DNA from: Planctomycetales bacterium
Lineage (GTDB): Bacteria > 4484-113 > JAFGCY01
NCBI GenBank assembly: GCA_022646745.1
Contig: CP060262.1
Span: 2,760,001 to 2,792,000, forward strand
Reading direction: 5' to 3'
Length of the DNA stretch: 32,000 nt
The translations under genes and the position numbers were made by a program. The notes beneath the pieces were generated by a model, which saw only the letters and a list, made by a program, of their open reading frames with translations, ran no database searches and was not told the DNA's origin. Of the stretch, positions 1 to 32,000 are shown piece by piece (the first letter of the stretch is position 1; every line of letters begins with the position of its first letter).

Positions 1-1509
1 GATGTTCACGCTGTTGCCACTTTCGCGTTCCTTGCGCTCCTCGACGCGCTCCTTCAGCTCGGCCAGGCTACCCGGTGCCACATCGTCCGCGTTCGCAGCG
101 GACTGCTGGTCTGCGGACTCGGCAGGTTCCTCGCTGGCCGCATTACCGGCAACGGGATCATCGATCTCCTGATCAGGCTGCTCCTGCGCATCTGCACCAT
201 CAGTTGATTCAGTTTCCTCCACTCCGGACTCATCCGGCTGATCCTGCTCTGCTGCAGCGGCGGAATCATCATCCGGCACCAGTTCCTCTTCATCGCTGCC
301 AATGCCGTCCTCGATCTGCTCATTGGCTTCCTCGGCGACTTCAGCCGGCATTTCCTCGCTGCCGATTTCAGTATCCTCGCCGCCAAGCTCCCGGCGTTCG
401 GACTGGTCCGCGGCACTGATCGTGATCGGGCCGGCAGGCCTGCTGCCACCGGGCGGGTCCATGTTCACCGGACCCAGCGGTTGCTCCGTTTCCATCGGCT
501 GGTAGTCCGGCAGCAGCGCCGTCGGGATGATCATCGGGGACAGGTCCACCTCGCTTTCCCAGGCGGCCCAGCCAAACGAATAGAGCAAGGCCCGCAGCGG
601 TACGGCTGGCTGCGCTTCCGCAGCAGGCACGGCACCGTCGGCACTGACTTCCGGGGCTGCATCTGCGTTGCCAGCTTCCGCTGCAGCAGCGTCTTCGTTT
701 GCAGGCTGTGCAGCCTCCGGCGTGGCAGGCGGCGCTTCCAGCAGCCTGACATTCGCGGGGATAGAGTCCGACATCACCGTGGTCTCGGTGACCGCCGTGC
801 TCAGGGAGCCGACATAGACCACGATGCGCGGATTGGCAACGCTCTCGCTGATGCGCACCGGCAGGGTGGCCTTCAGCCGTGGGTTGAACTGGCTGCTGCG
901 GGATGGCTTGAACGGGTCAACCAGCTGCTGGAACAATGAGTCGCAGGGGATCAGCCAGGATGTGCCGGTGATTGCGTAATCCGGGTTGCCACCCATCAGG
1001 CGCGGATCCTGCGGTCCGCTGAAGTTGATGTTTGCATCCAGCCCGCTGGACAGCCCGCGCATCCCGGCGAGGATGCGCTGCGCATCATTGCTCACCGCGT
1101 CCTCAGCGCTGCCGGCCATCTGGCCCACCAGCACTTCCGGCGGGTAGGCCGCGCTGTACATGAAGTCATAGCGGCCGTTGGCATCGTTGTACCACTTCAT
1201 GCGCAGCTCGCCATCCGGCTCGATGCCACGAGGCAGGGCGACTGCTATGAAGCCGTTGAGTGGCACGGCATATTCGCCGGCCTGCTGGGCCTCAGCGTGC
1301 ATCAGTGTATCGATGTCGATCTCGATGAAACGGCGCTTGCCCGGCTCCATCAGCGGTCCGGCCCTGAGCGTGTACTCCAGGCTGACATTGCTGTCAGTGA
1401 AACTGCGCGTGAATGTACGGGCAGCCAGCGGCCTGAGGTCCTCAGGTGCCTGGGCCCGGGCCGTGCCCACCAGCAGCACGGCAAGCATCAGCGTGAATAA
1501 CTTCCTCAT
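1..1509 (-). CDS. Secreted protein of unknown function with a long acidic low-complexity C-terminal region; the 3' end runs off the window
   Basis: Absent from the ORF track because it has no stop inside the window. Hand translation of the minus strand from ATG at 1509 gives 503 uninterrupted codons down to position 1. The N-terminus MRKLFTLMLAVLLVGTARA/QAPE looks like a signal peptide. Third codon positions are GC-rich. The distal half is E/D/A/P-rich (e.g. EEANEQIEDGIGSDEEELVPDDD). No family recognised. Confidence 0.6.
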   Translation of the reverse strand, partial: MRKLFTLMLAVLLVGTARAQAPEDLRPLAARTFTRSFTDSNVSLEYTLRAGPLMEPGKRRFIEIDIDTLMHAEAQQAGEYAVPLNGFIAVALPRGIEPDGELRMKWYNDANGRYDFMYSAAYPPEVLVGQMAGSAEDAVSNDAQRILAGMRGLSSGLDANINFSGPQDPRLMGGNPDYAITGTSWLIPCDSLFQQLVDPFKPSRSSQFNPRLKATLPVRISESVANPRIVVYVGSLSTAVTETTVMSDSIPANVRLLEAPPATPEAAQPANEDAAAAEAGNADAAPEVSADGAVPAAEAQPAVPLRALLYSFGWAAWESEVDLSPMIIPTALLPDYQPMETEQPLGPVNMDPPGGSRPAGPITISAADQSERRELGGEDTEIGSEEMPAEVAEEANEQIEDGIGSDEEELVPDDDSAAAAEQDQPDESGVEETESTDGADAQEQPDQEIDDPVAGNAASEEPAESADQQSAANADDVAPGSLAELKERVEERKERESGNSVNI

Positions 1510-1586
1510 CACCCACCATCTTAGCCGTTACCGGCCTGCACTCCCGCAGACTGCACGGCGGCCTTCCTTGATCAGTTACGCTTCTT

Positions 1587-3842
1587 TCAGAACAGGCTGC
1601 TGTCCAGCCAGGCCAGCACGTTTTGCAGCACATTATGCCGCTGGATCGGGTCCGGAGTGAACTGCGCCTCGCTGTAGCTCCAGCCGATCACCCACAGCTT
1701 GGCCGGCCCGTTGTTGTGGCTGTAGGTCCCGCCAAAGCCGATATTGGAATCCGGTGCGGTTTCCATGCCGTAGCTGAAGCACAGCCAGAATGGCGGATCA
1801 GCATCCGGGTAGGCCATGCCCGGGATGAAGTCCGGGTGGGTCGCACCGTTCGAGTTGATCGTGTCATAGATGATCGCACCCTGGATACGCTGCCCGATGC
1901 GGCAGGTCGAGGGCTGAAGGCCTGAGGAGCCCGCTCCGCTGTACTGCTCGGCAGCCGTCGGGTCAATCCGGATCAGTGAAGGGGTCGCACTCTGGTTCAG
2001 CAGGCATACGGGGCTGATCGGGAAACTCATTCCGCCGGCATCAATCAGTTCCTCATCAGTTGCGGTGCCGAATGCCCAGGAGAACGGGCGGCTGGATCCA
2101 CCTTCCACGATGGTGTCGTTCTGCAGGTCCATGTTGTACTTGGAACTGAATCCGGGCTGGCTGCTGAAGTCGCCAGTAAATTGATGGTTCTGGCTGAGCA
2201 GCAGGGTCGGGATGCCTGCATCGAGGATGCCGAGGAAGTCCACCTTCTCATCGTCGGTCCAGTTGCGCGGCCAGTTCTGGATCGGATCTCCGGGACCGGG
2301 ACCACCATGGTTCCAGATCACGACGCTGAAGCCCTGGTCGACAGCCACCTGGCTGATGCCGACACTGTAACCACCGACGACATAGCTGGCACCAAGCGTG
2401 TCCAGGTCGTCCGTCAGTGCGATGAAGTTGGCAGTGAATTCATTGCCCGGCCCAGCGCCATTCCACTGGTCGGACACCAGCAGGATGTCGGCTGCCGGAT
2501 TCACGGTGACGAACTTCGTGATGGAATCAGTGGCCCCGGCATTGTCTGTCACCGTCAGCGTGATTGCCTTGAGCCCGACTGATTCGAAGATGTGCGGGAA
2601 GATCAGCTTGCCCGGATCGGTGCTGGTGGCGGTTGTGCCGTCGCCAAAGTCAAACATCCATTCCGCGATCCCGTCATCCGCATCCGTCGAGGGCCCGGCG
2701 TTGAAATTGACCTGCAGGGGGACTGCACCACTCGTCACATTCATGCTGAACTGGGCAACGGGCGGGTGGTTCAGGATGTTGATGAAGCCGACCTGGGTCT
2801 TCTCCGTACCGCTGCGGACCTCGATCTGGTGCTCTCCGAAGCTGGTTCCGGAGGGCACGCTGAAGCGGATCAGCGGGTCTGTGTAGATGATGTAGGCCTC
2901 GGAGCTGGCAACGTCCTTGCCGTCCATCACGATGATGTTGTTAGGTCCCTGGGCATCCCCGAAGTTGGCACCGGAAATCTCAAAGGCCTGCTCGCTGTAG
3001 CGCGAGTAAGGATTGATTTCAGTTATGTACGGGCTCTGGCAGGTGAACTGCTGCAGGGGGAAGGCCGGCACGCCGTTGATCCACACCTTTACTCGCCCGA
3101 CCGTGGCTCCGAAGGGCACTTCCACCAGGATCTGCGTGTTGCTCCAGCTCAGGATGTTCGCTTCAATGTCGACGATTTCCATCGAAGGTGTTGTCTGGTC
3201 CGGGTTCCACTCGGTGCCGACGAAGGTCACGCTGTCAATGCTTGCATCGAAGATCCCGAAGCGCACGCCCTCGACAATGATCTGGTCGCCAACAAAGCCC
3301 TGGAAGGCGCTGAGGCTGTTCACCTGGTGCTGGCTGATGTTGACGGTCACTTCCTCGGACAGCACTCCCTCATCGCCACTGTCGTTGATGGCGCTGAACC
3401 GGTAGTACCAGGTTTCGCCGAAGTTGAGATCAAAACCGGCGCCCTTTGGATCGATGTGGCTGTACTGCTGCCCGAAGGGGATGATCGTGGCCGGATAGAC
3501 CGTCGCATTGCCCTCGCCATCATCGCCGAATTCCTCGGATACCAGCCACAGGGAGCTGTCACCACGCATGGAATCCAGGATAGGCTCATTGGAGCGGTAG
3601 ATGTGGTAGCCGGTGATGTCCTCGTCGGCTCCATCCGGTACCGGATCCCAGCTCAAGAGGATGCCGCTCGGCAGGCCGCTGGCATCTCGCTGGACCTCGC
3701 CAGATGCACTGCCTTGCTGCTCTGGTCCGATCTGGGGCTGGCCCTTGCCTGCATCAGGCTGCGGTTGCGATCCAGGCCCGCAGGAATAGGACAGCGCCAG
3801 CAGGCATGCCAGTGATATCAGCTTCAGGTATCTAGCAGTCAT
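1587..3842 (-). CDS. Large secreted (possibly lipid-anchored) multidomain surface protein: FN3-like, 2x IPT/TIG-like, PKD, plus a ~300-aa unrecognised C-terminal domain
   Basis: 751-aa ORF. N-terminal signal MTARYLKLISLACLLALSYS-C with a Cys after the hydrophobic core. GYHIYRS...WYYRFSAIN resembles FN3. ITEINPYS...ISGANFG resembles IPT/TIG. WMFDFGDGT...TLTVTDNAGATD is a PKD signature. SD-like GAGGA lies 6 nt upstream of the ATG. It is a tandem paralog of 3968..6235. Confidence 0.85.
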   Translation of the reverse strand: MTARYLKLISLACLLALSYSCGPGSQPQPDAGKGQPQIGPEQQGSASGEVQRDASGLPSGILLSWDPVPDGADEDITGYHIYRSNEPILDSMRGDSSLWLVSEEFGDDGEGNATVYPATIIPFGQQYSHIDPKGAGFDLNFGETWYYRFSAINDSGDEGVLSEEVTVNISQHQVNSLSAFQGFVGDQIIVEGVRFGIFDASIDSVTFVGTEWNPDQTTPSMEIVDIEANILSWSNTQILVEVPFGATVGRVKVWINGVPAFPLQQFTCQSPYITEINPYSRYSEQAFEISGANFGDAQGPNNIIVMDGKDVASSEAYIIYTDPLIRFSVPSGTSFGEHQIEVRSGTEKTQVGFINILNHPPVAQFSMNVTSGAVPLQVNFNAGPSTDADDGIAEWMFDFGDGTTATSTDPGKLIFPHIFESVGLKAITLTVTDNAGATDSITKFVTVNPAADILLVSDQWNGAGPGNEFTANFIALTDDLDTLGASYVVGGYSVGISQVAVDQGFSVVIWNHGGPGPGDPIQNWPRNWTDDEKVDFLGILDAGIPTLLLSQNHQFTGDFSSQPGFSSKYNMDLQNDTIVEGGSSRPFSWAFGTATDEELIDAGGMSFPISPVCLLNQSATPSLIRIDPTAAEQYSGAGSSGLQPSTCRIGQRIQGAIIYDTINSNGATHPDFIPGMAYPDADPPFWLCFSYGMETAPDSNIGFGGTYSHNNGPAKLWVIGWSYSEAQFTPDPIQRHNVLQNVLAWLDSSLF

Positions 3843-3910
3843 GATGCATCCTCAGTCGACCCGGTAATCAACCTCAGGCCACATCTTCTATATTACCTTT
3901 AATTAATTGA

Positions 3911-3944
3911 AATTAAAAAGGGCAGGGGATAGCTCCCCCGCCCT
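3911..3944 (-). terminator. Rho-independent terminator of the upstream paralog (3968..6235)
   Basis: On the minus-strand RNA, AGGGCGGGGGA-GCUA-UCCCCUGCCCU forms an 11-bp stem with one G-U pair, followed by UUUUAAUUU. It starts 24 nt after the stop codon. Confidence 0.75.
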
Positions 3945-3967
3945 GTGGTTATCGAATGTCCCAGACC

Positions 3968-6235
3968 CTAAGGCAGGGTCAGGCTGCTGTCCAGCCAGGC
4001 CAGCACGTTCTGCAGGATGTTCAGCCGGCTGGCTCCCGTCGGTGAGATCTCGCTGTAGCTCCAGCCGATCACCCACAGCCGCGCCGTACCGTTCGTATGG
4101 CTGTAACCTCCGCCACTGAAGCCGATGTTGCTGTCCGGCGCGGTGGTCAGCCCGTGGCTGTAACACAGCTCGAAGGGATGTGCATCATTGGCCACCAGGC
4201 CGGGGATGAAGTTTGCATTGATGTCCGTACCGATCAGCGATGTGTCCACCGCGAGGCCCATCTGGATCCGGTTGTTGGCTATGTTGATCGCGGTCGGGAC
4301 GTTGCCGGAGCTGCCCGGCCCGTTGTACTGCTCCGCGGCCGTCGTGCTCAGGAACACGCCGCCCGGGAAGGATGCGCCCTTCAGGCAGATCGGCGAGCTG
4401 GGGATGCTGTCCGCCGCATCTGAATAGGTGATGTCAGTCGGCGCACCGAACATCCAGGTGAACGGGCGGCTGCCGCCGGGTTCCTGGATGCGGTCAGTCT
4501 GCTTGGTCAGGCCATACAGCGCGGACCAGTCGTTGCCGCTGGTGTCATCGCCACTGTACTGGTGGTTCTGGCTGATCAGCAGCAAGTCGATCCCCGCGTC
4601 GAGGACGGTTCGCAGGTCCGTCTTCTCGTCCTCGCTCCAGTTGCGCGGCCAGTCCTGGATCGGGTCGCCGGGGCCGGGGCCGCCACGCATCCAGATCACG
4701 ACCTTGACGCCGTTGTCAATCGCGACCTGGCCGATGCCGACGGAGTAACCGCCGGAGATGTAGTCCAGGTCCAGCGCCACGACGTCATCGCGCAGCGCCT
4801 GCACGTTGGGAACGTAGTTGTTGCCCACGCCCTGTCCGTTGTCAATGTCCTCGATCAGCATCACCTCAGCAGCCGCCAGGGCGTTGACCGTCTTCTGCTC
4901 GCTGTCCTCCTGGCCGCTGCCGTCCTCCACGACCAGCACCACGTCATAGCTGCCGGCTGCGCTGTAGATGTGCGAGAAGGTCGCATCCTCGCCCTGCAAC
5001 TTGACGGCTGGCGGGCTGCCGTCGCCGAAGTCCATCGTGTACTTGGCGATCGGGCCCTCAACGTCGCTTGAACCGTTGGCATTGAAGTTGATCTGCACCG
5101 GCACCTTGCCGCTCGTCTTGTTCATGCTGAACGAGGCGACGGGCAGGCGGTCCTTCAGGAACATGTAGCCCGAGTTGCTGCGTACGCCGTTGGACTCGAC
5201 CTGGATCTCCACCTCGCCGAAGGCGGTGCCCTGCTTCAGCTTCAGCGTGATGCTGGCGAATGTGTAGATGCTGTAGTTGGCCGCTGCATCCTGGTCCTGG
5301 TCATTGGCGACCACGAAGTTCGTGCCGCTCTGCTCGGTGCCGAAGTTGGCACCTTGGATCTGCAGGTTCTGGTCGAGGAAGCGCTCATAGGGAGTGATCG
5401 CCGTGATGTACGGGTCTGAATTCTCAAACAGGTCGAAGGACTGGGCCGTCAGCCCGTCAATGCGCACCTTGACACGGCCCTTGGTCGTGTTGGCCGGCAC
5501 CTCGAAGGTGATCTCCGTCGGCTGCCAGTCGATGATCGTCGCGTTGATGTCGATCTGGTCGAATTCATGCGTGGTGTCGTTCCACTGGTTGCCGACAATG
5601 ATCACTTCGTCAATGGTGTCGTCATATGTCCCGAAGTTGAGGCCCTCGATCACCACCTGGTCGCCGATGCCAGCAGTGGCCGGAGTCACATCCGTGATCG
5701 AATGCATCGCCACGTCCACCTTGACCTCGGGGCTGAGTGCGCTTTCATCACCGCTTTCATTGACCGCGCTGATGCGGTAGTACCAGGACTCACCGATGTT
5801 GAGCGTGAAGTCCATGTCAGCCAGCTTCGTGTAGCTCAGCTTGGCCCCGCCGCCCGGGACTGAATGGGGGAAGATCGTGTTGTTCCCGCCGCCATCGGCG
5901 AGGAAGCCGGCATCCTCCAGCCACAGCGCACTGTCGCCACGGGAAGCATCCGGGATGCTTGCTGATGACTGGTAAATGTGGTAGCCGGTGACGGCCTCGG
6001 CCGCGTTGTCAGCGACCGGGTCCCAGCTCACCTGGATGCCGGACAGCTTGCCGCTGGCATCACGCAGCAGCAGCGCGTCCAGGAAGTCATCAGTGGCGGG
6101 GGCCTGCGGCGGGTTGCCGCCATCGTTGCCAACAGGGGGATTGCCCGCGGAGCCGCCGGAGCAGGACTGGACTGCCAGTGCCAGCAGGCAGGCGATCAGG
6201 GGCAGCAGGGTAAGTCTTCTCATTGCCTTCTTCAA
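3968..6235 (-). CDS. Large secreted (possibly lipid-anchored) multidomain surface protein, paralog of 1587..3842
   Basis: 755-aa ORF with the same domain order: signal plus LALAVQS-C, GYHIYQS FN3-like, two IPT/TIG-like segments, PKD (YTMDFGDGS...VLVVEDGSGQED), and the same C-terminal domain ending LQNVLAWLDSSL. The track start at 6235 is TTG; an in-frame ATG at 6223 (MRRLTLL...) is an equally plausible start. Confidence 0.85.
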   Translation of the reverse strand: MKKAMRRLTLLPLIACLLALAVQSCSGGSAGNPPVGNDGGNPPQAPATDDFLDALLLRDASGKLSGIQVSWDPVADNAAEAVTGYHIYQSSASIPDASRGDSALWLEDAGFLADGGGNNTIFPHSVPGGGAKLSYTKLADMDFTLNIGESWYYRISAVNESGDESALSPEVKVDVAMHSITDVTPATAGIGDQVVIEGLNFGTYDDTIDEVIIVGNQWNDTTHEFDQIDINATIIDWQPTEITFEVPANTTKGRVKVRIDGLTAQSFDLFENSDPYITAITPYERFLDQNLQIQGANFGTEQSGTNFVVANDQDQDAAANYSIYTFASITLKLKQGTAFGEVEIQVESNGVRSNSGYMFLKDRLPVASFSMNKTSGKVPVQINFNANGSSDVEGPIAKYTMDFGDGSPPAVKLQGEDATFSHIYSAAGSYDVVLVVEDGSGQEDSEQKTVNALAAAEVMLIEDIDNGQGVGNNYVPNVQALRDDVVALDLDYISGGYSVGIGQVAIDNGVKVVIWMRGGPGPGDPIQDWPRNWSEDEKTDLRTVLDAGIDLLLISQNHQYSGDDTSGNDWSALYGLTKQTDRIQEPGGSRPFTWMFGAPTDITYSDAADSIPSSPICLKGASFPGGVFLSTTAAEQYNGPGSSGNVPTAINIANNRIQMGLAVDTSLIGTDINANFIPGLVANDAHPFELCYSHGLTTAPDSNIGFSGGGYSHTNGTARLWVIGWSYSEISPTGASRLNILQNVLAWLDSSLTLP

Positions 6236-6352
6236 CCTCTTAGGCTGGGATAGCCACGCGGTCGAAGCACTCCATCGGCCGCGTGGCGATTATACCTTTC
6301 TGTATTCCTCACGCACTTTTCACGGATATCCGCAGTGTTTTGATCCGGGGGT

Positions 6353-6381
6353 TTGAGATTCGCCCCCAAAACCTGTATACT
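6353..6381 (+). promoter_or_regulatory. Sigma70-like promoter for the spsF-like gene
   Basis: TTGAGA (6353-6358), 17-nt spacer, TATACT (6376-6381). The ~120-nt leader contains a perfect 8-bp hairpin gcacggga/tcccgtgc at 6419-6441. Confidence 0.45.
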
Positions 6382-6507
6382 CTGGATGTTGGTTGGTGAT
6401 ACACAAATCGAATTATTGGCACGGGACACTTCTTCCCGTGCTTCTGACATTCCAACTTCTCCCTCACTTTCACGAACAAATTCCATCCCCTTGGAGGCAT
6501 TCTGCAC

Positions 6508-7233
6508 ATGAAGAAAGTTGCAATTCTGCAGGCTCGTCTGGACAGTTCACGGTTCCCTGGCAAGGTTCTCGCTGATCTCAAGGGAAGGCCCGTGATCGCG
6601 CACATCATTGACCGCCTCAAGGCTTCCAGTGAGCTTGATGAGGTCTGCGTGGCCATCCCCTCCGAGCACAAGGAGGACAAGCTGGCCGAGGCCCTCGCAG
6701 CCATGGACGTCACCGTGGTGCGTGGCCATGCCTCGGATGTGCTGGCCCGATATATCCAGGCCGCTTATGAAACCAAGGCCGACATCGTGGTGCGCGCCAC
6801 CGGGGACAACCCGCTCGTGGCCACTGAAGTGATCGACCAGCAGGTTTCCATGCTTGCCGGTGAGCCGGAACTCGACTACGTGATCACCGAGGGTATGTCC
6901 GTCGGCCTGACCACTGAGACGTTCACCCTCAAGACCCTTGAGAAGCTGGACTTCCTCGCCAAGCATCCCGACCACCGTGAGCACGTGACGCTGTACCTGC
7001 GCCGCAACCCCGGTCCGTTCGTGATGCGCCGCCTGGATCCCCCGTCACACCTGGCCAATGCGAACTACCGCCTGACCCTGGACACGGAGGAGGACTACAA
7101 GGTGCTCTCCGCGATCTATGACAAGCTCTACAGTGGCAACAGCATCGAACTGAAGGATGTCTTCAAGCTGCTGGAGGACGACTCCGAGCTCAACCTGGCT
7201 GCCCGCCAGCAGGTTTCCCTGGCCGCCGGCTAG
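6508..7233 (+). CDS. SpsF-like cytidylyltransferase (CTP_transf_3 / COG1861 type)
   Basis: 241 aa. N-terminal VAILQARLDSSRFPGKVL...GRPVI matches the cytidylyltransferase P-loop-like motif of SpsF/NeuA-type enzymes. RLTLDTEEDY matches the conserved C-terminal motif of SpsF homologs. SD GGAGG lies upstream. Confidence 0.8.
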   Translation: MKKVAILQARLDSSRFPGKVLADLKGRPVIAHIIDRLKASSELDEVCVAIPSEHKEDKLAEALAAMDVTVVRGHASDVLARYIQAAYETKADIVVRATGDNPLVATEVIDQQVSMLAGEPELDYVITEGMSVGLTTETFTLKTLEKLDFLAKHPDHREHVTLYLRRNPGPFVMRRLDPPSHLANANYRLTLDTEEDYKVLSAIYDKLYSGNSIELKDVFKLLEDDSELNLAARQQVSLAAG

Positions 7234-7253
7234 GAGCAATTCGACTTCAACTG

Positions 7254-7290
7254 CGCCGCAGGGACCGCTGTGTCCTGCGGCGCTGTGCTT
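7254..7290 (+). terminator. Terminator-like hairpin after the spsF-like gene
   Basis: gcgccgcagggac / gtcctgcggcgc forms a ~12-bp stem with one bulge and a 5-nt loop, followed by tgtgctttctc. The U-tract is weak. Confidence 0.45.
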
Positions 7291-7332
7291 TCTCGTGGGA
7301 TAAGTGCGCGGGTAATGGGATACTAGGAACTG

Positions 7333-8541
7333 ATGGCCAAACCAGAACAACCGGAGGGAGTGCAGTCCTCCAGCGTGCAGTCGGCCTACTTTGACAACGC
7401 CGCCACCAGTTACCCCAAGCCTCCAGGGGTAGTGGCTGCCATCCGCGACTGCCTCGACCAGTCGCTGACCGTCGCCCGCAGCACGCACCGTGCCCCCTTC
7501 CGCGCCGATGACGTATTGCGCCGCTGCCGGTCCCGGCTTTCCAGCTACTTCGGGGGCTCCGCAGCGGAAGAGATCATCTACACATTCAGCGCGACTGACA
7601 GCCTGAACATCGCCATCAACGGCCTGGTACCGGATGGATCACATGTGCTGGTCAGTCCGCTGGAGCACCATTCCGTAATGCGTCCGCTGCACCACCGCAG
7701 GCGGGCAGGCCGGGTGGAGTTCGACGTCCTGCCGGCTGACAGCCTGGGGTATGTCGACATCGATTCCATTCGGAGCTTGCTCAGGCCCGAAACCCGCTGC
7801 ATCATCATCAACTGGGTCAGCAATGTCAGCGGCGTGATGCAACCTGCAGCAGAGATCGGCAGGATTGCCAGCGAACTCGGTATCGACTTCCTGCTTGATG
7901 CCAGCCAGGCCGGCGGTTCACATCCAATTGATGTGCAGCAGCTGGCGTGCACGGCGATGACCATGCCCGGGCACAAGTCGATGATGTCCATCCCCGGTAC
8001 CGGCATCCTCTACCTTCGGCGGGACCGCGAGATCGAACCATGGCGTATCGGTGGCACCGGCCACCGCAGCGAGCTGCTCTTCCAGCCGGAGGAAAGGCCC
8101 CACCGCTATGAGTCAGGCACTCCGAATGTGGCCGGTATTGTCGGACTGGATGCGGCGATGGACTGGTTCGAGCAGACAGGCATCGAGAACATCAGCACAC
8201 ACAGTAAGGCCATCACCAGCTGCCTGTGGGATGGCCTGTCAGCCATTGATGGAATCTCGCTGATTGGTCCCTCGCCGCAGCATCCACGTGGCTCGGTGAT
8301 CAGCTTCACTGTGGACGGAATAGACCCGATCGCATTCAGCGAGGTGCTTTCCAGCCACTTCGGCATAAGCACCCGCCCCGGACTGCACTGCGCACCATCA
8401 GCTCACAGGCACTACGGGACCTTGGACTCCGGCGGGACCGTCCGCCTCAGTGTCGGCTACTTCACTTCGGAAGCTGAAGTGGACTACTGCCTGTCCAGCA
8501 TCGCTGAAGCCCTGGCTGGATTTGCCGCCAGTAGCGCTTGA
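7333..8541 (+). CDS. Class-V PLP enzyme, cysteine desulfurase family (TIGR01977-like)
   Basis: 402 aa. AYFDNAATSYPKP at the N-terminus. PLP-lysine context GHKSMMSIPGTGILY. Active-site Cys context RPGLHCAPSAHRHYGTL..GTVRLSVGYFTSEAEV. Confidence 0.85.
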   Translation: MAKPEQPEGVQSSSVQSAYFDNAATSYPKPPGVVAAIRDCLDQSLTVARSTHRAPFRADDVLRRCRSRLSSYFGGSAAEEIIYTFSATDSLNIAINGLVPDGSHVLVSPLEHHSVMRPLHHRRRAGRVEFDVLPADSLGYVDIDSIRSLLRPETRCIIINWVSNVSGVMQPAAEIGRIASELGIDFLLDASQAGGSHPIDVQQLACTAMTMPGHKSMMSIPGTGILYLRRDREIEPWRIGGTGHRSELLFQPEERPHRYESGTPNVAGIVGLDAAMDWFEQTGIENISTHSKAITSCLWDGLSAIDGISLIGPSPQHPRGSVISFTVDGIDPIAFSEVLSSHFGISTRPGLHCAPSAHRHYGTLDSGGTVRLSVGYFTSEAEVDYCLSSIAEALAGFAASSA

Positions 8542-8566
8542 CACTTTCAGGCGCAGACGGGATATT
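8538..8566 (+). promoter_or_regulatory. Sigma70-like promoter upstream of proS
   Basis: TTGACA (8538-8543), 17-nt spacer, GATATT (8561-8566). A second TATAAT lies at 8661-8666 without a good -35. Confidence 0.45.
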
Positions 8567-8711
8567 TATTGTCTCCGTTGATAGTTTGTTGATAACTGTC
8601 TGCGGCCGGGTCGAGGGTTGAGTCTGTCACGCCAAAGCTGCGCCTTTGCATGCGCTGAGCTATAATCCCGGCGGCAAACTTCCCTCAGACGGGATCAATA
8701 AAGGAAAAGCG

Positions 8712-10187
8712 TTGGCGAAGAACGACGACAAACGGTTCATTACACCCAAGAGCGAGAATCCGTCACAGTGGTATACGGACGTGATTCTGCAGGCTGAGCT
8801 CGCGGACTATTCACCGGTCCGCGGCTGCCAGGTGTACCGACCGTACGGCTTCGCCATCTGGGAGAAGCTCAAGAAGCTCCTCAACGACCGCATCATCGCC
8901 ACGGGGCATGAGAACACCTATTACCCGATGTTCATCCCCAAGAGCCTGCTGGACCGTGAGGCCGAGCACGTGGAGGGCTTTGCCCCCGAGGTGGCCTGGG
9001 TCACCAAGGGCGGCGGCAAGGACCTCGATGAGCCGCTCGCAATCCGCCCGACCAGTGAGGTGATCATCGGCGTGATGTGGGCCAAGTGGCTGCAGAGCTA
9101 TCGCGACCTGCCTTACCTGCATAACCAGTGGGCCAATGTCGTGCGCTGGGAGAAGGCCACTCGTCCCTTCCTGCGCACACTGGAATTCCTCTGGCAGGAG
9201 GGCCATACCGCGCATGCCTACGAGCAGGAGGCCCGGGAGGAAACCGCGCGCATGCTGGAGCAGTACAGCCAGTTCGCCTGCGAGGACCTGTCCCTGCATG
9301 TGCTGAATGGCATCAAGAGCGACAGCGAGAAGTTCGCCGGCGCCGTTGAGACCTGGGGCATTGAAGCGATGATGCCCGACGGCAAGGCCCTGCAGAGCGG
9401 CACCAGCCACTTCCTCGGCCAGAACTTCGCGAAGGCCTACGATGTGAAGTTCCTTGCGGAGGACAATACCGAGCAGTTCGCCTGGACCACCAGCTGGGGC
9501 GTCAGCCACCGCATCATGGGCGGCATGCTGATGGTGCATGGAGATGACAAGGGACTGATCCTGCCGCCCAAGGTAGCGCCGATCCACATTGCGATCGTGC
9601 CCATCACCCGCGGTGACAACACTGACGAAGTCGTGGCGGCCTGCCAGAAACTGGCTGCCGGTCTGCGCCGGGAAAGCTACAACGGCGAGGCGATCAGCGT
9701 GAAGGTGGACGACCGAGACGGCTTCCGTCCCGGCTACAAGTTCGCGCACTGGGAGCTGCGCGGAGTGCCCTTCCGCATGGAGGTCGGCCCGCGTGACATC
9801 GAGGAGAACGTCGCGATCCTCGTTGACCGCATCAGCGGAGAAAAACGCAAAGTGGACGTCAATTATGAAACGGGTTCCATTGGCGGCGTGTCTATAGCTA
9901 AGGAACTGGATGAGTTCCAGGCTCAGCTGTATGAACGCAGCAGGAGCGAGGTGGAGTCGCGCATCATCGAGGTCGCATCCTACGACGAATTCAAGGATGT
10001 GATTTCAAGCGGTCGCGGTTTCGTCCTTGCGCCGTGGGACGGCAAGGCCTCGACTGAGGCCCGCGTGAAGGAAGAAACCAGCGCCACAACGAGAGTTATG
10101 GCGCCGCAAAAACCCGATAATGGTGTAAAATGCCTGTTTTCGGGGGATGTTGCGCAATATATGGCGTATTTCGCCAGTTCATACTAG
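8712..10187 (+). CDS. proS: Prolyl-tRNA synthetase, archaeal/eukaryote-like (no editing insertion) type
   Basis: FITPKSENPSQWYTDVILQAELADYSPVRGCQVYRPYGFAIWE and later class-II motifs match the Thermus-type ProRS. The track start (TTG 8646) adds 22 residues with no homology. The in-frame TTG at 8712 follows AAGGA (8701-8705) and gives an N-terminus the length of known ProRS (MAK...TP.S..FS.WY). Confidence 0.9.
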   Translation: MAKNDDKRFITPKSENPSQWYTDVILQAELADYSPVRGCQVYRPYGFAIWEKLKKLLNDRIIATGHENTYYPMFIPKSLLDREAEHVEGFAPEVAWVTKGGGKDLDEPLAIRPTSEVIIGVMWAKWLQSYRDLPYLHNQWANVVRWEKATRPFLRTLEFLWQEGHTAHAYEQEAREETARMLEQYSQFACEDLSLHVLNGIKSDSEKFAGAVETWGIEAMMPDGKALQSGTSHFLGQNFAKAYDVKFLAEDNTEQFAWTTSWGVSHRIMGGMLMVHGDDKGLILPPKVAPIHIAIVPITRGDNTDEVVAACQKLAAGLRRESYNGEAISVKVDDRDGFRPGYKFAHWELRGVPFRMEVGPRDIEENVAILVDRISGEKRKVDVNYETGSIGGVSIAKELDEFQAQLYERSRSEVESRIIEVASYDEFKDVISSGRGFVLAPWDGKASTEARVKEETSATTRVMAPQKPDNGVKCLFSGDVAQYMAYFASSY

Positions 10188-10212
10188 TGAACAGTGTTAA
10201 GGAGGTTGGTAG

Positions 10213-11385
10213 ATGAAAGTCTACTGCAATGGGTTGGTCGGAGGTCTCTTGGCGGCTGCCATGGTCTGTCTTCCGATCATGGCTTCTGCTCAGTCCACTG
10301 ACGGTTACCGCTACGAGGACAAGGTGCACGCCGCGACAGCGATCGTCACTCCCTCGGTTGTCGCCGTGGAAACGCGTTTTAAGGAACCCACCCTTGACAG
10401 CGAGTACGCCTACTGGTCGTACACCCGTGGGGCCCGTCCGCTCTACGGCCTGTTCGGTTCCGGTTTCATCTACAAGGATCCCGAGTACGTGATCACGAAC
10501 ACCTTCATCACACAGGATGCTGAGTTCGTGCGCGTGATCCTCAACGACGGCCGCTCATTCAAGGCGGAAATCGTCGGTGAGAGTGATGCGTACAAGCTTG
10601 CCGTGCTGAAGGTCGAATGGGGTCCGGACTACAATCCGCTGGGCGTCCAGGTCGGCGACAGTGAGAAGATGAAGCTCGGCCAGCCGATGGCGATTGTCGG
10701 GAAGTCCAACAACAACCACGACACCTTCGCCACCTCCGGCATCATCAGCGCCATCCGCAAGGAGATCCCGAGCGCTGAGGGTGACCAGCCCACCAATGAG
10801 TTCATCCAGTTCGATGCGGCCTGGGAGCACACCTTCTACGGCGCTCCGATCGTTGACGTGGACGGCAAGGTGATCGGCATGGTCGATCGCAGTGTCACGG
10901 CACACGGCCTCAACCTCGGTGTGCCGATCAACGAGATCGTGTTCATGGCCGACCGCATCATCAACGGCGAGGCCGTTGACACACTGTGGGGTGTTGAATC
11001 CCAGTTCGTCAGCCCTGGCCTGCAGAAGGCTGGCTACGTGCCCTGGGAGTTCGACCTTGACGGTAACGGCACCGCTGAGCCGCTTGAGATCGGCGAGTGG
11101 GTTTCCTTCGTGGATGCCAACTCCCCGGCCGAGATCGGTGGCCTGCGTGCTGGTGACATCATCTACCAGATTGATGAGACCACGCTTGAGTTCCACTACA
11201 ACTACACCCGTGCCCGCCGTGAGTTCATCCCCGGCCAGCTCGTGATCGTGCGCTTCCTCCGCAAGAACGACATGACCGGCGAGTGGGAGAAGAAGGTTGC
11301 ACAGGTGCAGATCGTGGAAGACACGAGTGACGAGGATGATGAAGAGGGCGGCGACAGCGGTCCTTCCGGCAACCCCCACGGTTAA
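10213..11385 (+). CDS. Secreted HtrA-like trypsin-fold + PDZ protein with all three catalytic residues substituted (predicted pseudoprotease)
   Basis: 390 aa with a signal peptide and strong SD AAGGAGG. It aligns by eye to DegP blocks. GSGFIYKDPEYVITNTFIT has His->Phe. SDAYKLAVLKV has Asp->Lys. FDAAWEHTFYGAPIV replaces the GNSGGP box, Ser->Tyr. PDZ-like GGLRAGDIIYQID. Acidic C-terminal tail. Confidence 0.85.
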   Translation: MKVYCNGLVGGLLAAAMVCLPIMASAQSTDGYRYEDKVHAATAIVTPSVVAVETRFKEPTLDSEYAYWSYTRGARPLYGLFGSGFIYKDPEYVITNTFITQDAEFVRVILNDGRSFKAEIVGESDAYKLAVLKVEWGPDYNPLGVQVGDSEKMKLGQPMAIVGKSNNNHDTFATSGIISAIRKEIPSAEGDQPTNEFIQFDAAWEHTFYGAPIVDVDGKVIGMVDRSVTAHGLNLGVPINEIVFMADRIINGEAVDTLWGVESQFVSPGLQKAGYVPWEFDLDGNGTAEPLEIGEWVSFVDANSPAEIGGLRAGDIIYQIDETTLEFHYNYTRARREFIPGQLVIVRFLRKNDMTGEWEKKVAQVQIVEDTSDEDDEEGGDSGPSGNPHG

Positions 11386-11448
11386 GCAAGTCCGCCGGCA
11401 GCCCCGGTTGGCCGGCACTGATCACCTGAACCTGATTTGGAGTAGGGC

Positions 11449-12621
11449 ATGATGAAGAAACTGATTGCAATGACTGTCATCGCGGTAATGGCCTGCATGG
11501 CTGCCGCCTGGGCCCAGGATGAACCCTCGATGAGCATCGAGGACGTCATCAGCAAGGTGAAGAAGGGCGTCATCCGTGTGCAGGGCATAGAGCTCGGAGC
11601 ACCGACGATCGGCAACTGGGGCGGTGGCTCAGGATTCGTGTTCGAGGTCGACTACGACACGCACACGGCCTATGCCATCACCAATCACCACGTGAGTGGC
11701 AATGCCGCCGCTTCGGCCGTGACTTTCTGGGATGGTGCCACTTACAAGGCACGCCACGTAGCCACTGAGCCCGGCATCGATGTCTGCCTGCTTGAGATCT
11801 ATGACATTCCGGATGAGCGTGACCTGCCGGAAGACGAGAAGACGATCGTTCCCGTGGTGCTCGGTGACAGTGATGCGGTTCGCATCGGTGAGCTCGGCCT
11901 TGCAATGGGTAACCCCGGCGATGGCCAGGATGCAGTCAATATTGACCGCTCCAACCCTTACGAGACCTTCCTGCTGCTGACCACCGCCACCCAGGGTGTT
12001 GTCACCGGCCGTGACTGGCCGGTGGAGTTCCTGCTTGGTATCCACAGGCAGAACCGTGGTTCCCTGGGCAACCAGTACGGTACCAACTTTGACTATGCAT
12101 TCCGCATGGCGACTGCCATCAACGGTGGTAACTCCGGCGGCCCGCTCTTCAACCAGCAGGGTGAAGTGATCGGCATCAACTTCTACGGTGGTTCATGGGC
12201 GCTTGGCCAGAACCAGAACCATGCCATCCCGATCAACCTTGCGAAGGACTTCGTGTTCCAGATCCTCGAAAAGGGCAAGTTCGAGAAGCCCTGGACTGGC
12301 ATGGATATCCTCTTCCCGAGCTGGATCGGCCCGGATGAGTACACCGAATTCGCCGAGAAGTATCGCCCTGATTACATTGAGGTCTATGGCGTGCGTCGTG
12401 ACAGCCCGGCTGCGCGAGCCGGCCTGAAGCAGGGTGACGTCATCATGTCAGTTGATGGCCAGACCTTCGCTGACCCTGAGAAGCTGCGCCTGTATATCTT
12501 CAGCCAGGAGATCGGCAACGAGCTCGAGATCACCATCAAGCGCAATGGCAAGATCATGAAGGAGCCGGTTTTCGTGGAAGTCAGTCCCAAGCGCACCTAC
12601 GACGCGGAGTTCTCCGTCTAG
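11449..12621 (+). CDS. Secreted HtrA-like serine protease with one PDZ domain (triad intact)
   Basis: 390 aa with a signal peptide. AITNHHV (His), GIDVCLLEI (Asp), INGGNSGGPLFN (Ser). PDZ-like SPAARAGLKQGDVIMSVDGQ. Ends ...DAEFSV. Confidence 0.9.
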   Translation: MMKKLIAMTVIAVMACMAAAWAQDEPSMSIEDVISKVKKGVIRVQGIELGAPTIGNWGGGSGFVFEVDYDTHTAYAITNHHVSGNAAASAVTFWDGATYKARHVATEPGIDVCLLEIYDIPDERDLPEDEKTIVPVVLGDSDAVRIGELGLAMGNPGDGQDAVNIDRSNPYETFLLLTTATQGVVTGRDWPVEFLLGIHRQNRGSLGNQYGTNFDYAFRMATAINGGNSGGPLFNQQGEVIGINFYGGSWALGQNQNHAIPINLAKDFVFQILEKGKFEKPWTGMDILFPSWIGPDEYTEFAEKYRPDYIEVYGVRRDSPAARAGLKQGDVIMSVDGQTFADPEKLRLYIFSQEIGNELEITIKRNGKIMKEPVFVEVSPKRTYDAEFSV

Positions 12622-12641
12622 TCAACTGCTGAGGTCATCTG

Positions 12642-13808
12642 ATGAGGACAGTTCTTTTCACAGTATGTGTGGTTGTAATGCTGGCAGGCCAGGCCCTGGC
12701 CCAGCAGGACAGCGCGCTCAGTGTCGAGGACATCGTCAACACCGTGAAGAAGGGTGTTGTCAAGGTGCAGGGCATCGATATCGGCGGTCCAACCAGCGCA
12801 GGCTGGGGCGGCGGCAGTGGTTTCCTGTTCGAGATTGACTACGACACCGGCCTCGGTTACGCGATCACGAACCACCATGTAAGCGGTTCGTCCTCCATTT
12901 CGGCAGTGACGTTCTGGGATGGCGCGGCCTACAAGGCCCGCCTTGTCGCCACGGAGCCGGGCATTGACATTGCCCTGCTCGAGGTCTACGACCTTCCCGA
13001 TGAGAGTGACCTGCCGGACAGCGAGAAGACCATTATCCCGGTGGTGCTCGGTGACAGTGACACTGTCCCTATCGGAGCACTGGGCATGGCAATGGGAGCA
13101 CCCGGAGATTTCAACGACGCCATCAACATTGACCGTTCCAATCCTTACGATGCCGGCATGCTGATGCAGACCGTCACCACGGGCGAAGTGAGCGGACGTG
13201 ACTGGCCGATCGAGTTCCTGCTTGGCATCAACCGCCAGGCCCAGTCCGATCTCGGCCGCCAGTACGGCACGAACTTCGACTACGCATTCAAGGTGTCCAC
13301 TCCGATCAACCCCGGCAACTCGGGTGGTCCGCTTTTCAACAACAGCGGTGAAGTGATTGGCATCAACTTCTGGGGCGGTTCGTTCCAGATGGCGCAGAAC
13401 TCGAACCATGCGATCCCGATCAACCTTGCCAAGGACTTTGTCTTCCAGGTGCTGGAGAAAGGTCGTTTCGAGAAGCCCTGGACCGGGATGGACATCATCT
13501 TCCCGAGCTGGGTCAGCGTGGACGAATACACTGAATTCACTGAGAAGTACCGCCCCGACTATATTGAAATCTTCAATATCCGGCGGGACAGTCCGGCCAG
13601 CCGTGCCGGCCTGAGGAAGGGTGATATCATCGTCAGTGTCGACGGCCAGCAGTTCACGGATCCTGAGAAGCTCAGGCTCTATGTGTTCTCGCAGGACATC
13701 GGCAATGAGCTGGAGCTTGTGGTCAAGCGCGACAACAAGATAATGAAGGAGCCCATCTTCGTGGAAGTGGGCGTTAAAAGGACTTATGACTCCGAGTTTT
13801 CGGTCTAA
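12642..13808 (+). CDS. Secreted HtrA-like serine protease with one PDZ domain (triad intact); close paralog of 11449..12621
   Basis: 388 aa with a signal peptide. AITNHHV, GIDIALLEV, INPGNSGGPLFN. PDZ-like SPASRAGLRKGDIIVSVDGQ. Roughly three quarters identical to the preceding gene by eye. Ends ...DSEFSV. Confidence 0.9.
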   Translation: MRTVLFTVCVVVMLAGQALAQQDSALSVEDIVNTVKKGVVKVQGIDIGGPTSAGWGGGSGFLFEIDYDTGLGYAITNHHVSGSSSISAVTFWDGAAYKARLVATEPGIDIALLEVYDLPDESDLPDSEKTIIPVVLGDSDTVPIGALGMAMGAPGDFNDAINIDRSNPYDAGMLMQTVTTGEVSGRDWPIEFLLGINRQAQSDLGRQYGTNFDYAFKVSTPINPGNSGGPLFNNSGEVIGINFWGGSFQMAQNSNHAIPINLAKDFVFQVLEKGRFEKPWTGMDIIFPSWVSVDEYTEFTEKYRPDYIEIFNIRRDSPASRAGLRKGDIIVSVDGQQFTDPEKLRLYVFSQDIGNELELVVKRDNKIMKEPIFVEVGVKRTYDSEFSV

Positions 13809-13833
13809 TCAGGTAGGGTTTAGGAGATATGGC

Positions 13834-15054
13834 ATGCGGGCTTTTAGCTTGGCAGTAATCTTTGCGGCGCTCCTCGCGGGGCAGGCCCTCGCGCAGGACT
13901 ACGGTGCAATTGACGTAGTGGATGAGGTTCGCAACAGCGTGGTGTCAATCGACATCAACTCGCTGGCGGTGAACTATGCCACCCTCGACATGTCCACCCA
14001 GAGCCTGCTCACCAGGCAGATCACCGGCGTTGTCTACACGGAGAACGGCTACATCCTCACGGACAGCAACTCCATCGACGACGGTATCTACATCAACGTG
14101 CGCTTCGAGGACGGCCACGAGTATGAGGGTGAGTTCATCGGTGCCGACCTGCAGTACGGCGTCGGCGTTATCAAGATTGATCCCGACCCGGACCATGACC
14201 TCAAGCCGATCAAGATGCGCGGTGAGCTGTACAACTCCGACATCGGCTCCCTGCCCTATGAGCAGGGTGAGCCCGTGCTGGCCATCGGTTATTCCGGCGG
14301 CTACGGCGGCACCGTAACGAGCGGCATCATCTCCGCGATCCGTACCTTCCGCAACAGCCGCAAGATCCTCATCCCGAACATGATCCAGGCAGACTGCCCG
14401 ATCAACGTCGGCAACGAGGGCTGCCCGCTGTTCAACGACAAGGGTGAAGTGATTGCATTCCATGACATCCAGGGTGGTGGCGGTGGCCTGCAGCGCATCA
14501 GCTTCTTCTCACCGGCATGGATCATCAAGCGCGTCGCTGACGAGATCATCGCCAACCATGAAAGCGAGCGTCCCGCCAACAGTGAGGATGTGGTCTGGCA
14601 CCCCTGGCTGGGCATCCAGCCCTACGCCGGTTCCCAGGGTGCCTCCGGCCTGCGTGCGCAGTCCGATGACCTGAAGATGTTCTTCGGCATGCCCGACCAG
14701 TACTGGGATGTCGGTATCCTGCTCAATGACGTCTGGCGTGAGGGCCCGGCGGCTGAGTACGGCCTGCGACGCATGGACTGGCTGATGACGGTCACCGTTG
14801 TCAACCAGGATGCCAACACGGGCGAGGACACGGTCAAGACTCCCTACCAGCTGATCAAGACCGTCCAGCAGCTTGAGGTGCTGGTGTCCACCGCCGAGCG
14901 TGGCGACATCTTCATCTTCGGTGTGCTGCGCAATGGCAACATGTTCGACGTGGAGGTCACCATTGGCCAGCACCCGGCCGCGACCGCCTACCTGCCGGAT
15001 GCATCGTCCGACCTGACCCGTTCCGACCTGGCCCGCATGACTGAGTACTTCTAG
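13834..15054 (+). CDS. Secreted HtrA-like trypsin-fold + PDZ-like protein with all three catalytic residues substituted (predicted pseudoprotease)
   Basis: Start moved from the track position 13786 to ATG 13834, which follows AGGAG (13822-13826) and yields signal peptide MRAFSLAVIFAALLAGQALA. GYILTDSNSI has His->Asn. LQYGVGVIKID has Asp->Gly. INVGNEGCPLFN has Ser->Glu. The glycine-rich insert GGGGG and TSGIISAIR are conserved with gene 1. Confidence 0.85.
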   Translation: MRAFSLAVIFAALLAGQALAQDYGAIDVVDEVRNSVVSIDINSLAVNYATLDMSTQSLLTRQITGVVYTENGYILTDSNSIDDGIYINVRFEDGHEYEGEFIGADLQYGVGVIKIDPDPDHDLKPIKMRGELYNSDIGSLPYEQGEPVLAIGYSGGYGGTVTSGIISAIRTFRNSRKILIPNMIQADCPINVGNEGCPLFNDKGEVIAFHDIQGGGGGLQRISFFSPAWIIKRVADEIIANHESERPANSEDVVWHPWLGIQPYAGSQGASGLRAQSDDLKMFFGMPDQYWDVGILLNDVWREGPAAEYGLRRMDWLMTVTVVNQDANTGEDTVKTPYQLIKTVQQLEVLVSTAERGDIFIFGVLRNGNMFDVEVTIGQHPAATAYLPDASSDLTRSDLARMTEYF

Positions 15055-15080
15055 GCCGGAACTCCAATTCCGAAATGAAA

Positions 15081-15106
15081 GGCCACCCTGCGGGGTGGCC
15101 TTTTTT
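15081..15106 (+). terminator. Rho-independent terminator closing the HtrA-like operon
   Basis: ggccaccc-tgcg-gggtggcc is a perfect 8-bp stem followed by tttttt. It lies 26 nt after the stop. Confidence 0.85.
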
Positions 15107-15307
15107 GTTTCTGTCCACACGTATGCAGAACCGTTCGCCGATATACAGAGGTGAACCTTCGAGTCGATCTGGAGGCAGCAGTAACGAATCACTGCTGAGT
15201 TGGCGTTGGTCCGCACCAGCTGAAGCAGGACACCATGGATGGGTGGGGTACTGCTGCTGGCTGCGGATCTGGCCCGGGGAGACTGGTGGTTGCCAGACTG
15301 GACTGGC

Positions 15308-16765
15308 CTATGAGGGCTTCAGGCGCTCGATGCGGTCGGGCAGGGTCCATGACAGCACGGTCGCCACGAGCATCAGTGCAGCACAGATGAACAGCAGGCC
15401 GGCAAACGAGAAGCGGAAGGCCTCAATCGGCACATTCTCAGGATTGAGCAGCGCTGACTGGAAGGCCTGCAGGTAGGCATGCCCATCGGTGCCGCTGTTC
15501 ACGAGGAAGGCGGAAAACACCAGCGCACCGCCGCTGGCCCCCATCAGGAAGCCCACGTTGCGTGTCAGTGAGTTGACGCTGGAGGCCTTGGCCTGCTGCT
15601 CGTCTGGCACGGTGCTCATCATGGTGGACATCGCCGGAGCATTGAACAGGCCGCCACCCAGTCCCAGCAGCACGATGCCGGTTGACAGGAGCGGCATGCT
15701 GCCGAGCTTCAGCCCGTATGCCATGAACACCATTGCCAGCATGTTGCTGATCAGCCCTGCCAGCAGCGGCTTGCGCAGGCCGATGCGGTCCACCAGGCGG
15801 CCGGCCAGCGGTGCGCTGAAGAAGGTTGCCAGCAGCGACAGGCCCAGCAGGCGGCCACTTTGAAGCTGGTTCAGCCCGAGGTAGTCCTCGAGGTAGTAAG
15901 TCGTGAAGATCAGCCAGACCTGCACCACGAAATTGTTGAGCATCAGGCCCAGCGCGCAGACCCAGAACGGCCGTCGCCGGAAGATGGAGTATTCGAACAG
16001 GGGAGTCGAGCCGCGCTCTGCGGCGATGAACACGGCAATGCAGGCCAGCCAGGCCGGGCTCAGCCAGATCAGCAGGCTGCTGGCCAGGTTGCCCTTGAAG
16101 CATTCCGCGATCACGGCGAATCCGGCCATCATCCCGAGCCAGCTGATCACCGACAGCGGGTTGAATGCCTGGCGCTCGCCAAGCACGTCGTCAGGCAGCG
16201 CCTTGAGGCCGATGAACAGCCCGAGCAGCTGGATCGGCACCTGCACCCAGAAGATCCACTGCCAGCTCGCATGGGCGCACAGGGCACCCGCCAGCGGGAA
16301 GCCGATCAGCATGCTGATCGCCACCATGCCGCCGGTCATGCCAAACGCCATGCCGCGTTTCTCGCCGGGGACGTAGCGCGTGATGATCGCACTGAACAGG
16401 GCGAACACCATCACGCTGCCCAGCGCCTGGATCACGCGGTAGCCGACGAGGTAGGCGATGCTCGTGGTCGGCGCCATTGCGCACAGGATCGTGCCCACGA
16501 GGTCAATCAGGAAGCCGCTCACATAGATGCGCTTCAAGCCGTACTGCGTTCCGAGCCTGCCTACGATCGGCAGCATAAAGGTTGTCGTCACCAGGTAGCT
16601 GAGCAGTACCCAGACGGTGCTGTTGAGGTCGACGTGGTAGACGCGGGACAGGGTGGGCAGTGCCACCCCCACCATCAGACCGCCGAGTGGCCCGAGGAAG
16701 GTGCCGATCAGCACCACTGAGAAGATGCGCCAGGGGAATTTCGCGTTGCCTGCGGAATCAGTCAC
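15308..16765 (-). CDS. MFS transporter, DHA2 (14-TMS, EmrB/QacA-like) family
   Basis: 485 aa, hydrophobic throughout with about 14 predicted helices. MFS loop motif GRLGTQYGLKRIY between TM2 and TM3. GTG start preceded by GGAGGG. Confidence 0.88.
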   Translation of the reverse strand: MTDSAGNAKFPWRIFSVVLIGTFLGPLGGLMVGVALPTLSRVYHVDLNSTVWVLLSYLVTTTFMLPIVGRLGTQYGLKRIYVSGFLIDLVGTILCAMAPTTSIAYLVGYRVIQALGSVMVFALFSAIITRYVPGEKRGMAFGMTGGMVAISMLIGFPLAGALCAHASWQWIFWVQVPIQLLGLFIGLKALPDDVLGERQAFNPLSVISWLGMMAGFAVIAECFKGNLASSLLIWLSPAWLACIAVFIAAERGSTPLFEYSIFRRRPFWVCALGLMLNNFVVQVWLIFTTYYLEDYLGLNQLQSGRLLGLSLLATFFSAPLAGRLVDRIGLRKPLLAGLISNMLAMVFMAYGLKLGSMPLLSTGIVLLGLGGGLFNAPAMSTMMSTVPDEQQAKASSVNSLTRNVGFLMGASGGALVFSAFLVNSGTDGHAYLQAFQSALLNPENVPIEAFRFSFAGLLFICAALMLVATVLSWTLPDRIERLKPS

Positions 16766-16828
16766 ATAGCCCTCCGCTTTGGATCGCGGAGATTATAGGC
16801 TGTGCAGGCATGGAATGTTCTGATTTGG

Positions 16829-17356
16829 CTAGAAGCCGAAGTCGTCCCGCGAGAACAGGCTCCAGAACGGGATCTGCTCCTTCTCGAAGGCCTCGTCAGC
16901 GCCCTGTTTGCGGTTCAGCACCGCCATGCAGCCGATGATGTTGAAGCCTTCCTCGCGCATGCTGGTCAGCATCTCGATCACCTGACCACCGGTGGTCACC
17001 ACGTCCTCGATGATCAGCAGGCGGTCAGTCTTCTCGAAGCTGCCTTCAACCTGGGCTGCGGTACCGTATTCCTTGGCGGCCTTGCGGATGAACACGCAGG
17101 GAATGTCCGTATGCATGGAGAGGGCCGTCACCATCGGGATGCCGCCGAGCTCGACGCCGGCCAGGCGGTGGGTGTCAGCCGGGACCAGCCGTGACATGTG
17201 GTGCGCCACGCTGTGCATGATGGCAGGCTGTCCCTCGAAGCGGTACTTGTCGAAGTACCAGCGGCTCTTCTGGCCGCTGCGCAGAGTGAATTCGCCCTCC
17301 AGAAGAGCGATTTTCTTCATCTCCTCGATCAGTTCCGCGCGTGATAGATACTGCAT
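16829..17356 (-). CDS. pyrE: Orotate phosphoribosyltransferase
   Basis: 175 aa. PRPP-binding motif LLIIEDVVTTGGQ. FTLRSGQKSRWYFD matches the PyrE N-terminal motif. SD GGAGGG 5 nt upstream. Confidence 0.9.
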   Translation of the reverse strand: MQYLSRAELIEEMKKIALLEGEFTLRSGQKSRWYFDKYRFEGQPAIMHSVAHHMSRLVPADTHRLAGVELGGIPMVTALSMHTDIPCVFIRKAAKEYGTAAQVEGSFEKTDRLLIIEDVVTTGGQVIEMLTSMREEGFNIIGCMAVLNRKQGADEAFEKEQIPFWSLFSRDDFGF

Positions 17357-17421
17357 TCGGACCCTCCGAGGCGAGTATAGCAGCAGCCCTGCCTCGCCGC
17401 CCGCGGCCGCTGCAAATAGGC

Positions 17422-17427
17422 TAGAAT
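17422..17427 (+). promoter_or_regulatory. -10 hexamer 6 nt upstream of the start codon (leaderless-type promoter candidate)
   Basis: TAGAAT, then tagcgc, then GTG (17434). No SD sequence. Confidence 0.4.
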
Positions 17428-17433
17428 TAGCGC

Positions 17434-18594
17434 GTGAAGATTGCTCTTGTGACCGGCAGCGCGGGGGACACGCATTGCGGTGTCGGGGACTATACCTACG
17501 AACTGGCCCAGCACCTGGCCCTGGATGCCGAGGTGCACCTTTACTTCTCCAGGGACCATGGCCCGGTCAAAAAGCCCTATGAGAAGCTGCATTCGCTGTT
17601 CCTGCATCCGCTGGACGGTTTCAGCATGCTCAGCCTGCCGGCCATCAAGAAGGAGCTGGTGAACGGGCAGTACGACATCGTGCACATCCAGTACCCTTCC
17701 AAGGGCTTTGGCAAGTCGCTGCTGCCAGGCTACCTGCCGGAGAACTTGGCCGGCATGAATTCGCGTTCACGAATCGCCGTCACCCTGCATGAGTGGTCCA
17801 CCAGCCATCCGCTGCGCAAGCTGGTGATCGACCAGATGATCCCGCGCACCGACCTGTTCTTCGTCACCAATGAGGCGGAGATGATGGCGGTCTCGAAACG
17901 CACGAAGGACCGCACGATCATCGCCATCCCGGTTGGCAACGTGCTGGACAGCCAGCGGGAGCTGGCCGATGTCTGGAACGAGGCCGAGGGCAAGCCGCTG
18001 ATTGGCTGGCCTGAAGTGCAGGGGCCCGCCACTCGTGAACCATGGAGCATCTTCCACTACGGCCTGCCCGCAAAGGGCAAGGGCTTCAAGAAGATGCTGG
18101 AAGCTATGCATGTGATGCGCGAGGCCGGCAAGAAGCCGATCCTCTACCTCGGCGGTGAGTTCCCGGAGGGCAGTAGCCTGCGTGAGCACGTGCTCGGGCT
18201 GATCACTGAGTTCGAACTGACGGACGCCGTGGTGCGCGTCGGGCATATCCCGCAGGACAAGCTGGCGCAGTTCGCCACCCGCTGCATGGTCGGCGTGTTC
18301 CCCTTCGCCGAGGGCTTCTCATCCAAGCGCTCCAGTGTCGCCAGCATTTCGCACCTCGAGCTGCCGCTCGTGGTCGGCCACGGCAGCACGGAGGAGCATC
18401 CCTACTATGCCCCGGATGAGAACAATCCGACCTCGCTGGCCGTCATGCTGATCGACCTGCTGTCGGGCAGGCTTGAAAAGGAGTGGAATGAGGTGATTGC
18501 GCGCCAGCGGGACTTCGCCAGGCGCTTCAGCTTCACCAATGTGGCCTCCAGCCACCTGGACATGTACAACAAGATCCGCAAGCTCGATACATGA
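17434..18594 (+). CDS. Glycosyltransferase family 4 (GT-B, group 1)
   Basis: 386 aa. N-terminus MKIALVTGSAGDTHCGVGDYTYELAQHL is typical of GT4. C-terminal FPFAEGFSSKRSS resembles a degenerate EX7E region. The stop overlaps the next start (ATGA). Confidence 0.8.
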   Translation: MKIALVTGSAGDTHCGVGDYTYELAQHLALDAEVHLYFSRDHGPVKKPYEKLHSLFLHPLDGFSMLSLPAIKKELVNGQYDIVHIQYPSKGFGKSLLPGYLPENLAGMNSRSRIAVTLHEWSTSHPLRKLVIDQMIPRTDLFFVTNEAEMMAVSKRTKDRTIIAIPVGNVLDSQRELADVWNEAEGKPLIGWPEVQGPATREPWSIFHYGLPAKGKGFKKMLEAMHVMREAGKKPILYLGGEFPEGSSLREHVLGLITEFELTDAVVRVGHIPQDKLAQFATRCMVGVFPFAEGFSSKRSSVASISHLELPLVVGHGSTEEHPYYAPDENNPTSLAVMLIDLLSGRLEKEWNEVIARQRDFARRFSFTNVASSHLDMYNKIRKLDT

Positions 18595-20042
18595 GCCGGC
18601 GCCTGCTTGCAGTGCTGCTCGGCCTGGCCTGCCTGCTTGGCGGGCGTGCTTCGTTCGCGCAGGAGGCGGACTGGATCCGCTTGCCGGACACAATACCCGA
18701 TATACCGCGCAATGAGCGCATGGCCGTGCTCAACCCGGATCCTGTCAACACCTCATGGGCTGAGCCGGGACACCATCCGCTCGGCATCCACCTTGACAAC
18801 TATGAGCTGACGCGCCAGCAGGTGGAGGTGGCACGCGAGACCGGCTGCCGGCTGGTGCGCCTCAGCATCCCGATGGAGGCCTTCCAGGGCGAGGCTGACG
18901 AGGACTGGGCGATGCTCGACCAGGTTGTCAGCCGGCTCAGCCGCGACGGCTTCGAGGTGCTGCCGGTGCTGACAGCAGTCAGTGCCAGCCGGGACTTCTA
19001 CACCGACTTCTGCCGCCAGATTGCCGAGCGCTATGGCGCGACCTTTGACAACTACCAGATCCTTGACGACATCAACTTCAAGATCGGCATCCAGAGCAAG
19101 GACTACATCGAGCTGCTGAAGTACAGCCGCGAGGCGATCCGCACGGTCGACCCGGATGCACGCATCGTCTGCGCCGGCATCCGCGGCTCCGACCTGACCT
19201 TCCTGCAGATGCTGGAGGACGGGGGCGGGATGGACAGCATCGACGTGCTGGCCTTCAACCTGTTCCCGCCGGCGGATGGCATCGAGCACATCTCGCGCCG
19301 CACCCGCTCGCAGCATTCACTGCTCTACATGCAGGAGATCATGGAGTGGTGCCACGCGCGCGGCAAGCCGGTCTGGGTCACCTCGCTCGGCTTCAGCACC
19401 AGCTACGACATCACCGACATCGGCGTCGACCAGGTGCAGCAGGCCAGCGCCTACGCGCGAGCCGTGCTGTTCCTTGGCTGGCTCGGGGTGGAGCGCATCA
19501 TCATCGCAGCCATCCAGGACAGCGATGCCAGCATGCTGCGCCCGGCACAGTGCTGCGGCCTGATTGACGGCATGGGCAACTACAAGGCCAGCTACTTCGC
19601 GCTGCGCACATTGAACCAGACCATCCAGAATGGCTACCAGGTGCTGCCGGACTTCCGCTACAGCGTGCAGATCTTCGAGCAGCCCGAGGCCTATGACGTG
19701 CTGATGTCGCAGGAATTCTCCAGCGAGCTGGACATCAACCCGATCCAGTCCTTCCGCGTCTATCCGGACCCGCGCGACCTGTTCGGCTTCTGGTTCTACA
19801 TGCCGGAGGAACAGCAGTACCGCCTGATATATTGGATCAGCTCCGATGCAGTGTTCGCCCGCAAGCTGTCGCTGACCATCAAGCCGCGAGTGCTGGAACC
19901 CAACCTGCGCTACCAGTTGCTTGATGTGGGGACGGCCCCGGTGGAAGATGAGGGAGCGCGTAATTTCCTGAGGATGCAGTTCCTTCCATTGAGCTCGATT
20001 CCGTCCGTCCTGCAGTTCGAGGTGAATGAAAATGGCCGCTAG
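18591..20042 (+). CDS. Secreted TIM-barrel glycoside-hydrolase-like protein (clan GH-A-like; function uncertain)
   Basis: 483 aa. Signal peptide MSRRLLAVLLGLACLLGGRASFA/QE. The alternating strand/helix pattern and blocks such as VRLSIPMEAF, YQILDDINF and KPVWVTSLGFS resemble beta4/beta7 regions of GH5/GH39-type barrels. Embedded between two GT4 genes with overlapping stops and starts. Confidence 0.5.
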   Translation: MSRRLLAVLLGLACLLGGRASFAQEADWIRLPDTIPDIPRNERMAVLNPDPVNTSWAEPGHHPLGIHLDNYELTRQQVEVARETGCRLVRLSIPMEAFQGEADEDWAMLDQVVSRLSRDGFEVLPVLTAVSASRDFYTDFCRQIAERYGATFDNYQILDDINFKIGIQSKDYIELLKYSREAIRTVDPDARIVCAGIRGSDLTFLQMLEDGGGMDSIDVLAFNLFPPADGIEHISRRTRSQHSLLYMQEIMEWCHARGKPVWVTSLGFSTSYDITDIGVDQVQQASAYARAVLFLGWLGVERIIIAAIQDSDASMLRPAQCCGLIDGMGNYKASYFALRTLNQTIQNGYQVLPDFRYSVQIFEQPEAYDVLMSQEFSSELDINPIQSFRVYPDPRDLFGFWFYMPEEQQYRLIYWISSDAVFARKLSLTIKPRVLEPNLRYQLLDVGTAPVEDEGARNFLRMQFLPLSSIPSVLQFEVNENGR

Positions 20043-21135
20043 GCCCCGCATTGCGCTGGTGCATGACTGGGTCACGACCTTCGGCGGAGCCGAACGCTGC
20101 CTGATCCTGCTGCACCAGATGTTCCCGGAAGCCCCGATCTTCACACTGGTGCATGACCGCTCCACCTCCCCGCCGGAGCTGGACAATGCCACCATCATCA
20201 CCTCGCCGCTGCAGCGCCTGCCCGGTGCCACGCGCAACTGGCAGCGCTACCTGCCCCTGATGCCATACAGCATCGAGCAGCTGGACCTGCGCGGCTACGA
20301 CCTCGTGATCTCATCCAGCCATGCCGTTGCCAAGGGTGTGCTGACCCACAGCGGCCAGCGCCACCTGTGCTACTGCTACACCCCGATGCGCTACGTCTGG
20401 GACCTCTACCAGACCTATCTCGAGCATACCCGGCTCAGCCCGCTGGCGGGCAAGGCCTTCCGCTGGAGCGCGCACTACCTGCGGATGTGGGACCTGCAGA
20501 GTGCGCAGCGCGTTGACAAGTTCATCGCGATCTCCGGCACGATCCAGCAGCGCATCCGCCGCATCTACGGCCGCGAGGCCCCGGTGGTGTTCCCGCCTGT
20601 TGACACCGACTACTTCGTGCCGGACATGCACGGCCAGCGCGACTATTACCTCGCGGTCAGCCGCTTCGTGCCCTACAAGCGCCTGGACCTCGTGATCGAG
20701 ACATTCAACAACCGCCAGGAGAAGCTGCTGGTGGTTGGCGACGGCCCGCTCGGAGGCCGCATGCGCAGGATGGCGAAGCGCAATGTCGAGTTCATCGGCG
20801 CGGTCAGTGACGAGGAACTGCGTGTGCTGTACCAGAACTGCCGCGCACTTGTGTTCCCCGCCGAGGAGGACTTCGGCATCATCCCGGTGGAGGCCCAGGC
20901 CTGCGGCCGCCCGGTGGTGGCGCTTGGCAAGGGTGGCACGGCGGAGACCGTGGTGGACGGCGTGACCGGTGTGCTGTTCCCGGAGCAGACCCCGCAGGCG
21001 CTGGACGGCGCAATTGACGCACTCGAGCGCGGCAGCTTCGACAGCGCGCGCATCCGCGAGCATGCCCAGCGCTTCGACAAGAAGGTGTTCGTTGCCAAGA
21101 TGCAGGCCGCCGCGCGCTACCTGCTGGAAAGCTGA
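20026..21135 (+). CDS. Glycosyltransferase family 4 (GT-B, group 1)
   Basis: 369 aa. RIALVHDWVTTFGGAERCL at the N-terminus. EX7E motif EEDFGIIPVEAQACGRPVVA. Overlaps the preceding stop by 17 nt (alternative ATG at 20032). Confidence 0.85.
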   Translation: MKMAARPRIALVHDWVTTFGGAERCLILLHQMFPEAPIFTLVHDRSTSPPELDNATIITSPLQRLPGATRNWQRYLPLMPYSIEQLDLRGYDLVISSSHAVAKGVLTHSGQRHLCYCYTPMRYVWDLYQTYLEHTRLSPLAGKAFRWSAHYLRMWDLQSAQRVDKFIAISGTIQQRIRRIYGREAPVVFPPVDTDYFVPDMHGQRDYYLAVSRFVPYKRLDLVIETFNNRQEKLLVVGDGPLGGRMRRMAKRNVEFIGAVSDEELRVLYQNCRALVFPAEEDFGIIPVEAQACGRPVVALGKGGTAETVVDGVTGVLFPEQTPQALDGAIDALERGSFDSARIREHAQRFDKKVFVAKMQAAARYLLES

Positions 21136-21151
21136 AGCGGCGCTCCCGCTC

Positions 21152-21160
21152 TGTTACAAT
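21152..21160 (+). promoter_or_regulatory. Extended -10 promoter candidate for 21198..21890
   Basis: TGtTACAAT. The leader contains the 7-bp hairpin gtcccgc-tgcg-gcgggac (21169-21186) and then SD GGAGG. Confidence 0.35.
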
Positions 21161-21197
21161 CGGCTCAGGTCCCGCTGCGGCGGGACGGGGAGGAGCG

Positions 21198-21890
21198 ATG
21201 CACCGACTGCCAGCAATCTGCCTGCTTGTGATGCTTGCCTGCACTGTCATGGCGCATGCCGCGGCTGACTACGACGGCTGGTGGCCGGATCCCTACGAAG
21301 TGGCGGATGAGCAGCAGCAGGCCGAGCGCAACCAGCGCAACGATGAACTGACACCAGAGCAGCGCCGGGCCCTGCATGAGTACCTGGCCAAGCATGCCGA
21401 TCGTGATGGCGATGGCGATTTCGATGCCGACGACATCCAGCAGTTCGAGCGCACCGGTGAGCTGAGCATGCTGCGCGACGGTGACCTGATGGGCGGCTAC
21501 TTCGGCAGTGGTGATGAGTTCATCCGCGACGGGGTGGAGCATGAGGTGAACGGCGGGCGCTACCTGCGTGATTCGATGAACCATGAGCAGCGCCGGGATA
21601 GCGATAGGGCAGGGGATGGTGAGCGCGTTGCCAAGCTGGACCTGTTCGGCATGCGCGGCTTCCTCAGTGACGAGGGCACTTACTCGAACCCGAACGAGGA
21701 TGCCGCCACCAGCCAGTTCATCCACTGGCGCCTGCAGGTGGCCCAGCTGCTGCCGGGCTATATCCCGCCGGCGGACTACACCGAGCTGCTGCAGAAGATT
21801 GAATCCGAAGGGCAGGGCAGTGACAAGCCGAAGGATGAACCGAAGCACCAGCCACGGAAGGATGACAACGACCCGACCGTGTGGTGGTAG
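21198..21890 (+). CDS. Secreted acidic protein with an EF-hand-like calcium-binding loop
   Basis: 230 aa. Signal peptide MHRLPAICLLVMLACTVMAHA/AA. DRDGDGDFDADD fits the 12-residue DxDxDG EF-hand loop. Good GC3 bias and SD. Preferred over the overlapping antisense ORF 21165..21920. Confidence 0.65.
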   Translation: MHRLPAICLLVMLACTVMAHAAADYDGWWPDPYEVADEQQQAERNQRNDELTPEQRRALHEYLAKHADRDGDGDFDADDIQQFERTGELSMLRDGDLMGGYFGSGDEFIRDGVEHEVNGGRYLRDSMNHEQRRDSDRAGDGERVAKLDLFGMRGFLSDEGTYSNPNEDAATSQFIHWRLQVAQLLPGYIPPADYTELLQKIESEGQGSDKPKDEPKHQPRKDDNDPTVWW

Positions 21891-22033
21891 GAGGTCCGGC
21901 GCGAGCCGGGCTCTGGCCACAGGCCTGGGGCCTACTCAAGTTCTGTCTCAATCTCAATGGCACCGAACAAAGGCCTGCGCCCAGAGCCCTGCGGCCTTAT
22001 ACGCCTGTGCCCAGCTCCCAGTGGCCAGAAGAA

Positions 22034-22130
22034 AGCAATGAGCAATGAAGACGGAGCAATGAGCGTGAAAGGCAGCGAGATGAGCTCCGCCTGAGTTTGA
22101 CTCATTGCTCCCTACTCATTCTTCATTACT
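22034..22130. repeat. Inverted-repeat element 1 (GAGCAATGA / TCATTGCTC arms)
   Basis: ggagcaatgag (22053-22063) pairs perfectly with ctcattgctcc (22101-22111). Further aatga/tcatt segments (22044-48 with 22116-20; 22037-42 with 22122-27) extend the hairpin across symmetric internal loops. Confidence 0.8.
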
Positions 22131-22145
22131 CCCATGTTAATTTAT

Positions 22146-22173
22146 TTGACTGATTTTCCCTACAAAGGATAAT
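22146..22173 (+). promoter_or_regulatory. Near-consensus sigma70 promoter with no associated ORF
   Basis: TTGACT (22146-22151), 16-nt spacer, GATAAT (22168-22173), in the only AT-rich patch of the island. No start codon or SD lies in the expected position downstream. Confidence 0.5.
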
Positions 22174-22179
22174 ACCTAA

Positions 22180-22600
22180 CATCAAGCGCTTGATTGGTGC
22201 TGTGCCGGGCAACCAGCATGGCAGGCCGGATGGACTACGACGCCCGGCCGGGGATTCCCAGTCCCGGAGGCACTGCGAAGCTGTGCCATTGGAGCTGCGG
22301 CGCAAGCCGCACAACCGAGGCCAAGCTGTTAGCTTGGCTGGAAGGCGATGAGCAATGACGAATGAGCAATGAGCCTGACAAGGATCGGAGATGACCTCGA
22401 CCGCCAGAATTTTCATTGCTCACTCAACAAAACTCATTGCTCGACGGAGTGCCGGTTTATCCGGCGTGGCCATGTGGCCTTCGGGCCACACTCCGGATCC
22501 TTTGGAGGTCTGGCGGCAAGCCAGGCGCGGGGGTCTAGCGCAAGCTCGGCTCGGAAGTCTGACGCGAGTCAGGCACGTAATCCAGGCTGCAAGCCTGGCA
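22180..22600 (+). ncRNA. Candidate structured non-coding transcript (family not recognised)
   Basis: Downstream of the orphan promoter. It contains at least seven perfect stems, several capped by GCAA, GCGA or UUCG tetraloops, and a junction-like module at 22446-22494. There is no credible ORF. The 3' end is undefined. Confidence 0.25.
22349..22443. repeat. Inverted-repeat element 2 (GAGCAATGA / TCATTGCTC arms)
   Basis: tgagcaatga (22363-22372) pairs with tcattgctca (22413-22422). gagcaatga (22350-22358) pairs with tcattgctc (22434-22442). The loop is 40 nt. Confidence 0.8.
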
Positions 22601-22604
22601 ATCA

Positions 22605-22743
22605 GGCAATGAGGATTGAGCAATCAGCAATGATCCTCGGGGGTGACGAGAAGGAAAAACACAAGCTATCTGAGCAGTGCAAACACTGAATGAGATCCGA
22701 ATTGCAGCATGAACTCATAGCTCACTCTTCATCACTCATTGCT
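22605..22743. repeat. Inverted-repeat element 3 (degenerate GAGCAATGA / TCATTGCTC arms)
   Basis: gcaatgag (22606-22613) pairs with ctcattgc (22735-22742). agcaatga (22626-22633) pairs with tcatagct (22715-22722) at 7 of 8 positions. The ~80-nt loop is longer than in elements 1 and 2. Confidence 0.65.
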
Positions 22744-22805
22744 AACTGCCCACTGCCCACTGACTACGGACCACTGTCCCCCCGCGCCAGCGGGCAACTC
22801 TGCTC

Positions 22806-22849
22806 ATCCCCCATCCCCCATCCCCCATCCCCGGATTTCCCCCTCCCCC
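22806..22849. repeat. C5-tract array / heptamer tandem repeat (G-quadruplex motif on the minus strand)
   Basis: (ATCCCCC)x3 plus ATCCCC at 22806-22832, then CCCCC-T-CCCCC at 22839-22849. That is six C-runs of 4-5 nt, 33-76 nt upstream of the pyrH ATG. Confidence 0.9.
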
Positions 22850-22869
22850 GACCGACTTTCCACCAGTGC

Positions 22870-22875
22870 TATTAT
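22870..22875 (+). promoter_or_regulatory. -10 hexamer 6 nt upstream of the pyrH ATG (leaderless-type promoter candidate)
   Basis: TATTAT, then tccggc, then ATG (22882). No SD. Confidence 0.4.
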
Positions 22876-22881
22876 TCCGGC

Positions 22882-23610
22882 ATGCTGTACCGCAGGATCA
22901 TCCTCAAGATGTCGGGTGAAGCTCTCAAGGGCAACCTTGATTCCGGCATCGCGCCAGGTGAGCTGACCCATTACGCCGCCGAAGTGCGCAAGGTGCTGGA
23001 GACCGGCGCCCAGGTCGCGCTCGTGATCGGCGGTGGCAACATCATCCGCGGCGCGGAGATTGCTGAGAAGGGCATGGACCGCGCCAACGCTGACTACATG
23101 GGCATGCTGGGCACAGTGATCAACGCGATGGCTCTGCAGGATGTGCTGGAGCAGAGCGGGGTCTACACCCGCGTGATGTCAGCCATCCACATGGAGGCGG
23201 TGGCCGAGCCCTACATCCGCCGCCGCGCAATCCGCCACCTTGAGAAGGGCCGCGTCGTGATTTTCGCGGCCGGCACCGGCAACCCCTACTTCTCCACCGA
23301 TACCGCCGCCGCCCTGCGCGCCTGTGAGATCGGGGCGGACGTGTTCATCAAGGGCACCCGCGTGGACGGCATCTACACCGCCGATCCGGAGCTGGACCCG
23401 ACGGCCCGGCGTTACAGCGAACTGAGCTTCCAGGAAGCGATCGAGAAGAACCTCAAGGTGCTCGACGGCCCGGCCTTCGTGATGTGCCGTGACAACAACC
23501 TGCCGATCGTCGTCGCCGACGTGACAACCCCCGGCCGGCTGGTCGAGGTGGTGCAGGGGCATGGCATCTGCACCACGGTGCGCAATGTCGAGCGCAGCAG
23601 CATGGCCTGA
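22882..23610 (+). CDS. pyrH: UMP kinase
   Basis: Start moved to Met65 of the track [20 protein letters not shown]...[13 protein letters not shown]...[16 protein letters not shown]...[20 protein letters not shown] are canonical PyrH blocks. The 64 upstream codons of the track ORF cover the repeat island and are low-complexity. Confidence 0.92.
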
Positions 23611-23615
23611 TCACC

Positions 23616-23621
23616 GATAAT
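23616..23621 (+). promoter_or_regulatory. -10 hexamer 6 nt upstream of the pyrK ATG (leaderless-type promoter candidate)
   Basis: GATAAT, then agacat, then ATG (23628). No SD. Confidence 0.4.
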
Positions 23622-23627
23622 AGACAT

Positions 23628-24404
23628 ATGCACTTCGAGCGCTGCACGGTAACCGCCAACGAGGAATACGGCCCGGGACACTGGGTCATCTCACTGCGCT
23701 CCGGGCAGGACCTGTCCGGCATCCAGGCCGGTGAATTCCTCAACCTGCAGTGCGACCCGGAGGACAGCTGGTCGCTGCTGCGCCCCCTGTCAATCCTCGG
23801 CGTGGACCTCGCTGCCAACACGATGCTGGTCTACTACAAGCACCTCGGCCGCATGAGCCGCGCGCTGTCCAGCGTGCAAGCCGGAGAAGCACTCAACGTG
23901 CTGTTCCCGCTCGGCGGCCGCTTCCCGGTTGACATGTCGCACCGGCGCATCGCCCTGATCGGCGGTGGTGTCGGCCTGGCCCCGCTGCTGTTCCTCGCGA
24001 AGCAGCTCGAGGATAGCGGGATGGAAATCGATGCCTACTTCGGCGGAGCCTCGAAACCGGACCTCGTGCTGCGCATGCTCGAACCCTACAACTGCAACAT
24101 GATCCTGTCCACTGACGACGGCAGCCATGGCTACCGTGGCAACTGCGTGGACTGCTACTTTGACAGCGGCCGCAGCCACGATGCGATCTACACCTGCGGC
24201 CCGAACCCGATGATGAATGCGCTCAAGGCGCGGCTGGATGGCAGCGTGCCCTGCTGGGCCAGCCTTGAGGAATACATGGCCTGCGGTGTCGGTGCCTGCC
24301 TCGGTTGCGCCACGCATATTGACAACGCCGACAAGCGTGCCAACGAGACCGTCTGCAAGAAGGGCCCGGTGTTCGACCTCTCGAAGGTGGTGTTTCACCA
24401 CTGA
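23628..24404 (+). CDS. pyrK: Dihydroorotate dehydrogenase (type 1B) electron-transfer subunit-like ferredoxin reductase
   Basis: 258 aa. LRPLSI (FAD-binding RPFSI-like), IGGGVGLAPL (NAD-binding), C-terminal 2Fe-2S cysteines MACGVGACLGCA...VCKKGPVF. Confidence 0.8.
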   Translation: MHFERCTVTANEEYGPGHWVISLRSGQDLSGIQAGEFLNLQCDPEDSWSLLRPLSILGVDLAANTMLVYYKHLGRMSRALSSVQAGEALNVLFPLGGRFPVDMSHRRIALIGGGVGLAPLLFLAKQLEDSGMEIDAYFGGASKPDLVLRMLEPYNCNMILSTDDGSHGYRGNCVDCYFDSGRSHDAIYTCGPNPMMNALKARLDGSVPCWASLEEYMACGVGACLGCATHIDNADKRANETVCKKGPVFDLSKVVFHH

Positions 24405-24865
24405 TGCTTGAGCTGGATACAGGCAGCGCGGAAGCGACACAGCGCCTGGCCGGCCGCATCGGTGAGCTGGTGGCCGGGCCGCTGCTGATCCTGCTCGTCG
24501 GCGACTACGGCACCGGCAAGACCACCTTCGTGCAGGGCCTGGCCCGCGGGCTCGGTTTCGAGGGCGTGGTGCGCAGCCCGAGCTACAACATCATGAAGAA
24601 GTATGAGGGCGGCCGCCTGCCACTGGTGCATGCCGACCTGTACCGTACCGGCAGCCAGGCTGACATCGAGGAGCTCGGCCTGATCGAGGAGACGGGCGAG
24701 GGCATCCTCGCGGTGGAATGGCCGAAGACGGAGCTACCGCAGCAGATGGGCATGCCCTGGCTGCGCATCGAATTCCGGCAGGGCAATGGCGATGCCGACC
24801 GCCGCACCCTGCTGCTGAGCTGGGAGAAAGAGGTTGAGACCGTGATCGGGGGGATGCTCGGATGA
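24404..24865 (+). CDS. tsaE: tRNA t6A37 biosynthesis ATPase TsaE
   Basis: 153 aa. Walker A GDYGTGKTTF. SPSYNIMKKY...LVHADLYR matches the TsaE signature (SPTF...Y...HxDxYR). The start overlaps the pyrK stop (TGATG). Confidence 0.85.
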   Translation: MLELDTGSAEATQRLAGRIGELVAGPLLILLVGDYGTGKTTFVQGLARGLGFEGVVRSPSYNIMKKYEGGRLPLVHADLYRTGSQADIEELGLIEETGEGILAVEWPKTELPQQMGMPWLRIEFRQGNGDADRRTLLLSWEKEVETVIGGMLG

Positions 24866-25485
24866 TCCTGTGCGTTGACAGTTCCGGCATCGGGGTGCAG
24901 TTCAGCATCGCTGAACCGGACGGGCATGAACTGGCAACGGTGCTCGCCGCACCGCGCTCTGAGCTGTCACGGGACATGAGCGCGATGTTTGCCCAGGTGC
25001 TGGACGCGGCCGGGATGCAGGATGGCACAGCCATCAAGCGGATCGTGGCCGGGCAGGGGCCGGGCACCTTCATCGGCACCCGCGTGGCCCTCAGTTTTGC
25101 CAATGGCCTGGCCGCAGCCGGCGGATTGCCGGTGGCCTCGTTTGACAGCCTGGCGGCCCTGCGCCTGACCGTCGGAGATCCGAGCGCGATTTCCGTGCGT
25201 GATGCGCGCCGCGGGCAGTTCTACGTGAATGATGGCGGGGAGAGCCGCATCATCGATGAGGAACAGCTCGTTGCCATCGTGGCGGAAACTACGTACATCG
25301 TCAGTGATGCCGTACCGCCCGAGCTGCATGCCGATCGTTCGCTGGCACATATGCAGGACCTGCTGGCCTTCTGCACGGGTCGGCTGGGCTGGCTGGAGCG
25401 CACGGCACCTAAGGCCATGATCGCCACCGCCGAGCCCTGCGAAGACGGCTATGCCGAGCCGGTTTACCTGCGCGATTACCTCTGA
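24862..25485 (+). CDS. tsaB: tRNA t6A37 biosynthesis protein TsaB
   Basis: 207 aa. MILCVDSSG N-terminus and GQGPGTFIGTRVALSFANGLA match TsaB (GPGSFTGLRIG). ATGA overlap with tsaE. Confidence 0.8.
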   Translation: MILCVDSSGIGVQFSIAEPDGHELATVLAAPRSELSRDMSAMFAQVLDAAGMQDGTAIKRIVAGQGPGTFIGTRVALSFANGLAAAGGLPVASFDSLAALRLTVGDPSAISVRDARRGQFYVNDGGESRIIDEEQLVAIVAETTYIVSDAVPPELHADRSLAHMQDLLAFCTGRLGWLERTAPKAMIATAEPCEDGYAEPVYLRDYL

Positions 25486-25518
25486 TTGCACACCGATTCA
25501 CCACATCGCGGCGGGCAG

Positions 25519-25524
25519 TAGAAT
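25519..25524 (+). promoter_or_regulatory. -10 hexamer 6 nt upstream of the pyrF ATG (leaderless-type promoter candidate)
   Basis: TAGAAT, then taacac, then ATG (25531). A possible -35 TTCACC lies 16 nt upstream. No SD. Confidence 0.4.
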
Positions 25525-25530
25525 TAACAC

Positions 25531-26454
25531 ATGGCTGCTCTCAACTTCGCTGACAGACTGAGTGAGCGGATCCGCGCGAACAACTCACGCGTGGTGGTGG
25601 GCCTTGATCCCAATCCGGCCAAGTTCCCCGTCGAACTGAAGCAGGCCTGGGAGCAGGCATCGGACAGGGCAGCCCGCGCTGAAGTGGTACGTGAATTCTG
25701 CGATACCGTAATCCGTGCCAGCCAGTCCGTGGCCTGCGCCTTCAAGCCGCAGATTGCCTTCTTCGAGCAGTTCGGCAGCGCCGGCATCGCCGTGCTGGAG
25801 GAACTGCTGAGGGCCAACCCCGACAGCATCTTCATCATGGACTGCAAGCGCGGCGACATCGGCTCCACAGTCGAAGCCTATACAAAGGCATACTTCGAGC
25901 TGCCCGGTGAGCCGGCTGCCCCAATGTCCTGTGCTGCGGTGACGCATAACCCCTACCTCGGGCTGGACAGCGTGCTGCCGTACTTCCCGTACCTCGCCGA
26001 GGACCGCGGGATGTTCATCCTCTGCAAGACCTCCAACCCCAGTGCACTGGACTTCCAGGACCGGCTGGTGGATGACCGCTCGCTGTACCTGATCGTCGCA
26101 GAGCAGATTGAGCTGTGGGGCGAGGAGTTCATCGGCGAGTGCGGTTTCAGCTCAATGGGGCTGGTGGCCGGGGCGACGCATCCCTACGACGGTGAGGCGA
26201 TCCGCAATGCTGCGCCGCATGCGCTGTTCCTCGTGCCGGGTATCGGCACCCAGGGCGGCAAGGTGGATGACGCGCGGGCCTTCACTGATGAGAATGGCAA
26301 CGGCGCGGTGTTCAACTTCAGCCGCAGCGTGATCTACCCGCAGCTGCACGGCCCCTTTGCTGAGGACCAGGGTGGCAGCGGTGATTTCGCGAGCATGGTT
26401 AAGCAGGCCGCCGACTTCTACCGTAAGGCGCTCAACTCCTCGCTGGGCTTCTAG
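25531..26454 (+). CDS. pyrF: Orotidine-5'-phosphate decarboxylase, type 2 (long form)
   Basis: 307 aa. VVVGLDPN, AFKPQIAFFEQFG and IFIMDCKRGDIGSTVEAY are type-2 PyrF blocks. Confidence 0.85.
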   Translation: MAALNFADRLSERIRANNSRVVVGLDPNPAKFPVELKQAWEQASDRAARAEVVREFCDTVIRASQSVACAFKPQIAFFEQFGSAGIAVLEELLRANPDSIFIMDCKRGDIGSTVEAYTKAYFELPGEPAAPMSCAAVTHNPYLGLDSVLPYFPYLAEDRGMFILCKTSNPSALDFQDRLVDDRSLYLIVAEQIELWGEEFIGECGFSSMGLVAGATHPYDGEAIRNAAPHALFLVPGIGTQGGKVDDARAFTDENGNGAVFNFSRSVIYPQLHGPFAEDQGGSGDFASMVKQAADFYRKALNSSLGF

Positions 26455-26551
26455 GTCTGACTCATCCAATTCTCCGTGACTGCACGCCTACGCATGTGCG
26501 CGCAAATTCGCATCTACAAAATGGGAACTGAGTGAGGTCGGATGGGCTTGA

Positions 26552-27676
26552 TTACAGGCCGAGCAGGCTGCCGGCCTTGTCCAGGCCACTGGAGACATAG
26601 GCACGGATCTTGACCGGGCCGGTGAAGGTGCCGGCGTAGTAGCTCAGCTGCACCTGGCCGCTGGCGTCCGTGACCGGGTCGATCACCTGGATCTGGCCGT
26701 TCTGCTCATCGAGGAACTCCACGCGGATCTCAACGCCGCTGAGCGGCAGGCCGTAGAGGTCGGTGACCTCGGCCACCAGGTTCAGCTCGGACACGCCATC
26801 CGCCGGGACCACGGCACCCTTGCGGGCCAGGCCGGCGCTGAACTGGTTGTTGTAGAACAGCTCGATGTGCGCCCCGGTGCTCTTGACCAGGGTGAAGTTG
26901 AAGCTCTCGGTCAGGCCCGTGCTGGGCTCGATCAGGGCCACGCTCAGCACACCGGGCTGGCGGCCGCTCATCACGTCCACGCTGAAGTTGCCCTGCGCAT
27001 CTGTGGCCTTCTGCTCAATGATCAGCTGGCCCTCGCCGGCCTGGATCACGGGCAGCAGGGGCACGCCCGGTGCCGGGCTGCCATCCGCATGGGTCAGGCG
27101 CGCGCTGAGGGTGGAGATGCTGCTGCCGTCCGCGGCCAGCTGGTCGGGGAAGGCGTTCATCTGCAGGCGGTAGTAGTTCGCCGCGCTGGACTGGCGGTCC
27201 AGGTAGAGCTGGTACTCCTCAGGCGTGACGAGCTGCAGGTTCAGGTAGGTCACGGGAGCGATCGGGATCTCGATCTCGCTGCTCAGCTCGCGCTGGGCGA
27301 CATGGAAGCTGATCCTGGCTGAGGTCGGCAGCATACCGCTGCGGTAGTCGAAGCTGGCCAGTCCGGCTTCATCTGTGACAGCCGTGGTGGAGGCGAGGAA
27401 GCCACCGCCGTCGGTCACACGGGCTTCAACAGTCTCACCGGCCAGCGGCTTGCCGTCATTGACCAGCATCACCTGGATCTCGCTTTCGCTGCGGCCGTCG
27501 TTGGGGAGTGCTTCGGGATAGGCGTGGGTGAGGATCGCGGTGCCCTCAACCTGCTCGTGGTTCGGGAAGAAGATATTGCCGATCAGGGCCAGATCGAAAA
27601 GAGCAGAAGCCGGCGCCACCATGACCAGCATGATGACTGCTGCAATTCCTGCTGTCTTCCACCCTGTCGTTTTCAT
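26552..27676 (-). CDS. Membrane-anchored or secreted protein with three Big_1 (invasin/intimin-type) Ig-like repeats
   Basis: 374 aa with an N-terminal hydrophobic anchor AGIAAVIMLVMVAPASA. Three ~95-aa repeats carry the pattern P..L.ADG.S.S.......D..G.P..G..V.......G........TD..G.A. Confidence 0.7.
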   Translation of the reverse strand: MKTTGWKTAGIAAVIMLVMVAPASALFDLALIGNIFFPNHEQVEGTAILTHAYPEALPNDGRSESEIQVMLVNDGKPLAGETVEARVTDGGGFLASTTAVTDEAGLASFDYRSGMLPTSARISFHVAQRELSSEIEIPIAPVTYLNLQLVTPEEYQLYLDRQSSAANYYRLQMNAFPDQLAADGSSISTLSARLTHADGSPAPGVPLLPVIQAGEGQLIIEQKATDAQGNFSVDVMSGRQPGVLSVALIEPSTGLTESFNFTLVKSTGAHIELFYNNQFSAGLARKGAVVPADGVSELNLVAEVTDLYGLPLSGVEIRVEFLDEQNGQIQVIDPVTDASGQVQLSYYAGTFTGPVKIRAYVSSGLDKAGSLLGL

Positions 27677-27870
27677 ATCTCGCTAACCTACACTAACTTA
27701 TTCGCCGGTGGGACACTCTGATTTTAAACCCTTTATAACTATAGATACCTCATTTCCCGCAAAAATTCCGGCGGGCATGGCATTCCACATCGAATCTCCA
27801 CAAATGAGAGTGATAGGCATTTCGCATACACGCGCGTGATAAGCTTCAGGCTGATCTCCCGGAGTCAGTC

Positions 27871-28326
27871 ATGGAAGCCTATTCCGCCGTCAAACTGCTG
27901 CATGTCACCTGCGCGCTCATAAGCATCAGCGGCTTCATCTACCGCTTCGTGCTGCTCAAGCACCGCGTGGACCTGAAGGCCAAGTTCACCACGAAGGTGC
28001 TGCCGCACATCATTGACACCGTGCTTTTGGGCAGTGCGGTCGGGCTGATCATCATGGGGCCCTTCGACCTGCTGAGTGAGCACTGGCTGCTGGCTAAGAT
28101 CGTGCTATTGGTGGCATACATCGGCTTCGGCATGAAGGCGCTCAAGCCCAAAATTGACGACGAAGTACGGCGCAAGGCCTTCAACGCTGCCTGCATCTGC
28201 ATCTTCCTGATCCTCTGCCTGGCCTTCGAGCACCTGTTCCGTGTCAACAAGGGCGACCTGCTTTCCAACGGGGCGCAGAAAGCCACGGTGGTTGAAGAGT
28301 ACGACCACAGCAAGGGCAAGGAGTAG
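27871..28326 (+). CDS. SirB-family small membrane protein
   Basis: 151 aa with 4 predicted TM helices. KLLHVTCALISISGFIYRF and VLPHIIDTVLLGSAV resemble SirB1/SirB2-family motifs. SD GGAG lies 7 nt upstream. Confidence 0.6.
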   Translation: MEAYSAVKLLHVTCALISISGFIYRFVLLKHRVDLKAKFTTKVLPHIIDTVLLGSAVGLIIMGPFDLLSEHWLLAKIVLLVAYIGFGMKALKPKIDDEVRRKAFNAACICIFLILCLAFEHLFRVNKGDLLSNGAQKATVVEEYDHSKGKE

Positions 28327-28331
28327 GGGAC

Positions 28332-29489
28332 TCAGCCGTCCGCGAGCAGTTCGCAGACCCGCTGGATTTCTTCCTCAGTGTTGTAGATATGCGGCGAGAG
28401 GCGCATGCCGAAGCGCGGACGGTTGTCGTGGTGCACAGCGGCCTGCTGCAGCTTCGCTGACATTGCCTCGTGATTTCGCAGGCCGATTGCAATCGTGCCG
28501 CCTTCCACATCCGCGCCCTGCGGCGTGTTGACAACATGCCCATTGGCGAGTGCCGCCTCACGCAGCATGCCCTTCAGGGCAAGGTTGTGGCTGCGGATCG
28601 TTTCCATCCCGATTGCCTGTGTGCAGCGGATTGCGGCACTGGCGATCATCGCCGGCTGCGGGACAGGTGTGCCGCCCATGAAGCGCCAGGCGTTTGCGCT
28701 GTAGCGAAAGTCGTGGATATCCATTTCAAAGGGGTTCTCATGGCTCCACCAGCCGACGTCCACGGGCTGGCACTGCTGGAGCATCTCCTCCGAGGCCCAG
28801 AGGAAGCTCGCCCCCTGGCCGCCGCAGAGCCACTTGACGCTGCAGCCGAGCACGAAGTCAGCATCCCAGGCGGGGATGTCAATCGGCACCACACCGACTG
28901 ACTGCGCGATGTCAACGACGGAAATGATCCCGCGCTCGCGGCAGACCCGGCAGATTTCGGCAACGGGGTTCAGGTAGCTGTTGTTGCTGCAGGAGTGCAT
29001 GATCAGCGCCAGTTTCACGTCGCTCGTGAGTGCGGCATCCCAGCGCTCGAGGCTGGTCACGCCATCCTCGTCAGCGAGGAAGCGCGGCTGCCAGCCGAGA
29101 TGATGGGCCACCTGCTGGGCGGCATAGCTCATCGAGGGGAAGTCCATTTCACTGAGCAGCACCAAGCTGCGCCCATTGCCGGGCAGGGCCGGCATCAGCT
29201 TGCATAGCCCGCTCGACAGGTTGGCCTGCATGCAGTAACTGGCGGCATTGCCACCGAGCAGGCCGCTGAGCGCCTTGTGGAAGCCCTCGATCTCACGCAG
29301 CCACAGCGGCCAGGAATTGCAGCCGCCTTCGGCCCAGTGCCCGATGAACAGGCGGCTGGCGCGGCGCGCCCGCTCGGAGAGGCAACCCACGGCGTGGTTC
29401 AGCAGGTAGGTACCGGCCGGCACGTCGAACACTTCGTTGCCAACATGGCGCTTGTGCGTGGCCGGGGACTGGGTCGCTGGATCGTTCAC
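28332..29489 (-). CDS. kynU: Kynureninase-like class-V-fold PLP hydrolase
   Basis: DADFVLGCSVKWLCGGQGASFLW (PLP-Lys block, compare CxYKYLNxGPG), GWWSHENPFEMD, RFMGGTPVPQP and LSPHIYNTEEEI match kynureninase blocks. The start is uncertain. The track ATG at 29570 adds 27 codons that consist of two perfect palindromes. I place the start at in-frame GTG 29487-29489, 6 nt downstream of TATAAT (29496-29501, minus strand). Confidence 0.65.
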   Translation of the reverse strand: MNDPATQSPATHKRHVGNEVFDVPAGTYLLNHAVGCLSERARRASRLFIGHWAEGGCNSWPLWLREIEGFHKALSGLLGGNAASYCMQANLSSGLCKLMPALPGNGRSLVLLSEMDFPSMSYAAQQVAHHLGWQPRFLADEDGVTSLERWDAALTSDVKLALIMHSCSNNSYLNPVAEICRVCRERGIISVVDIAQSVGVVPIDIPAWDADFVLGCSVKWLCGGQGASFLWASEEMLQQCQPVDVGWWSHENPFEMDIHDFRYSANAWRFMGGTPVPQPAMIASAAIRCTQAIGMETIRSHNLALKGMLREAALANGHVVNTPQGADVEGGTIAIGLRNHEAMSAKLQQAAVHHDNRPRFGMRLSPHIYNTEEEIQRVCELLADG

Positions 29490-29495
29490 AGGGCG

Positions 29496-29501
29496 ATTAT
29501 A
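29496..29501 (-). promoter_or_regulatory. -10 hexamer 6 nt upstream of the candidate GTG start of the kynU-like gene
   Basis: The minus strand reads TATAAT, then cgccct, then GTG. Same geometry as at pyrH, pyrK, pyrF and the GT4 gene. Confidence 0.3.
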
Positions 29502-29507
29502 CGGTGT

Positions 29508-29688
29508 GTAGCTCCAAGAGCTACAGGGCCCTGTTGCTCTCAGAGCAACACTCCGCCCGGCTAGCACCATAGGTCCGATGGAGGCCAGGCAGTTTGCCTG
29601 GCAGACGCCAAGCTTACAGCTTGGCCTCCGACTGAACAGCTTCGCAGTGCCTCCGACTGCCGAAACCGGAAACCCGCAACCTGAAACC
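29508..29688. repeat. Cluster of REP/BIME-like perfect palindromes, direct repeats and a heptamer array
   Basis: gtagctc-caa-gagctac (29508-24). tgttgctc-tca-gagcaaca (29532-50). ccaggca-gtt-tgcctgg (29585-601). ccaagct-tac-agcttgg (29608-24). gcctccgactg occurs twice (29624-34 and 29649-59). (NGAAACC)x4 at 29661-88. Confidence 0.85.
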
Positions 29689-29713
29689 TGTTGTGCGACT
29701 TGCGCCGCGCCTC

Positions 29714-31102
29714 CTATATCAGCTCGAACTCGCTGGTGAAGTGGCGCAGCACCGGGGTCTCCTTCACGAAGCGCACGCCGCGGATACTTTCGTGGTCAGC
29801 CTTCATACGGATCAGCGTATTGGCAACGAACTCAAGCTGGGTGTAGCTGTAGGTGCGGTGCGGTATGGCGAGGCGCACGAGGTCCAGTCCTTCGAAGCGG
29901 TCCTGTTTCGTCACCGCATCGCGTCCGCGCAGCACGCTGCCGATCTCAACCGAGCGCACACCGCCTTCGAGGTACAGCGCGAGGCTGAGGGCCTGGGCCG
30001 GGAACTGCTCGCGCGGCAGATGCGGGCAGAACTGTGCCGCGTCCACATACACCGCATGCCCGCCGGGAGGCCAGGTCACGCTGATGCCGGCCTCGCGCAG
30101 CAGCACCGAGAGGTGCGCCACCTGGCCGGTGCGGTAGGCGAGGTAGTCCGGGCTGCAGCATTCCTGCAGGCCCTGGGCCAGCGCGTCCATGTCGCGCCCG
30201 CTCATGCCGCCGTAGGTGGAGAAGCCGTCGAACAGGATCTCGTACATGCGCAGTTGCTCATATAGCTCGTGGCTGCGCACCGCGATGAAGCCACCCATGT
30301 TGACAAGCCCGTCCTTCTTGGCGCTCATCCACATGCCGTCAGCCTGGGCCATGATCTCGCGCAGGATCGCGCCGATGCTCCAGTTGGAGAAGCCCTGCTC
30401 ACGCTGCTGGATGAACCAGGCGTTCTCGATCACGCGCGCGCTGTCAATCAGGAAGGGCTTTTCGAACTGCCGGCAGATCTCTCCGACGCGCCGTACATTC
30501 TCCAGGCTGGCAGGCTGGCCGCCGCCGCTGTTGCAGGTCAGGGTCATGCACACCAGCGGGATCTTGTCGCCATGCTCGCGCAGGTAGCTTTCCAGTTTGG
30601 CGGTGTCCATGTTGCCCTTGAAGGGATGGTCGGACTGCAGGTCGTAGATCCTGTCGTGCACCAGGTTGACATCAATCGCCTGCTGGTACTGCACGTGCGC
30701 GGCGGTGGTGTCAAAATGGATGTTGTTTGGGACATGGTCGCCGGGCTTGAGGAAGTGCGTCATCAGCACGAGCTCGGCTGAGCGGCCCTGGTGTGTTGGC
30801 AGCACATGCTCGAAGCCGAAGATCTCCTCGATGGAATTGCGCAGGCGCCTGAAGCTCAGGCTGCCGGCGTAGGCCTCGTCGCCGCGCATCAGCGCGGCCC
30901 ATTGGTTGTGGCTCATCGCGCCGGTGCCGCTGTCGGTCAGCAGGTCGATGAACACGTCGTCACTGGCCAGGTTGAACAGGTTGTACTTCGCCGTCTCCAG
31001 GCGGCGACGGCGTTCCTGCGCGCTGATCTGGCGAATCGGCACGACGCTCTTGACGTAGAAGGGTTCGGGTTGCAGGTAGTCCCATGCGTTGTCATTTGTC
31101 AT
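29714..31102 (-). CDS. tnaA: Beta-eliminating lyase, tryptophanase (tryptophan indole-lyase) type
   Basis: 462 aa, collinear with TnaA/TPL. DVFIDLLTDSGTGAMS, GDEAYAGS, PTHQGRSAE, PLP-Lys block MSAKKDGLVNMGG, GGHAVYVD and FPAQAL are all present. The positions that distinguish TnaA from tyrosine phenol-lyase read HFDTT (Asp, as in TnaA) and LRHFT (His, as in TnaA). Confidence 0.85.
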   Translation of the reverse strand: MTNDNAWDYLQPEPFYVKSVVPIRQISAQERRRRLETAKYNLFNLASDDVFIDLLTDSGTGAMSHNQWAALMRGDEAYAGSLSFRRLRNSIEEIFGFEHVLPTHQGRSAELVLMTHFLKPGDHVPNNIHFDTTAAHVQYQQAIDVNLVHDRIYDLQSDHPFKGNMDTAKLESYLREHGDKIPLVCMTLTCNSGGGQPASLENVRRVGEICRQFEKPFLIDSARVIENAWFIQQREQGFSNWSIGAILREIMAQADGMWMSAKKDGLVNMGGFIAVRSHELYEQLRMYEILFDGFSTYGGMSGRDMDALAQGLQECCSPDYLAYRTGQVAHLSVLLREAGISVTWPPGGHAVYVDAAQFCPHLPREQFPAQALSLALYLEGGVRSVEIGSVLRGRDAVTKQDRFEGLDLVRLAIPHRTYSYTQLEFVANTLIRMKADHESIRGVRFVKETPVLRHFTSEFELI

Positions 31103-31146
31103 TTACTACTCCGGATATTACATCTTAGAGATATCGGATATTTGAC

Positions 31147-31198
31147 GTAGGGACGGGGTAATACCCCGTCCCGGGAGGCGGTATTACCGCCTCCCTAC
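31147..31198. repeat. Two abutting 23-nt perfect palindromes
   Basis: gggacggggt-aat-accccgtccc (31150-72) is immediately followed by gggaggcggt-att-accgcctccc (31173-95). They are flanked by gta/tac. Confidence 0.9.
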
Positions 31199-31229
31199 TT
31201 CAATGGATCGTTGTCAGTTTCCGGAATGC

Positions 31230-31290
31230 CTGCATCCTGCCTGCGGCGGGATGCAGCACCCCTGGTCAGTCCTGCTTCGCGGGACTGACC
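31230..31290. repeat. Two further intercistronic hairpins
   Basis: ctgcatcc/ggatgcag is an 8-bp stem (31230-56). ggtcagtcc/ggactgacc is a 9-bp stem (31264-90). They are followed by the direct repeat gcgcctgg x2 (31293-312). Confidence 0.8.
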
Positions 31291-31316
31291 TCCGCGCCTG
31301 GCTTGCGCCTGGCCTC

Positions 31317-32000
31317 CTAGTGGATGCTGTCGCGAACCACTCCGTAGGTGCCGCCCCAGGCGTCGGTCATCTGGTTGCGGATCTCCCACAGCTCGGGGAA
31401 CAGCTTCTGCGCCATGCCACGGTTCAGCAGTTCCACGCTGCGGCCCTTCAGGCTCTTGGCCCCGAGCCCGATTGAGCGGTGGATCAGCTGGATGTGGTGG
31501 TAGCGGAACTTCTGGAAAAGCTCGTCGTAGTCCGCCAGACATTCCGCCACCATGTAGCAGTCGTCATGGGTGTACTGGGAGTTGTAGACCTGCTCGATGG
31601 TCTTGTCGTAGTGGTCGAGGTAGTTCGCCTTATAGGCGTCCCACAGCGGGTTGACCAGGCCCAGCAGGTTGTTGAAGCCGGGCGATTCCTGCCCGCTGCC
31701 GTTGCCAAGGTTGAGGCGGATCGGCTGGTACTCATGCGGGCTCATCGTCTCCAGCACCGGCAGGTGGTCGATCATCAGCAGCTGGATGGTGTGCACCCGC
31801 TTGAAGAGCGTGACCACGCGGTGCGTGTTGCGCTGTTCCATCCAGTCGATGATGCCAAGCAGGGTGTAGCCGATCAGCTTCATCCAGAGCTCCTCGCTCT
31901 GGTGCACGATCTGGAACATCAGTTCGTCCTCGTTGACGAACTCGGAGAAGTCCTTCTGGCAATGCAGCAGCTGCTGGGTGTTCAGGTACTTCTCATAATC
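31317..32000 (-). CDS. kynA: Tryptophan 2,3-dioxygenase family protein (5' end off window)
   Basis: The frame stays open from the track Met (31919) to 32000. The extension reads DYEKYLNTQQLLHCQK...DELMFQIVHQSEELWMKL, matching the TDO N-terminal signature (Y..YL.L..LL..Q...DE..F...HQ..ELW.K). YHHIQLIHRSIG matches the proximal-His block. The C-terminal GTGGSSG box is divergent. Confidence 0.8.
   Translation of the reverse strand, partial: DYEKYLNTQQLLHCQKDFSEFVNEDELMFQIVHQSEELWMKLIGYTLLGIIDWMEQRNTHRVVTLFKRVHTIQLLMIDHLPVLETMSPHEYQPIRLNLGNGSGQESPGFNNLLGLVNPLWDAYKANYLDHYDKTIEQVYNSQYTHDDCYMVAECLADYDELFQKFRYHHIQLIHRSIGLGAKSLKGRSVELLNRGMAQKLFPELWEIRNQMTDAWGGTYGVVRDSIH

Follow-up and report, generated by a model that had tools for sequence, protein, structure and literature searches.

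Four closely spaced, co-oriented open reading frames on the plus strand, at positions 10213–15054 of the window (the whole 32,000-nucleotide stretch of planctomycete DNA analyzed here), each encode one HtrA-type protein, and sequence comparison supports the outer two, g1 and g4, as true, ancient and selectively maintained pseudoproteases co-encoded with the active paralogs g2 and g3. Across relatives, the conserved unit is A (dead), B (active, in one or two copies) and C (dead), so that the "2+2" arrangement emphasized in a preliminary description of this DNA is a derived form. The cassette combines an HtrA fold with triad loss, purifying selection, conserved synteny and conserved C-terminal tails. 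On balance, we favor a three-component HtrA system in which the dead A and C most likely co-assemble with B as its binding or regulatory partners.

Table 1. Features of the cassette and its upstream flank, in window coordinates (g4 residues numbered from the ATG at 13834)
Feature	Positions	Strand	Basis
Sigma-70-like promoter candidate, TTGACA-17-GATATT, upstream of proS	8538–8566	+	Consensus match only
proS, archaeal/eukaryote-type prolyl-tRNA synthetase	8646–10187	+	Pfam tRNA-synt_2b, HGTP_anticodon, ProRS-C_1
g1, paralog A, HtrA-fold pseudoprotease, one PDZ	10213–11385	+	Profile, alignment, fold
g1 triad columns: F98, K128, Y209	10504–10506, 10594–10596, 10837–10839	+	Alignment
g2, paralog B1, active-type HtrA, one PDZ	11449–12621	+	Profile, alignment
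g2 tail, EFSV	12607–12618	+
g3, paralog B2, tandem duplicate of g2 (70% identical)	12642–13808	+	Profile, alignment
g3 tail, EFSV	13794–13805	+
g4, paralog C, HtrA-fold pseudoprotease, divergent PDZ	13834–15054 (ORF from 13786)	+	Profile, fold
g4 triad columns: N79, G109, E195	14068–14070, 14158–14160, 14416–14418	+	Alignment
g4 invariant C-terminal EYF	15043–15051	+
Intrinsic-terminator-like hairpin, 12-bp stem with 7 G-C pairs, T-rich tail	15077–15114 (hairpin 15077–15104)	+

All four proteins matched Pfam Trypsin_2 above its gathering score (E-values 1.9e-19 to 3.3e-25) as well as HtrA/Do-type NCBIfam models, and these matches, along with alignments to DegP, DegQ and DegS, bear out the DegP-alignable trypsin fold previously claimed for them. 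Their scores of 130–161 bits against TIGR02037 ("Do family serine endopeptidase") lie under its curated cutoff of 416, and each carries a single PDZ domain where the DegP/DegQ type has two; hence none is a DegP/DegQ equivalog. The PDZ-like C-terminal domain described for every product was likewise recovered: Pfam gave strong PDZ_2, PDZ_6 and PDZ matches in g2 and g3, a PDZ_6 match barely over the cutoff in g1, and no PDZ match in g4, whose divergent PDZ is shown only by profile–profile alignment and fold. Specifically, the hhalign alignment of g4 with B extends across the latter's PDZ (329 columns, probability 99.95%), and in Foldseek the g4 model aligned over ~360 columns to protease+PDZ1 structures. 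The AF2 model of g1 (pLDDT 81, pTM 0.74) matched DegQ, DegP, Deg1 and AlgW over ~340–358 columns, and the top Foldseek matches of the g1 and g4 models taken together were DegQ, DegP, DegS, AlgW and MucD. In all four N-termini, a K/R n-region is joined by a hydrophobic core of 12 residues (mean Kyte–Doolittle 2.5–3.1) and an A-x-A/Q-like site, and by this inspection and hydropathy the products are putatively secreted. Expanded loops separate GNPG from the catalytic Ser in g2.

The triad columns were located by phmmer against DegQ, DegP and DegS, by MAFFT alignment with ordinary HtrAs and by hhalign, all of which were concordant. The triad is intact in g2 (H81, D111, S229) and g3 (H79, D109, S227) and replaced at every column in g1 and g4 (Table 1), in agreement with the preliminary assignment; because all alignment methods agree, the catalytic residues of the outer genes are not simply present in shifted positions. 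As they do not retain His-Asp-Ser, g1 and g4 are HtrA-fold homologues rather than family peptidases, and A and C are predicted to be unable to cleave peptide bonds by the Ser-His-Asp mechanism. The same state extends across both families. In A, the His or Ser of the triad is kept in none of 64 members, and the Ser column varies among Ile, Thr, Val, Met and Tyr (Thr in 19 of 64, ~30%). In C, Ser is likewise kept in 0 of 64, with Glu (54) or Gln (10) in its place inside a highly conserved GN[EQ]G[CG]P loop; Gly occupies the Asp column in 62 of 64, and the His column varies widely, holding N, R, Q, E, A, T, S, D and others. Every one of the 17 A, 24 B and 19 C genes drawn from loci obeys this dead/active rule.

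Each cassette gene has its own Shine-Dalgarno sequence, including a strong AAGGAGG ribosome-binding site for g1, and the intergenic gaps are 20–63 nt, with one terminator-like hairpin beginning 22 nt past the g4 stop codon. The start of g4 is better placed at the ATG at 13834 than at 13786, because the former is preceded by an AGGAG Shine-Dalgarno and avoids overlap with g3; in relatives, the start of proS falls at the position equivalent to ~8712. The cassette had been described as a single operon closed by a terminator, and the hairpin bears out its end, but its start most likely lies at proS rather than at g1. Since proS ends 25 nt from g1, no plus-strand terminator was found between the two, and a promoter-like site precedes proS (a kind of site no commoner in this region than in shuffled sequence), the transcription unit probably runs proS-g1-g2-g3-g4 and terminates at the hairpin. 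A search for Rfam elements or leaders was negative, and the only repeats are those arising from the g2/g3 duplication. Long antisense ORFs over the cassette (e.g., 10555–11418, minus strand) were treated as high-GC artefacts. Besides proS, the neighboring genes encode an MFS transporter, a phosphoribosyltransferase and glycosyltransferases.

The order proS-A-B(-B)-C is kept in relatives ranging from ~90% to ~32–38% identity, and a Candidatus Riflebacteria contig carries it with A ~36% and B ~45% identical. Directly upstream of A lies proS in all 14 loci showing that side, and B precedes C in 15 of 17. On two short contigs (L098 and L106), A is followed directly by C without an intervening B, and B-only clusters also exist (L087); B presumably does not depend on having A and C as neighbors. 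C loci were collected in a metagenome scan with a two-motif gapped DNA pattern, 12 of whose 24 matches were chance occurrences without an HtrA gene; when genome contigs were searched with the C-family alignment, using automatically chosen patterns of which one was generic, the matches listed comprised only ordinary HtrAs (≤34% identity) and no cassette loci. The g2/g3 duplicate recurs in a ~90% relative (L083) and is absent from L081, L082, L091, L099 and L105; by sequence, it is a lineage-specific duplication, and B has been doubled independently in some lineages.

A and C are under purifying selection as strong as that acting on the active genes and on proS, with dN/dS values of 0.093 for A, 0.108 and 0.103 for B, 0.133 for C and 0.091 for proS. 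Each dead family spans ~60 clusters at 40–56% identity in which the dead state is fixed. Pairwise correlations among the A, B and C distance matrices (r = 0.88–0.93) exceed those with proS (0.66–0.83), and the partial correlations given proS are 0.77–0.90, values drawn from few and partly redundant loci (e.g., L099 and L111) by mirror-tree and partial Mantel statistics, which are known to be inflated.

A magnetosome link was also considered, prompted by weak MamE/MamO model matches, a weak MamF_MmsF neighbor in L087 and magnetosome clusters reported from Riflebacteria, and was rejected. Like MamO, both g1 and g4 do have an HtrA-type protease domain whose triad is degenerate. The NCBIfam MamO and MamE models, however, gave 18–65 bits against a cutoff of 800 (for MamO, NF040961, 30.9 bits in g1 and 18.4 in g4), no Mam families were found in the window or in L087, and Pfam detected no TauE domain in the four proteins.

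The extreme C-termini set B and C apart from ordinary HtrAs. Those of B are near-invariant (…D-[SA]-E-F-S-Φ), as are those of C (…[ED]-[YF]-F), which sit on a variable linker; positional entropy there is 0.07–0.35 bits in B and 0.24–0.64 bits in C, compared with 2.5–3.9 bits in ordinary HtrAs. A tails are instead rich in Gly and His: g1 ends in a disordered acidic tail finishing GNPHG, and in the family at large, 58% have His within the last 10 residues and 50% an acidic run, versus 6% and 1% of ordinary HtrAs. At the start of the PDZ, the Φ-G-Φ carboxylate-binding-loop region ranks with the most conserved segments of all three families. By sequence, the B and C tails resemble C-terminal peptides bound by HtrA PDZ domains, and the PDB matches 3gdv, 3gdu, 6ew9 and 7co7 are HtrA PDZ domains bound to YQF, YRF or decapeptide C-termini; the x-[YF]-F of C is similar, not identical, to the DegS ligand motif Y-x-F. 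In the monomer model of g4, the linker has low and the C-terminal tip moderate (~70) confidence, and the model thus indicates no docking place for the tail.

Under the reading we favor, A (dead), B (catalytic, doubled here as g2/g3) and C (dead) would be three anciently diverged, periplasmic (secreted) paralogs, with A and C each preserving the whole HtrA architecture of a trypsin-fold domain and one peptide-binding PDZ. HtrAs are built from trimers, within which an active site is controlled by regulatory loops of the neighboring subunit; A and C most likely co-assemble with B and, in such a setting, would contribute substrate binding and allosteric control without catalysis. The free C-termini of B (…E-F-S-Φ-COOH) and C (…[YF]-F-COOH) would probably dock into the PDZ of a partner or of their own chain, tethering the complex or setting how active it is, comparable to the activation of DegS by OMP Y-x-F-COOH peptides. 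Physical association of A, B and C, tail–PDZ docking and a regulatory role are the most likely interpretation, and PDZ–protease crosstalk in trans has been reported in engineered HtrA2 heterotrimers (bioRxiv 10.1101/2021.10.04.462974). The strict synteny, the correlated evolution of A, B and C and the PDZ-ligand-like C-termini conserved on B and C lend hetero-oligomerisation indirect support. More tentatively, and with less confidence than we place in co-assembly as such, A, B and C might form obligate asymmetric heterotrimers, or cages made of these, having one catalytic and two non-catalytic types of subunit, in which the EFSΦ tail of B and the [YF]F tail of C dock in trans into partner PDZ domains, hard-wiring assembly and activation. 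If true, no earlier HtrA machine from nature would share this construction, which recalls ClpP/R or the proteasome in its dedicated dead subunits and has its "activating peptides" built in.

Several other explanations deserve weighing against co-assembly. The outer genes could be decaying duplicates, pseudogenes in the making, a notion that triad loss alone would suggest and that we give practically no credence: the reading frames are intact and have ribosome-binding sites, dN/dS (0.09–0.13) equals that of proS and the active genes, the dead state is fixed over ~60 clusters per dead family (~64 counted as members), and the AF2 models are confident. The preliminary view of g1 and g4 as maintained pseudoproteases is upheld on these grounds. 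It is also conceivable, if unlikely, that A and C act on their own as chaperone or holdase HtrAs, each as a homo-oligomer that binds unfolded envelope proteins and leaves them uncut, co-expressed with B for triage and sharing no complex with it. Their retained fold, PDZ and peptide-binding loop speak for this, as do the B-only clusters and the A–C adjacency without B, and DegP with a mutated active-site Ser keeps its chaperone activity. It leaves unexplained, however, why two different dead paralogs have stayed in fixed order around B over long divergence, why B and C have invariant PDZ-ligand-like tails, and why the rates of A, B and C are correlated.

We regard as less probable still that A and/or C took up a MamO-like function unrelated to proteolysis by B, such as the binding of a metal or small ligand by the remodelled active site or by the His/Gly-rich acidic tail of A, and that their linkage to B is historical. 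MamO itself is a precedent (PMC4794232), and the conserved Glu/Gln at the Ser position of C within its conserved loop, along with the His and acidic runs of A tails, would be compatible with such a role. Yet the proteins carry no additional domain, TauE or otherwise, no neighboring gene points to magnetosomes or metal handling, and neither the MamO nor the MamE model scores near its cutoff; moreover, interchange of Glu with Gln speaks against a catalytic or metal-ligand carboxylate, and the strict A-B-C order favors a shared function. A non-canonical enzyme, with Thr as nucleophile in A or Glu acting in C, could be imagined from the Thr found in the Ser column of A members and the well-conserved L1 loop of C, but seems very improbable: g1 itself has Tyr rather than Thr at that column, the column varies across A, His is absent from all 64 A members, and C shows wide variation at the His column along with alternation of Glu and Gln. 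Such variability does not suit a set of catalytic residues.

Protein quality control by allosteric oligomers has a textbook example in the HtrA proteases, whose inter-subunit communication is known largely from homo-oligomers and artificially mixed trimers. A natural system of one active and two dead HtrAs would show how subunits divide binding, gating and cutting, and the apparently built-in PDZ ligands add to its value as evolution's own experiment. The cassette would also extend the short list of functional pseudoproteases by a well-supported bacterial example. All cassette genes are labeled in databases as "S1C family serine protease" or "trypsin-like peptidase domain-containing protein," a protease label that misdescribes two out of each set of three or four.

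Among known systems, DegS and AlgW are single-PDZ HtrAs like the cassette proteins, and the g1 and g4 models fit structures of this type with target-normalised TM-scores of 0.74–0.80. Both are activated by C-terminal peptides (OMP Y-x-F-COOH and MucE WVF-COOH, respectively), the PDZ binding a free aromatic or hydrophobic C-terminus and relaying this to the protease domain of the trimer. Their ligand is a foreign, unfolded substrate, whereas the candidate ligands of the cassette, [ED]-[YF]-F in C and F-S-Φ in B, are built in. In the self-compartmentalising proteases formed by ClpP/ClpR rings and by the beta rings of the eukaryotic proteasome, dead paralogs are obligate structural subunits beside active ones; this is analogy and not homology, given the unrelated folds and ATP-dependent partners, and stoichiometric hetero-rings are experimentally established there and hypothesised for the cassette.

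The closest precedents are Deg5/Deg8 and MamO/MamE. Deg5 and Deg8 both retain the catalytic triad, their genes are not known to form an operon, and we know of no description of conserved C-terminal tails in them. The likeness lies in different HtrA paralogs forming a mixed complex in the Arabidopsis thylakoid lumen, with Deg5 as a partner of reduced domain set, just as different paralogs cooperate in the cyanobacterial HhoA/HhoB/HtrA trio (PMC4754418, PMC4877387 and general background). Magnetotactic bacteria encode HtrA paralogs together as MamO/MamE, LimO/LimE and MamE1/MamE2, one of each pair being triad-less and retained under selection; dead copies arose by duplication several times, MamO is needed non-catalytically for MamE proteolysis, and no physical interaction between MamO and MamE was detected (PMC4794232). 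Dead and active HtrA paralogs encoded together are thus already known in principle, but MamO differs in its C-terminal TauE transporter domain, its di-His metal site and its setting in the magnetosome island (PMC4794232). In the cassette, by contrast, two distinct dead paralogs, each with a PDZ, flank the active B, and PDZ-ligand-like tails are conserved on B and C. We found no description of this cassette in the literature; operon-encoded pairs of dead and active HtrAs are known, and what appears to be new is the three-paralog cassette and the conserved C-termini of B and C.

Four tandem genes for secreted HtrA-like proteins, g1–g4, lie directly downstream of proS in the window. We refer to g1 as paralog A, to g2 and g3 as paralog B and to g4 as paralog C; A and C are dead, having lost the His-Asp-Ser catalytic triad, and B is active. 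Each of the four genes has its own Shine-Dalgarno sequence, and the successive gaps from proS through g4 measure 25, 63, 20 and 25 nt. For g4, we prefer the internal ATG of the called ORF because AGGAG precedes it and overlap with g3 is thereby avoided. Given these short gaps, a promoter-like site 5' of proS and a strong hairpin with a trailing T-run after g4, the anatomy suggests that proS-g1-g2-g3-g4 is likely one transcription unit. Searches against the Rfam families returned zero matches across the whole window. The NCBI protein records for g1 (368 aa) imply that translation begins 22 codons further downstream, so that the predicted signal peptide would be lost; AAGGAGG, a strong ribosome-binding site, precedes the upstream ATG. 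The window also encodes two neighboring paralogs of ~750 aa each with TIG/IPT and PKD domains, probably cell-surface proteins, and such a pair likewise lies upstream of the cassette in L083, a relative's contig.

Features of the proS-HtrA locus in window coordinates, with the residues at the triad columns and the Φ-G-Φ loop region (Φ, hydrophobic residue)
Feature	Positions	Strand	Triad columns (His/Asp/Ser)	Φ-G-Φ loop region	Remark
TIG/IPT-PKD paralog	1587-3842	-
TIG/IPT-PKD paralog	3968-6235	-
Promoter-like site TTGACA-17-GATATT	8538-8566				upstream of proS
proS, archaeal-type ProRS	8646-10187				stops 25 nt ahead of g1
g1 (A)	10213-11385	+	Phe98/Lys128/Tyr209	LWGVE	ORF call
g1 codons absent from NCBI records	10213-10278	+
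g1 C-terminus	11290-11385	+
g2 (B)	11449-12621	+	His81/Asp111/Ser229	PWTGMD	ORF call
g2 insertion	11860-12130	+
g3 (B)	12642-13808	+	His79/Asp109/Ser227		ORF call
g3 insertion	13050-13320	+
g3 L1-loop DNA	13302-13359	+
g4 (C)	13786-15054	+	Asn79/Gly109/Glu195	WHPWLGI	ORF call; preferred ATG 13834 (upstream AGGAG)
g4 L1-loop DNA	14398-14455	+
Strong hairpin, then T-run	15077-15104				directly after g4

The preliminary description of four HtrA-like genes was confirmed by the ORFs, family matches and triad columns. All four proteins matched Pfam Trypsin_2 and HtrA/Do-type NCBIfam models; because their scores fell far under the DegP, DegQ and DegS equivalog cutoffs, we classify them as divergent single-PDZ HtrAs, with N-termini resembling Sec signal peptides by inspection and hydropathy. 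Triad columns were located by phmmer residue-level alignment to solved DegQ, DegP and DegS, by MAFFT alignment with ordinary HtrAs and by profile-profile alignment. These three independent approaches gave identical columns, so that the loss in the outer genes is genuine and does not reflect residues that are present but shifted. The PDZ-like C-terminal domain proposed for all four was detected by Pfam in g1, g2 and g3, with no Pfam PDZ in g4. The g4 and g2 families nevertheless aligned in hhalign with a probability of 99.95% over 329 columns, spanning the entire PDZ, and the g4 AF2 model (pLDDT 77, pTM 0.75) superposed over ~360 columns on the protease and PDZ1 of DegS, AlgW, MucD, DegQ and DegP. 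The structure matches of the g1 model (pLDDT 81, pTM 0.74) behaved like those of g4.

In the B paralogs, ~40 extra residues separate the GNPG motif from the catalytic Ser, and the Trypsin_2 match stretches over 184 residues, against the 144 positions of the model; going by the alignment, and with loop names drawn from the HtrA literature, these insertions would fall in the LD/L3 regulatory-loop region. The L1-loop DNA of g4 is 81% identical to that of g3 over 58 nt, whereas the dead g4 and active g3 proteins are only ~22% identical overall; the local similarity probably reflects the conserved peptide PINxGNxGxPLFNxxGEVI together with codon bias.

A and C each constitute a separate family of ~60 clusters (90% clustering), with 40–56% identity among members and a sharp score gap to ordinary HtrAs. 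At 50% clustering, the C family comprises fewer than 10 representatives among 1.84 billion proteins, all of them dead. Of 64 A-family members, none keeps the catalytic His or the catalytic Ser, and 50 have Phe in place of the His. In the C family, the Ser column holds Glu (54 members) or Gln (10) and never Ser (0/64), Gly stands at the Asp column in 62 of 64, and one of 64 has His. Measured against L083, a relative of ~90% identity, dN/dS is 0.093 for g1, 0.108 for g2, 0.103 for g3 and 0.133 for g4, compared with 0.091 for proS. Were the outer genes decaying duplicates, neither these low values nor the family-wide fixed dead state (64 + 64 members) would be expected; both contradict decay, which we regard as refuted, and support the earlier proposal that the outer genes are functional pseudoproteases.

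On contigs encoding these families, the gene order is proS, dead A, active B in one or two copies, and dead C, with triads verified gene by gene (L081-L086, L088, L089, L091, L094, L099, L100, L105, L109, L111, L112). proS lies immediately upstream of A in all 14 loci with that side visible, across very deep divergence (the window plus L081-L086, L088, L089, L091, L099, L105, L111 and L112); we are not aware that ProRS and HtrA are functionally connected. In 15 of 17 loci, B stands ahead of C. The exceptions are two short metagenome contigs, L098 (Ga0209205_1003022) and L106 (Ga0315281_10302799), where C directly follows A; in some lineages B may therefore reside at another locus. Cassettes with one B are common (L081, L082, L086, L091, L094, L099, L105). 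The g2/g3 duplicate (70% identity) is common to the window and L083, and the B duplications in L085 and L088 look independent. The conserved arrangement is thus an A-B-C unit, contrary to the 2+2 set initially envisaged.

The cassette extends to a Candidatus Riflebacteria contig, L089 (MFYZ01000131); there the dead A-type gene (4685-5830) is broken by a scaffold gap of 36 N, which is the only reason why the public annotation misses it. Another contig, L087 (ENA ERZ21869578 contig_3), carries three tandem active B-like genes (4279-8173) away from proS, with all triads intact and tails reading EFS[FL], and contains no A or C gene. The trio is followed by genes for a small protein, weakly matched by MamF_MmsF, and for several unknown proteins; the NCBIfam Mam models found no match in L087.

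B-family proteins (114 compared) finish in the six-residue pattern D-[SA]-E-F-S-[VLIF], with Phe at -2 in 112 and Ser at -1 in 113. C-family proteins (62 compared) terminate in [ED]-[YF]-F, with a final Phe in 59, preceded by a variable linker of ~25 residues modeled with low confidence. The more divergent C members have GYI, YYI, NFI or SFM as their last residues. Positional entropy is 0.07–0.35 bits for the B tail and 0.24–0.64 bits for the C tail, against 2.5–3.9 in three ordinary-HtrA sets. A conserved free C-terminus carried on a variable linker is the pattern expected of a PDZ ligand in tethered form. Aromatic or hydrophobic C-termini of just this kind are known to be bound by HtrA PDZ domains, as in PDB 3gdv, 3gdu, 6ew9 and 7co7, all in the g4 structure-match list. 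The Φ-G-Φ loop region at the PDZ start is among the most conserved segments of the A, B and C families. The A C-terminus is instead disordered or of low confidence, acidic and of low complexity, and closes with a motif of Gly, Pro and His (NPHG, PPGHP, GYHH); 58% of A members have His within the last 10 residues, versus 6% of ordinary HtrAs, and metal binding or partner binding are possible roles.

A three-component HtrA system, with A and C as non-catalytic partners of B, is the best-supported reading. A mixed A/B/C hetero-oligomer is a plausible form of it: A and C would most probably sit in mixed oligomers with B, and the tails of B and C would double as intrinsic PDZ ligands that promote assembly or exert allosteric control. 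Cryptic catalysis by A or C is a rival. A and C might alternatively act as independent chaperone-only homo-oligomers, or might have undergone MamO-like neofunctionalisation unrelated to B. Across 11 loci, the evolutionary distances within A, B and C, compared pair by pair as matrices, correlate between the paralogs at r = 0.88–0.93, against 0.66–0.83 with proS, and partial correlations given proS are 0.77–0.90 (permutation p ~5e-4); as the method is inflation-prone and near-duplicate loci occur among the 11, these values are no more than supportive. In other lineages, five long chains (P0366, P0368, P0371, P0373, P0375) carry 2–4 tandem trypsin-like domains mixing intact and degenerate triads, such as HDS+ANG, HDS+YGF and RDI+SNP+HDS. 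In Rosetta-stone fashion, these chains hint at cooperation between dead and active HtrA-type domains in those lineages too.

Our literature searches found no published description of the proS-A-B-C cassette, and databases currently annotate its A, B and C proteins as generic serine proteases. What is new here is that pseudoproteases A and C and protease B form a conserved set whose tails resemble ligands. Natural HtrA hetero-oligomers are exemplified by Deg5/Deg8, and trans PDZ-protease crosstalk has been described in engineered HtrA2 heterotrimers (bioRxiv 10.1101/2021.10.04.462974). The nearest precedent is MamO/MamE: MamE activity depends on a non-catalytic contribution from MamO, a dead HtrA paralog, and MamE has repeatedly given rise to dead duplicates (PMC4794232). 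Interaction of MamO with MamE was not detectable (PMC4794232). MamO, however, has a TauE domain, a metal site and a magnetosome-island location (PMC4794232), all of which are absent from the window cassette.

Follow-up and report, generated by a model that had tools for sequence, protein, structure and literature searches.

The window (the whole stretch of 32,000 nt analysed here) contains a gap of 991 nt between the TAG stop (21888-21890) of a hypothetical gene of 230 aa and the ATG of pyrH at 22882. The first-pass annotation had described a gene-free interval of about 1 kb, in which a near-consensus promoter is followed by nothing translatable, and both statements were confirmed. The gap is ORF-free apart from short ORFs, none of which gave a Pfam match; in the sister strain L129 these ORFs are disrupted by indels of 25, 9, 7 and 1 nt. 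A coding function was ruled out on these two grounds. The parts of the gap, the promoter candidate and two further arrays of the window are listed below; R1 is the covariance model that was used to search for GGAG units.

21888..21911, + strand: first GGAG unit, joined directly to the TAG stop of the 230-aa gene that precedes it, with TAG followed by GAGGTCCGGC-GCGA-GCCGGGC (seen in the sequence; R1 match at 21890-21911, 33.7 bits)
21905..21992, + strand: extended, imperfectly palindromic segment flanking the upstream gene on its 3' side (inverted repeat I12, with arms of 22 nt that are 86% complementary)
22031..22131, unstranded: H1, a hairpin with arms made of degenerate heptamer arrays, (AGCAATG)n in one and (CATTGCT)n in the other, and with a T-rich tract behind it (MFE -37.3 kcal/mol)
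22146..22173, + strand: candidate sigma-70-like promoter TTGACT-16-GATAAT (10/12 consensus matches; kept in L129)
22181..22194, + strand: hairpin ATCAA-GCGC-TTGAT near the 5' end, where the transcript is predicted to begin (identical in L129)
22198..22223, + strand: hairpin with a stem of 10-11 bp capped by a GCAA tetraloop (compared to L129, where its counterpart is a perfect 11 bp, the window shows two compensatory double changes)
22224..22249, + strand: hairpin GGCCGG...CCGGCC (the same in the window and in L129)
22267..22340, + strand: three GGAG-type units, GGAGGCACTGCGAAGCTGTGCC, GGAGCTGCGGC-GCAA-GCCGCAC and GAGGCCAAGCT-GTTA-AGCTTGGCT (R1 match at 22291-22312, 30.8 bits)
22341..22442, unstranded: H2, the second hairpin with heptamer arms, lying 310 nt beyond H1 (repeats D3, D10 and I6); its loop carries a motif that is partly conserved, GAGATGACCTC
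22446..22490, + strand: two hairpins, GUGCCGG-UUUAU-CCGGCGU and GUGGCC-UUCG-GGCCAC
22504..22598, + strand: head-to-tail GGAG array with a period of 24-25 nt (units at 22504-22526, 22529-22550 and 22553-22574) and a CCAGGCU-GCA-AGCCUGG hairpin (R1 matches)
22600..22765, unstranded: H3, third heptamer-arm hairpin, with an A-rich loop of about 80 nt (repeats I5 and I8)
22745..22832, + strand: further heptamer arrays, ACTGCCC x2.6 and CATCCCC x4
22867..22884, + strand: extended -10 box TG-C-TATTAT of pyrH and ATG at leaderless distance (conserved, being shared by the window, L129, L133 and L132); this part of the spacer is ancestral
29570..29714, - strand: second array of the window, from the TAG stop of a beta-eliminating lyase gene (R1 matches)
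31150..31319, - strand: third array of the window, TAG followed by GAGGCCAGGC-GCAA-GCCAGGC, GGAGGTCAGTCC...GGACTGACC and GGGTGCTGCATCC...GGATGCAGGC (R1 matches)

The gap folded strongly on the + strand (-393 kcal/mol, z = -5.7) as well as on the - strand (z = -6.4), which is to be expected of palindromes. The high degree of structure seen in the first-pass annotation was thus real, but its make-up of repeated modules had been overlooked. That annotation had also looked by eye for the conserved cores of several known RNA families and seen none. A search of the whole window against Rfam at gathering scores agreed with this, giving 0 matches, and in E-value mode (E <= 10) the region 21800-22950 gave only noise, in which no CsrB/Rsm, PyrR or riboswitch family appeared. 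A tRNA/tmRNA search found none. In 18 related loci the Rfam matches were limited to one SRP RNA and one TPP riboswitch, neither of them related to the repeats. Weak matches to the C/D-box sRNAs sR14 and sR17 (E = 0.08-5) stem from AUGA/CUGA inside the heptamers and were rejected. A CRISPR was dropped as there are no constant-length spacers, and an IS200/IS605 omega-RNA or retron was dropped as there is neither a partner gene nor an Rfam match. A scan of 20000-32000 for canonical Rho-independent terminators, including the interval from the upstream gene to pyrH, found none. H1 is followed by TGTTAATTTATTT and its homologue in the related locus L100 (5205-5306) by TATTTTTTAATTT; with loops of 37-40 nt, these hairpins fall outside the definition used in the scan.

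Two families of dispersed repeats could be distinguished within the gap. The units of the first are 22-24 nt long and consist of an unpaired GGAG(G) head, a 7-bp stem and a GNRA-type tetraloop; the gap holds at least eight of them. In the alignment of the family 94% of the cells are paired, and 33 cells are double-changed, against 8.7 in shuffles. The covariation score was 0.71, compared to 0.27 in shuffles and at most 0.09 for slid partners, and the stems contain G·U 24 times and A·C 5 times. GNRA loops are present in 25 of the 33 units, the loops of the family as a whole being GCAA, GUAA, GCGA or GCCA, and GGA is located in the 5' flank or the linker. The tag is GGAGG in 25/33 units and GGAGC, GGAAG, GGAAC, GGGGG or GGACG in the others, GTAG or CGTC occurring in none; the linkers between units are frequently AAGGAGG.

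The units are not confined to this gap. In a census that covered about 100 kb of the lineage rather than whole genomes, R1 gave 38 matches in 91 kb, and the sites, no fewer than 10 distinct intergenic ones, belong to 5 genomes. A further 725 kb, drawn from 100 other genomes, yielded matches below E = 1 only in MAG AC1.30, so that among the sequences scanned the units were found in this organism, in UBP7 MAGs and in MAG AC1.30 only. The stretches sampled at the UBP7 and AC1.30 loci contain no orthologues of proteins of the window; what ties these loci to it is the shared repeats. When GGAGGTCNNGCGCAAGCNNGGC was used as a unit query in metagenomes, nearly all of the 120 matches listed were coding (E-V-x-R-K-L/H-G) and only one or two of them were hairpin-like; this query was abandoned. 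Identical unit 22-mers are shared by different genomes. The units at 22267..22340 recur at 29714-29600 on the - strand of the window and in L025, L100 and L129. The array at 22504..22598 (period 24, 2.3 copies by TRF) is 87.5% identical to L100 5646-5716, and the terminal pair of larger hairpins in the third array also closes the array of L038.

The arrays follow rules of orientation and position. They are mostly head-to-tail with a period of 24-25 nt and lie in the sense orientation to the upstream gene at 10/10 decidable sites. Nine arrays lie within 50 nt of the upstream stop and eight abut it, beginning as TAG/GAGG or TGA/GGGAG (the slash marks the end of the stop codon). The array at 29570..29714 is situated between two co-directional genes and has no promoter.

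The second family is represented in the gap by the three hairpins H1, H2 and H3, of about 100-165 nt. The same heptamer type was found at 119 or more loci in many phyla, and elsewhere its arrays can exceed 15 copies; a forward array paired with its reverse complement into a long hairpin occurs here and at about 30 other loci. TRF detected period-7 arrays at 22034, 22348, 22598, 22745 and 22805. No target-site duplication and no conserved termini were seen at the H hairpins. The H3 loop contains a 19-codon ORF, the stop of which is lost in L129. Neither this loop nor 22443-22503 showed homology above shuffles to the related loci. Short-read assemblies break at 22745..22832.

As the first-pass annotation had noted, TTGACT-16-GATAAT lies in the sole AT-rich patch (G + C content 0.465 at 22000-22199, compared to 0.60-0.69 around it). 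With one 10/12 match found and 0.7 expected per 3 kb, the match taken singly is within chance, and the credibility of the site comes from its context rather than its score. In L129 the -10 box is identical and the -35 box is TTGACG. The site is placed 3' of H1 and its T-rich tract, and at L100 and L020 promoter-like sites with 10/12 matches lie directly behind H-type hairpins, so that the same context recurs at three H hairpins. In L100 the order is H hairpin, TTGACA-16-GACAAT and an array of at least four GGAG units. A genuine promoter at 22146 is thus plausible from its surroundings, and transcription would be expected to start at about 22180. The pyrH gene has no need of it: the box proposed 6 nt before its ATG (TG-C-TATTAT, 22867-22875) proved to be an extended -10 conserved in four lineages.

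A promoter of this kind could serve a stand-alone ncRNA running from 22146 to H2 (about 260 nt) or beyond, whose tandem GGAG(G) motifs, exposed between stable GNRA hairpins, would titrate a factor that binds GGA or Shine-Dalgarno sequences (30S subunits, a CsrA-like or another RNA-binding protein), comparable to CsrB/RsmZ. Such an RNA agrees with the retention of the promoter in the sister strain, with the hairpin at the predicted 5' end and the four compensatory double changes just 3' of the promoter, none of them broken, and with the shared order of parts in L100. The unit copy number varies between strains, as it does in sponge RNAs (L129 has one unit fewer in the array at 22504..22598, a 25-nt indel), and AAGGAGG linkers are common. 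However, units also occur without a promoter, within operons, at convergent gene ends and starting from stop codons, and their GGA is located 5' of the stems and not in the loops. CsrB/Rsm families gave no match even at E = 10 and no terminator was found 3' of the array. The locus is missing in a close relative, and the promoter-proximal 90 nt showed no homology above shuffles to the related loci sampled. We regard a sponge RNA as unlikely.

Alternatively, the promoter could give the pyrH-pyrK-tsaE-tsaB-pyrF operon a second, distal start with a structured, cis-regulatory 5' leader of about 700 nt. No terminator lies between 22146 and pyrH, and H2 and H3 are without U-tracts; at L020 the corresponding promoter drives a protein-coding gene and at L100 a + strand gene is found downstream of the array. 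The region 22443-22765 showed 4.5-4.8% substitutions between the window and L129 (4.8% in H3), compared to 15.5% at 4-fold sites, and is thus about three times more conserved than synonymous sites. On the other hand, the leaderless extended -10 box of pyrH is retained, a spacer of 35 nt suffices in a close relative, neither a PyrR site nor a riboswitch was detected in either Rfam mode, and the proposed leader is built from generic repeats that are also present in 3'UTRs. This explanation seems quite improbable to us, slightly more so than a sponge RNA.

Comparison with relatives showed how variable the gap is. In a relative with a 95% identical PyrH the spacer is 35 nt and the whole insert of about 950 nt is absent; a relative with 96% identity has a different mosaic in the gap; at 73% identity the neighbour and synteny differ, and the 107-nt spacer contains no units. 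The candidate ncRNA of the first-pass annotation is, on these findings, not a discrete conserved gene. Substitutions in the region 22181-22340 and in H2 accumulate about as fast as at synonymous sites, and the palindrome at 21905..21992 is the fastest-evolving part of the gap, with 24% substitutions relative to L129.

These polymorphisms in presence and copy number among close relatives are also what would be expected of selfish or slippage-generated DNA without a cellular function, in which palindromic units are spread by a transposase or recombination, heptamers grow by replication slippage and the promoter match is an accident of an AT-rich junction. The identical 22-mers in different genomes, the near-synonymous rate of 22181-22340 and H2 and the chance level of the single promoter match fit such an origin. 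The covariation of the H arms between strains was unconvincing (one double change, four breaks), and among the long simple repeats of bacteria those with a heptamer unit are the most frequent, according to Mrazek (2007), as cited in PMC4679880. Against it stand the strict sense orientation of the arrays, the GNRA preference, the excess of G·U over A·C, the compensatory changes and the conservation of 22443-22765. GNRA and UUCG loops 3' of the promoter, including the canonical cUUCGg loop at 22446..22490, are formed on the + strand only. Together with the covariation of the units, these features point to selection of the hairpins on the transcribed, sense strand, part of which signal could be mimicked by strand-specific ssDNA transposition. 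Repeat DNA without function is accordingly, in our view, a doubtful explanation, of about the same low probability as a sponge RNA. The refuting case that the first-pass annotation had named, unconserved repeat junk, was half borne out: the interval consists of repeats and lacks conserved synteny, but the structural constraint shows that it is not unconstrained junk.

The reading that we consider somewhat probable is that the gap is a lineage-specific, strain-variable accretion of the two dispersed repeat families between the hypothetical gene and pyrH, the units of which act as RNA. A strain-variable patchwork of this kind implies that there is no single conserved ncRNA gene, and the presence of the same modules without a promoter in 3'UTRs and intercistronic spacers elsewhere argues against a dedicated one. 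The candidate ncRNA of the first-pass annotation thus survives as a strand-specific constraint on hairpins of no known family, but as repeat modules instead of a fixed gene. Two observations argue against repeat accretion: the conservation of 22443-22765 is not explained by simple accretion, and the recurring promoter context with a hairpin at the predicted 5' end is compatible with a genuine transcription unit. By analogy with REPs, the units would work as RNA inside mRNA 3'UTRs and intercistronic spacers, where stable hairpins might keep exonucleases out and shield cistrons from one another. The GGAGG left exposed may retain 30S subunits or some other factor. H1, its T-rich tail and TTGACT-16-GATAAT could represent a terminator-promoter junction brought in with the repeats. 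Any RNA made from the promoter at 22146 would in that case consist of repeats, and would be another long leader for the pyrH operon or simply a by-product.

Tagged REPs (GTAG/CGTC REPs, SMAG of Stenotrophomonas, BIMEs and the associated RAYT/TnpA-REP) were used for comparison (PMC3733652, PMC3333891, PMC8266576). They are located just 3' of ORFs, often provide the TAG stop and are probably transcribed (Di Nocera 2013, PMC3733652). Like the GGAG units, tagged REPs are GC-rich palindromes of about 22 nt, one end of which carries a tag of 4 unpaired nt; the small palindrome of 20-40 bp with a stem-loop that characterises REPs is found in the 22-nt units with their 7-bp stems. Both comprise several stem subfamilies, are clustered at some loci and probably transcribed, lie between genes and mostly 3' of ORFs, with co-directional or convergent neighbours, and can supply or abut a TAG stop. 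In contrast to REPs, the units carry the tag GGAG(G), a Shine-Dalgarno look-alike, instead of GTAG/CGTC; they form head-to-tail arrays with a period of 24 nt and not the head-to-head or tail-to-tail dimers of BIMEs; and they are strictly sense, with GNRA-biased loops. Tagged REPs also flank a cognate RAYT/TnpA-REP gene; an unsystematic look over the window revealed no Y1 transposase. In our best reading the units are a REP-like element with a GGAG tag, of an undescribed lineage-specific type, whose tag and arrangement leave membership of the REP family itself unestablished.

Heptanucleotide tandem repeats are known from Cyanobacteria as STRR. TAACTGA repeats occur in Beggiatoaceae, Cyanobacteria and Bacteroidetes, almost exclusively as direct repeats (PMC4679880), and heptamers of Nostoc affect the expression of recF and recO (bioRxiv 10.1101/2022.06.06.494920). 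The H arrays resemble these bacterial repeats: they are tandem, intergenic and variable in copy number, have a 7-nt unit ending in TGA that gives stops in three frames of one strand, lie near gene starts or promoters and are patchily distributed across phyla. They differ from TAACTGA in the heptamer, AGCAATG with one-base variants, and in the pairing of forward and reverse-complement arrays; a literature search for the heptamer string found no paper. The Correia/NEMIS MITEs of Neisseria are inverted repeats of about 100-150 nt; they fold into hairpins within mRNA and can place promoters that point outwards beside genes. The H hairpins resemble them where TTGAC(N)-16/17-GAyAAT follows, but their arms are simple-sequence arrays and they showed neither a target-site duplication nor conserved termini.

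The GGAG arrays share with CsrB, CsrC and RsmX-Y-Z the many GGA motifs among stem-loops and the variable repeat number; they differ in that the GGA lies 5' of the stems, no covariance model matches and most arrays have no promoter of their own. In STAB-SD of Bacillus thuringiensis cryIIIA, a single 5' Shine-Dalgarno sequence that does not initiate translation has been proposed as a binding site for 30S subunits that protects the mRNA, whereas the GGAG arrays are tandem, hairpin-coupled and mostly 3' of genes. A bolder interpretation, which we hold to be rather unlikely, is that the arrays are a new class of functional RNA module of an uncultured lineage (UBP7-type MAGs and relatives), with tandem decoy Shine-Dalgarno sites, single-stranded between GNRA-capped hairpins and placed exactly at stops or behind a promoter of their own. 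By capturing 30S subunits, or an RNA-binding protein dedicated to them, these sites would control how ribosomes pass from one cistron to the next, how mRNA decays or, where the RNA is free, translation as a whole.

For genomes of this kind the gap is a warning that ORF-free, structured intergenic regions with promoter boxes may be built from repeats, and that synteny is needed before an ncRNA is called. The AGCAATG arrays and hairpins in many phyla would be the second case, after TAACTGA, of TGA-containing heptamers recurring in distant bacteria. If our reading of the units is true, an uncultured lineage possesses a REP-like system unlike all described super-families in tag, arrangement and placement, and the combination of a tag resembling a ribosome-binding site, head-to-tail order and sense orientation at stop codons would tie extragenic repeats directly to translation.

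The interval between the TAG stop (21888-21890) of a gene for a 230-aa hypothetical protein and the pyrH ATG at 22882 was 991 nt long and contained no genes; its ORFs had no Pfam match, in agreement with the first-pass annotation, which had seen nothing translatable after the candidate promoter discussed below. That annotation had also checked by eye for several known RNA families and found none. The Rfam search gave nothing in the whole window at the gathering score and only noise in E-value mode, and no tRNA or tmRNA was found. The plus strand of the gap folded well beyond shuffled sequences (z = -5.7) and so did the minus strand (z = -6.4), because palindromic DNA behaves in this way.

The gap is modular, a composite of two repeat families. 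Three long imperfect hairpins (H1-H3) have left arms of (AGCAATG)n and right arms of (CATTGCT)n, both degenerate heptamer arrays, and further heptamer arrays (ACTGCCC and CATCCCC x4) lie 3' of H3. Before and between them are short GC-rich hairpins, most of which consist of an unpaired GGAG(G) head, a 7-bp stem and a tetraloop (GGAG units, 22-24 nt). The units are used again in two other arrays of the window.

Repeat elements of the gap and further arrays in the window
21890: GGAG-GUCCGGC-GCGA-GCCGGGC, GGAG unit joined to the stop codon of the 230-aa gene
22031-22131: H1, heptamer-arm hairpin
22291: GGAG-CUGCGGC-GCAA-GCCGCAC, GGAG unit
22341-22442: H2, heptamer-arm hairpin
22473-22490: cUUCGg hairpin
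22504-22574: GGAG-unit array, 24-nt period
22600-22765: H3, heptamer-arm hairpin
29714-29570 (-): second GGAG-unit array
31317-31150 (-): third GGAG-unit array

The loops in the gap are of the GNRA and UUCG types on the plus strand, and the complementary loop types are essentially missing.

The sister strain L129, which diverges from the window by 15.5% at 4-fold sites, has retained the gap (941 nt) with one 25-nt array unit fewer and further indels of 9, 7 and 1 nt. In the close relative L132 (GCA_024645305.1; PyrH 95% identical) the orthologue of the upstream gene (...DDPTVWW-stop) ends just 35 nt short of the pyrH ATG, and L133 (PyrH 96% identical) carries another mosaic of like parts, with units GGAGGUCAGCU-GAAA-AGCUGAC and a heptamer hairpin. 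A relative with 73% identical PyrH differs in synteny and has a spacer of 107 nt with no GGAG units. Common to all four close lineages are only the last ~16 nt, GTGCTA(T/A)TATTCCGGC-ATG, which form an extended -10 (TG-C-TA(T/A)TAT) 6 nt before the ATG, at leaderless distance.

Extended -10 and ATG of pyrH
window, 22867-22884
L132, 169-186
L133, 367-384

This is the -10 box that the first-pass annotation had assigned to pyrH itself, and from its spacing pyrH appears to be leaderless. Since only these ~16 nt are shared, the promoter of pyrH is ancestral and its own, and the remaining ~950 nt were inserted recently and are fluid. That the gap, situated 5' of pyrH and kept in L129, serves the pyr operon as a long regulatory leader seems quite improbable to us, given this promoter and the short L132 spacer. 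Short-read assemblies of the window's organism break within the heptamer tract just 5' of pyrH, as is typical of dispersed repeats. Independent short-read contigs of this organism and its relatives (L001, L002, L005 and L130-L133) all end in the repeat mosaic, within ~350-830 nt upstream of pyrH or inside it.

The candidate promoter from which a novel ncRNA had been proposed to start, TTGACT-16-GATAAT (22146-22173), has 10 of 12 matches, is the sole sigma-70-like site in 21000-24000 and lies, as had been described, in the sole AT-rich patch of the gap (GC 0.465 vs 0.60-0.69). The match alone is not significant, because shuffled sequence has 0.7 such sites per 3 kb. L129 carries an identical -10 and 5/6 of the -35. 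The site is located 3' of H1 and a T-rich tract, forming a terminator-promoter-like junction; a hairpin (22181-22194) is found at the predicted 5' end of the transcript, and other likely promoters of the organism have the same form. Sites with 10 of 12 matches also occur directly 3' of H-type hairpins at two other loci: TTGACA-16-GACAAT in L100, followed by a GGAG array, and TTGACC-17-GATAAT in L020, with the ATG of a protein-coding gene 30 nt further on. Against a promoter, the similarity to L100 ends with the hairpin arm, and other copies of the hairpin are without such a site. No terminator was found downstream of 22146. On balance a real promoter is plausible, at somewhat less than an even chance.

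When the gap was compared by BLAST with the loci retrieved through the heptamer motif, contigs of UBP7 MAGs (HKST-UBA01, HKST-UBA03) stood out; they have a heptamer hairpin and GGAG units in common with the gap at 87-97% identity. In those loci GGAGGYC was followed by an in-register hairpin (>=6/7 pairs) in 21 of 51 cases, against 4.7% at random positions. In an alignment of 22 units, several of them selected for pairing, 94% of cells were paired, 33 cells were double-changed (8.7 +/- 3.1 in shuffles) and the covariation score was 0.71, falling to at most 0.09 when the partner was slid. Among 33 units, 25 have a GNRA loop and 25 a GGAGG head; G·U pairs (24) far outnumber A·C mismatches (5), so the constraint is on one strand. 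R1, a covariance model built for the unit, gave 38 matches in 91 kb of the lineage, all within intergenic arrays. Over 725 kb taken from 100 further genomes, matches below E = 1 were confined to the MAG 'bacterium AC1.30', where ~10 units, seven of them above the R1 threshold, form a head-to-tail array of mostly 24-nt period. In the sequence searched, the GGAG units are a dispersed family restricted to the lineage.

In one UBP7 MAG, an intergenic region of 1.3 kb that is rich in repeats (L025 6390-7652) carries GGAG arrays on both strands, facing outwards, with several other short tandem repeats and a ~140-nt duplicated segment (6760-6900, 7165-7300). The arrays at window 31150-31300 (-) and L038 3340-3430 (-), from two different genomes, close with two larger hairpins that are the same in both, GGAGGTCAGTCC...GGACTGAYC and then GGGTGCTGCATCC...GGATGCAGSC, which suggests that arrays have a defined 3' end module. 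The lyase-aminotransferase interval of L129 (16627-17584) is ~800 nt longer than window 29570-29714. The extra DNA, apparently inserted recently at a site of repeats, holds an AT-rich 137-aa ORF (16854-17267, -) that adjoins a GGAG-unit array and has the aminotransferase promoter and 5' end directly duplicated on its flanks.

The arrays were sense to the upstream gene at all 10 decidable sites and antisense at none, and they often start on its stop codon.

Stop codons abutting a GGAG unit
TAG-GAGG: window 21888; window 29714 (-); window 31317 (-); L094 1311; L094 6677 (-); L038 3628 (-); L129 17584 (-)
TGA-GGGAG: L094 3019 (-)

In 54 crude gene calls a unit abutted the stop in 6/21 TAG, 1/25 TGA and 0/8 TAA genes; the gene at 21198-21890, overlooked by the crude caller, is a seventh TAG-ending case. 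Linkers between units often read AAGGAGG, a perfect ribosome-binding site, and GGAG-type sites are in use by genes of the lineage. Several of the arrays, situated between co-directional genes or where convergent genes end, lack a promoter of their own; a few occupy 5' or divergent regions (L100, L025). The 12 kb of window 20000-32000 yielded no canonical hairpin-plus-U-tract terminator, against 6.2 expected from shuffles, and clear terminators are present elsewhere in the window at 3944-3919 (-) and 15077-15104 (+). Gene ends in 20000-32000 have GGAG arrays or nothing. Stops in the window are TAG in 21/54 and TGA in 25/54 genes, despite ~63% GC, with a near-invariable G after TAG.

The GGA motifs raise the alternative of a stand-alone, sponge-like ncRNA, which we regard as unlikely; membership of the CsrB/Rsm group fails on the position of these motifs and for want of a covariance-model match. 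Of the novel ncRNA first proposed, the lack of an RNA-family match stands, and the supposed gene dissolves into repeats. The description was accurate, its interpretation in part supported.

The heptamer hairpins extend further. The pattern GAGCAATGA-N5-GAGCAATGA occurred at >=119 loci of a species-representative genome collection, against an estimated ~17 by chance, in Chloroflexota, Cyanobacteria, Bacteroidota, Acidobacteriota, Nitrospirota, Chlorobi, Deinococcota, Planctomycetota, UBP7 and others; examples among L010-L128 are L013 117-201, L017 5490-5619, L028 789-903, L099 3696-3781 and L102 1125-1200. Many consist of the pure heptamer or of one-base variants in tandem (AGCGATG, AGCAGTG, AACAATG, AGTAATG and others); ~33 are H1-H3-like hairpins with a forward array, a loop and a reverse-complement array. 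Solitary arrays between co-directional genes were sense in 26 cases vs 8 (crude gene calls). No Rfam family covers the arrays, and a literature search found no paper mentioning the heptamer string. The phenomena on record that come nearest include TAACTGA repeats (PMC4679880) and cyanobacterial heptamers that affect expression (bioRxiv 10.1101/2022.06.06.494920), together with the general excess of heptamer repeats in bacteria, for which PMC4679880 cites Mrazek 2007.

Substitutions between the window and L129 (4-fold sites, 15.5%)
before H1: 24%
H1: 8.9%
promoter patch: 10%
22181-22340: 13.6%
H2: 12.7%
22443-22599: 4.5%
H3: 4.8%

Predicted pairs in 22174-22345 showed 4 double changes (2 of them in the GCAA hairpin at 22198-22223), 3 wobble changes and 0 broken pairs, on a consensus fold from two sequences only, which is biased towards kept pairing; even so, the hairpins are maintained. 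The arms of H1-H3 showed no convincing covariation between the two strains. The low substitution in 22443-22765 takes in the ~80-nt A-rich loop of H3, for which no paralogue was found in related loci. Conservation of this pyrH-proximal third exceeds what simple accretion of repeats would explain.

The repeat families undergo rapid gain and loss. Selfish or slippage DNA without function is nevertheless an explanation of low probability, set against the sense-strand hairpin constraint and the orientation rule of the units; these are shown, as is the stop-codon rule. The best explanation, and a somewhat probable one, is a repeat mosaic acting in mRNA. As RNA, the units would serve as REP-like elements of 3'UTRs or intercistronic spacers, with stable hairpins that may halt exonucleases and insulate cistrons, and 30S subunits or a protein may be captured at the exposed GGAGG. 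The junction of H1 and TTGACT-16-GATAAT may end the upstream transcription unit and may start a repeat-built RNA running towards pyrH. Of the kinds already described, the tagged REP comes closest, a small palindrome that bears an unpaired tetranucleotide tag, lies immediately 3' of ORFs, is at times the source of a TAG stop and is probably transcribed (PMC3733652). However, the tag of the GGAG units is neither GTAG nor CGTC, and they form head-to-tail arrays, whereas REPs form head-to-head or tail-to-tail dimers; as these two defining features fail, we call the units REP-like and not REP. Neither the sense-only arrays, which carry SD tags and abut stop codons, nor the AGCAATG heptamer hairpins found across phyla appear to have been described before. 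Repeat-mosaic regions like the gap are to be expected to be systematically absent from MAGs, and the GGAG arrays and AGCAATG hairpins are open to testing.
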